Origin: the human T2T-CHM13v2.0 reference genome, Homo sapiens
NCBI GenBank assembly: GCA_009914755.4
Contig: CP068257.2
Coordinates: 6,400,001 to 6,464,000 of the forward strand
DNA: 64,000 bases
Reading direction: 5' to 3'
The notes beneath the pieces were generated by a model. It ran no database searches, was not told the origin of the DNA, and saw only the letters and a list, made by a program, of their open reading frames with translations. Below are positions 1 to 64,000 of the stretch, in pieces; position 1 is the stretch's first letter; every line of letters starts with the position of its first letter. The translations under genes were made by a program, and so were the position numbers.

Positions 1-3000
1 ATAGACTCGAATGGAATATAATGGAAAGGATTGGGCTCGAATGGAATGGAATGCAATGGACACAAATGGAACGGAATAGAGTGAAATGGAATGTACTGGA
101 ATGGAATGGACTTGAATGGAATAGAATGCAATGGAAAGGAATCAACTCCAATGAACTGGAATGGAATGGACTTGCATGGAGTGGAATGGACACAAGTGGA
201 ATGGAATGGAATGGATTCGAATGGAATGGAATGGACTCGAATGGAATGGAGTTTAATGGATTCGAATGGAATGAAATGGAATGGAATGGAATGGACTGAA
301 GTCGAATGGAATGTAATGGTATGTAATGGACTCGAATGGAATGTAACGGAGTGCAATCAAAGGGACTCGAAATAAATGGAATGCAGTGAAGTCGAATTTA
401 ATGCAATGGATTTTGATGGAATGGAATGGACTCAAATGTTACGGAATGGAATTGAATGGACTTGAAAGGAATTGAATGGAATGGAATGCACTCGAAAGGA
501 ATGGAACGGACTTGAATGGAAGGGAATGGAATGGACTCCAATGGAATGAAATGGTCTCGAAGGGAATGGAATGGAATGAAAACTACTCGAGTGGAATGGA
601 ATGGAATTGAATGGAATGGAATGGACTCTAATGGGATAGAATGGAATTGAATGGACACTAATGGAATGGAATGGAATGGAATGGAATGGAATGGAATGGA
701 ATGTACTGGAATGTACTGGAATGAAATGCTGTTGAATTGAATGGATCCGAAAGGAATGGAAAAGAATGGAATGGAATGGAATGGACCTGAATGGGATGGA
801 ATGGAATGGAAAGGACTCTAAAGGAATGGAATGGAATGGAATGGAGTGGAATGGACTCAAATTGAATGGAATGGAATGGAAAAGACTGGACCTCAATGGG
901 ATGGAATGGAATGGAAATGACACTAATGGAATAGAATGGAATGGACCCAGATGGAATGGAAAGGAATGGACTCGAAAAGAATGGACTTGAATGGAATGGA
1001 ATGGATTGGAATGGACTCGAATGGAATGGAATGGAATGGACTCGAATGGATTGGAAAGGAATGGCACCGAATGGAATGGAATGGAATGTAGTGGAATGCA
1101 ATGGAATAGACTGGAATGGAATGGAATGGTATGAAAGGGAATGGACTTGAATGGAATAGAATGGAATGGATTGGAATGGACTCGAAAGTAATGGAATGTA
1201 ATGGACTCGAATGGAATATAATGGACACAAATGCATCGGAATGGAATGGAATGGACTCGAATGGAATACAATGGAATTTAAGTGAATAGACTATATTGGA
1301 ATGGAATGGAATGGTCTCGAATGGAATAGAACGGGATAGACTCGAATGTAATAGAATGCAATGGAATGACCTCGAATGGAATGGAATGGAATATACTGGA
1401 ATGGAATTAAATGGACTCTAATGCAATGCAGTTGAATTGAATGGTCACGAAAGCAACGGAATAGAATGGAATGGAATGGAATCGAACGGAATGGAAAGAA
1501 ATGGACTCGAGTGGAATGCAATGGAATGGAATAGACTCGAATGGAATGGAGTGGAAAAGAATGGAATGGACTCGAACTGAATGGAATGGAACGGTAATAA
1601 ATGGAATGGAATGGAATGGAGTGTTCACAAATGGAACAGAAAGGAATGGAATAGAATGGAATTTACTCGAATGGGATAGAATAGAATGGAATAGACTCAA
1701 ATTGAATGGAATGGAGTGGAATGGACTCGTATGGAATGGAATTGAATGGACTCTAATGGAATTGAATGGAATGGAGTGGAATGGAATGGAATGGACTCGA
1801 ATGGGATGGAATGGAATTGAGCATAATGGAATTGTATGGAATGGACCCGAATGGAATGAAATGGAATGAAATGTACAAGAATTGAATGAAATGGAATGGA
1901 TTAGTCTCAAATGGAATTGAATGGAATGGAATGGATTCCAATGGAATGGAATGGAATGGAATTCACTCGAACAGAATGGAGTTGAAGGGACTCGAATGGA
2001 ATGGAATGGAATTGAATGGACTGGAATATAATGGAATGGAATGAAATGGAATGAACTCTAACAGAATGAAATATAATGGAATGAAATGGACTCGAATGGA
2101 ATTGAATGGACTCGAATGGAATGGAATGCAATGGCATGGAATGTAATGGAAAGGACTCGAGTGGAATGCAGATGAATTGAATGGACCCGAAATGAATGGA
2201 AAGGAATATAATGGAATTTAATGGATTGGAATGGAAATGAATAAAATGGACTTGAATGGAATGGAAAGGAACGGAACGGAGTCGAATGAAATGCAATGGA
2301 CCCGAATGAAGTGCAATGGAATGGAATCGACTCGAATGTAATGGAAAGGAATAGACTCGAATGAAATGGAATGCAGTTGAATGGATTGGAATGACATGCA
2401 ATGGAATGGAATAGACTCGAATGGAATAGGATGGAATGGGATGCAGTGGACTCGAATATAATAGAATGGAATGGAAACGAATGGAATGGAAAGGAATGGA
2501 ATGGAATGGATTGGAATAGAGTGGAATGGAATGGAATGGAATGGACTCAAATGGAATGAAATGGAACGGACTCAAATGGAATCGAATGGAATTTACTGGA
2601 TTGGAACCTAATGGAATGGGCTCTAATGGAATGCAAAGGAATGGAATCGAATGAAATGGAATGGATTCGAATGGAATGGATTCGAATGGAATGGAATGGA
2701 ATGGAATGGATCTGAAAGGAATTGAATGGAATGGAATGCACTCGAATCAAATGGAATGGAATGGAGTCAAATGGAATGGAATGGACTCGAATGCAATGGA
2801 ATGGAATGGACTGTAGTGGAATGGAAATAAATGGACTCAAATGCAATACAAAGCAGTTGAATGGATTCAAATGGAATGTAATGGAATGGATACGAATAGA
2901 ATGGAATGGAATGACATGGAATGGAAGGGAACAGAATGGACTTGTATGGTATAGAATGAAAAGGAATGGAATGTTGTCAAATGATATGGAATGGAATGCA

Positions 3001-6000
3001 CTCGAATGGAACGGAATGGACTCGAGTGGAATGGAATGGACTCGAATGTAATGAAATGGAATGGACTGAAATGCAATGGAATGGAATGTAATCGAATGGA
3101 GAGGAATGGACACGAATGGAGTGGAATTGAATGGAATGGAATGGTCACGAATGGAATAGAAGGGAATGAAATGGAACGGACTAGAAGGGAATGGAATGCA
3201 ATGGATTAGAATGGAATAGAATGGAATGAACTCTACAGGAATAGAATGGAATGGAATGGACTCGAATGGAATGCAATGAAATGGACATGAAAGGAAACGA
3301 ATGGTATTGAATGGAATGGAATGGAATTGAATGGAATGGAATGAAATGGACTCGAATAGAATGGAATGGAATGGACTCGAATGGAATGGCAAGGAATGGA
3401 CTCGAATGGAATGGAATGGACTTGAGTGGATTGGAATGGAATGGAAACGACTCGAGTGAAATGGAATGGAATGGAATGCACTAGAATGGAATGGAATGGA
3501 ACGGACTCGACTGGAATAGAAAGTAATGGACTCGAATAGAATGCAATGGAATGGTATATACTCAAATGCAATGGAGTGGAATGGACTCGAACAGAATGGA
3601 AAGGAATTTAATAGACTGAAATCGAATGGAATGTAAAGGTATGGAATGGACTCGTATGGAATGGAATGGAATGGAATCAAATGAACTTAAATGGAATGGA
3701 ATGCACACGAATGAAATGGAATGGAATGGAATGGATTTAATGGAATGCAAGGACATGGACTAGAAAGCAATGGAATGGTATTGAGTGGAATAGAATGGAA
3801 TGGAATGGAATGAAATGGACTCGAATGGAATGGAATGGAATGGAATAGAATGGACTCAAATGGAATGGCATGGAATGGAATGGAATGGAATCGAATGGAA
3901 TGGAATGGAATGGAAAAGACTCAAGAGAAATGGAATGGAATGCAATGGAATGCACTCGAATGGAATGGAAAGCAATTGACTCTAATGGAATAGAAAAAAT
4001 AATGGAATGGAATGGAATGGAATGGAATGGACTCGAATGCAATGGACTGGAATGGACTCGAATGCAATGGAAAGGAATTTGATGCATTCAAATCGAATGG
4101 AATGTAACGGTATGGAATGGCCCCGTATGGAATGTAATGGAATACAATGGAATCAAATGAACACGAATGGAATGGAATGTACAAGAAAGGAATGGAATGA
4201 AACCGAATGGAATGGAATGGACTCAAAATTAATGGAATGGAAGTCAATGGACTCGAAATGAATGGAATGGAATGGAATGAAATGGAATAGAATGGAATCA
4301 AATGGAATGGAATGTACTCGAATGGAATGGAATGGAAACGACTCGAGTGGAATGAAATGGAATGGAATGGAATCAAATGGAATGGACTTGAATGTACTCA
4401 AATGGAATGGAATGGAATGGAATGGCATCGTCTCGAATGGAATGGAATGGAATGCATTTGAATAGACTCACAGAAAATGGAATGGAGTTGACATGAATGG
4501 AATTGAAAGGAATAGACTGCAATGGAATTAAATGAAATGGAATGGACTCGAAAGAAATGGAATGGAATGGATTTGAATGGAATGGAATGGAATGGAATGC
4601 AATGGAATGGAATGGAATGGAATGATATCAAATTGAATGACATGGAATGGACTCAAATGGAATGAGTATGGATTGGATGGTCTCGAATAGAATGGAATGG
4701 AATGGACTCAAATGGAATGGAATGGAATAGAATGGACTCGAATATAGTGGAATGAAATTGCCTCGAATGGAATGGAATGGATTCGAATGGAATGGAATGG
4801 ACACGAATGGAGCAGAATGGAATGGACTTGAATGGAATGGAATGGAATGGACTCGAATGGAATGGAATTGAATGAACTCAAATGGAATTGAGTGGAATGG
4901 AATCAACTCGAATGTAATGGAATGGAATGCAATCAAATGGAATGTAATGGACTCTAGTTGAATGGAATGGAATGGTATGGTCTCAAATGGAATAGAATGG
5001 AATGGAACGGATTCAAAAGGAATAGAATGGAATGGTTTCGAATCTAATGGAGTGGAATGGAATGGACTCGAATGGAAAGGAGTGAAATGGAATGTAACGG
5101 AATGGAATTTATTGGACTCGAATGGAATGGAAAGGAACTGAATGGACTCAAAACGATTGGATTGGAATGGCATGGAATGGAATTGAATGGACTGAAAAAG
5201 AGTGGATTGGAATGGAATGGAATGGAATGGAATGGACTAAAGTGGAATAGAAATGAATCAACTCAAATAGAATGGAATGGAATAGAATGGACTCTAATGC
5301 AATAGAGTAGAATGGACTCGAATGGAATGGAAAGGAACTAAATGGAATGGAATCGAATGGAATGGAAAGGACTCGAATGGAATGGAATGGAAAGGAATGG
5401 ACCCGAATGGAATGGAATGCAATGGAATGGAATGGTATGCATTGGGATGGAATGGTACGGATTAAAATGGAGTTGAATTGAATAGAAAGGGATAGAATGG
5501 AATGAATTTAAAAGGAATGGAATGGAGTGAACTACTTTCGAATGGAAAGGCCACGAATTGAATGAAATGGAATGGAACAGACTCGAATGGAATAGATTGG
5601 AATTTAGTGGAATGTACTCTATTGGAATGAAATGGAATGCATTCGAACGGAATAGAATTGAATGGAATGGACTCAAATGGAATGCAATGGAATGGTCCCA
5701 AATGGAAAGTAAAGGAATGGAATAGACTTGAAAGGAATGTAATATAATTGAATGGAATGGAATTGACTCTAATGGAATGAAATTGAATGGATTCGAATGG
5801 AATGGTATGTATTGGCATCGAATGGCATGAAATGAACTGGGTGCAAATGTAATGTAATGTAATGTGAAGGAATGGAATGGAATATAATGTAATGGAATGC
5901 AATGAAATAGAATGGAATAGAATGGAAAGAAGAGGAATGGAGAGAAATGGAATGGAATGGAATGGAATAGATTTCAATGGAATAGAATGGAATGGAATTG

Positions 6001-9000
6001 ATTGGAATGGAATGGAATGGAATGGAATGGATTGGAAAGGAATGGAATGGACTTGAAAGGAAAGAAATCAAATGGATTGGCCTCGAATGGAATAGTATGG
6101 AATTTACTGTATTGGAATCCAATGGAATGGACTCTAATGGAATGGAATGGACTCCAGTGGAATGGAAGGGAAATATATGCACTCAAATGGAATGGAATGG
6201 AATGGAATGTATTGGTATGGTATGGAATGGATGGAATGGACTCGAATGGAAAAGAATGGAATAGTATGGAATGGAATGGAATGGAATGGACTAGACTGGA
6301 AAGGAATGGAATGGAATGGACTAGGCTCAAATGGAATTGAATGGAATGGAATGGAATGGAATAGAATGGACTGGAATGTAATGAGTTTGAAATGGACTGG
6401 AGAGGAATGTAATGTAATGTAATGGAATGGAATGGAATGGAATTTACTCTAATGGGATGGAATGGATTGGAATTTACTCGAATGGAATGGAATGGAACTG
6501 AATGGAATGGAATGGACTCGAATGATATGCAATGAAATGGACTCAAATGAACTGGAATGCACTCTAGTTGAATGGAATGGAATAGAGTGGACTCCAGTGG
6601 AAAGGAGTGGAATGGATTCGAATGGAATGCAATGGAATTGAATGGATTTGAATAGATCGGAATATAATGGTACAGAATGGACACGAATGGAATGGAATGG
6701 AATGGAATGAAATGGACTCCAATGGAACGGAATGGAATGGAATCTAATGGAATGGTATGGATTGGAATAGAATGGAATGTTATCATATTTTATGGAACAG
6801 AAATGAATGGACTCGAAAGGAATGAAATGGAATGGAATGGACTCTAATGGAATATAATGGAATGAACTCCAAAGGAATGGAATGGACTCGAAAAGAATGG
6901 AATGGAATGGAAGGGACTCGACTGGAATGGAATCGAATACAAAGGCCTCAAATGGGATGGAATGGAATCAAAAGGACTCGAATGGAATGGAATGCAATGG
7001 AATCGAAAGGAATGGAATGGACCCGAATGGAATGGATAGGAATGCAATGGAATCAAATGTGTGGAATGTATAGGAATGGATTCGAATGGAATGGATAGGA
7101 ATGGACCAGAATGCAATGGAAATGAATATTGTCAAGTGGAAAGAAATGGAATGTCATGGACTCGAATGGAATGGAATAGATTCGAATAGAATGGAAAGAA
7201 ATGGACCAGAATGGGATGCAATGGAATGGAATGGAATGGTATGGTATGGAATGGAATGGATTTGAATGAATAGAATTGAAAGGACTGGAATGGACTCAAA
7301 TGGAATGGAATGGACATGAATGGAAAGGAATGGTATGGAAAGAACTCGAATGGAGTACAATGGAATTTAATGAAATGGACTCTAATGGAATGGAATGGAA
7401 TGTACTTGAATGGAATAGAATGGAAGATGCTCGAATGGAATGGAATGGAATGGAATTGACTCGAGTATAATGGAATGCATTCAAAAGGAATATAATGTAA
7501 TGGACCTGAATGGCATGGAGATAATGGAGTGGAATGGAATAGAATGGAATGGAGAGGAGTTGAATAGAGTGAAATGAAATGGACTCAAAAGGAATAGAAT
7601 GGTATTGAATGGAATGCAATGGAATGGAATGGAAAGGAAGGGAATGGAATGTAATTGAATGGAGTTGAATGGAAGGAATGGAATCAAAAGGAATGGAATG
7701 GAATGGCAACAAAGGGATTGGAATGGAATGGAATGGAGTGGAATGCAATAGAATTTAATGGAATGGACCCGCATGGAATGCAATGGAAAGGAATGGACTC
7801 GAATGGAATGGAATGGACTCGAATGGAATGCAATGGAATGGAATGGAATGGAAAAGAAAGGAATGGAATGGAATGGAATGGAATGAGGTTGGAATGAGTT
7901 TGGAATTGACTGGAATGGAATGGGCCCAAAAGGAATGGAATGGAATGGAATGGAACGGAATGGAATGGAATGGAAAAGAATGAAATGGAATAGAATCGAC
8001 TGGAATTTAATGAGTTTGGAATGGAATGCAATGGAATGGAATGGAATGCAATGGAATGGAATGGAATGGAATTTACTCAAATGGAATGGAATGGAATGGA
8101 ATTTACTTGAATGGAATGGAATGGAATGGACTGAAATGTAATTGCATGAAATGGAACGGAGTCGACTTGAACGGAATAGAATTAAGAAGACTCGAATGGA
8201 ATGAAATGGTATGAAATGGACTCAAATGGAATGGAATGGAATTGAATCAAGTGGAATGGAATGGAATTGAATGGACTCGAAAATATTGGGATGGAATACG
8301 CTGGAATGGACTCGAATGAAATGGAATGGAACGGGATGGAATGCACTTGAATGCAATGGAATGCAACGGAATGGACTCAAATAGAATGGAATGAAATTGA
8401 CTCGAATGGAATTGAATGGAATGTAATGGAATCGTGTTGTATGGAATGGAATGGATTTGAGTGGAATAGAATGAACGGAATGGAATGGACTGGAAAGGAG
8501 TGGAATGGAATGGACTCGAAAGGAATGGAATGGACTCGAACGGAATGGAAAGGAATGTACCCGAATGGAATGGAAAGGAATGGAATGGAATGGTATGGTA
8601 TGGAATGGAATGGATTTGAATGCAATAGAATGAAGGGAATTTAATGGACTTGAAAGGATTCGAATTTAATAAGTGGAATGGACTCCAATGGAATGGAATG
8701 GAATGGACTTTAATGCAATGGAGTGAAATGGAATGGACTCAAATGGAATGGAATGGAATTGACGCTAATGGAAATGAATGGAATAATACCGAATGGAAAG
8801 GAATGGAATGGAATGGAATGGAATGGAATAGAATAGACTGGAATACAATGTGTTTGGAATGGACTCGACTGGAATGGAATGGAATTGAATTGAATGGACT
8901 CAAACGGAATAGCATAGAATGGAATGGACTCAAACGCAATGGAATGGAATGCATTTGAATGGATTGGAATGGACTCGAATGGAATGGATTTGAATGGACT

Positions 9001-9039
9001 CGTATGCAATGGAATGGCATTGAATGGACTCGAAAGGAA

Positions 9040-12000
9040 TGGAATGTAACGGGATGGAATGAACCCGAATGGAAAGGAACGTAATGGAATCAAATGTATT
9101 GGAATGGAAAGGAATGGAATGAATGGAATGGCAAGGAATTTACTCGAATGGGATGGAATGGAAAGGAATTTACTCGAATGGAATGCAATGGAGTGGACTG
9201 AAATGGAAAAGCATGGAATGGAATGGACTCGATGCAACGGAATGGAATGGACTCGAATGGAACGGAATGGACTTGAATGGAGTGGAGTCAAATGGACTCG
9301 AATGGAAAGCAGTGGAATGGAACCATATGGAATGTACCCCAAAGCAGTGGAACGGAACGGAAAGGAATGGAATGGAATGTACTTGAATTGTATGGAACGG
9401 AATTGAATCGACTTGAAAGGAATGGAATGGAATGGAATGGAATGGCCTCGAAAGGAATACAATGGAATGGACCACAATGAAATGGAATGCAAAGGAATGG
9501 ACTCAAATGGAATGGAATGGAATTGATTCGAATGGAATTGAATGGAATAGAACCGAATGGAATGGAATGGAATGGAATGGAATGGACTCGAATGGAATGG
9601 AATGGAATGGACTCGAATGGAATGGAATGGAATGGGCTCAAATGGAATAGAATGCAATGGAATGGAAAATAATGTAATGGCATATAATAGACTGGAATGT
9701 AATGAGCTTGGAATGGACTGGACTGGAATGGAATGGAATGGAATGGACTCAAATGGAATAGCATGGAACGGAATGGACTCAAATGCAATGGAATGGAATG
9801 CACTCGAATGGAATGGAATGGACTCGAATGGAATGGATTTCAATGGACTCGTATGGAATTGAATGGCATTGAACGGACTCGAATGGAATGGAATGTAACG
9901 TAATGGAATGAACCAGAATGGAATGGAACGTAATGGAATCATATGTGCTGAAATGGAAAGGAATGGAATGAATGGAATGGAATGGAATTTACTCGAATGT
10001 GATGGAATGGAATGGAATTTAATCAAATGGAATTGAATGAAATGGAATGAAATGGAATAGCATGGAATGGAATGGACACGAATGCCAAGGAATGGAATGG
10101 ACTCGAATGGAACGGAATGGACTCATATGGAGTGGAGTCAAATGGACTCGAATGGAATGCAATGGAATGCAACCAAATGGAATGTACTCGAATGGAATGG
10201 AACGGAACAGAACGGAATGGAACGGACTTCAATGGGAAGGAAAGGAATGGACTAACTAGAATGGAATGGAATGTAATGAACTACAATGGAATGGAATGGA
10301 CTCTAATGGAATGGAATTGAAAGGACTCGACTGGAATGTAACGGATTCGAATGGCCTCGAATGGTGTGGAATGGAATGGAATGGACTCGAATGCAATGGA
10401 ATCTAATGGAACCGAAAGGAATGGAATGGAATGGAAAGGAATGGACCCGAATGCAATGGAATGCAATGGAATCAAATGGTATGGAATGTATTGTAATGGA
10501 CTCGAATGAAATGGATAGGAATGGACTCGATTGGAATGGATTGGAAATGTCTCGAGTGGAATGGAATGGAATGTCATGGACTCGAAAGGAATGGAATGGA
10601 CTCGAATGGAATGCAAAGTATTGGACCCAAATGGAATGGAATGGAATGGAATGGTATGGCATGGAATTCAATGGATTTGAAAGGAAAAGAATGAATGGAA
10701 TGGAATGGACATGAAAGGATTGGAATGGAATGGACTCAAATGGAATGCAATGTACATGAATGGAACAGAATGGAGTGGAATACACTCGAATGGAATACAA
10801 TGGAATTTAATTGAATGAACTCTAATGGAAAGGAATGTAATGGAATAGAAGGCAATGGAATGCAATGGAATGGAATCAAATGAAATGGAATTGAATGGAC
10901 TTGAATGTAATAGAATGGAAGAGACTCGAATGGAATGGAATGCAATGGAATGGACATAAATGGAATTGAAAGGATTTGACTCAAATGGAATGGTTTGGAA
11001 TTGATTGGAATTGAAAACATAGGGAAGGAATACAGTGGAATGAACTCGAATGGAATGGAATGGAATGGACTGGACTGGAATGGAATGGAATGGAATGAAT
11101 TGGAATGGAATGGAATGGAATGGAATGGACTCGAATGGAATGGAATGCAATGGACTGGGATCAAATGGAATGGAATGGAATGGAATGGGAAAGAATGGAA
11201 TGGAATAAAATGGACTGGAATGTAATAAGTTTGGAATGGACTGAAATGGAATGGAATGGCATGGAATGGAATGGAATGGACTCAAATTGAATAGCATGGA
11301 AAGGAAAGGACTCAAATGCAATGGAATGGAATGGACTTGAATGGAATGTAATGGACTCGAATTTAATGGATTTGAATGGGCACGTATGGAATGGAATGGC
11401 ATTTAATGGACTCGAATGGAATGGAAAGTAACGGAATGGAATGAATCCGAATGGAATGGAATGGAATGGGGTGAAATGTGCTGGGATGGAATGGAATGGA
11501 ATGGAATGGAATGGAATTTACTCGAATGGGATGCAATGGAATGGAATTTACTCAAATGGAATGGAATGGTATGGACTAAAATGCAATAGCATGGAATGGA
11601 ATGGACTCGAATGCATCAGAATGGAATGGACTCGAATGGAACGGAATGGACTCGAATGGAGTGGAGTCGAATGGACCTGAATGGAATGCAATGGAATGTA
11701 ACCGAATGGAATGTACTCAAATGCAATGGAACGGAATGGAATGGAAAGGAAAGGATCGGAACGAAACGGAATGGAAGGGAATGGATTTGAATGGAATGGA
11801 ATGGAATGGAATTGAATGGACTCAAAAGGAGTGGAATAGAATGGAAAGTACTCGAATGGAATGGAATGGAATGAACTCCAATGGAATGAAATGGACTCGA
11901 ATAGAATGGAATGGAATGGAAACGACTCGACTGGAATGGAATGGAATAGAATGGCCTCGAATTGGATTCAATGGAATGGAATGGACTCGAATGGAATAGA

Positions 12001-15000
12001 ATGGAATGGAATGCAATGGAATCGAATGAGATGGAATGTATTGGAATGGACTCGAATGGAATGGATTGCAACGGACCCAAATGGAATGGAGTGGAATGGT
12101 CTCCAATGGAATGGAACGGAATGTATTGGAATTGAATGCAATGGAATCGAATGGGATGGAATGTATTGGAATGGACTCGAATGGAATGGATAGGAATTCA
12201 CCCGAATGGAATGGAATGGAATGGTCTCGAGTGGAATGGAATGGAATGGTATGGAATGGACTCGAATGGAATGGAATGGACTCGAATGGAATGCAAAGGA
12301 ATGGACCCGAATGGAATAGAATGGAATGGTATGGTATGGAATTTAAAGGACTTAAATGGAATATAATGAATGGAATGGAAGGGACACGAAAGGATTGGGA
12401 TGGAATGGACTCAAATGGAATGCAATGGACATGAATGGAACAGAATCGAGTGGAATGTTCTCGAATGGAATACAATGGAATTTAATGGAATGGACACTAA
12501 TGGAATGGAATGGAATGGACTTGAATGCAATGGAATGCAATGGAATGGTATCTAATGAAATGGAATGGAGTGGACTTGAATGGAATAGAATGGAAGAGAC
12601 TCGAATGGAATGGAATGCAATGGAATGGACTTAAATGGAATTGAATGGAATTGACTCAAACGGAATGGTTTGGGATTGAATGGAATTGAAAAGATAGGGA
12701 TGGAATACAGTGGAATGAACTCGAATGGAATGGAATGGAATGGAATGATATGGAAAGGAATGGAATGAAATGGAATGGAATGGATTGGATTGGAATGGAC
12801 TCGAATGGAATGGAATGGAATGGACTCGAATAGAATGGAATGGAATGGAATGGAATGGAATGGAATGCAATGAAGCGGAAAAGAATGGAAAGGAAGAGAA
12901 TGGACTGGAATGTAATAAGTTTGGAATGGACTGAAAAGGAATGGAATGGCATGGAATGGAATGGAATGCACTAAAATGGAATAGCATGGAATGGAAAGTA
13001 CTTAAATGCAATGGAATGAAATGGACTTGAATGGAATGGAATGGAATAGATTCGAATTTAATGGATTTGAATGGACACGTATGGAATGGAATGTCATTGA
13101 ATGGACTCGAATGGAATGGAATGTAACGGAATGGAATGAACCTGAATATAATGGAATGGAATCGAATGAAATGTGCTGGAATAGAATGGAATGAATGGAA
13201 GGGAATGGAATGGAATGGAATGGAATTTACTCGAATGGGATGGAAGGGAATGGAATTTACTCGAATGGAATGGACTGAAATGCAATAGTATGGAATGGAA
13301 TGGACTCGAATGCAATGGAACGGAATGGACTCGAATGGAACGGAATGGACTCGAATGGAAGGGAGTCGAATGGACTAGAATGGAATGCAATGGAATGGAA
13401 CCGAATGGAATGTACACGAATGGAATTGAACGGCATGGAATGGAAAGAAAAGGAATCGAACAGAACGGAACGGAGTGGAATGGACTTGAATGGAATGGAA
13501 TGGAATGAAATGTGAGGGAATGGAATGGAATGGAATGGAATGAAATGAAATACAATGGAATGGAATGGAATGGAATGGAATGGATTGGAATAGAATTAAC
13601 TCGAATGGGAAGGAATGGAATGGAATTCTCTCGAATGGAATGGAATGTAATGGACTGAAATGCAATAGCATGGAATGGAATGTACTCGAAAGCGATGGAA
13701 CAGAATGGACTCGAATGGAACGGAATGGACTCGAATGGAGTGGAGTCGAATGGACTCGAATGGAATTCAATGGAATGGAACCGAATGGAATGTACTCGAA
13801 TGGAATGGAACGGAATGGAATGGAAAGGAAAGGAACGGAATGGAACGGAACGGAATGGAATGGAATGGAATGGAATGGAATGGAATGGAATCTACTCGAA
13901 TTGTATGGAATGGAATTGAATGGACTGAAATGGAGTGGAATTGAATGGAAAGGACTCGAATGGAATGGAATGGAATGATCTCCAATGGAATGGAATGGAC
14001 TTGAATAGAATGAAATGGAATGGAAAGGACGACTAAAATGGAATGGAATAGAATGGCCTCGAATTGCATGGAATGAATGAAATGGACTCGAATGGAATAG
14101 AATGGAATGGAATGCAATGGAATCGAATGGGATGGAATGTATTGGAAGGGACTTGAATGGAATGGATTGGAATGGACCCAAATGGAAGGGAGTGGAATGG
14201 ACTCGAGTGGAATGGAACGGAATGTATTGGAATGGAATGCAATGGAATCGAATGGGATGGAATGTATTGCAGTGGACTCGAATGGACTGGATAAGAATGG
14301 ACCCGAATGGAATGGAACGGAATGGTGTCGAGTGGAATGGCGTCTAATGTAATGGACTAGAATGGAATGGAATGGACTCGAATGGAATGGAAAGGAATGG
14401 ACCCGAATGGAATGAAATGGAATGGAATGGTATGGTATGGAATGGAATGGACTTGAATGGAATAGAATGAATGGAATGGACTCGAAAGGATAGGAATGGA
14501 ATGGACACAAATGGAATGGAAGGGACATGAATGGAACGGAATGGAATGGAATGAACTCACATGGAATACAATGGAATTTAATGGAATGGGCTGTAACGGA
14601 ATGGAATTGAAGGGACTTGAATGGAATTGAATGGAGGAGACTCGAATGGAATGGAAGGCAATGGAATGGACTCAAATGGAATGGAATGGAATTGAATGGA
14701 CTCGAAAGGATTCGGAAGGAGTACAGTGGAATGGACTCAAATGGAATGGAATGGACTCGAATGCAATGGAATGCAATAGAGTGGACTAAAATGGAACGGA
14801 GTGGATTTGAATCAAAAGGAATTGAATGGAATGGACCCGAATTGAATGGAAAGTAATAGAATGGAAAGGAATGGAATGGAATGGAATGGAATGGAATAGA
14901 GTGGACTCGAATGGAATGGACTCGAATGGAATGGAATTGAATGGAATGGACTCGAATGTAATGTAATGGAATGGAATGTGCTCAAATGGAATGGAATGGA

Positions 15001-18000
15001 AAACAATGGCATGGAATAGAATGAACTGGAATGTAATGAGTTTGGAATGGACAGGAATGGAATGGAATGGAATGGAAAGGAATGGAATGGACTCAAATGG
15101 AATAACATGGAATCCAATGGAATAGAATGTAACGGAATGTAATGAACACGAATGTAATGGAATGTAATAGAATGAACTGGAATGTAAAGAATTTGGAATG
15201 GACAGGAATGGAATGGAATGGAATGGAAAGGAATGGAATGGACTCAAATGGAATAACATGGAATCGAATGGAATAGAATGTAACGGAATGTAATGAACAG
15301 GAATGTAATGGAATGTAATGGAATGAAAGGTGCTGGAATGGAATGGAATGGAATGGAGTGGAAAGGAATGAAATGGAATGGATCTTGCACTAATGGGTTG
15401 GAATGCAATGGAATTTACTAGAATGGAATGGAATGGAATGGACTGAAATGGAATAGCATGGAATGGAATGGACTCGAATGCAATGGAATGGAATGGACTC
15501 GAATGGAACGGAATGGACTCGAAAGAGTGGAGTCGAATGGACTTGAACGGATTGCAATGGAATGGAACAGAATGGAATGTACTCGCATGGAATGGAAATG
15601 AATGGAATAGAACGGAACAGAACGGAATGGAATTGACTGGAATGGAAAGGAATGCAATGGAATGGAGTGGACTTGAATGATATGCAATGGAATGGACTCG
15701 AATGAATTGGAATGGACTCAAATACAATGGAATAGAATGGAAAGGAATCAACTGGAATGGAATGGAATAGAATGGCCTCAAATGGATTGAAATGGAATGG
15801 AATGGACTCAAATGCAATGGAATGGAAGGAACCCAACGGAATGGAAAGGACTCGAATAGAATGGTATGGAATGGAATGGACTCAACGGGAATGGAATAGA
15901 TTAGAATGGCCTCGAGTGGGTTGGAATGGAATGGAATCTACTCAAATGGAATGGAATGGAATGGAACCGACAGGCATGGAATGGAAAGGAATGGATCCGA
16001 ATGGAATGGAATGGAATGGAATGCAATGGAATTGAATGGGATGGAATATATTGCAATGGACTCGAATGGAATGGATAGGAATGGACCCAAATGGAATCAA
16101 TTGGAATGGTCTCGATTGGAATGGAACGGACTTGAATCATATTGAATGGAATGGAGTCGAATGAATTGGAATGGAGTCTAGTTGAATGGAATGGAATAGA
16201 ATGGAATGGAATGGATTGGAATAGAATGGAATGGAATGGAGTGGACTCGAATGGAATGGAATGCACTGAAATGGAATGGAATGCAATGGAACCCACTCGA
16301 ATGGAATAGAATGGAATGGAATGGAAGGGACTCGAATGAAATGGAATGAAATGGACTCGAATGGAATGTAGTGGACTCGAATGGAAAGGAATGGACTCGA
16401 AAGGAAAGGGATGTAATGGAGTGGAATGGAATGAAATGGGCTTCAATGGAATAGAATGCAATGGAATGGAAGGGACTCGAATGAAATGGAATGGAAAGGA
16501 CACGAATGCAACGGAATGCACTGGAATGGAATGTAATTGTTAGGAATAGACTCAAAAGTAATGGAATGGAATGGACCCAATTGGAATAGAACGGAATGGA
16601 ATGGAATGGAGAAGAAGGGAATGGAATGGAATGCAATGAAATGGACTGGAATGGATTTCAATGGAATGGAATGGAATAGAATGGAATGGAATGGAATGGA
16701 ATAGATAGGGATGAAATGGAATGGAAGGGACTCCAATAGAATGAAATGCACTCCAAAGGAATGGAATAGAATTGAATGGAATGGACTCGAATGGAATGGG
16801 ATTGACTCAAAAGGAATGGAATGGAAAGGAATGGACTCGAATGGAATGCAATGGAATGGATCTAAGTGGTATGGAAAGTAATGGACATGAATGGAATGGA
16901 AAGGAATAGACTGTAATGGAAAGGAAAGGATTGAAAAGGAATATAATGTAATGGACTCGAATGGAATGGAAAGGACTCGAGTGGAATGGGCTCAAATGGA
17001 ATGGAAAGGCCTCGAGTGGAATGGAACGGAATGCAATGGACTCGAATGGAATGGATTGGAATGTATTCCAATGGAATGGAAAGAAATTGAATGGATTCGA
17101 GTCAAACCGAATGTGTTGGCATGGAATGGACTCGAATGGAATGGAATGTAGTTGAATGAAATGGACTCGAACGGAATGGAATGGAATGGAATAGAATGGA
17201 GTAAAATGGAATGGAAATGAATGGTATCTAATGGAATTGAATGGACAAAATAGGAATGCAATGGAAAAGAATGAAATGGAATTGAATGGACTCAATAGTA
17301 ATGCAATGGAAAAGAATGTAATGGAAAGGAATGGCCTCGAAGGGAATGTAATGGAATGAAATGTGCAGAAATGGAATTGAATGGAAGGAAATCGAATGGA
17401 AAAAATTTTATAGAATGGACTCGAAGGGAAAGCTGTTGAATTGAATGGACCCCAAAGCAATGGAATGGAATGGAACGGATTGGAAAGGAATGGAATGGAA
17501 TGAAATGGAAAAAACTCGAATGGAATTTAATGGAATGGAATGGAATGGAATGGAATTGACTAGGATTAAGTGGAGTGGAATGGAAAGGAATGGAATGGAG
17601 TGGAATGGAATTGACTCAAGTGGAATGGAATGCAATGGGCTCAAATAAAATGGAATGCAATGGACTCGAGTGAAATGGAATGCAGTGGAACGGACTCGAA
17701 AGAAATGCAGTGGAATGGAATAGACTGCAATACAATCGAATGGAATGGAATGGAGTGAAATGGAATGGACAACAAAGACATGGAATGAAATAGAACGGGT
17801 TCAAGTTGAATGGAATGGAATAGAATGAAATGGAATGGAATACAATGGACTCAAATGGCATGCAATGGAATGGAATTGAAACGAATGGAATGGACTCAAA
17901 TGGAATTTAATGGAATGGTGCCAAAAGGAATGGAATGGAAATGAATGTAATTTACTCTAATGCGATGGTACTGAATGGAATATAATATAATGGAATGGAC

Positions 18001-21000
18001 TCAGATGGAATAGCACAGAATAGAATGGACTCTAATGCAATTGAATTGAATGGAATCGAATGGAATTGAACGGATTTCAATGGAGTGGTGTCTAATGGAT
18101 TCGAATGGAATGCAATGGAATGGAATGGAATGTACTCGAATGGAATGGAATGGAATGAAATGAAACGGACTCGAATGGAATGGAATGGAATGGCATGGAA
18201 TGGAATGGAATGGATTTAAATGGAAAGCAGTTGATTTGAACAAAATGGAATGGAACGGAACGGAAAGGAATGCAATGGAATGGAATGGAAAACAATGCAA
18301 GGGAATTCAATAGAATGGAAAGTAATGAAATTGAATGGAATGGAATGCAATGCAATGCAATGCCATGAAATGCAATGCAAGGAAATGAAATGGACTCGGA
18401 TGGAATGGAATGGTCTCAAATGAAAAGGAATGGACCAGAATGAAATGGAATGGAATGAAATGAAATGGACAAGAATGGAATGGACCGGAATGGAATGGAA
18501 AGGAATGGAATGGAATGGAATGGAATAGAATGAAACAGAATGAAATAGAATGGATTGGAACAGAATGGAATGGAATGGACTCAAATGGAATGGACTCGAA
18601 TGGAACACAGTGGAATTTACTGGATTAGAATCTAACGGAATTAACTGTGATGAAAAGGAATGGAATGGACTCGAATGGAATCGATGGGAATTGAATGGAC
18701 GTGAATGGAATGAAACAGAATGGACACGAAAGGAATAGAATGGAATGGAATGGAATGGAATGGAATGGTGTTGAATGGAATAGAATGGAATGCAATGGAC
18801 TCGAATGATATGGAATTTAATGGATGCAAAAGGAATGGAATGAACTCAATGGAATGGAATGGAATGGAATCGAAAGGAATGGAATGGAATGGACTCACGT
18901 GGAATGAAATGGAATGGTATCAAATGCAATAGATTGAAATGGAATGGACTCGAGATGAAAGGAATGGAATGGACAGGAAAGGAATGGAATTGAATGGAAT
19001 GGAATGGAATGGAATGGACAGGAAAGGAATGGAATTGAATGGAATGGAATGGAATGGAATAGACCCGAAACGAATGTAATGGAAGGAAATGTGCTGCAAT
19101 GGAATGGAATGGAATGGAATGGAATGGAATGGAATGGAATGGAATGGACTTCAAAGGAATGTAAAGGAATGAAACGTGCTGGGAAGGAATGGAATGGAAT
19201 GGAATGGAATAAAATGTAATGGAATGGAATCGAATGGAATGTAGTTGAATTGCATGGACCTGAAAGCAATGGAATGGTATGGAACAGATTAGAAGGGAAT
19301 GGAATGGAATGAAAAGGAAAAGCCTCGAATGGAATGCAATGGAATGGAATAGACTCGAATGAAATGGAGTGGACTCGAATGGAATGGAGTGGAATGGAAT
19401 CGACTCGAGTGGAATGGAACGGAATGGCCTCGAAAGAAATGGCATGCAGTGGCATGGAGTCCAAAGGAATGCAATGGAAAGCAAAAGAATTGAATGGAAT
19501 GGAATGGAACGGAATGGAAAGGAATGGAATTGACGCGAATGAAATGGAATGGAATAGAATGGACTCCAATGGAATGGAATGGAATGGAATGGAATGGAAT
19601 TTACTCCAATGCGATGGAATGGAATCGAATTTACTCGAACGGAATGGAATGAATGGACTCAAATGGAATAGCATGGAATGGTATGGACTCTAATGCACTG
19701 GAATTGAATGGATTCGAATGGAATGGAATGGAATGGCATGGAATGGAAAAGTTTGGATTTGAATTGAAAGGACCCAAAAAGAAAGGAATGGATTGGAATG
19801 GAATGCAATGGAATGGAATGTAATGGAATGGATTGGATTTGAATAGAAAGGACCCGAAAAGAATGGAATGGCATGGAATGAAGAGGCCTCGAATGGAATG
19901 GAATGGATTGGAATGGACTCGATTGAAATGGAATGGACTCGAATGGAATGTAAAAGAATGGAGTTGACTGGAGTGCAATGGAATGGAATAGAATTGATTT
20001 GAATGGAATGCAATGGACACGAAAGAAATGGAACGGAATGGAATGGAATGGAATGGACTCACATGGAACGGAATAGACTCGAATGGAATAGCACAGAATA
20101 GACTCGAATGGATTGGAATGCAATGGAATGGGCTCGATGGAATGGAATAGAATGGGCTCGATGGAATGGAATAGAATGGACTCGAAAGGAATTCAATGGA
20201 CTCGAAAGGATTGGAACAGAATGCAAAGGAATGGAATCGAATGCAATGCAATGGAATTGAATCGAATAGAATTGAATGGAGTTGCCACGAATGGAAAGGC
20301 TGGAATGGAATGGAATGGAATTGAAAGGAAAGGAATGGATTAGGCACAAATGGCATGGAATGGAATGGAATGGAATGGATTCGAATGGAATTGAATGGAA
20401 TGGATTCAAACGACATAATATGTAATTGAATGGACGCGAAAGCAATGGAATGGAATGGACTCGAAAGGAATGGTATGGACTCAAACTAAATAGAGTGGAA
20501 TGGACTCCAATGAAATGGAAAGGAGTTGAATGGACTCGAATAGAATGGAATGTATCAGAATAGAATGAACTCAAATGGAATGGAATGGAATTTAATGAAA
20601 TGGACTCGAATGGAATGGAATGAAATGGAATGTACTGGAATGGAATGGAAGGGAATGGAATGCGTTTGAATTGAGTGGACTGGAAAAGAATGGAATTTAA
20701 TGGAATGGAATGAAATGGAAAGAAGTGGCTTCGAATGGATTCGAATGGAAAGGAATTTACTCGAATGAAATGGAATGGAATCAAATGGAATGAAATGGAA
20801 TGGGATCAACTCGTGTGCAATGGAATGGAATGGAATGGATTCGAAGGGAATGCAATGCAATGGACACGAATGGAATAGAACCAAAAGGAATGGAACGGAA
20901 TGGAGAGGTACGGAATGGAACGGAATGGAATGGAACGGAACGGAATGGAAAGGAATGGAACGGAACGCAATGGATTGAAATGGAATGGAATCGAATGGAA

Positions 21001-21950
21001 TGGAATGGATTGGAATCTAATGGAATGGAATATAATTGACTCGAAAGGAATGGAATGCAGTTGAGTGCACTCAAATGGAATAGAATGGAATGGAATGGAA
21101 GGGACTCGAATGAAATGGAACAGAATGGACTCGAATGTAATTGAATGGACTGGAATGGAGTGGAATGGAATGGTATGGAGAAGAATGGAATAGATAGGAA
21201 TGGAATGGAACGGAAGGGACTATAATAGGATGCAATGGACTCCAAAGGAATGGAATAGAACGGAATAGACAGCAATGGAATGGATTCAAATCGTATAGAA
21301 TGTAATGGAAAATATAGGACAGGAGAAAATGGAATGGAATGGACTCGAATGGAATGTACTGGACTCAAAAGGAATGGAATGGAATGGACTTAAGTGGAAT
21401 GGAATGTAATGGACAGGAATGGAATGAAATGGAACAGACGGTAATGTAAAGAAATGGATTGGAAAGGAATGGAATGGGATAGACTAGAAAGGAATGGAAA
21501 GGACTCGAGTAGAATGGATTGGAATGGAATGGACTCGAATGGAATGGAAAGGATTCGAGTGGAATGGAATGGAATGCAATGGACTCGAACGGAATGGGGT
21601 GGAAGTTATTCTAATGGAATGGAGTGGATTTTATTATAATGGAATGGAATGGAATTGAATGGATTTGAATTGAACTGAATATAATGTCATGGAATGGACT
21701 CGAATGTAATGTAATTTAATGGAATGAAATGTATTCCAAAGGAATGGAATGGAATGGACTCGAATGGAATGGAATGGAATGGAATAAAATGGAATGGACA
21801 ACAATGGTATGCAATGGAATTGAATGGACTCAACAGGAATGCAATGGAAAAGAATGTAATGGAATGGAGTGGACTCGAAAGGAATGTAATGGAATGAAAT
21901 GTGCTGAAATGGAATGGAATGGAATGGAATGGAGTGGAATGGAATAGAAT
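9040..21950 (+). repeat. Diverged higher-order periodicity (~0.85 / ~1.7-2 kb) in subfamily A, marked by a recurring ~450 bp module (…GAATGTAACGGAATGGAATGAACCCGAATGG…AAATGTGCTGG…GGAATTTACTCGAATGGGATGG…GGACTGAAATGCAATAGCATGG…GGACTCGAATGGAGTGGAGTCGAATGGAC…)
   Basis: Recognisable module copies lie near 9040-9400, 9880-10260, 11400-11790, 13100-13480, 13590-13870 and 15270-15640. The AAATGTGCTG-type marker also recurs near 17352, 19090, 19185 and 21901. A second diverged pair, 10990-11460 versus 12660-13150, is about 1.69 kb apart. Between-copy identity is only about 80-90% by eye. Confidence 0.6.
15014..15323 (+). repeat. Local ~152 bp tandem duplication within subfamily A
   Basis: The block agaatgaactggaatgtaatgagtttggaatggacaggaatggaatggaatggaatggaaaggaatggaatggactcaaatggaataacatggaatc..aatggaatagaatgtaacggaatgtaatgaaca.gaatgtaatggaatgtaat occurs at about 15016 and again at about 15168. 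Confidence 0.8.
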
Positions 21951-24900
21951 GGAAAAAATGTAATAGAATGGAATTGAAGGGAATGCAGTTGAATTCAATG
22001 GACATGAAAGCAATGGAATGGAATGGAACGGATTTGAAAGGAATGGAATGGAATGAAATGGAAAAGACACGAACGCAATGGAATGGAAAGGACTAGAATG
22101 AAATGGAGTGGAATGGAATGGAATAGAATGGAATCGACTCAAGTGGAATGGAATGGAAAGGACGCGTATGATATGGAATGCAGTGGAATGGAATAGAATG
22201 GAATGCAATGGAGTGGATTAGACACGAATGGAATGGAATGGAATGGAATGGAATGGAATGAGATGGAATGGACGCAAATGTAATGGAATGAAACATAATT
22301 GAATCGGAATGGAATGGATTGGAATGGAATGGAATGGAATGGAATCTAATGGAAAAATATAATAGAATGGACTCGAAGGGAATGCAGTTGAATTGAATAG
22401 ACACAAAAGCAATGGAATGGAATGGAACGGACGGGAAGGGAATGGTATGGAATGAAACGGAAAGACTAGAATGGAATGGAAAGGAATGGAATGAACTAGA
22501 TTGAAATATAGTGGAATGGAATGGAATGGAATGCAATGGAATGGAATCGACTCAAGTGGAATGGAATGGAATGGAATCAAATAAAATGGAATGCAGTGGA
22601 ATGGACTCGAATGGAATGCAATGGGATGGAATAGACTCGAATGGAATGGAAAGAAATGTAATTTAATGGAATGAAATGGAATGGACGGGAATGAAATGGA
22701 ATGAAATACAATGGATTCGAATGGAATGGAATGGAATGGAATGCAACGGACACAAATGGAATGGAAAGGACTTGAAAAGAATGGAATGGACTCGAATAGA
22801 ATTTATTGGGATGGTTCCAAATGGAATGGAATGGAATGGAATTTAATTGAACGTGATGGAATGGAATGGAATTTACTCCAATGGACTGGAATGGAATGGA
22901 ATCAAAAGGAAAAGAATGGAATGGATTGGACTCGAATGCAATGGAATGGAATGGACTCGAATGCAATCGTATGGACTTGATCAGAATAGAGTGGAAAGAA
23001 ATCCAAAGGATAGGAGTGGAATTGAAGGGACTCGAATAGAATGGAAAGTAACGGAATGGAATGAACTCGAATGGAATGGAATGAAATGGACTCGAATGGA
23101 ATGGAATGATCTGGAATGGAATGGAATGCAATGCATTTGAATTGAATGAAGCCGAAAAGAATGGAATGGAATGGAATGGAATGGAATGGAATGGAATGGA
23201 ATGGAATGGAATGGAGTGGATTTGAATTGAATGGACCTGAAGAGAATGGAATGGAACGGACTGGAATGATGAGGCCTCGAATGGAATGGAATGGATCGGA
23301 ATGGACTTGAATGAAATGGAACGGACTCGAATAGAATGGAATAGAATTTAATCGACTTGAGGGCAATGGAATGGAATCGAATAGAATGGAATCGACTCGA
23401 GTTCAATGGAATGGAATGGAATGGATACGAATGGAATGGAATGGACCCAAACGGAATGGAATGGAACGGAATGGAATGGAATGGAACTGAATGGAATTTC
23501 CACGCATGGAATGGAATAGACTAGAATGGAATGGAAAGGAGTAACTCGAAGAAAATGGAATGCAATGGAATGCACTCGAATGGAATGGAATAGAACAGAC
23601 TAAAAAGGAATTCATTGGACTTGAAAGGAATGGAATGGAATGCAGTGGAATGGAATCGAATGGATTGAAATGGAACTGACTCGAAAGGAATTCAGTGGAT
23701 TGGCCACGAATGGAAGGGGTGGAATGGAATGGACTAGAATTGAATGGCAAGGAATGCATTGGTCTCAAATGGAATGGAATATATTGGAATGCAATTGAAT
23801 AGAATCGAAAGGAATCCAATGGAATTGACAGGAATGGAATTGAATGGAGTGGCCACGAATGGAAGGGGTGGAAAGGAATGGACTGCAATTGAAATCAAAG
23901 GAAGGCACTGGGCTCAAAAGGAATGGAATGGAATGGATTCGAATGGAATTGAATGGAATGGATTCAAATGGAATTGCATGGAATGAAATGGACTTGAATG
24001 CAATGGAATGGAGTGGACTCGAATGGAATGGTATGGACTAGAACAGAATAGAGTGGAATGGACTTCAATTGAATGCAATGGAATTGAATGGACAAGAATA
24101 GAATGCAATATAACAGAATGGAATGAACTGGAATACAATGGAATGGAATGGAATGAAATGGACTTGAATGGAATGGAATCGAACGGAATGCACTGGAATG
24201 GAATGGAATGCATTTGAATTGAATGGACCCGAAAAGAAGAATGGAAAGGAATGGAATGGAATGGAATGGAATGGAATGAATTTGAAATTAATGGACCTGA
24301 AAAGACGATAATGGAAAGGAATGGAATGAAGTGGCCTCGAATAAAATGGAATGGATTGAAATGGACTCGAAAGAAATGTTATGGACTCGAATGGAATGGA
24401 ATAGAATGGAATCAGCACGAGTTCAATGGATTTAAATTGAATGGATTGGAATGCAACGGAAAGTACCCGAATGGAATGGAATGGAATGGAACGGAATGGA
24501 ATGGAAAAGAAACGAATGGACTCACATGGAATAGAAGAGAATCGATTGGAACAGAACGGAATAAACTCGAATGGAATGGAATGCCACAGAATGGACTCGA
24601 ATGGAATGGATTAGAATGGACTAGAATGGAATTCAATGCACTCGAAAGGAATGCAATGGAATGCAAATGAATGGAATCAAATGGAATGCAAGGGAATTGA
24701 CTAGAATGGAATTGTTTGGAGAGGCCACGAATGGTAAGGGTGGAATGGAATGCACAGGAATTGAATGGAAAGGAATGGATTGAGCTTAAATGGAATGGAA
24801 TGGAATGGATTGGACTGGAATTGAATGGAATGGATTCAAATGGAATAGCATGGAATGGAATGGACATGAATGCAATCGAATGGAATGGATTCGAATGGAA

Positions 24901-25499
24901 TGGTATGGACTCGAACGGAATAGAGTGGTATGGACTTCAATGGAATGGAATGGAATGGAATGGAATCGAATAGAATGGAATGTAACGGAATGGAATGAAC
25001 TCGAATCCAAAGGTATGGAATGAAATGGACTCGAAATATTTCGAATGGAATGGAAAGGAATATATTGGAATGGAATGGAATCGAATGGAATGCATTCGAA
25101 TTGAAGAGAACTGAAAAGAATGGAAAGGAATGGAATGCAATGAAGTGGCCTCGAAGGGAATGGAATGGATTGGAAAGGACTCGAATGAAATGGAATGGAT
25201 TCGAATGGAATGGAATAGAATGGAATTGACTCGAGTACAATCGAATGGAATGGAATGGATTCTAATGGAATGGAATGGACCCAAATGGAATGGACCAGAA
25301 CCAAACGGAATGGAATGGAACAGAATGGAATGGAGTCGCATGGAATGTAAAGGAATGGACCCAAATGGAATGGAATGGAATGGAATGGAATGGAATGGAA
25401 TGGATTTCAATGTAATAGAATGAATGGAATGGAATGGACACGAAAGGATTTGAATGGAATGGAATGGAATGGATTGGAGTGGAATGGAATGGAATAGAA

Positions 25500-28400
25500 T
25501 GGAATATAACGGAATGGAATGGAATGGAAAGGAATGGAATCAACTGGAATGGAATTGAATGGAATGGAATGGAATGGTAGGGAATGCAATGGAATGGTAT
25601 GGAATGGAAGGGAATGGTAGCGAATGCAATGGAATGGAATGGAATCAACGCGAGTGGAATGGAATGGAATGGAATGGAGTGGAATTGAATCCACTGGAAT
25701 GGAATGGAATGGAATGGAATGAAACGGAAAGGAATTTAATGGAATGGAATGGAATCAACACGAGTGGAATTGAATGGAATGGAATGGAATGGAATAAACC
25801 CGAGTGGAGTGGAATGGAATGGAATGGAATGGAAAGGAATGGAATAGAATAGAATGGAATGGAATCAACCATAAGGGAATGGAATTGAAAGGAATCGAAT
25901 GGAATAGAATCGAATGGAATTGAATCAACCAGAGTGCAATGGAATGGAATGCAGTGGAATGAAACAGAATGAAATAGAATGGAATTGAATTAACATGAGG
26001 GGAATGGAATGGAATGGAAGGGAAAAGAATGGAACTTAATCATCTGGAGTGGAACGAATGGAATGGAATGGAATGGAATAGAAAGGAATTGAATCAGCCT
26101 GAGTGGAATGGAATGGAATGGAATGGAATAGAATGGAATGGAATGGAATGGAATGGAATGGATTGGAATGGAATGGAATAGAATTGTATTGAATTAACTG
26201 GAATGGAATGGAATGGAATGGATTGGAATGGAATGGAATAGAATGGAATTGAATTAACTGGAATGGAATGGAATGGAATGGAATGGAATGGAATGAAATG
26301 GAATGGAAAGGAATGGAATAGAATTGAATTGAATTAACTGGAATGGAATGGAACGGAATGGAATGGATTGGAATGGAATGGAATAGAATGGAATAGAATT
26401 AACTGGAATGGAATGAAATGGAATGGAATGGAATGGAATGGAATGGAATGAAATGAAATGGAATGGAATGGAATGGAATGGAATGAAATAAAATGGAATG
26501 GAATGAAATGGAATGGAAAGGAATTGAGTCAAGTATAATGGAATGGAAGGGAATGGAATGGAATGGAATGGAATGGAATCAACTGCTATGTAATGAAACG
26601 GATTGGAATGGAATGGAATGGAATAGAAAGGAATTGAATCAACCTGAGTGCAATGGAATGGAATGGAATGGAATTGCGTCAACTGAAATGGAATGGAATG
26701 GAAAGAAAAGGAATGGAATGGAATTGAATGGAAAGGAATGGAAAGGAATGGAATGGAATGGAATGGAAAGGAATTGAATCAACCTGAGTGGAATGGATTG
26801 GAATGGAATAGAATGGAATGGAATAGAATGGAATTGAATTGAGTCAACTGGAATGGAATGGAATGGAATGGAATGGAATGGAATGGAATGGAATTGCATC
26901 AACTGAAATGGAATGAAATGGAAAGGAAAGGAATGGAATGGAATTGAATGGAATGGAATGGAAAGGAATGGAATGGAATGGAATGGAATGGAATTGAATC
27001 AACCTGAGTGGAATGGATTGGAATGGAATAGAATGGAATGGAATGGAATGGAATTGAATTGAGTCAACTGGAATGGAATGGAATGTAACGGAATGGAAAG
27101 GAAAGGAATGGAATGGAATTGAATGGAATGGAATGGAAAGGAATGGAATGGAGTGGAATGGAAAGGAATGGAATTGAATGGAATGGAATCGAATGGAATC
27201 AACTGGAGTGGAATGGAGTGGAATGCAATGGAATGGAATAGAAGGAAAAGGTGGGGAATGTAATAGAATGTAATGGAATGAACCCCAATGGAATATAATG
27301 TAATGTAATGGAATGGAATGGAATGGAATTGAATGGAACGGAAAGGAGTGGAATTGAATCCACTGGAATGGAATGGAATGGAATGGTATGGAATGTAATG
27401 GAATCAACCCGAGTGGAATGGAATGGATTAGTCTGGAATGGAATTGAATGGATTGGAAAGGAATGGACTGGAATAGAATGGATTGGAATGGAATAAAATG
27501 GAAGTGAATCAACACGAGTGGAGTGGAAAGGAATGGAATGGAATGGATTGGAATGGAATAGAATAGAATGGAATTGAATCAACCCGAGTGGAATGGAATG
27601 GAATGGAATGGAATGGAATGGAATGGAAAGAAATGGAATGGAATGGAATGGAGTGGAATGGAATGGAAAGAAATGGAATGGAATGGAATGGAATCAACCC
27701 GATTGGAATGGAATGGAATGGCATGGCATGGAATGGAATGGAATGGAATAGAATGGAATTGAATCAACATGAGTGGAATGGAATGGAATGGAATAGAATG
27801 GAATTGAATCAACATGAGTGGAATGGAATGGAATGGAATAGAATGGAATTGAATCAACATGAGTGGAATGGAATGGAATGGAATGGATTCAACTGGAATG
27901 GAATGGAAAGGAATGAAACGGTATGGAAAGAAAGGAATTGAATAGAAAGGAAGGGAATGGAAAGGAATTTATTGGAAAGGAATGGAATGGAAAGGAATGG
28001 AATCAACTGAAAAGAAAGGAATGGAATGGAATGGAATGGAATGGAATGGTAGAGAATGCGAAGGAATGGTAGGGAATGGAATGGAACGATAGGGAATGGA
28101 ATGCAACGGAATGGAATCAACACGAGTTGTATGGAATGGAATGTAATGGAACGGAATGTAGTGGAACTGAATCCAGTGGAATGGAATGGAATTGAATGGA
28201 ATGGAATAGAATGGTATGGAATGTAATGGAGTCAAGCCGAGTGGAATGGAATGGATTGGTCTAGAATGGAAATGAATGGATTGTAAAGGAATGGAATGGA
28301 ATAGAATGGAATGGAACAGAATAAAACAGAATTGAATAAACACGAGTGGAGTGGAAAGGAATGAAATGGAATGGAATGGAATGGAACGAAATCGAATGGA

Positions 28401-30500
28401 ATGGAATGGAATCAACCCGATTGGAATGGAATGGAATGGAAACGAATGGAATGGAAACGAATGGAATGGAATCAATGGGAATGGAATGCAATGGATTGGA
28501 ATGGAATGGAATGGAATGGAATGAACCCGAGTGGGAAGGAGTGAAATGGAATGGAATGCAATGGACTGGAATGGAATGGAATGGAATGGATTGGAATGGA
28601 ATGGAATGGAATTGAATAAAAGAATTGAATCAACCTGAGTGCAATGGAATGGAATGGAAAGGAATGGAATGGAATGGAATGGAATAGAATGGAATTGAAT
28701 CAACCGGAATGGAATGCGGTGGAATGGAATGGAGAGGAGTCGAATGGAGTGGAATGGAATGGAAAGGAGTGGAATGGAATGGAATGGAATAGAATGGAAT
28801 TGAATCAACCGGAACGGAATGCAGTGGAATGGAATGGAATGGAATGGAATGGAATGGAATGGAATGGAATGGAATGGAATTGAGTGAACTCTAATGGAAT
28901 GAAGTGGAATGGAGGGGAATGGAATGGAATGGAATCAACACGAGTGGAATGGAATGGAATGGAACAGAATGGAGTGGAATGGAATTGAATCAACCCGAGT
29001 GGAATGGAATTGAATTGAATGGAAAGGAATGGAATTGAATAGAATGGAATTGAATCCACCAAATTGGAATGAAATGGAATGGAATGGAATGGAATGGAAT
29101 GGAATCAACTGGAATGGAAAGGAATGTAATTGACTCAACTGGAATGGAATGGAATGGAATGGAATAGAATGGAATTAAACCAACAGGAATGGAATGGATT
29201 GGAATGGAATAGTGTGGAAAGGAATGGAATTGAATCAACTGGAATGGAATGGAATGGAATGGAAATGGAATGGAATCAACCCGACGGGAATGGAATGGAA
29301 TGGAATGGAATAGAATGGAATTGAATTCACTGGAATGGAAAGGAATTCAATGGAATGAAATGGAATGGAATGGAATGAAATGAAATAGAATGGAATTGAG
29401 TCAACTGTATTGGAATGGGTTGTAATGGAATGGAATGGAATTGAGTCAACCCTAGTGGAATGAATGGAATGGAAAGGAATTGAAGGGAATGGAAATGAAT
29501 GGAATGGAATGGATTGGAATCAACTGGAATGCAATGAAATGGACTGCAATGGAATGGAATGGAATAGAAAGGAATTGAATCAACCTGAGGGGAATGGAAT
29601 GGAATGCAATGGAATGGAATGCAATGGAATGGAATGGAATGGAATAGAATGGAATTGAACGAACCAGAATGGAATGGAATCAACCCGACTGGAATGGAAT
29701 GAAATGGAATGGAATGGAATGGAATAGAATGGAATTGAATTAAGCGGAATGGAATGGAATGGAATGGAATGGAATTGAGTCAACTGGAATGGAATGGAAT
29801 GGAATGGAATTGAATGGAGAGGAAAGGATTGGAATGGCATTGAATGGAATGGAATGGAAAGGTATGGTATGGAATCGGATGGAATGGAATGGAATAGAAT
29901 AGAGTGGAATGGTAGGGAATGGAATAGAATGGAATGGAATCCAACCGAATGGAAGGGAATGTAATGTAATGGAATGGAATGGAATAGAGTGTAATTGAAT
30001 CCACTGGAATGGAATGGAATATAAAGGAAAGGAATGTAATGTAATTGAAAGGAATGTAATTGAATGGAATGGAATGGATTGGAAAGGAATGGAATCAACT
30101 GGAATGGAATGTAGTGGAATGGAACAGAATGGAATGGAATGGTACGAAATGCAATGAAATGGTATAGAATGGAATGGAATGGTAGGGAAAGGAGTGGAAT
30201 GGAATGGAATCAACACGAGTGGAATGGAAAGGAATGGAATGGAATAGAATGGAATCAATTGGAATGCAATGGAATGGAAATAAATCAACCGGAGTGGAAT
30301 GGAATGGAATGGAAGGGAACGGATTAGAATGGAATGAACTGTAAAGGTATGGAATGGAATGGCATGAAAAAGAATGGAATGTATGGGAAAGGAATCGAAT
30401 GGAATTGAATCAACCTGGGGGGATAGAATGGAATGGAATGGAATGGAATGGAATGGAATGGAATAGAATGGAATGGAAACAACGCGAGTGGAATGGAGTG
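25500..30500 (+). repeat. Transitional sub-domain of the HSat3 array enriched in CAACTGGAATGG / CAACATGAGTGG / CAACCTGAGTGG punctuation variants with short local periodicities (60 bp at ~26161-26280; 50 bp x3 at ~27741-27890; ~215 bp x2-3 at ~26655-27300)
   Basis: Direct reading. Identical 60-mers (gattggaatggaatggaatagaatggaattgaattaactggaatggaatggaatggaatg) occur at 26161 and 26221. Three copies of ggaatagaatggaattgaatcaacatgagtggaatggaatggaatgg occur at 27741, 27791 and 27841. Near-identical 215 bp blocks start at 26655 and 26871. Confidence 0.7.
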
Positions 30501-32599
30501 GAATGGATTGGATTGGAATGGAATGGAATGCAATGGAATGGAATGGAATGGAATGGAATGGAATGCAATGGAATGGAATGGAATGGAATGCAATGGAATT
30601 CAAAAGAATGGAATGGAATGGAATGGAAAGGAATCTACCCAAATAGAATAGAATGGAATAGAATGCAATGGAATGGAAAGGAATAAATCCGAATAGAATG
30701 GAATGGAATAGAATCAACACTAGTTGAATAGAACGGAATGGAATAGAATGGAATGGAATGGAATGCAATGGAATGGAATGGAATGGAATGGAATGGAGAG
30801 GGGTGGAATGGAATAGAAATTTATTGAATCAAACCCAATGGAATGTATTGGGATGGAATGGAATGGAATGGAATGGAATGGGATAGAATGGAATCGAATA
30901 GAATAGAAAGGAATTGAATAAACCCGAGTTGATTGGAAAAAAATGAAATGGAATGGAAAGGAAAAAAATGGATTTGAATCAACCCGAGTGGAATGGTATG
31001 GAATGGAATGGAATAGAATGAAATGGAAACAACCCAAGTGGAAAGGAATGGAAGCGAATGAAATTGAATGGAACAGAATGGAATGTAATGGACTGGAATA
31101 GAATGGAATTTATCAACCCGAGTGGAAAGGAATGGAATGGAATGGAATGGAATGGAATGGAATGGAAGGAAATGGAATAGAATCAAGCCGAGTTGAATGC
31201 AATGGAATGCAATGGAATGGAATAGAATCAACCCGAGTGGAAAGTAATGGAATGGAATGGAAAGGAATGGAATGGAATGGATTCGAATAGAAGCAACACG
31301 AGTGGAATGGAATGGAATGGAATGGAATGAAATCAACCCAAGTGGATTGGAATGGAATGGAATGGGATGGAATGGAATCAAACCGAGTGGAGTGGAATGG
31401 AATGCAATGGAATGGAATCGAATGGAAAGGAATAGAATGGAATTGAATTAACCCAAGTTTAGTGGAATAGAATGGAATGATATGGATTGGAATAGAATGG
31501 ATTTGAATGGAATGGAATGGAAAGGAATGGAACTGAATCAGCCCAAGTGGAATGGAATGGAATGGAATGGAATTGAATGGAATTTAATGGAATGGAATCA
31601 ACCCCAGTGGAATGGAATGGGAAGGAATGGAATGGAATGGAATGGAATGGAATGGAATGGAATGGAATTGAATAGAGTGGGATGGAATAGAATGGAATGG
31701 AATCAACCAGAGTGGAATGGAATGGAATGCAATAGAATAGAATGGAATGGAATGTTAGGAATGCAATAGAATGGAATGGAATCAACTCGAGTGGAATGGA
31801 AAGGAATTGAGTGGAATGCAATAGAATTTAATGGAATCCACTAGAGTGGAATGGAATGGTATGGAAAGGAGTGAAATGCCATAGAACGGATTTGAATCAA
31901 CCCGAGTGGAGTGGAGTGGAATGGAATGGAATGGAATGGAATGGAATTCAATCAACCCGAGTGGAATGGAATGGAATGGAATGGAATGAAATGGAATGGA
32001 ATGGAATGCAATGGAATTCAATAGAATGGAATTGAATCAACACGTGTGTAATGGAATGGAATGGAATGGAATGGAATGGAGTGGAATGGAACAGAAATTT
32101 ATTGAATAAACCCGAGTGGAATGCAACGGGATGGAATGGAATGGAATAGAATGGGATTGAATCAACCAGAGTGGAATGGAATGGAACAGAAAGAAATGGA
32201 TTGGAATGGAATGGAATAGAATGGAATTGAAACAACGCGAGTGGAACGGAATGGAAGGGAATGGAATTGAATGGAACCGAATGTAATGTAATGGAAAGGA
32301 ATAGAATGGAATTTATCAACCTGAGTGGAATGGAATGGAATGGAATGGAATGGAATGGGATGGAATAGGATGGAAATGAATCTAACCAAGTGGAATGCAA
32401 TGGAATGGAATGGAATGGAATGGAATCAACATTTTGGAGTGGAATGGAATGGAATGGAATAAACCGGAGTGGAAAGGAATGGAATGGAACGGTATTCCAT
32501 GGAATCAACACGAGTGGATTGGAATGGAATGGAAGGGAATACAATGGAATGGAATGCAATGGAATAGAATGGAATGGAATCAACCCGAGTGAAATGGAA

Positions 32600-33160
32600 T
32601 GGAATGGAATGGAATGGCATTGAACGGAATGGAAATGAATCGATTGGAATGGAATGCAATCAACACAAGTGGAATGGAATGCAAAGGAATGGAATCGAAT
32701 GGAATGGAATCAACACGAGTGGAATGGAATGGAATGGAATGGAAAGGAAAAGTATGAAATTGAAAAAACACGTAAGGAATGGAAAGGAATGGAATCGAAT
32801 CAAATGGAATGGAATGGAATGGAGTGGAATGGAGTGGAATACAATGGAATTGAATCAACACGAGTGCAATGGAATTGAATGGAATGGAAAGGAATGGAAT
32901 GGAATGGAAAGGAATGGAATCAACGCGAATGGAATGGAATGGAATGGAATGGAATGTAGGGAAAAGCAATAGAATGGAACTGATTCAACCCGAGTGGAAT
33001 GGAATGGAATGGAATAGAATGGAGTGGAATGGAATAGAATTGAATTGAATTAAAGTGAGTGGAATGGAATGGAATGGAATTTAATGGAATGAAATAGAAT
33101 TCAATTGAATCAAACCGAGTGGAATTTAACGGAATGGAATGGAATGGAATGGAATGGAAT
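32600..33160 (+). repeat. ~560 bp block with a near-identical second copy 3569 bp downstream
   Basis: ORF 32574-32972 (132 aa) is nearly identical to 36143-36541. ORF 32654-32878 is identical to 36223-36447. Sequence identity continues to about 33160/36730 and then diverges. Confidence 0.8.
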
Positions 33161-33490
33161 GAAATGAAATTGAATGGAATGGAATAGAATGGAATTGAAT
33201 CAACCCGAGTGGAATGGAATGGAATGGAATGGAAAAGAATGGAATCGAATGGAATAGAATAGAATGGAATTTAATCAACACGAGTGGAATGGAATGGAAT
33301 GGAATGAAATGGAATGGAATGCAATGGAATAGAATGGAATTAAATCAACACGAATGGAATGGAATGGAATGGAATGGAATGGAATGGAATTGAAACAACC
33401 CGAGTGGAATGGAATGGAATGGAATGGAATAGATTGGAATGGAATGGAATGGAAAGATTTGAATCAACATGAGACGAATGGAATGGAATG

Positions 33491-33520
33491 GAGTGGAGTG
33501 GAGTGGAGTGGAGTGGAGTG
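33491..33520 (+). repeat. Variant pentamer micro-array (GAGTG)6 [= (GGAGT)n]
   Basis: Direct reading: gagtggagtggagtggagtggagtggagtg. Confidence 0.9.
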
Positions 33521-36169
33521 GAATGGAATGGAATTGAATGCAAAGGAAAGGAATGGAATGGAAAGGAATGGAATGGAATCAACACGAATGGAATGGAATG
33601 GAATGGAATGGAGTGAAATGCAATAGAATGGAATTGAATCAACCCGAGTGGGAATGGAATGGAATGGAATGGAATGGAATGGAATGGAATAGAATAAAAT
33701 TTTATCAACCCGTGTGAAATGCAATGGAATGGCATGGAATGGAATGGCATGGAATGGAAAGGAATGGAATGGAATGGAACGGAGTAGAATGGAATTGATT
33801 TAACCAGAGTGGAATGGAATGGAATGGTATAGAATGCAGTGGAATGTAATGGAATGGAATAGAATGGAATTGAATCAACTAAAGTGGAATGGATTGGAAT
33901 GGAATGGAATGGAATAGAAAGGAATTGAAACAACTGGAGTGGAATGGATTGGAATGGAATGCAACGGAACGGAATGGAATGCAGTGGAATTGAATGGAAT
34001 TGAATCAACCCGAGTGCTACGGAATGGAATGGAATGGAAAGGAATGGAATGGAGTGGAATGGAATGGAAAGGAATGGAACGGAATGGAATGGAATGGAAT
34101 CAATTCAACACGAATGGAATGGAATGGAATGGAATGGGGAGGAATGGAATGGAAAGGAATGGAATAGAATGTAATAGAATCAACACCGAGTGGAATGGAA
34201 TGGAATGGAATGGAATGGAATCAACTAGAGTGTAATGGAATAGAATGGAATGGAATGGAATGAAATGGAATGGAATGGAATTAAATGGAATGGAATGGAA
34301 TGGAATGAATTCAACACGAATGGAATGGAATGGAACGGAATGGAATGGAATGGAAAGGAATGGAATGGAAAGGAATGGAATACAATGGAATTGAATTAAC
34401 CCGAGTGGAATGGAATGGAATGCAATTGAATGTAATGGAATGCAACGGAATGGAATGGAATAGAATGCAATTGAATCAAGCCGAGAGGAACGGAATGGAA
34501 TGGAATGGAATGGAACGGAATGGAATGGAATGGAATGGTATCGAATTAACCCGAGTACAATGGAATGGAATGGAAATGTATGGAATGGAATGGAATGGAA
34601 TAGACTGGATTTGAATCAACCAGAGTGGAACGGAATGGAACGGAATGGAATGGAATGGAATGGAATGGAATTGAATTGAATAGTATGGAATTGAAAAAAC
34701 ACGTAAGGAATGGAATGGAATGGAATGGAATGGAATGGAGTGGAATGGAATGGAATTGAATCAACCCGATTGCAATGGAATTGAATGGAATGCAAAGGAA
34801 AGGAATGTAATGTAATGGAATGGAATGGAATAGAAAGATTTGAATAAATCTCAGAGGAATGGAATGGAATGGAAGGGAATGGAATGGAATGGAATGTACT
34901 AGAATGTAATTGAATCAACGCGAGTGGAATGCAGTGGAATGGAATGGAATGGAAAGTAATGCAATGGAATCAACCCGACTGGAATGGAATGGAATGGAAT
35001 GGAATAGAATTTAATAAACCCGTATGAAATGGAATGGAATGGCATGGAATGGAATGGCATGGAATGGAAAGGAATAGAATGGAATGGAACGGAGTAGAAT
35101 GGAATTGATTTAACCCGAGTGGAATGGAATGGAATGGTATGGAATGCAGTGCATTGGAATGGAATGGAATAGAATGGAATTGAATCAACACAAGTGGAAT
35201 GGAATGGAATGAAATGGAAAAGAATGGAATGGAATGGAATGAAATAGAATGGAATTGAAACAACCGGAGGGGAATGGATTGGAATGGAATGGAAAAGAAT
35301 GGAATGGAATGGAATGGAATGGAATGGAATGAAATAGAATGGAATTGAAACAACCGGAGGGTAATGGATTGGAATGGAATTCAATGGAATGGAATGGAAT
35401 GCAGTGCAATAGAATGGAATTGAATCAACCCGAGTGCTATGGAATGGAATGGAATGGAAAGGAATGGAATGGAATGGAATAGAATGGTATTGAATCAACA
35501 CGTGAGGAATGGAATGGAATGGAATGGAATGGAATGGTATGGAATGGAATGGAATAGAATTGAATAAACAAGAGTGTAATGGAATGGAATGGAATGGAAT
35601 GGAATAGAATGGAATTGAATCTACACGAGAAGAATGGAATGGATTGGAATGGAATGGAGTGGAATGGAATGGAATGGAATAAAACCGAGTGGAATGGAAT
35701 GGAATGGAATGGAATGGAATGGAATGGAATGGAATAGAATGAAATTGAATCAACCCGAGTGGAATGGAATGGAATGGAATGGAATTTAATGTAATGGAAT
35801 GGATTGAAATGAAATGGAACGGAATGGAATGGATTGGAATTGAATCAACCCGAGTGGAATGGAATGGAAAGGAATAGAATGGAATGGAGAAGAAGGGAAG
35901 AGAATCAACCCGATTGGAATGGAATGGAATGGCATGGAAAGGAATGGAATGGAATGGAATGGAATGCAATGGAATGGAACAGAATGGAATTGAAAGAATT
36001 GAATCAACCAGAGTAGAATGGAACGGATTGTTATGGAATGGAATGGAGTAGAATGAAATTGTATCAACCAGAGTGGAATGGAATGGAATGGATTGGAATG
36101 GAATGGAATGGAATGGATTGGAATGGACTTGAATAAAGCAGAGTGGAATTTAATGGAATGGAATGGAAT

Positions 36170-36730
36170 GGAATGGAATGGAATGGCATTGAACGGAATG
36201 GAATTGAATCGATTGGAATGGAATGGAATCAACACAAGTGGAATGGAATGCAAAGGAATGGAATCGAATGGAATGGAATCAACACGAGTGGAATGGAATG
36301 GAATGGAATGGAAAGGAAAAGTATGAAATTGAAAAAACACGTAAGGAATGGAAAGGAATGGAATCGAATCAAATGGAATGGAATGGAATGGAGTGGAATG
36401 GAGTGGAATACAATGGAATTGAATCAACACGAGTGCAATGGAATTGAATGGAATGGAAAGGAATGGAATGGAATGGAAAGGAATGGAATCAACGCGAATG
36501 GAATGGAATGGAATGGAATGGAATGTAGGGAAAAGCAATAGAATGGAACTGATTCAACCCGAGTGGAATGGAATGGAATGGAATAGAATGGAGTGGAATG
36601 GAATAGAATTGAATTGAATTAAAGTGAGTGGAATGGAATGGAATGGAATTTAATGGAATGGAATAGAATTCAATTGAATCAAACCGAGTGGAATTTAACG
36701 GAATGGAATGGAATGGAATGGAATGGAATG
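36170..36730 (+). repeat. Second copy of the ~560 bp block (partner of 32600-33160)
   Basis: As above. Confidence 0.8.
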
Positions 36731-39700
36731 GAATCAACCCGAGTGGAATGGAATGGAATGCAATGGAATGGAATGGAATGGAATAGAATGGAATTGAATC
36801 AACCCGAGTGGGATGGAATGGAATGGAATGCAATGGAATGCAATGGAATAGAATGAAATTGAATCAACCCGAGTGGAAAGGAATGGAATGCAATGGAATA
36901 GAATGGAATGGAATCAACACGAGTGGAATGGAATGGAATGGAATGGAATGGAATGGAATAGAATGGAATTGAATCAACGAAAGAGGAATGGAAAGGAATG
37001 GAATGGAATGGAATGGAATGGAATGGAATAGAAAGGAATTGAATCAACCCGAGTGGATTGGAATGGATTGGAATGCAATGTAGTGGAATGGAGTAGAATG
37101 GAATTGAGTCAACTCGAGTGGAATGGAATGGAATGGAAAGGAAAGGAATGGAATGCAATGGAATGGAATGCAATGGAATCAACCCGAGTGGAATGGAATG
37201 GAATGCAATGTAATGGAATGGAGTGGAATGGAATAGAATGCAATTGAATCAACTCAAGTTGAGTGGAATAGAATGGAATGGAATGGAATGGAATGGAATG
37301 GAATGAAATTCGATCAACGCGGGTGGAATGGAATGGAATTGCATGGAATGAAATGCAATGTTATGGAATGGAATCAACCCGAATGGAATATAATGGAATG
37401 GAATGGAATGCAGTGAAATGGATTGGAAAAGAATAGAATAGAATTGAATCAACCAGAGTGGAATGGAATGGATTGGAATGGAATCAATTTGAATGGAATG
37501 GAATGGAATGGAAAGGAATGAAATGGAAAGAAATGGAATGGAATCCAATGTAATGGAATAGAATGGAATTGCATCAACCCAAATGGAATGGAATGGAATG
37601 GATTCGAATGGAATGGAATGGAATGCAATGGAATGGAATGGAATCAACCCGATTGGATTGGAATGGAATGGAATGAATTGGAGTGGAATGAAATGTATTG
37701 GAATGGAATGGAATGGAATGGAATCGAATGGAATGGAGTGGAATTGATTAGAATGGAATGGAATGGAATGTAATGGAATCAACCCGAATGGAATGCAATG
37801 GAATGGAATGGAATAGAATGGAATGGAATGCAATGGAAGGGTATCAACCAGAGTCGAGTTGAATGCAGTGGAATGGAACGGAATGGAATGGAAAGGAATG
37901 GGATGCAATAGTATGGAAATGAATCAACTGAAATGGAATGGAATTGAATGGAATGGAATGAAATGGAATGGAAAGGAATGGAATGGAATGGAATGGCATG
38001 GAATGGATGGAAAGGAATCAACACGAGTGGAATGGAAAAGAATGGAATGGAATGAAATGGAATGGAATGGAACAGAATGGAATTGAATCAACACGAGTGG
38101 AAGGGAAAGGAATGGAATGGAATTGAATGGAATGAATTGGATTTGAGACAACTGGAATGGAATGGAATGGCATGGAATGTTTTGAAAGGAATCAACCTGA
38201 GTGGAGTGGAATGGAATGGAATGGAATAGAATGGATTGGAATTAACCCAAGTGGAATGGAATGGAATGGAATGCAATGGAATGGAATGGAATGGAAAGGA
38301 ATGGAATAGAATGGAATTGAAAAAACTGAAATGGAAATGAATGGAATTTAATGGTATGGAATGGAATGGAATGGAATGGAGTGGAATGGAATGGAATTGA
38401 ACCAACCCCAGTGGAATGGAATGGAATGTAATAGAATGGAGTAGAATGGAATTGAATCAACAGGAATGGACTGGAATAGAATGGAATGGAATTGAAGCAA
38501 CCCGAGTTGAATGGAATGGAATGGAATGGAATGGAGTGGAATGGAATGCAATGGAAGAGAATGGAATTGAATCAACAGGAATGGAACGGAATGGAATGGA
38601 ATGGAGTGGAATAGAATCAACCCGAGTGGAGAGGAATGGAATGGAATAGAATTGAATTGAATCAAACCGAGTGGAATGGAATGGAATGGACTAGACTGGA
38701 ATGGAATGGAATAGAATGGAATTTAATCAACTGGAATGGAATGGAATGGAATGGAGTAGAATGGAATGGAATAGATTGGAATTGAATGAACTGGAATGGA
38801 ATGGAATGGAATTGAATGGAATTAAATCAATGGTAACGGAATGGAATGGAATGGAATGGAATGGAGTGGAATGGAATGGAATTTAATCAACCCGAGTGGA
38901 ATGCAAAGGAATGGAATGGAGTGCAATAGAATGGAATTGAATCAACGCTGGTGGAATGGAATGGAGTGGAATGGAATGGAATGGAATGGAAGGGAATGGA
39001 ATGGAATAAAATAGAATTGAATCTACCAGAGTGGAAAGGATTGGAATGGAAAGGAATGAAATGGAATGAAACAGAATTGAATTGAAGTAACTCGAGTGGA
39101 ATGGAATGGAAAGGAATGGAATGGAGTATAATGGAATGGGATGGAATGGAATGGAATGGAATGGAATAGAATGGAATGGAATTGAATTGAATTGAATGAA
39201 CAGCAATGGAATGGAAGGACTGGAATGGAATGGAATAGAAAGGAATTGATCTAAGGGAATGGAATGGAATGGAATGGAATGGAATAGAATGGAATAGAAT
39301 GGAATGGAATAGAATTGAATTGAATGAACTGGAATGGAATGGAATGGAATGGAGTAGAATGGAATGAAGTAGAATTGAATCAAGGGGAAAGGAATGGACT
39401 GGAATGGAATGGAATGGAAAGGAATGGAGTGGAATGCAATGGGATTGAGTGAACCCGTGTGGAATGGAATGGAGTGGAATGGAATGGAATGGAATTCAAT
39501 CAAACCAAGGGGAATGGAATGGAATGGAATTGAATGGAGTGGAATAAAAGAGAATGGAATTGAATCAACCCGAGTGGAATGGAATGGAATGGAATGGAAT
39601 GGAATGGAATGGAATGGAATGGAATGCAATGGAATAAAAAAGAAATTAATCAACCCGAGTGGAATGGAATGGATTGGATTGGAATGGAATGGAGTACAAT

Positions 39701-42700
39701 GGAATTGCATCAACTCGAGTGGAATGGAATGGAATCGAATGGAATGGAATGGAACCAACCCGAGTGGAATTGAATGGAATGGAAAGAATGGAATGGAATG
39801 CAATGGAAAGGAATGGAATTGAATCAACCCGAGTTGAGTGGTATGGAATGCAAAGGAATGGAATGCAGTGGAATGGAGTAGAATGGAATTGAATCAACAA
39901 AAGTGGAGTAGAGTGGAATGTAATATAATGGAATGGAATGGAATAGAATGGAATTAAATCAAATCGAGTGGAATGGAATGGAATTGAAGTGAATGGAATG
40001 GAATGGAATGGAATAGAATGGAAATGAATCAACTGGATTGGAATGGAATGGAATTGAAACAAACCAAGTGGAGTGGAATGGAATGGAATGAAATGGAATG
40101 GAATGGAATGGAATAGAATGGAATTGAATGAAGTGGAATGGAATGGAATGGAGTGGAATAGAATTGAATGAAGCTGCGTGGAACGGAATGAACTGGAATG
40201 GAATGGAATGGAATGGAATTGAATGGAATATAATGAAACTGGATCAACCAGAGTGGAAAGGGATGGAATGGAATGTAAAGGAATGGAATGCAATGGATTG
40301 GAAAGGAATGCACTTGAATAAACCCGAATGGAATGGAATGGAATGGAATGGAATGGAATCAACCCGAGTGGAATCGAATGGAATGGAATGCAATGGAATC
40401 AACTGGAAGGGAATTGAATGGAATGGAATGGTATAGATTGGAATTGAATCAATACCAGTGGAATGGAATAGAATGCATTTGAATCAACCCGAGTGCAATG
40501 GAATAGAAAGGAATGGAATGGAATGGAAAGGAATGGAATGGAATGGAATAGAATGAAACTGAATCAAACCGAGGGGAAGGGAATGGAATTGAATGGAATA
40601 GAATGGAATGGAATGGAATAGAAAGGAATTGAATCAACCCGAGTGGAATGTAATGAAATGGAATGGAATGGAATGGAGTGGAGTAGATTGGATTTGAAAC
40701 AAACCGAGTGTAAAGGAAAGGAATGGAATGGAATGGAATAGAATTGAATTCAAACAAAACGAGTGGAATGGAATGGAATGGAATGGAATGGAATGGAATG
40801 GAATGGAATGGATTGGAGTGGAATGGAATGGATTGGAGTGGAATGTAATAGAATGCAGTTGAATCAACCCGATTGGAATGGAATGGAATGGAATGGAATG
40901 GAATGGAACAGAATGCAATTGAATCAACCAGAGAGGAATACAATGGAATGGAATGGAATAGAATGGAATGGAAAATAATGGAATTGAATCAACCTGAGTA
41001 GAATGGAATGGAATGGAATGGAAAGGAATGAAATGGAATGGAACGGAATGGAATAGAATGGAATTCAATCAATCCAAGTGGAATGAAATGGAATGGAATG
41101 AAATGGAATGGAATGGAAAGGAATGGAATGGAATGGAATGGAATGGAATGGAATGCAATGGAATAGAATGGAATGGCATCAACCCGTGTGGAATGGAATG
41201 CAAAGGAATGGATTGGAATGGAATAGAAAGGATTTGAATGGAGTGGAAGGGAATGGAATGGAGTGAAATGGAATAGAATGGAATGGAATCAACCAGAGTG
41301 GAATGGAATGGAATCCAATGCAATGGAATGGATGGAATGCAATAGAATGTAATGGAATCAACTCGAGTGGAACGAAATGGAATTGAATGGAATGCAAAAG
41401 AATGGAATGGAATGCACTCGGTGGAATGGAATGGTATGGAATGGAGTGAAATGCAAAAGAAAGATTTGAATCAACCGGAGTGGAGTTGAGTGGAATGGAA
41501 TAAAATGGAATGGAATGGAATGGAATTTGGTCAACCCGCGTGGAATGGAATGAAATGGAATGGAATGGAATTCAACCGAGTGGAATGGAATGGAATGGAA
41601 TGGAATGGAATGGAATGGAATGGAATGGAATAGAATGGAATTGAGTCAACACGTGTGGAATGGAATGGAATGGAATGGAATGGAATGGAATGGAATGGAA
41701 AGGAATGCAATGGAATAGATTGTAATTGAATCAACGTGAGTGGAATGGAATGGATTGGAATGGAATGGAATGGAATATAACGAAATAGAATCAACGCAAG
41801 TGGAATGGAATGGAATGGTACTGAATGGAATGGAATGGAATAGAATTGAATTAACCCGAGTGGAATGGAATGGAATGGAATGGAATAATATGGAATGGAA
41901 TGGAATTTAATGGAATGGAATAGAATAGAAATGAATCAACCCGAGTGGAATGGAATGAAATGGAATAGAATGGAATGGAATGGAAGAGAGTGGAATTGAA
42001 TCAACCCGAGTGGAAAGGAATGCAATGGACTGGAATGGAATGGAATAGAATGGAATTGAATCAACCCGAGTGGAATGGAGTAGAGTGGAATGGATTGGAA
42101 TGGAAAGGAATGGAATAGTATAAATTGAATCAACCCGTGTGGAATGGAAGGGAATGGAATTGAATGGAACGGAATGGAATGGATTGGGAAGGAATAGAAT
42201 GGAATCAACCCAAGTGGAATGGATTGGAATGGAATGGATTGGAATGGTATGGAATGGAATGGAATAGAATGCAATTGAATCAACATGAATGCAAAGGAAT
42301 GGAATGGAATGGAATAGAATGGAATTGAATCAACCCGAGTAGAATTGAATGGAATGGAATACAATGGAATGTAAGGGAATCAACACGAATGGAATATAAT
42401 GGAAGGGAATGGAATGGAATGGAAGGGAATGAAAAGGAATGGAATGGAATAGAATGGAATTGAATCAACCGGAGTGGATTGCAATGGAATGAAATGGAAT
42501 GAAATGGAATGGAATGGAATGGAATGGAATCAATCTCAATGGAATGGAATGGAATCAATCTCAATGGAATGGAATGGAATGGAATGGAGTGGAATGGAAT
42601 AGAATGGAATGGAATCAAACAGAGTGGAATGGAATGCAATGGAATGGAATGGAATGGAATGGTTGAATTGCAATAGAATGGAATGGAATCTACTCGAGTG

Positions 42701-43485
42701 GAATGGAATGGAATTGAAAGGAATGCAATAGAATGGAATGGAATCCTCTCGAGTGGAATGGAATGGTATGGATTGGAGTGAAATGCAATAAACAGGACTT
42801 GAATCAACCCGAGTGGAGTGGAGTGGAATGGAATGGAATGGAATGGAATGGAATGGAATGGAATGCAATGGAATGGCATTCAATCAATCCAAGGGGAATG
42901 GAATGGAATGGAATTGAATGGAATGGAATGCAATGGAATGGCATTCAATCAATCCAAGGGGAATGGAATGGAATGGAATTGAATGGAATGGAATAGAATA
43001 GAATGGAATTGAATCAATCCGAGTGGAATGGAATGGAATGGAATGGAATGGAATAGAAAAGAATTGAATTAACCCGAGTGGAATGGAATGGATAAGAATG
43101 GAATGGAGTAGAATGGAATTGAATCAACTCGAGTGAAATGGAATGGAAACGAATGGAATGGAATGGAACCAACCCGAATGGAATTGAATGGAATGGAATG
43201 GAAAGGAAAGGAATGGAAAGGAATGGAATGGAAAGGAATGGAATGGAATGCAAAGGAAAGGCATGGAATTGAATCAACCTGAGTTGAGTGGAATGGAATG
43301 CAATGGAATGAAATGCAGTGGAATGGAGTAGAAAGGAATTGAATCAACCAAAATGGAGTGGAATGTAATGTAATGTAATGGAATGGAATGGAATAGAATG
43401 GAATTGAATCAAATCGAGTGGAATGAAATGGAGTTGAAGTGAATGGAATAGAATGGAATGGAATGGAATGGAATGGAATGGAATG

Positions 43486-43775
43486 GAAAGGCAGGGAATG
43501 GAATGGTTTGGAACAGAATGGAATTGATTTAACCCGAGTGGAATGGAATGGAATGGTAAGGAATGGAGTGGAATGGAATGGAATGGAATGGAATGCAGTG
43601 GAATAGAATGGAATTGAATCAACCCAAGTGGAAAGGAATGGAATGGAATGGAATGGAATGGAATAGAATGGAACTGAATCAACCTGAGTGGATTGGAATG
43701 GAATGGAATGGAATGGAATGTAATGTAATGTAATGTAATGTAATGTAATGTAATGTAATGTAATGTAATGTAATG
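43486..43775 (+). repeat. Local ~290 bp tandem duplication, copy 1 (begins ggaaaggcagggaatggaatggtttggaacagaatggaattgatttaacccgagtgg)
   Basis: The same approximately 60 bp leader and downstream sequence re-start at 43776. The copies differ by GGAAT-unit indels and by the 3' (TAATG)n run. Confidence 0.8.
43721..43775 (+). repeat. Variant pentamer micro-array (TAATG)11 [= (GTAAT)n], a G>T derivative of GGAAT
   Basis: Direct reading: taatgtaatg x5.5 = 55 bp of perfect TAATG units, flanked by GGAATGG repeats. Confidence 0.95.
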
Positions 43776-44010
43776 GAAAGGCAGGGAATGGAATGGTTTG
43801 GAACAGAATGGAATTGATTTAACCCGAGTGGAATGGAATGGAATGGTAAGGAATGGAGTGGAATGGAATGGAATGGAATGCAGTGGAATAGAATGGAATT
43901 GAATCAACCCAAATGGAAAGGAATGGAATGGAATGGAATAGAATGGAATTGAAACAACCTGAGTGGATTGGAATGGAATGGAATGGAATGGAATGGAATG
44001 GAATGAAATG
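43776..44010 (+). repeat. Local ~290 bp tandem duplication, copy 2 (partial; lacks the TAATG run)
   Basis: As above. Confidence 0.7.
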
Positions 44011-44394
44011 GAATGGAATGGAATGGAATGGAATCAAAGCGAGTGGAGTGGAATTGAATGGAATGGAATGGAATGGAAAGGAATGGAATCAAATGGAATA
44101 GAATGGAATTGAATCAACACAAGTGGAAGGGAAGAGAATGGAATGGAACGGAATAGAATGGAATGGGATGGAATGGAATAGAATGGAATGGAATAGAATG
44201 GAATTGAATCAACCCGAGTGGAATGGAATGGAATGGAATGCAGTGGCGTGGAATGGAATGGCATGTAATGAAATGGAATAGAAGGGAATTGAATCAACCC
44301 GAGTATAAAGGAATATAATGCAATGCAATGGCAATGAATGGAATTGCAGGTAATGGAATGGAATAGAGTGGAATTGAATCACCCCGAGTGGAAT

Positions 44395-46905
44395 GGAATG
44401 GAATGGAATGGAATGGAATGGAATGGAATGGAATGGAATGGAAAGGAATGGAGTGGAATGGAATTTAAAGGAATGGAATGGAAAGGAAAGGAATGGAAAG
44501 GAATGGAGTGGAATGGAATTTAAAGGAATGGAATGGAAAGGAAAGGAATGGAAAGGAATGGAATGGAATGCAAACAACCCGAATGGAATGGAATGGAATG
44601 GAATGGAATGGAATGTAAAAGAATGGATTGAAATGCAATAGAAAGGAATTGAAACAACCCGAGTGGAATGGAATGGAAAGGAATGGAATGGAATTGAAGT
44701 AATGTGAGTGGAATGGAATGGAATTGAAGTAATGTGAGTGGAATGGAATGGAATGGAATAGAATGGAATTGAATCAACCAGAGTTGAGTGGAATGGAATG
44801 GAATGGAATGGAATGAAATGGAAAGGAATGGAATGGAATGGAATGGAATGGAATGGAACTGAATCAACCCGAGTGGAATGGAATGTAATGAAATGGAATG
44901 AAATGAAATGTAATGTAATGGAATGGAATGGAATGGAATGGAATGGAATGGAATGGGACGGAATAGATTGGAAATGAATCAACACCAGTGGAATGGAATG
45001 GAATGGAATGGAATGGAATGGAATGGATTGGAGTGGAATGGAATAGAATGCAATTGAATCAACACGAGTACAATGGAATGGAAATGAATGGAATGGAATG
45101 GAAAGGAATGGAATGGAATGGAATGCAATGGAATAGAATGGAATGGAATGGAGTGGAATTGAAACAAACCGAGTGGAACGGAATTGAATTGAATGGAATA
45201 GGGTGGAACTGAATCATACGGATGGGAATGGAATGGAATGGAATGGAGTGGAATGGAATGGAATGGAATGGAATGGAGTGGAATGGAATGGAATGGAATG
45301 GAATGGAATAGAATGGAATGGAATGGAAGAGAAAGGAATTGAATCAACCAGAGTGGAATGGAATGTAGTGGAATGCAATGGAATGGAATGGAAAGGAATG
45401 GAATGGAGTGGAGTAGATGATTGGATTTGGAACAAACCGAGTGGAACACAATGAAACGGAATGGAATAGAATTGAATTGAAAAAAACCGAATGGAATGGA
45501 ATGCAATGGAATGGAATAGAATGGAATAGAATAGAATGGAAATGAATCAACCCATGTGGAATGGAATGGAATGGATTGGAATGAAATGGAATGGAATGGA
45601 ATGGTTTGGAATAGAATGTAATAGAATTCAGTTGAATCAACACGATTGGAATGGAATGGAATGGAATGGATCAGAATGCAATTGAATCAACCAGAGAGGA
45701 ATGGAATGGAATGGAATGCAATGGAATGGAATGAAACGGAATGAATCAACACGAGTGGAATGGAATGGAATGGAATGGAATGGAATGGAATGGAATAGGA
45801 TAGAATGGAAATGAATCAACCCATGTGGAATCGAATGGAATGGATTGGAATGAAATGGAATGGAATTGAATGGATTGGAGTAGAATGTAATAGAATTCAG
45901 TTGAATCAACACGATTGGAATGGAAAGGAATGGAATGGAATGGAATGGATCAGAATGCAATTTAATCAAACTGAGAGGAATGGAATGGAATGCAATTAAA
46001 TGGAATGGAATGGAATGGAATGGAAGTGAAAGGAATGGAGTGAAGTGCAATAGAATAGAATTGAATCAACGTAGGGGAATGGAATGGAATGGAATGGAAA
46101 GGAATGGAATGGATTCGAATGGAATGGAATGGAATGGAATTATATGCAATAGAATGGAATGGAATGGAATGAAAACGAATTTAATGGAATGGAATGGAAA
46201 GGAATCTAATAGAATTGAATTGAATCAACCCCAGTGGAGAGGAATGGTATTTAATGGAATGGAATGGAATGGAATGGAATGAAATGGAATGGAGTAGTAT
46301 GGAATTGAATCAACCCGAGTGGAATGGAATGGAATTGAATGGAATGGAATTGAATGGAGTAGAGTGGAATTGAAACAAACCGAGTGGAACGGAATTGAAA
46401 GGAATGGAATAGAATGGAATTGAAACAAGCCGAGTGGAATGGAATGGAACGGAATGGAATGGAATGCAATAGCATGGAATGGAATGGAATGGAATATAAT
46501 GGAATGGAATGGAATAGAAAGGCATTGAATTAACCCGAGTGGAATGGAATGGAATGGAATGGAACGGAATGGAATGGAATGGAATAGAATGGAGTAGAAT
46601 GGAATTGAAACAAACCGAGTGGAACGGAATTGAATGGAATGGAATAGAATTGAATTGAATCAAATCGAGTGGAATGGAATGAAATGGAATGGAATGGAAT
46701 GGAATGGAATGGAATAGAATGGAATGGAATGGAATGGAATGAAATAGAATGGAATGGAGTCAACACATGTGGAATGGAATGGAATGGAATGCTTTGGAAT
46801 TCAATGGATTTGAGTGGAATGAAATAGAATGCAGTTGAATCAACACGAGCAGAATGAAATGGAATGGAATGGTATGGAATGGAAGAGAATGCAAATGAAT
46901 CAACC
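44395..46905 (+). repeat. Higher-order repeat unit copy 1 (2511 bp) of a near-identical tandem duplication
   Basis: Every ORF-track entry in this interval reappears with an identical translation exactly 2511 bp downstream. Examples are 44979-45506 = 47490-48017, 45637-46050 = 48148-48561, and 46530-46766 = 49041-49277. The sequence diverges from the partner immediately upstream of 44395. Confidence 0.9.
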
Positions 46906-49416
46906 TGAGTGGAATGGAATGGAATGGAATGGAATGGAATGGAATGGAATGGAAAGGAATGGAGTGGAATGGAATTTAAAGGAATGGAATGGAAAGGAAA
47001 GGAATGGAAAGGAATGGAGTGGAATGGAATTTAAAGGAATGGAATGGAAAGGAAAGGAATGGAAAGGAATGGAATGGAATGCAAACAACCCGAATGGAAT
47101 GGAATGGAATGGAATGGAATGGAATGTAAAAGAATGGATTGAAATGCAATAGAAAGGAATTGAAACAACCCGAGTGGAATGGAATGGAAAGGAATGGAAT
47201 GGAATTGAAGTAATGTGAGTGGAATGGAATGGAATTGAAGTAATGTGAGTGGAATGGAATGGAATGGAATAGAATGGAATTGAATCAACCAGAGTTGAGT
47301 GGAATGGAATGGAATGGAATGGAATGAAATGGAAAGGAATGGAATGGAATGGAATGGAATGGAATGGAACTGAATCAACCCGAGTGGAATGGAATGTAAT
47401 GAAATGGAATGAAATGAAATGTAATGTAATGGAATGGAATGGAATGGAATGGAATGGAATGGAATGGGACGGAATAGATTGGAAATGAATCAACACCAGT
47501 GGAATGGAATGGAATGGAATGGAATGGAATGGAATGGATTGGAGTGGAATGGAATAGAATGCAATTGAATCAACACGAGTACAATGGAATGGAAATGAAT
47601 GGAATGGAATGGAAAGGAATGGAATGGAATGGAATGCAATGGAATAGAATGGAATGGAATGGAGTGGAATTGAAACAAACCGAGTGGAACGGAATTGAAT
47701 TGAATGGAATAGGGTGGAACTGAATCATACGGATGGGAATGGAATGGAATGGAATGGAGTGGAATGGAATGGAATGGAATGGAATGGAGTGGAATGGAAT
47801 GGAATGGAATGGAATGGAATAGAATGGAATGGAATGGAAGAGAAAGGAATTGAATCAACCAGAGTGGAATGGAATGTAGTGGAATGCAATGGAATGGAAT
47901 GGAAAGGAATGGAATGGAGTGGAGTAGATGATTGGATTTGGAACAAACCGAGTGGAACACAATGAAACGGAATGGAATAGAATTGAATTGAAAAAAACCG
48001 AATGGAATGGAATGCAATGGAATGGAATAGAATGGAATAGAATAGAATGGAAATGAATCAACCCATGTGGAATGGAATGGAATGGATTGGAATGAAATGG
48101 AATGGAATGGAATGGTTTGGAATAGAATGTAATAGAATTCAGTTGAATCAACACGATTGGAATGGAATGGAATGGAATGGATCAGAATGCAATTGAATCA
48201 ACCAGAGAGGAATGGAATGGAATGGAATGCAATGGAATGGAATGAAACGGAATGAATCAACACGAGTGGAATGGAATGGAATGGAATGGAATGGAATGGA
48301 ATGGAATAGGATAGAATGGAAATGAATCAACCCATGTGGAATCGAATGGAATGGATTGGAATGAAATGGAATGGAATTGAATGGATTGGAGTAGAATGTA
48401 ATAGAATTCAGTTGAATCAACACGATTGGAATGGAAAGGAATGGAATGGAATGGAATGGATCAGAATGCAATTTAATCAAACTGAGAGGAATGGAATGGA
48501 ATGCAATTAAATGGAATGGAATGGAATGGAATGGAAGTGAAAGGAATGGAGTGAAGTGCAATAGAATAGAATTGAATCAACGTAGGGGAATGGAATGGAA
48601 TGGAATGGAAAGGAATGGAATGGATTCGAATGGAATGGAATGGAATGGAATTATATGCAATAGAATGGAATGGAATGGAATGAAAACGAATTTAATGGAA
48701 TGGAATGGAAAGGAATCTAATAGAATTGAATTGAATCAACCCCAGTGGAGAGGAATGGTATTTAATGGAATGGAATGGAATGGAATGGAATGAAATGGAA
48801 TGGAGTAGTATGGAATTGAATCAACCCGAGTGGAATGGAATGGAATTGAATGGAATGGAATTGAATGGAGTAGAGTGGAATTGAAACAAACCGAGTGGAA
48901 CGGAATTGAAAGGAATGGAATAGAATGGAATTGAAACAAGCCGAGTGGAATGGAATGGAACGGAATGGAATGGAATGCAATAGCATGGAATGGAATGGAA
49001 TGGAATATAATGGAATGGAATGGAATAGAAAGGCATTGAATTAACCCGAGTGGAATGGAATGGAATGGAATGGAACGGAATGGAATGGAATGGAATAGAA
49101 TGGAGTAGAATGGAATTGAAACAAACCGAGTGGAACGGAATTGAATGGAATGGAATAGAATTGAATTGAATCAAATCGAGTGGAATGGAATGAAATGGAA
49201 TGGAATGGAATGGAATGGAATGGAATAGAATGGAATGGAATGGAATGGAATGAAATAGAATGGAATGGAGTCAACACATGTGGAATGGAATGGAATGGAA
49301 TGCTTTGGAATTCAATGGATTTGAGTGGAATGAAATAGAATGCAGTTGAATCAACACGAGCAGAATGAAATGGAATGGAATGGTATGGAATGGAAGAGAA
49401 TGCAAATGAATCAACC
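46906..49416 (+). repeat. Higher-order repeat unit copy 2 (2511 bp), ~100% identical to 44395-46905
   Basis: Same as above. The match runs slightly past 49416 into shared simple GGAAT repeats. It diverges at about 49455 (tggaaaggaatggagtgg versus gagaatggaatgg). Confidence 0.9.
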
Positions 49417-52400
49417 TGAGTGGAATGGAATGGAATGGAATGGAATGGAATGGAATGGAAGAGAATGGAATGGAATAGAATGGAATTGAATCAAACTGAG
49501 TGGAATGGAACGGAATGGAATGGAAAGGAATGGAATGGAAAGGAATGGAATGGAATGGAACAGAATGAAATAGAATGGAATAGAATCAACCCAACTGGAA
49601 TGGAATGGAATGGAATGGAATGGAATGGAATGGAATAGAAGGAAATGGAATGGAATGGAATGGAATGGATTGGAAAGGAATGGAACGGAATGGAATTGAA
49701 TGGAATACAATAGAATGAAATGAAATCCCCTCGAGTGGAATGGAATGGTATGGAATGGAGTGAAATGCAATAGAAAGGATTTGAACAAACACGAGTGGAG
49801 TGGAGTTTAATGGAGTGGAATGGAATGGAATGGAGTGGAATTCGGTCAACCCGAGTGTAATGGAATGCAATTGATTACCCGAGTGGAATGGAATGGAATG
49901 GAATGGAATGGAATGGAATGGAATAGAATGGAAATTATTCAACCAGTGTGGAATGGAATGGAAAGAAATGGAATGGAATGGAGTGCAGTGGAATGGAATA
50001 GAATGGAATTGAATCAAACCGAGTGGAACGAAATGGATTGGAATGGAATGGAATGGAATGGAATGGAATGGAATGGAATGGAATCAACACGAGTGGAATG
50101 GAATGGAATGACAGGGAATGGAATGGAATGGAGTGGATTGGAATGGAATAGAATTGAACTGATTTAACCTGAGTTGAATGGAACGGAATGGTATGCAATG
50201 GAATAGAATGCAATGGAATGAAATGGTATGGAATGGAAGAGAATGGAATTGAACCAACACGAGTGGAATGGAATGGAATGGATTGGAATGGAATAGAATG
50301 GAATTGAATCAACACGAGTGGAATGGATTGGAATGGAATGGAATAGAATGGAATGGAATGGAAAGAAATCAACCAGAGTGGTATGGAATGGAATGGAATG
50401 GAATGGAATGGAATGGAATCAACCCGAGTGGAATGCAATGGAATGGAATGGAATGGAATGGAATGGAATAGAATGAAATAAAATTGAATTGAATCAACCC
50501 GAGTGGAATGGGATGGAAAGGAATGGAATGGAAAGGAATCAACCAGAGTGGAATGGAATGCAATAGAATGGAATGGAATGGAGTAGAAAGGAATTGAATC
50601 AACCCGAGTGGGAAGGAATGGAATGGAATGGAATGGAATGGAATGGAATGGAATGGAATGGTATGGAATCAACGCTTGTGGAATGGAAATGAAAAGGAAT
50701 GGAATGGAATGGAGTAGAAAGGAATTGAATCAACCAGAGTGGAATGGAATGGAATGCAATGGAATGGAATGGAATGGATTCACCCCAAGTGGAATGGAAT
50801 TGAATGGAGTGGAAATGAATGGAATTTAAAGGAATTCAATAGAATTGAATTGAATCAACCCATGTGGAATGGAATGGAGTGGAAAGGAATGTAATGTTAT
50901 TGAATGGAGTGGAATGGAATAGAAAGTTATTGAATCAACCTGAGTGGAAAGGAATGGAATGGAATGGAATGGAATAATATGGAATTGAAACAACTGGACT
51001 GGAACGGAAAGGAAGGGAATGGAACTGAACGGAACGGAATGGAATGGAATGGAATGGAAGAGAGAGGATTTTATCAACCAGAGTGGAAGGGAATGGAATG
51101 AAATCCAATGGAATGGACTGGAATCAAACCGAGTGGAATGGAATGGAAAGGAACGGAATGGAATGGAAAGGAATGGAATGGCATCGAATGGAATGGAATA
51201 GAAAGGAATTGATTCAACCAGAGTGGAGTGGAATGGAATGGAATGGAATGGAATAGAGTGGAATGGAATGGAATGGAATGGAATAGAATGGAATAGAATG
51301 GAATGGAATAGAATGGAGTTTAATCAACCCGAGTGGAATGGAATGGACCGGAATTGAATTGAACAGATTGGAATGAAATGGAATTGAATAGAATGGAATT
51401 GAATCAAACCACGTGGAATGGAATCGAATGAAATGGAATGGATTGGTATGGAACAGAAGGGAGTGGAGTGGAATAGAGTGGAATTGAATCAACCAGAGTG
51501 GAGTGGAATGGAATGGAATGGAATGGAATAGAATGGAATGTGATAGAATGGATTTGAATCAGTCATAGTGGATTGGAATGGAATGGAAATGAATGGAATA
51601 GAATGGAATGGAATGGAATGGAATTTAATAAATGGAATTGAATCAAACCGAGTAGAATGGAATGGAATGGAATGGAATGGAATGGAAGGGAATGGAATGG
51701 AATGGAATGGAGTGGAATGCAATGGAATGGAATGGAATGGGAGAGAATGGAATTGAATCACCCCGAGTGGAATGGAATGGAATGGAATGGAATGGAATGG
51801 AATGGAATGGAATGGAGTAGTACGGAATTGAATCAACCCGAGTGGAATGTAATGGAATGGAATGGAACGGAACGGAATGGAATGGAATGGAATGGAATGG
51901 AATGCAATTTAATGGAATCAACCCGAGTGGAGTGGAATGGGTTGCAATAGAATGGAATGGAATGGAATGGAATGGAATAGAATAGAATTGAATCAACCCA
52001 AGTGGAGTGGAAGGGAATGGAATGGAATGGATTGGAATTCAATGGAATGGAATGGAATGGAATAGAATGGAATTGAATCAACTGGAGTGGAATAGAATGG
52101 AATGGAATGGAATATGATATAATGGAATGGAATCAACCCGAGTGGAATGGAATGAAAGGAATTGAATGGAATTGAAGGGAATGGAATGGAATTGAATACA
52201 ATGGAATTGAATGAAGCCGAGTGGAATGGAATGGAATGGAATGGAATAGAGTGAGTCTGAATCAATCCGATTGGATTGGAAAGGAATGGAATAGAAGGGA
52301 ATGGAATAGCATGGAATTGATTTAACCCGAGTGGAATGGAATGGATTGGAATGGAATGGAATGGAATGGAATGGAAAGGATTCCACCCGAGTGGAATGGA

Positions 52401-54504
52401 ATGGAGTGGAACGGAATGGAATGGAATGAACGAGAGATGAATGGAATGGAATAGAATGGAATAGAATAGAATAGAACAACAAAAGTGGAATGGAATGGAA
52501 TGAAATGGAATGGAATGGAATCAACCCGAGTGGAATGGAACGGAACGGAATGGAATGGAATGAAATGGAATCGAATGGAATGGAATCAACCCGAGTGGAA
52601 TGGAATGGAATCAACGCATGTGCAACGGAATGGAATGGAATGGAATGGAATGGAATCAACCCGAGTGGAATGTAATGGAATGTAATGGAATAGAATGGAA
52701 TGGAAGGAAATGGTATTGAATGAAATCAAACCGAGTGGAATGGAAGGAAAAGGAATGGAATGGAATGGAATAGAATGGAATTCAGTCAACCCGAGTGGAA
52801 TGGAATCGAATGAAATGGAATGGAATGGAAAGGAATCAACCCGAGTGAAATGCAATGGAATGGAATTGAACGGAATTGAATCAAACCGAGAGGAGTGTAA
52901 TGGAATGCAATGGAATGGAATCGAAAGGAATGGAATAGAATGGAATTGAATCAAACCAAGTGGAGTGGAATAGAATGGAATAGAATGGATTGGAATAGAA
53001 AAGATTGGAATGGAATGGAATGGAATGGAATGTAAAGGAATGGGATTGAATAAGCCGAAGTGGAATAGAATGGAATGGAATGGAATGGAATGGAATGAAA
53101 TATAAAGGAATTGAATCAACCCGAGTGGAACCGAATGGAATGGAAAGGAAAGGAATGGAATGGAATGGAATGGAGTGGAATGGAACAGAATGGAATGGAA
53201 TCAACCAGAGTGGAATGGAGTGGAATGGAATCAATAGAATGGAGTGGAATGGTAGGAATGCAATAGAATGGAATGGAATCAACTCGACTGGAATATAAAG
53301 GAATTGAGTGGAATGCAATAGAATGGAATGGAATCCACTCGAGTGGAGTGGAATGGTATGGAATGGAGTGAAATGCTTTAGAACGGATTTGAATCAACCC
53401 GAGTGGAGTGGAGTGGAATGGAATGGAATGGTATGGAATGGAAGGGATAGAATGGAATGGAATTGAATCGACCCAAGTGGAATGGAATAGAATGGAATGG
53501 AATGGATAGAAATGGAATGGAGTGTAATAGAATGGAATGGAATGGAATGCAATGGAATTCAAAAGAATGGAATTGAATCAACCCGTGTGGAATGGAATGG
53601 AATGGAATGGAATGGAATGGAATGGAATGGAATGGAGTGGAGTGGAATGGAATAGAAATTTATTGAATCAACCCAATTGGAATGGAATGGAATAGAGTGG
53701 AATTGAATCAACCACAGTGGAAAGGAATGCAATGGAATGGAATGGAATGGAATGGAATGGAATGGAATGGAATGGCATTGAATGAAATGGAATGGAATCG
53801 ATTGGAATGGAATGGAATCAACATCAGTGGAATGGAATGCAAAAGAATGGAATCGAACAGAATGCAATCAACACGAGTGGAATGGAATGGAATGGGATGG
53901 AGTGGAATGTAATACAATTGAACGGAATGGAAAGGAATAGAATGAAATGGAATGGAATGGAATAAAATGGAATGGAATGGAATGGAATTTAATCAAACCG
54001 AGTGTAATGGAAAGGAAGGGAATGGAATGGAATGGAATGGAATGCAAAGGAATGGAATGGAATGGAATTATACCGAGTGGAAATGATTGGAATGGAATGC
54101 AATAGAATAGAATGGAATGGAGTGGAATCAACCCGAATGGAATGGAACGGCATGCAATGGAATGAAATCAACCCGAGTGGAATGGAATGGATTGGAATAG
54201 TATGGAATGGAATGAACACGTGTGGAATGGAATGGAATGAAATGGAGTGGAGTGTAATGGAATGGAATGGAAAGGAATCCACACGAGTGGAAGGGAATAG
54301 ATTGGAATGGAGTGGAAGGGAAGGAAATGGAATGGAGTGGATTGGAATGGAATGAAATGGAATGGAACGGAATGGACTGGATTGGAATCAATCAAAGTGG
54401 AATGGAATGGAAGGGAATGGAATGGAATGGAATGGAAGCAACCAGAGTGGAATGGGATAGAATGGAATGGAATGCAATGGGTTGGAATGGAATGGAATGG
54501 AACG

Positions 54505-57326
54505 GAATGCAATGGAATGGAATTAACCCGAATGGAATGGAATGGAAAGCAATGGAAACGAATAGAATGGAACCAACACGAGTGGAGTGGAATGGAATGG
54601 AATGGAATGGAATGGAATGGAATGGAATGGAATGCATTGGAATTGAACCTACCTGTGTGGAATGGAAGGGAATGGAAAGGAATGGAATATAATGGAAACA
54701 ACACGAGTGGCATGGAATGGAATGGAAAGGAATCTAATGGAACGGAATGGAATGGAATGGAATCAACCAGAGTGGAATGGAAAGGAAGGGAATGGAATGG
54801 AATGGAATGGAACAGAAGCAACCCGATTGGAATGGAAAGGAAGGGATTGGAATGGAATAGAATGGAAAGGAATGGAAAGGAAAGGAATGGAATGGAACGG
54901 AAATAACCCTTGTAATTGAATGGAATGGAATGGAATGGAATCAACGCGAGTGCAATGGAATGGAATGGAATGGAATGGAATGGAATGGAATGGAATGGAA
55001 TGGAAAGGAATCGAATGGAAAGGAATCAACATGAGTGGAATGGAATGGAATGGAATGGAATGGAATGGAATGGACTGGAATGGAAAGGAATGGAATGGAA
55101 TGGAATGGAAACAACACGAGTGGCATGAAATGGAATGGAATGGAATGGAATGGAATCAAACCGAGAGAATTGGAATGGAATGGAATGGCATTGAATGGCA
55201 TGGAACGAATTGGAATGGAATGGATTGGAATGAACCCTATTCGAATTGAATGGAAGGGAAAGGAATGGAGTGGAATGGAATGTCATGGAATGGAAAGGAA
55301 TGTATTGGAATGGAATGGAAATAACCCGAGTGGAATGGAATGGAATGGAAGGCAATGGAATGGAATGGAATGGAAAGGAAAGGAATGGAATGGAATGGAA
55401 CCAAGCCGAGTGGAATATAGTGGAATGGAATGGAATGGAATGGAATGGAATGGAATGGAATGGAATGGAATGGCATGGAATCAAGACGAGTGGAATTGAA
55501 TAGAATGGAATGGTATGGAATGGAATGGAGTAGAATGGAATTGGATCAGCCTGTGTGGAATGTAATTGAATGGAATGGAATGGAATGGAATGGCATCTAC
55601 CCGACTGGAATGCAATGGAATGGAAAGGAATGGAATGGAATGCAATGGAATGGAATTGAATGGAAACAACCCGAGTGGAATGGAAAGGAAAGGAATGGAA
55701 TGGAATGGAATTTAATCAACCCGAGTGGAATGGAATGGAATGGAATAGAAGCAACACCAGTGGAATGGAATGTAACAGAATGAAATGGATTCCAATGGAA
55801 TGGAATCAAACGAGGTGGAATGGAATGGAAGGAAATTGAATGGAATGGAATGGAATAGAAGCAACCCGAGTGGAATGGAATTGAAGGGAATGGAATGGAA
55901 TGGAATGAAATCGAATGGAATGGAATGGAAATAACCTGAGGAGCATTGAATGGAATGGAATGGAATGGAATCAACCCGAGTGGAATGGAATGGAATGGAA
56001 TGGAATGGAATGGAATGGAATGGAATGGAATGGAATTGAATGGAATGGATTGGAATGGAATGGAATTGAATTGAATCAATGCGAGTGGGATGGAATGGAA
56101 TGAAATGGAATCTCTTTGAATGCAATGGAAAGGAATGGAATCAACAAGAGTGTAATGGAATGGAATGGAATGTATTGGAATGGGAGCAACCCGATTTGAA
56201 TGGAATGAAATGGAACGGAATGGAAAAAACCCGAGAGGAAACGAATGGAAAGGAAGGGCATAGAATGGAATGGAATGAAATGGAATGGAATTAAATGGAA
56301 TTTAATAAAAACCGAGCGGAATGGAATGGAAGGGAATGGAATGGAATGGAATGCAATGGAAAGGAATGGAATGGAATGAAATTAACCCCAGTGGAATTCA
56401 ATGGAATGGAATCAGCCCAAGAGGAATGGAATAGAATGGAATGGAAAGGGATCAACCAGAGTGGAATGCAATGTAATGTAATGTAACGTAATGTAATGGA
56501 GTCAAAATGTGTGGAATGGAATGGCATGGAATGGAATAGAGTGGAATGGAATGTAATGGAATGTAATGGAGCGGAATCAAGCAGAATGGAATGGAATGGA
56601 ATGGAATGGAATGGAATGGAATGGAATAGAAGTAACTGGAGTGGAATGGAATGGAAGGGAATAGAATGGAAGGGAAGGGAATAGAATGGAATGGAATGGA
56701 ATGGAATGGAATGGAATTTAACGGAATGGAATACAATGGAATGCAATGGCATGGAATGAACACGATTGGGAAGGAATGCAATGGAATGGGAGGGAATGGA
56801 ATGTAATTGAATCAACCCGAGTGGAATGAAATAGAATGGAAAGGATTGGAATAGAATGTAATCGACCGGAGTGGAGTGGAATGGAATGGAATGGAATGGA
56901 ATGGAAAGGAATACAATGGAATGGGAGCAACCCGAGTGGAATGGAATGAAATGGAATGGAAGGAAATGGAATGGAATGGAATGGAATCCACCCAACTGGA
57001 ATGGAATGGAATGCAATTGAATGGAATGGAATGGAATGGAATGGAACGGAACGGAATGGAATGGAATGGAATGGAATTGAATCAACCCGAGTGGAATGAA
57101 GTTAAATGGAATGGAATGGAAAGGATTGGAATGGAATTCAATCAACCCGAGTGGAGTGGAATGGAATGGAATGGAATGCAATGGAATGGGAGCAACCCGA
57201 GTGGAATGGAATGGAATGAAACGGAATGGAATGGAATCCACCCAACTGGAATGGAATGGAATGGAATGGAATGGAATGGAATGGAATGGAGTGGAATGGA
57301 ATCACACGAGTGGAATGGAATGGAAT
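54505..57326 (+). repeat. Higher-order repeat unit copy A (~2.82 kb) of a second tandem duplication
   Basis: ORF translations recur downstream at offsets of 2823, then 2818, then 2813 bp. Examples are 54662-54919 = 57485-57742, 55026-55484 ~ 57844-58302, and 56079-56294 = 58892-59107. The offset changes correspond to whole GGAAT-unit indels, for example one fewer GGAAT in the partner copy at about 57781-57830 than at 54961-55015. The start is defined by shared gaatggaatggaattaacccgaatgg at 54505/57327. Confidence 0.85.
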
Positions 57327-60165
57327 GGAATGAAATGGAATGGAATTAACCCGAATGGAATGGAATGGAAAGCAATGGAAACGAATAGAATGGAACCAAC
57401 ACGAGTGGAGTGGAATATAATGGAATGGAATGGAATGGAATGGAATGGAATGGAATGCATTGGAATTGAACCTACCTGTGTGGAATGGAAGGGAATGGAA
57501 AGGAATGGAATATAATGGAAACAACACGAGTGGCATGGAATGGAATGGAAAGGAATCTAATGGAACGGAATGGAATGGAATGGAATCAACCAGAGTGGAA
57601 TGGAAAGGAAGGGAATGGAATGGAATGGAATGGAACAGAAGCAACCCGATTGGAATGGAAAGGAAGGGATTGGAATGGAATAGAATGGAAAGGAATGGAA
57701 AGGAAAGGAATGGAATGGAACGGAAATAACCCTTGTAATTGAATGGAATGGAATGGAATGGAATCAACGCGAGTGCAATGGAATGGAATGGAATGGAATG
57801 GAATGGAATGGAATGGAATGGAAAGGAATCGAATGGAAAGGAATCAACATGAGTGGAATGGAATGGAATGGAATGGAATGGAATGGAATGGACTGGAATG
57901 GAAAGGAATGGAATGGAATGGAATGGAAACAACACGAGTGGCATGAAATGGAATGGAATGGAATGGAATGGAATCAAACCGAGAGAATTGGAATGGAATG
58001 GAATGGCATTGAATGGCATGGAACGAATTGGAATGGAATGGATTGGAATGAACCCTATTCGAATTGAATGGAAGGGAAAGGAATGGAGTGGAATGGAATG
58101 TCATGGAATGGAAAGGAATGTATTGGAATGGAATGGAAATAACCCGAGTGGAATGGAATGGAATGGAAGGCAATGGAATGGAATGGAATGGAAAGGAAAG
58201 GAATGGAATGGAATGGAACCAAGCCGAGTGGAATATAGTGGAATGGAATGGAATGGAATGGAATGGAATGGAATGGAATAGAATGGAATGGCATGGAATC
58301 AAGACGAGTGGAATTGAATAGAATGGAATGGTATGGAATGGAATGGAGTAGAATGGAATTGGATCAGCCTGTGTGGAATGTAATTGAATGGAATGGAATG
58401 GAATGGAATGGCATCTACCCGACTGGAATGCAATGGAATGGAAAGGAATGGAATGGAATGCAATGGAATGGAATTGAATGGAAACAACCCGAGTGGAATG
58501 GAAAGGAAAGGAATGGAATGGAATGGAATTGAATGGAATTTAATCAACCCGAGTGGAATGGAATGGAATGGAATAGAAGCAACACCAGTGGAATGGAATG
58601 TAACAGAATGAAATGGATTCCAATGGAATGGAATCAAACGAGGTGGAATGGAATGGAAGGAAATTGAATGGAATGGAATGGAATAGAAGCAACCCGAGTG
58701 GAATGGAATTGAAGGGAATGGAATGGAATGGAATGAAATCGAATGGAATGGAATGGAAATAACCTGAGGAGCATTGAATGGAATGGAATGGAATGGAATC
58801 AACCCGAGTGGAATGGAATGGAATGGAATGGAATGGAATGGAATGGAATGGAATGGAATGGATTGGAATGGAATGGAATTGAATTGAATCAATGCGAGTG
58901 GGATGGAATGGAATGAAATGGAATCTCTTTGAATGCAATGGAAAGGAATGGAATCAACAAGAGTGTAATGGAATGGAATGGAATGTATTGGAATGGGAGC
59001 AACCCGATTTGAATGGAATGAAATGGAACGGAATGGAAAAAACCCGAGAGGAAACGAATGGAAAGGAAGGGCATAGAATGGAATGGAATGAAATGGAATG
59101 GAATTAAATGGAATTTAATAAAAACCGAGCGGAATGGAATGGAAGGGAATGGAATGGAATGGAATGCAATGGAAAGGAATGGAATGGAATGAAATTAACC
59201 CCAGTGGAATTCAATGGAACGGAATCAGCCCAAGAGGAATGGAATAGAATGGAATGGAAAGGGATCAACCAGAGTGGAATGCAATGTAATGTAATGTAAC
59301 GTAATGTAATGGAGTCAAAATGTGTGGAATGGAATGGCATGGAATGGAATAGAGTGGAATGGAATGTAATGGAATGTAATGGAGCGGAATCAAGCAGAAT
59401 GGAATGGAATGGAATGGAATGGAATGGAATGGAATAGAAGTAACTGGAGTGGAATGGAATGGAAGGGAATAGAATGGAATGGAATGGAATGGAAGGGAAT
59501 AGAATGGAATGGAATGGAATGGAATTTAACGGAATGGAATACAATGGAATGCAATGGCATGGAATGAACACGATTGGGAAGGAATGCAATGGAATGGGAG
59601 GGAATGGAATGTAATTGAATCAACCCGAGTGGAATGGAGTGGAATGAAATAGAATGGAAAGGATTGGAATAGAATGTAATCGACCCGAGTGGAGTGGAAT
59701 GGAATGGAATGGAATGGAATGGAATGGAAAGGAATACAATGGAATGGGAGCAACCCGAGTGGAATGGAATGGAATGGAATGGAAGGAAATGGAATGGAAT
59801 GGAATGGAATCCACCCAACTGGAATGGAATGGAATGCAATTGAATGGAATGGAATGGAATGGAATGGAATGGAACGGAATGGAATGGAATGGAATGGAAT
59901 GGAATTGAATCAACCCGAGTGGAATGAAGTTAAATGGAATGGAATGGAAAGGATTGGAATGGAATTCAATCAACCCGAGTGGAGTGGAATGGAATGGAAT
60001 GGAATGCAATGGAATGGGAGCAACCCGAGTGGAATGGAATGGAATGAAACGGAATGGAATGGAATCCACCCAACTGGAATGGAATGGAATGGAATGGAAT
60101 GGAATGGAGTGGAATGGAATCACACGAGTGGAATGGAATGGAATGGAATGAAATGGAATGGAATG
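57327..60165 (+). repeat. Higher-order repeat unit copy B (~2.83 kb), high identity to 54505-57326 with pentamer-unit indels
   Basis: Same as above. The repeat ends where atcacacgagtggaatggaatggaatggaatgaaatggaatggaat is followed by different sequence at about 60165. No third copy follows. Confidence 0.85.
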
Positions 60166-63100
60166 GAATGGAAGCAACCCGAGTGTAATGGAATGGAATG
60201 GAAAGTAATGGAATGGAATGGAATGGAATCAAACGGACTGGAATAGAATGGAATGGAAAGGAATGGATTTGAATAGAAGGGAATGGAATGGAATTGAATG
60301 GAATGGAACCAACCCGAGTGGAGTGGTATGGAATGGAATGGAATGGTATGGAATGGAATGGAATGGAATGAAACCGTGGGGAATGGAATTTAAGGGAATT
60401 GAATGGAATGGAATGGAATGGAAACAACCCGAGTGGAATGGAATGGAAGGGAACGGAATGGAATGGAATGTATTGGAATGGAAACGAATGGAATGGAATG
60501 GAAATAACACGAGTGCAGTTGAATGGAATGGAATCGAAAGGAATGGAATTGCATAGAATCAACCCGAGTGGAATGGAATGGAAAGGAATGGAATGGAATG
60601 GAATGGAATGGAATGGAATAGAATGCAATGGAATCAACCCGAGTGTAATGCAATGGAATGGAATGGAATGGAAAAGAAGGAATAGAATGGATTCAAACCG
60701 AGTGGAATGGAATGGAATGGAATGGAATGGAATGGCATGGAAACAACATGAGTGGAATGGAATGGAATGGAATTGAATGGAATGAAATGAAGTCGAATGG
60801 AATGGAATAGAATGGAATTAAATTAACCCGAGTGCAATGGAATGGAATGGAAAGGGAACAACCCGAGTGGAATGGAAAGGAATGCCATGGAATTGAAGGG
60901 AATTGAATGGAATGCAATGGAATGGAATCAACCCGAGAGCAATGGAATAGAAGGGAATGCAATGGAATGGAATGGAATAGAATGGACTTGAATATACCCA
61001 CATGGAACGGAATATAATGGAAAGGAATAGAATGGAATGGAATGGAATGGAATGGAATGGAATGGAATCAACCCTAGTGGAATGGAATGGAAGGGAATGG
61101 AACGCAACGGAATGGAATGGAATGCAATGGAATGGAATGGAATGGAATGGAATGGAATGAAATGGTATAGAATGGAGTTGCATATATCGAAGTGGAATGG
61201 AATGGAATAGAATGGAATGAAATCAACCCGAGTGGAATGGAATGGAATGGAATAGAATGGAATGGAACTCAATGGAATGGAATGGAATGGAATGGAATGG
61301 AATGGAATGGAATGGAATAGCATGGAAAGGAGTCAACCTGAATGGAATGGAATGGAATGAAATGGAATAGAATCAACACGAGTGGAATGGAATGGAATGG
61401 AATGGAATGGAATGGAATGGAATGGAATTCAATGTAGTACAGTGGAATAGAATCAAACCGAGTGGATTGGAATGGAATGGAATGGAATCAACTCGAGTGG
61501 AATGGAAAGGAATGTAATGTAATGGAATGGAATGGAAGGGAATGCAATGGAATGGAATGGAATGGAATGGAAGGAAATGGAATGGAATGCAATGGAATGG
61601 AATGGAAGGGAGTGGAATGGAATGGAATGCAATGGAATGGAATGGAAGGGAGTGGAATGGAATGGAATGGATTGGAATGGAATGGAATGGAATCTACCCG
61701 AGTGGAATGGAATGGAAAAAAATGGATTGGAGTAGAATGGAAGGGAATGGAATTGAATGGAATGGATTGGAATCAACCAGAGTGAAGACGAATGGAATGG
61801 AATGAAATAGAATGAAATGGAATGGAATAGATTGGAAACGAATCTACCAGCGTGGAATGGAATGGAATGGAATGGTGTGGAATCAACATGTGTGGAATGG
61901 AATGGCATGGAATGGAATGGAATGGAACGGAATCAACACAAGTGGATTGCAATGGAATGGAATGCAATGGAATGGAAAAGAATGGCATGGAACGTAATGG
62001 AAAGGAATGGAGTCAACCCGAGTGGAATGGCATGAATTGGAATGGAACGGAATGGAATCAACCCGAGTGGAATGGTATGGAATTCAATGGAATGGAATGG
62101 AATGCAATGGAATTGAATGGAATCAACACGAGTGAAATGGAATGGAATGCAAGGGAATGGAACGGAATAGAATGGTATGAAATCAACAGGTGTGGAATGG
62201 AATGCACTGGAACGGAATGGAATGAAATGGAATGGAATGGAGTGGAATGGAATGGAATGGAATGAAACGGAATCAACACGAGTGGAATGGAATGGAATGG
62301 AATGGATAGGAATGGAATTAAAACGAGTGGAATGGAATGGAAGGCAATGGAATGGAATTGAATGGAATAGAAGCATCCCGATTGGAATGGAATGGAATGG
62401 AATGGAATGGAATGGAATAGAATGGAATGGAAAGGAATGGAATGGAATGGAATTAACACGAGTGGAATACAATGAATCGGAACGGAATGGAATGGAATGG
62501 TATTGAGTGGAGTTGAATGGAATGGAATGGAATGGAATCAACACGAGTGGAATGGAATGGAGTAGAATGGCATGGAATGGAAAAGTATGGAATTGAATCT
62601 ATGCGAGTGGAATGTAATGGAATGGAATGGAATGGATTGGAATGAAATGGAATGGAATGGATTGGAATCAAATGCAATCAAACCGAGTGGAAAAGAGTAG
62701 AATGTAATGGAACGGAATGTAATGGAATAGAAAGAATTGAATCAACCCGAGAGGAATGGAATGGAATGGAATGGAATGGAATGGAAAGGAATGGAATGGA
62801 ATGGAATGGAAAGAAGAGTGGAATTGAATCAATCTGAGTGGAATGGAATGGAATGGAATGGAATGGAATCAATAGATTTGAATCAACCCAAGAGGAATGG
62901 AATGCAATGGAATGGAATGGAATGGAATGGAATGCAATGGAATGCAATGGAATGGAATGGAATGGAATGGAATGGAATGTAGTAGAATGTAATTGAATCA
63001 ACCCGAGTGGAATGGAATGGAATGGAATGGAACGGAATGGAATGGAGTCAACCCGAGTGGAATGGAATGGAATGGAATGGAATGGAATGGAATGGAATGG

Positions 63101-64000
63101 AATGGAATGAAATGGAATGCAATTGAATAGAATGGAATTGAATCATCCCCCTTGTGGAATGGAATTGAATGGAATGGAATGGAACAGAATGGAATGGAAT
63201 GGAAAGCAATGGAATGGAGTGGAGTGGATTGGAATGGAATGGAATGCAAAGGAATGGAATGTAGTGTAATGGAATGGAATGGAATGGAATCAACCCGAAT
63301 GGAATTGAATGGAATGGAATGGAATGTAGTGAAATGCAATAGAATGGAATTGAATCAACCTGACTGGGAATGGAAAGGAATGGAATGCAGTGGAATGGAA
63401 TGGAATGGAATAGAATGGAATTGAATCAACCCGAGTGGAAAGGAATGGAATGGAATGGAATGGAATGGAATAAAATGGAATGGAATGGAATGGAATGGAA
63501 TGGAATAAAATGGAATGGAATGGAATGGAATAGAATATATTTGAATCAACACTGAGTGGAATGGAATGGAATGGTATGGAATGGAATGGAATGGAATGCA
63601 ATGCAATGGAATAGAATTGAATTGAATCAACCCGAGTGGATTGGAATGGAATGGAATGGAATTTAATGTAATGGAATGGATTGAAATGAATTGGAACGGA
63701 ATGGAATGGATTGGAATTGAATCAACCCGAATGGAATGGAATGGAACAGAAGGGAATTGAATCAACCCGATTGGAATGGAATGGAATGGCTTGAAATGGA
63801 ATGGAATGGAATGGAATAGAATGGAATTTAAAGAATTTAATCAAACCAAGTGGAATGGAATGGATTGGTATGGAATGGAATGGAATGGACTTGAATAAAC
63901 CGGAGTGGAATTTAATGGAATGGAATGGAATGGAATGGAATGGAATGGCATCAACCCGTCTTGAATGGAATGGAATGGAATGGAATGGAACAGATTTGAA

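What the first reader, a model, noticed from the sequence alone, without database searches (positions are those of the whole stretch)
25380..25700. Abrupt junction between two satellite subfamilies in the same orientation
Upstream of about 25.45 kb the array is punctuated by GGAC(T/C/A)CGAATGG motifs and has no CAACCCGAGT. Downstream, the CAAC-type punctuation characteristic of HSat3 appears (25536 CAACTGG, 25645 CAACGCGAGT) and persists to the end of the window. The two arrays abut directly with no intervening non-satellite sequence and no strand flip. Such junctions mark where one array expanded against another. They are often the least reliably assembled points of pericentromeres.
Basis: seen in the sequence. 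Interest (0 to 1): 0.55.

Follow-up and report, generated by a model that had tools for sequence, protein, structure and literature searches.

The report
Boundary between two HSat3 satellite subfamilies
This is a real, sharp and in-register boundary between two known subfamilies of human (GGAAT)n satellite 3 DNA, an A-type array and a B-type array, of a kind already annotated in complete human genome assemblies, so it is ordinary.

Summary
The whole 64-kb window is (GGAAT)n satellite on one strand. Left of about 25,449 the array is punctuated by GGAC(T/C/A)CGAAT (CTCGAA 222 left, 0 right). To the right it is punctuated by CAACCCGAGT-type decamers (0 within 1 mismatch left, 270 right). The switch happens within 100 bp or less (25,446-25,539). 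There is no non-satellite DNA, no strand flip and no shift of the 5-bp register.

Using the one published diagnostic 24-mer per subfamily (Altemose 2014), the left flank is HSat3A-like (A1/A2) and the right flank is HSat3B-like (B2, some B1/B3). HSat2 is excluded.

An independent metagenome contig, VNIW01006290.1 (1,702 bp), spans the junction collinearly. It is 99.5% identical and differs otherwise only by 5-, 10- and 15-bp indels. A mis-join peculiar to this assembly is therefore unlikely.

Both decamers occupy the same two-pentamer slot and share an ACNCGA core, so they are probably variants of one ancestral decamer.

Punctuation is sparser near the junction on both sides, and the recent duplications lie 19 kb or more away. 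The boundary looks old and passive rather than an active expansion front.

Composite A/B HSat3 arrays are already annotated in T2T-CHM13, for example chr20 hsat3_20_3(B3,A1,A2). The chromosome of origin could not be determined. Interest is low.

The parts
1..25445 (+). HSat3A-type array (A1/A2-like). It is (GGAAT)n punctuated by GGAC(T/C/A)CGAAT at a median spacing of 45 bp (modes 25, 30 and 20). It is rich in TaqI sites and CpG and has no long higher-order repeat. It continues beyond the left end of the window.
   Evidence: Searches give motif counts and the in-register consensus GGAAT GGAAT GGACT CGAAT GGAAT. In one search the HSat3A1 24-mer has 1 exact match and 23 (left) vs 2 (right) matches within 1 mismatch; the HSat3A2 24-mer has 4 vs 0. 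In one search TaqI is 13.3/kb and CpG 22.6/kb. One search finds only one self-match of 250 bp or more at 88% identity or better (257 bp).
25436..25445 (+). Last left-type decamer (GGACACGAAA).
   Evidence: this is the only GAC[N]CGAA after 25,178, and there are none to the right of it; the 22-mer starting here is unique in the window.
25446..25539 (+). Breakpoint interval: 94 bp of generic GGAAT-like pentamers carrying neither punctuation type. The likelihood change point is at 25,449 (25,443-25,480). The 5-bp register is unbroken.
   Evidence: One search gives the likelihood-ratio change point. One search shows a single GGAAT phase run from 25,426 to 26,011 that spans the junction; the nearest frameshift is a 1-bp loss near 25,421. 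One search gives the sequence.
25541..25550 (+). First right-type punctuation (CAACTGGAAT, preceded by T at 25,540).
25646..25655 (+). First full CAACNNGAGT decamer (CAACGCGAGT).
25540..64000 (+). HSat3B-type array. It is (GGAAT)n punctuated by CAACCCGAGT-type decamers at a median spacing of 80 bp. It is poor in TaqI sites and contains local 2.5-3.6-kb duplications. It continues beyond the right end of the window.
   Evidence: Searches give the consensus GGAAT tGAAT CAACC CGAGT GGAAT. In one search the HSat3B2 24-mer has 4 exact matches and 39 (right) vs 0 (left) within 1 mismatch; HSat3B1 has 38 vs 0 within 2 mismatches; HSat3B3 has 10 vs 1. One search lists the duplications. One search gives TaqI at 1.6/kb.
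25243..26974 (+). Stretch reproduced collinearly by the independent contig VNIW01006290.1 (L001, reverse strand), spanning the junction.
   Evidence: the alignment is end to end, with 8 substitutions in 1,682 aligned columns (99.5%). The 8 indel events are of 5, 5, 5, 5, 10, 10, 15 and 15 bp.

Best explanation
The site is a genuine boundary between two neighbouring domains of satellite 3 DNA, most likely in human pericentromeric or acrocentric heterochromatin. To the left is an HSat3A-type array (closest to A1/A2), whose pentamer runs are interrupted by GGACTCGAAT. To the right is an HSat3B-type array (closest to B2, with B1/B3 features), interrupted by CAACCCGAGT.

Both arrays run head to tail in the same orientation and the same 5-bp register. 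Both decamers replace exactly two GGAAT units and share the derived core A-C-N-C-G-A. They are therefore most simply read as two variants of one ancestral pentamer-plus-decamer satellite.

Inferred mechanism: each variant was amplified and homogenised separately by unequal crossing-over, gene conversion or replication slippage. The boundary is where the two homogenisation domains meet. Exchange does not spread across it, so the switch stays sharp (100 bp or less).

The boundary is passive DNA with no function of its own. Its practical consequences are a step in restriction-site and CpG density: TaqI falls from 13.3 to 1.6 sites per kb and CpG from 22.6 to 13.7 per kb.

Shown here: the step, the orientation, the register, the motif relationship, the A/B assignment from single diagnostic 24-mers, and the presence of the same junction in a second assembly. 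Inferred: the human origin, the amplification history, and that the boundary is old.
For: - Sharp single step: motif counts, likelihood change point at 25,449, and a single sign change of PC1.
- Same strand and no foreign DNA.
- Same register: GGAC[N]CGAAT is in phase 0 with the upstream GGAAT in 129 of 130 cases, and CAACNNGAGT in 186 of 194. The junction lies inside one phase run, 25,426-26,011. The consensus contexts align pentamer for pentamer.
- Intermediate decamers exist. On the left: CAACTCGAAT x1, GGACCCGAAT x9, GGACTCGAGT x7, CGACTCGAGT x4. On the right: CAACTCGAGT x6, CAACCCGAAT x8.
- Subfamily 24-mers: A1 and A2 hit only or mainly the left; B2, B1 and B3 hit only or mainly the right; HSat2 has no hit (using Table 1 of PMC4022460).
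- An independent contig spans the junction at 99.5% identity, with indels only in multiples of 5 bp.
- Both edges have sparser punctuation: 6.4 vs 10.7 motifs per kb in the first 4.5 kb on the right (p = 0.004), and 9.7 vs 14.4 per kb in the last 7.5 kb on the left (p = 0.001).
- Recent duplications are only at 32-37, 44-50 and 54-60 kb.
- Precedent: T2T-CHM13 annotates composite arrays such as hsat3_20_3(B3,A1,A2), hsat3_2_2(B3,A1,A2) and hsat3_1_2(B3,A4). It also describes the chr20 3B3|3A1 'super-array' with clearly separated components. hg19 clones with mixed subfamilies are listed.
Against: - The subfamily assignment rests on one published 24-mer per subfamily, because the stored copy of the full 24-mer library is truncated to HSat2A1. 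B2 vs B3 and A1 vs A2 are not resolved.
- The second contig reaches only about 200 bp into the left array, and its sample of origin is unknown. It could be a paralogous copy rather than an allele.
- In-register continuity has a 1-in-5 chance under random joining, so it is weak evidence for in-situ origin.
- The edge-decay intervals were chosen after looking at the data. The exact-motif and CpG-retention contrasts are not significant (p about 0.1).
- Overall 14-mer sharing is only slightly higher within the left array than between arrays (0.139 vs 0.125). The left 'domain' is therefore defined by its punctuation rather than by recent homogenisation.
Confidence: 0.85

Rival explanations
1. Assembly artefact: two unrelated HSat3 arrays were joined wrongly through their shared GGAAT tract, so the adjacency does not exist in the genome.
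For: The 94-bp breakpoint interval is generic pentamer sequence in which an assembler could switch paths. Satellite boundaries are hard to assemble (general knowledge). No read data could be examined.
Against: The independent contig VNIW01006290.1 carries the same junction with both flank types. It differs by 8 substitutions and 8 pentamer-multiple indels, so it is not a copy of this assembly. The junction is in register. Motif density declines gradually on both sides over several kb, which a random chimeric join would not produce.
Confidence: 0.04
2. Juxtaposition by rearrangement: the two arrays arose at different places and were brought together by a translocation, insertion or non-homologous or homeologous exchange (for example between acrocentric short arms). 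On this view the junction is a rearrangement breakpoint, not an in-situ divergence boundary.
For: HSat3 subfamilies are shared among acrocentric and other chromosomes, and pericentromeres are rearranged often. A and B are the two deepest HSat3 branches, so adjacent origin is not required. The step is very sharp.
Against: The same orientation (chance 1 in 2) and the same pentamer register (chance 1 in 5) are kept. There is no filler, microsatellite scar or inverted repeat at the junction. Both edges show sparser motifs, as old array ends do. None of this excludes an exchange mediated by GGAAT homology.
Confidence: 0.25
3. The left flank is HSat2, so this is an HSat2|HSat3 junction rather than a boundary between two HSat3 subfamilies.
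For: The left array is rich in TCGA/CGAAT, a feature associated with HSat2.
Against: None of the three HSat2 diagnostic 24-mers matches, even with 2 mismatches. CGAA occurs about 14 times per kb, roughly once per 72 bp. An HSat2-type unit would be expected to give about one per 10-13 bp (own knowledge). Exact GGAAT copies make up 37% of the left flank. The HSat3A1 24-mer ends in the same ATTCGAGT motif.
Confidence: 0.02
4. No discrete boundary: a single array whose punctuation motif drifts gradually along its length.
For: The two decamers are related, and rare intermediates occur on both sides. The k-mer content of the pentamer backbone is largely shared.
Against: Counts go from 222 to 0 and from 0 to 270 within 100 bp or less. 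The likelihood ratio per 100 bp flips sign between 25,401-25,500 and 25,501-25,600, with no mosaic zone.
Confidence: 0.02

Closest known systems
T2T-CHM13 chr20 HSat3 'super-array' hsat3_20_3(B3,A1,A2), chr20:32,017,128-32,969,583 (Altemose et al., bioRxiv 10.1101/2021.07.12.452052, Table S1 and Fig. S10A)
   Same: An HSat3B block abuts a small HSat3A1 array inside one continuous HSat3 tract. The two components separate clearly on a dot plot, and the B block contains local regions of recent expansion. The window likewise shows an A1-like array touching a B-type array, with local duplications only in the B part.
   Different: Identity with this locus was not tested, because no human reference is available to the tools. 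The B flank here hits the B2 diagnostic 24-mer better than the B3 one. In CHM13 + strand coordinates the order is B then A; here, on the GGAAT strand, it is A then B.
HSat3B2 (pTRS-63 / HUMASAT3 type; chr1 polymorphic ~400-500 kb array; chr13, 14, 21)
   Same: The most common B2-specific 24-mer occurs 4 times exactly and 39 times within 1 mismatch in the right array, and never in the left. There is a weak ~1.4-kb k-mer spacing signal, and the 2,823-bp duplication offset is about twice the published 1,404-bp unit.
   Different: There is no consistent 1.4-kb higher-order repeat across the 38 kb. Only one diagnostic 24-mer could be tested. B1 and B3 24-mers also have near matches.
HSat3A1 / HSat3A2 (pW-1, cMEN219, QP23; pE-1, pK-1)
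   Same: The diagnostic 24-mers contain the same ATTCGAGT/ATTCGACTCC (GGACTCGAAT/GGAGTCGAAT) punctuation. A1 has 1 exact match and 23 (left) vs 2 (right) within 1 mismatch; A2 has 4 vs 0.
   Different: Only a single exact hit in 25 kb. No 1.5-1.7-kb repeat unit was detected in the left array.
Classical satellite III definition: (ATTCC)n with interspersed A(T/C)TCGGGTTG (Prosser et al. 1986; own knowledge)
   Same: The right array fits exactly: CAACCCGAGT x93 and CAACCCGAAT x8.
   Different: The left array lacks this decamer. It carries GGACTCGAAT in the same slot.

Membership tests
HSat3 (human satellite 3) | Backbone of tandem GGAAT/CATTC pentamers on one strand | tested here: met
   Exact GGAAT copies make up 37% of bases on the left and 50% on the right. 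Identity to best-phase (GGAAT)n is 75% and 78%. ATTCC is essentially absent. TRF reports period 5 across 20-31 kb.
HSat3 (classical definition) | Interspersed decamer CAACCCGA(G/A)T (= A(T/C)TCGGGTTG) | tested here: met
   Met for the right array: 93 exact matches and 270 within 1 mismatch. Not met for the left array, which has 0 within 1 mismatch and carries GGACTCGAAT in the same slot instead.
HSat3B (B1-B5) | Matches to B-subfamily-specific 24-mers (Altemose 2014) | tested here: met
   Only the single top 24-mer of each subfamily was available. B2 has 4 exact matches and 39 (right) vs 0 (left) within 1 mismatch. B1 has 38 vs 0 within 2 mismatches. B3 has 10 vs 1. B2 vs B3 is not resolved.
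HSat3A (A1/A2) | Matches to A-subfamily-specific 24-mers (Altemose 2014) | tested here: inconclusive
   A1 has 1 exact match and 23 (left) vs 2 (right) within 1 mismatch. A2 has 4 vs 0 within 1 mismatch. A3, A5 and A6 have no left-specific match. The A4 24-mer has slightly more loose matches on the right. The direction is clear, but support is thin for a specific subfamily.
HSat2 | Matches to HSat2A1/2A2/2B-specific 24-mers; dense CGAAT-containing 23-26-bp units | tested here: not met
   There are no matches within 2 mismatches on either flank. CGAA occurs only about 14 times per kb on the left.
HSat2,3 subfamily (formal assignment) | Classification with the complete subfamily-specific 24-mer library or the T2T cenSat track | not testable with these tools
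   The stored Dataset S2 is truncated and holds only HSat2A1 24-mers. No human reference assembly is searchable.
Real genomic adjacency | Junction present in independent sequence data | tested here: met
   One independent 1,702-bp contig spans it. It reaches only 206 bp into the left array, and no read-level test was possible.

The most novel reading that the evidence does not exclude
The junction may be an in-situ fossil of the HSat3A/HSat3B split. On this reading one ancestral pentamer-plus-decamer array diverged into a GGACTCGAAT lineage and a CAACCCGAGT lineage side by side. The two decamers are homologous (same two-pentamer slot, shared ACNCGA core, rare intermediates on both sides). The unbroken register across the boundary would be the trace of that continuity. 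If so, such boundaries could be used to date and order the origin of the two deepest HSat3 branches.
Probability: 0.2. Interest if true: 0.3.

Novelty: already known. Interest (0 to 1): 0.12.

Why it matters
It matters little beyond annotation.

It gives a base-level description of an HSat3A|HSat3B boundary:
- The switch takes 100 bp or less.
- Strand and pentamer register are the same on both sides.
- The two punctuation decamers appear to be homologous.

The step in TaqI and CpG density marks the boundary for restriction, methylation or probe-based assays. The unique 22-mer GGACACGAAAGGATTTGAATGG at 25,436 could serve as a marker for locating this junction in human assemblies or reads.

Tried and rejected
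- Full Altemose 24-mer classification: the stored Dataset S2 is truncated and contains only HSat2A1 k-mers. Only the 14 top 24-mers of Table 1 could be used.
- Scans of bacterial and archaeal genome contigs for two junction-specific 22-mers, hoping for human contamination: no hit. Viral contigs: no hit.
- Exact look-up of two ORFs that span the junction in public gene calls: not on record.
- Protein homology search with the junction-spanning ORF, to find more spanning contigs: the best hit is only 66% identical, i.e. generic HSat3 translations.
- Literature search for the WGS prefix VNIW, to identify the sample behind the matching contig: nothing. list_loci gives no metadata.
- Higher-order repeat search: gapless autocorrelation, k-mer spacing and self-BLAST found no array-wide period in either flank, only three local duplications on the right.
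- All-against-all BLAST of 500-bp chunks timed out. It was replaced by 14-mer containment, which discriminates the flanks only weakly because the pentamer backbone is shared.
- Rfam: no family matched. No inverted repeat lies at the junction; the only one found nearby is a 16-nt palindrome at 25,081-25,104.
- Search for papers quoting the decamer: no useful satellite reference retrieved.
- Rejected readings: HSat2 on the left, a gradual drift within one array, and (largely) an assembly chimera. See the rival explanations.
Full report
**1. What is there**

The entire 64-kb window is (GGAAT)n-type satellite on the + strand. Exact GGAAT occurs 131-221 times per 2 kb and ATTCC 0-1 times. GC skew (+0.53 to +0.79) and AT skew stay positive throughout. 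TRF sees one period-5 array across 20-31 kb. There is no foreign insert: the largest gap between exact GGAAT copies is 89 bp. Rfam finds nothing.

**2.

- CTCGAA occurs 222 times left of 25,450 and never to the right. GGAC[ACT]CGAATGG is 90 vs 0, and GAC[N]CGAA is 190 vs 0.
- CAACCCGAGT is 0 vs 93 exact, 0 vs 270 within 1 mismatch, and 10 vs 392 within 2 mismatches. The binomial p-values range from 1e-21 to 1e-89.
- The last left-type decamer is GGACACGAAA at 25,436. The first right-type motifs are TCAACTGG at 25,540/25,541 and CAACGCGAGT at 25,646.
- An order-8 Markov model was trained on 1-22,000 and on 29,000-64,000. It puts the change point at 25,449, with 25,443-25,480 within 6 nats. The likelihood ratio per 100 bp changes sign between 25,401-25,500 and 25,501-25,600, with no mosaic zone.
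- In an Altemose-style 5-mer PCA of 1-kb chunks, PC1 carries 52% of the variance. It changes sign once, in the 25,001-26,000 chunk.

**3. Anatomy of the junction**

The junction lies inside a single unbroken GGAAT phase run (25,426-26,011). The nearest frameshift is a 1-bp loss near 25,421, left of the last left-type decamer. No inverted repeat lies at the junction; the only one found within about 1 kb either side is a 16-nt palindrome at 25,081-25,104.

Both punctuation decamers sit in the same register relative to the pentamers: 129 of 130 on the left and 186 of 194 on the right are in phase 0. The consensus contexts align pentamer for pentamer:
- left: GGAAT GGAAT | GGACT CGAAT | GGAAT
- right: GGAAT tGAAT | CAACC CGAGT | GGAAT

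Relative to GGAATGGAAT, both decamers share the derived C at positions 4 and 6, giving the core ACNCGA. Intermediates occur at low frequency:
- on the left: CAACTCGAAT, GGACCCGAAT x9, GGACTCGAGT x7, CGACTCGAGT x4
- on the right: CAACTCGAGT x6, CAACCCGAAT x8

I infer that the two decamers are variants of one ancestral decamer.

**4. The two arrays differ in other ways**

| Feature | Left | Right |
|---|---|---|
| Median punctuation spacing | 45 bp (modes 25, 30, 20) | 80 bp |
| TaqI sites per kb | 13.3 | 1.6 |
| CpG per kb | 22.6 | 13.7 |
| HaeIII sites | 21 | 0 |
| Exact GGAAT as share of bases | 37% | 50% |

Neither flank has an array-wide higher-order repeat. The right array has three local duplications, with offsets of 2,511 bp (98.7% identity), 2,823 bp (95%) and 3,569 bp (88%). 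All lie 7 kb or more from the junction, and the two recent ones lie 19 kb or more away.

Punctuation is sparser near the junction on both sides. It is 6.4 vs 10.7 motifs per kb in the first 4.5 kb on the right (p = 0.004). It is 9.7 vs 14.4 per kb in the last 7.5 kb on the left (p = 0.001). These intervals were chosen after looking at the data, and the exact-motif and CpG-retention contrasts are not significant. This fits decayed array edges better than an active expansion front.

**5. Identity**

Table 1 of Altemose et al. 2014 (PMC4022460) gives the commonest specific 24-mer for each of the 14 HSat2,3 subfamilies. I searched all of them on both strands:

| 24-mer | Exact matches | Left vs right, with mismatches |
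|---|---|---|
| HSat3A1 | 1 (left) | 23 vs 2 within 1 mismatch |
| HSat3A2 | 0 | 4 vs 0 within 1 mismatch |
| HSat3B2 | 4 (right) | 0 vs 39 within 1 mismatch |
| HSat3B1 | 0 | 0 vs 38 within 2 mismatches |
| HSat3B3 | 0 | 1 vs 10 within 2 mismatches |
| HSat2A1, 2A2, 2B | 0 | no match within 2 mismatches |

The left flank is therefore HSat3A-type (A1/A2-like) and the right flank HSat3B-type (B2, with B1/B3 features). This is a boundary between the two deepest HSat3 branches, not an HSat2|HSat3 junction.

The finer assignment is tentative, because the stored copy of the complete 24-mer library is truncated.

Exact matches to 24-mers derived from the HuRef genome, together with the contig in point 6, make a human origin likely. 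This is an inference.

**6. Is the adjacency real?**

A scan of metagenome contigs for the junction-specific 22-mer GGACACGAAAGGATTTGAATGG found one contig, VNIW01006290.1 (1,702 bp). The 22-mer is unique in the window.

The contig aligns end to end, on the reverse strand, to window 25,243-26,974. It has 8 substitutions in 1,682 aligned columns (99.5% identity). Its eight indel events are of 5, 5, 5, 5, 10, 10, 15 and 15 bp, all whole pentamers. It carries left-type motifs (GGACCCAAAT x2, GGACACGAAA) followed by the right-type CAAC series.

It is therefore a different haplotype or a paralogue, not a copy of this assembly, and it has the same junction.

Caveats: it reaches only 206 bp into the left array, and its sample of origin is unknown. 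Other attempts to find further copies failed.

**7. Comparison with what is known**

T2T-CHM13's cenSat table lists continuous HSat3 tracts that hold both B and A subfamilies:
- hsat3_20_3(B3,A1,A2) at chr20:32,017,128-32,969,583
- hsat3_2_2(B3,A1,A2)
- hsat3_1_2(B3,A4)

Its Fig. S10A describes the chr20 case as a 3B3 block and a small 3A1 array forming a 'super-array'. The components separate clearly, and the B block has local recent expansions. That is the pattern seen here.

hg19 clones with mixed subfamilies were already tabulated in 2014. Flow-sorted chromosome data place 3A1 and 3B2 together on chr1, 13, 20 and 21. HSat3B2 on chr1 is a polymorphic array of about 400-500 kb.

Which of these loci the window comes from cannot be decided with the tools available.

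**8. Verdict**

The finding is real and correctly described, but it is an ordinary feature of a known kind. It is most likely an old, passive boundary between two separately homogenised variants of one ancestral pentamer-plus-decamer satellite. That history is inferred, not shown.

An exchange between GGAAT tracts that brought two arrays together cannot be excluded (about 0.25). An assembly chimera is unlikely (about 0.04).

Noticed in passing
window 44399-49632: Tandem duplication of about 2.5 kb inside the right array. 44399-47126 matches 46910-49632 at 98.7% identity (offset 2,511). It is the most recent amplification event visible in the window.
   Followed up: partly
window 54488-60470: Tandem duplication of about 2.8 kb. 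54488-57632 matches 57311-60470 at 95.1% identity (offset 2,823, about twice the published 1,404-bp pTRS-63 unit of HSat3B2).
   Followed up: partly
window 32593-37355: Older duplication. 32593-33746 matches 36162-37355 at 88% identity (offset 3,569).
   Followed up: no
window ~53000-62000: A sub-block of the right array in which GC rises from about 0.38 to about 0.41. Here CAAC is often preceded by A, G or C instead of T (GGAAACAAC, GGGAGCAAC, CCACCCAACTGG). PC3 of the 5-mer PCA shifts here too. This may be a second, softer sub-variant boundary, coinciding with the 2.8-kb duplication.
   Followed up: partly
window 43715-43785: A run of about 11 GTAAT pentamers, a local micro-expansion of a single-substitution variant of GGAAT.
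   Followed up: no
window 17373-17462: The most degenerate stretch of the window: 89 bp without an exact GGAAT, containing AAAAAATTTTATAG. It is still satellite-like, with no sign of a transposon.
   Followed up: no
window 1-25445 vs 25540-64000: Restriction and CpG contrast between the flanks. TaqI is 13.3 vs 1.6 sites per kb (median fragment 50 vs 385 bp). HaeIII has 21 vs 0 sites (GGCCTCGAAT variant). CpG is 22.6 vs 13.7 per kb, and CpG observed/expected is 0.91 vs 0.68.
   Followed up: yes
L001 (VNIW01006290.1) 1-1702 vs window 25243-26974: All eight length differences between the two copies are whole multiples of 5 bp (5, 5, 5, 5, 10, 10, 15, 15). This is what pentamer slippage or unequal exchange would produce; collapse during short-read assembly is an alternative.
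   Followed up: partly
window 143, 4904, 5259, 15749, 20807: Five isolated ATCAAC(T) motifs inside the left array, for example GGAATCAACTCGAAT at 4904 and GGAATCAACTGGAAT at 15749. They look like hybrids between the left and right decamers.
   Followed up: partly
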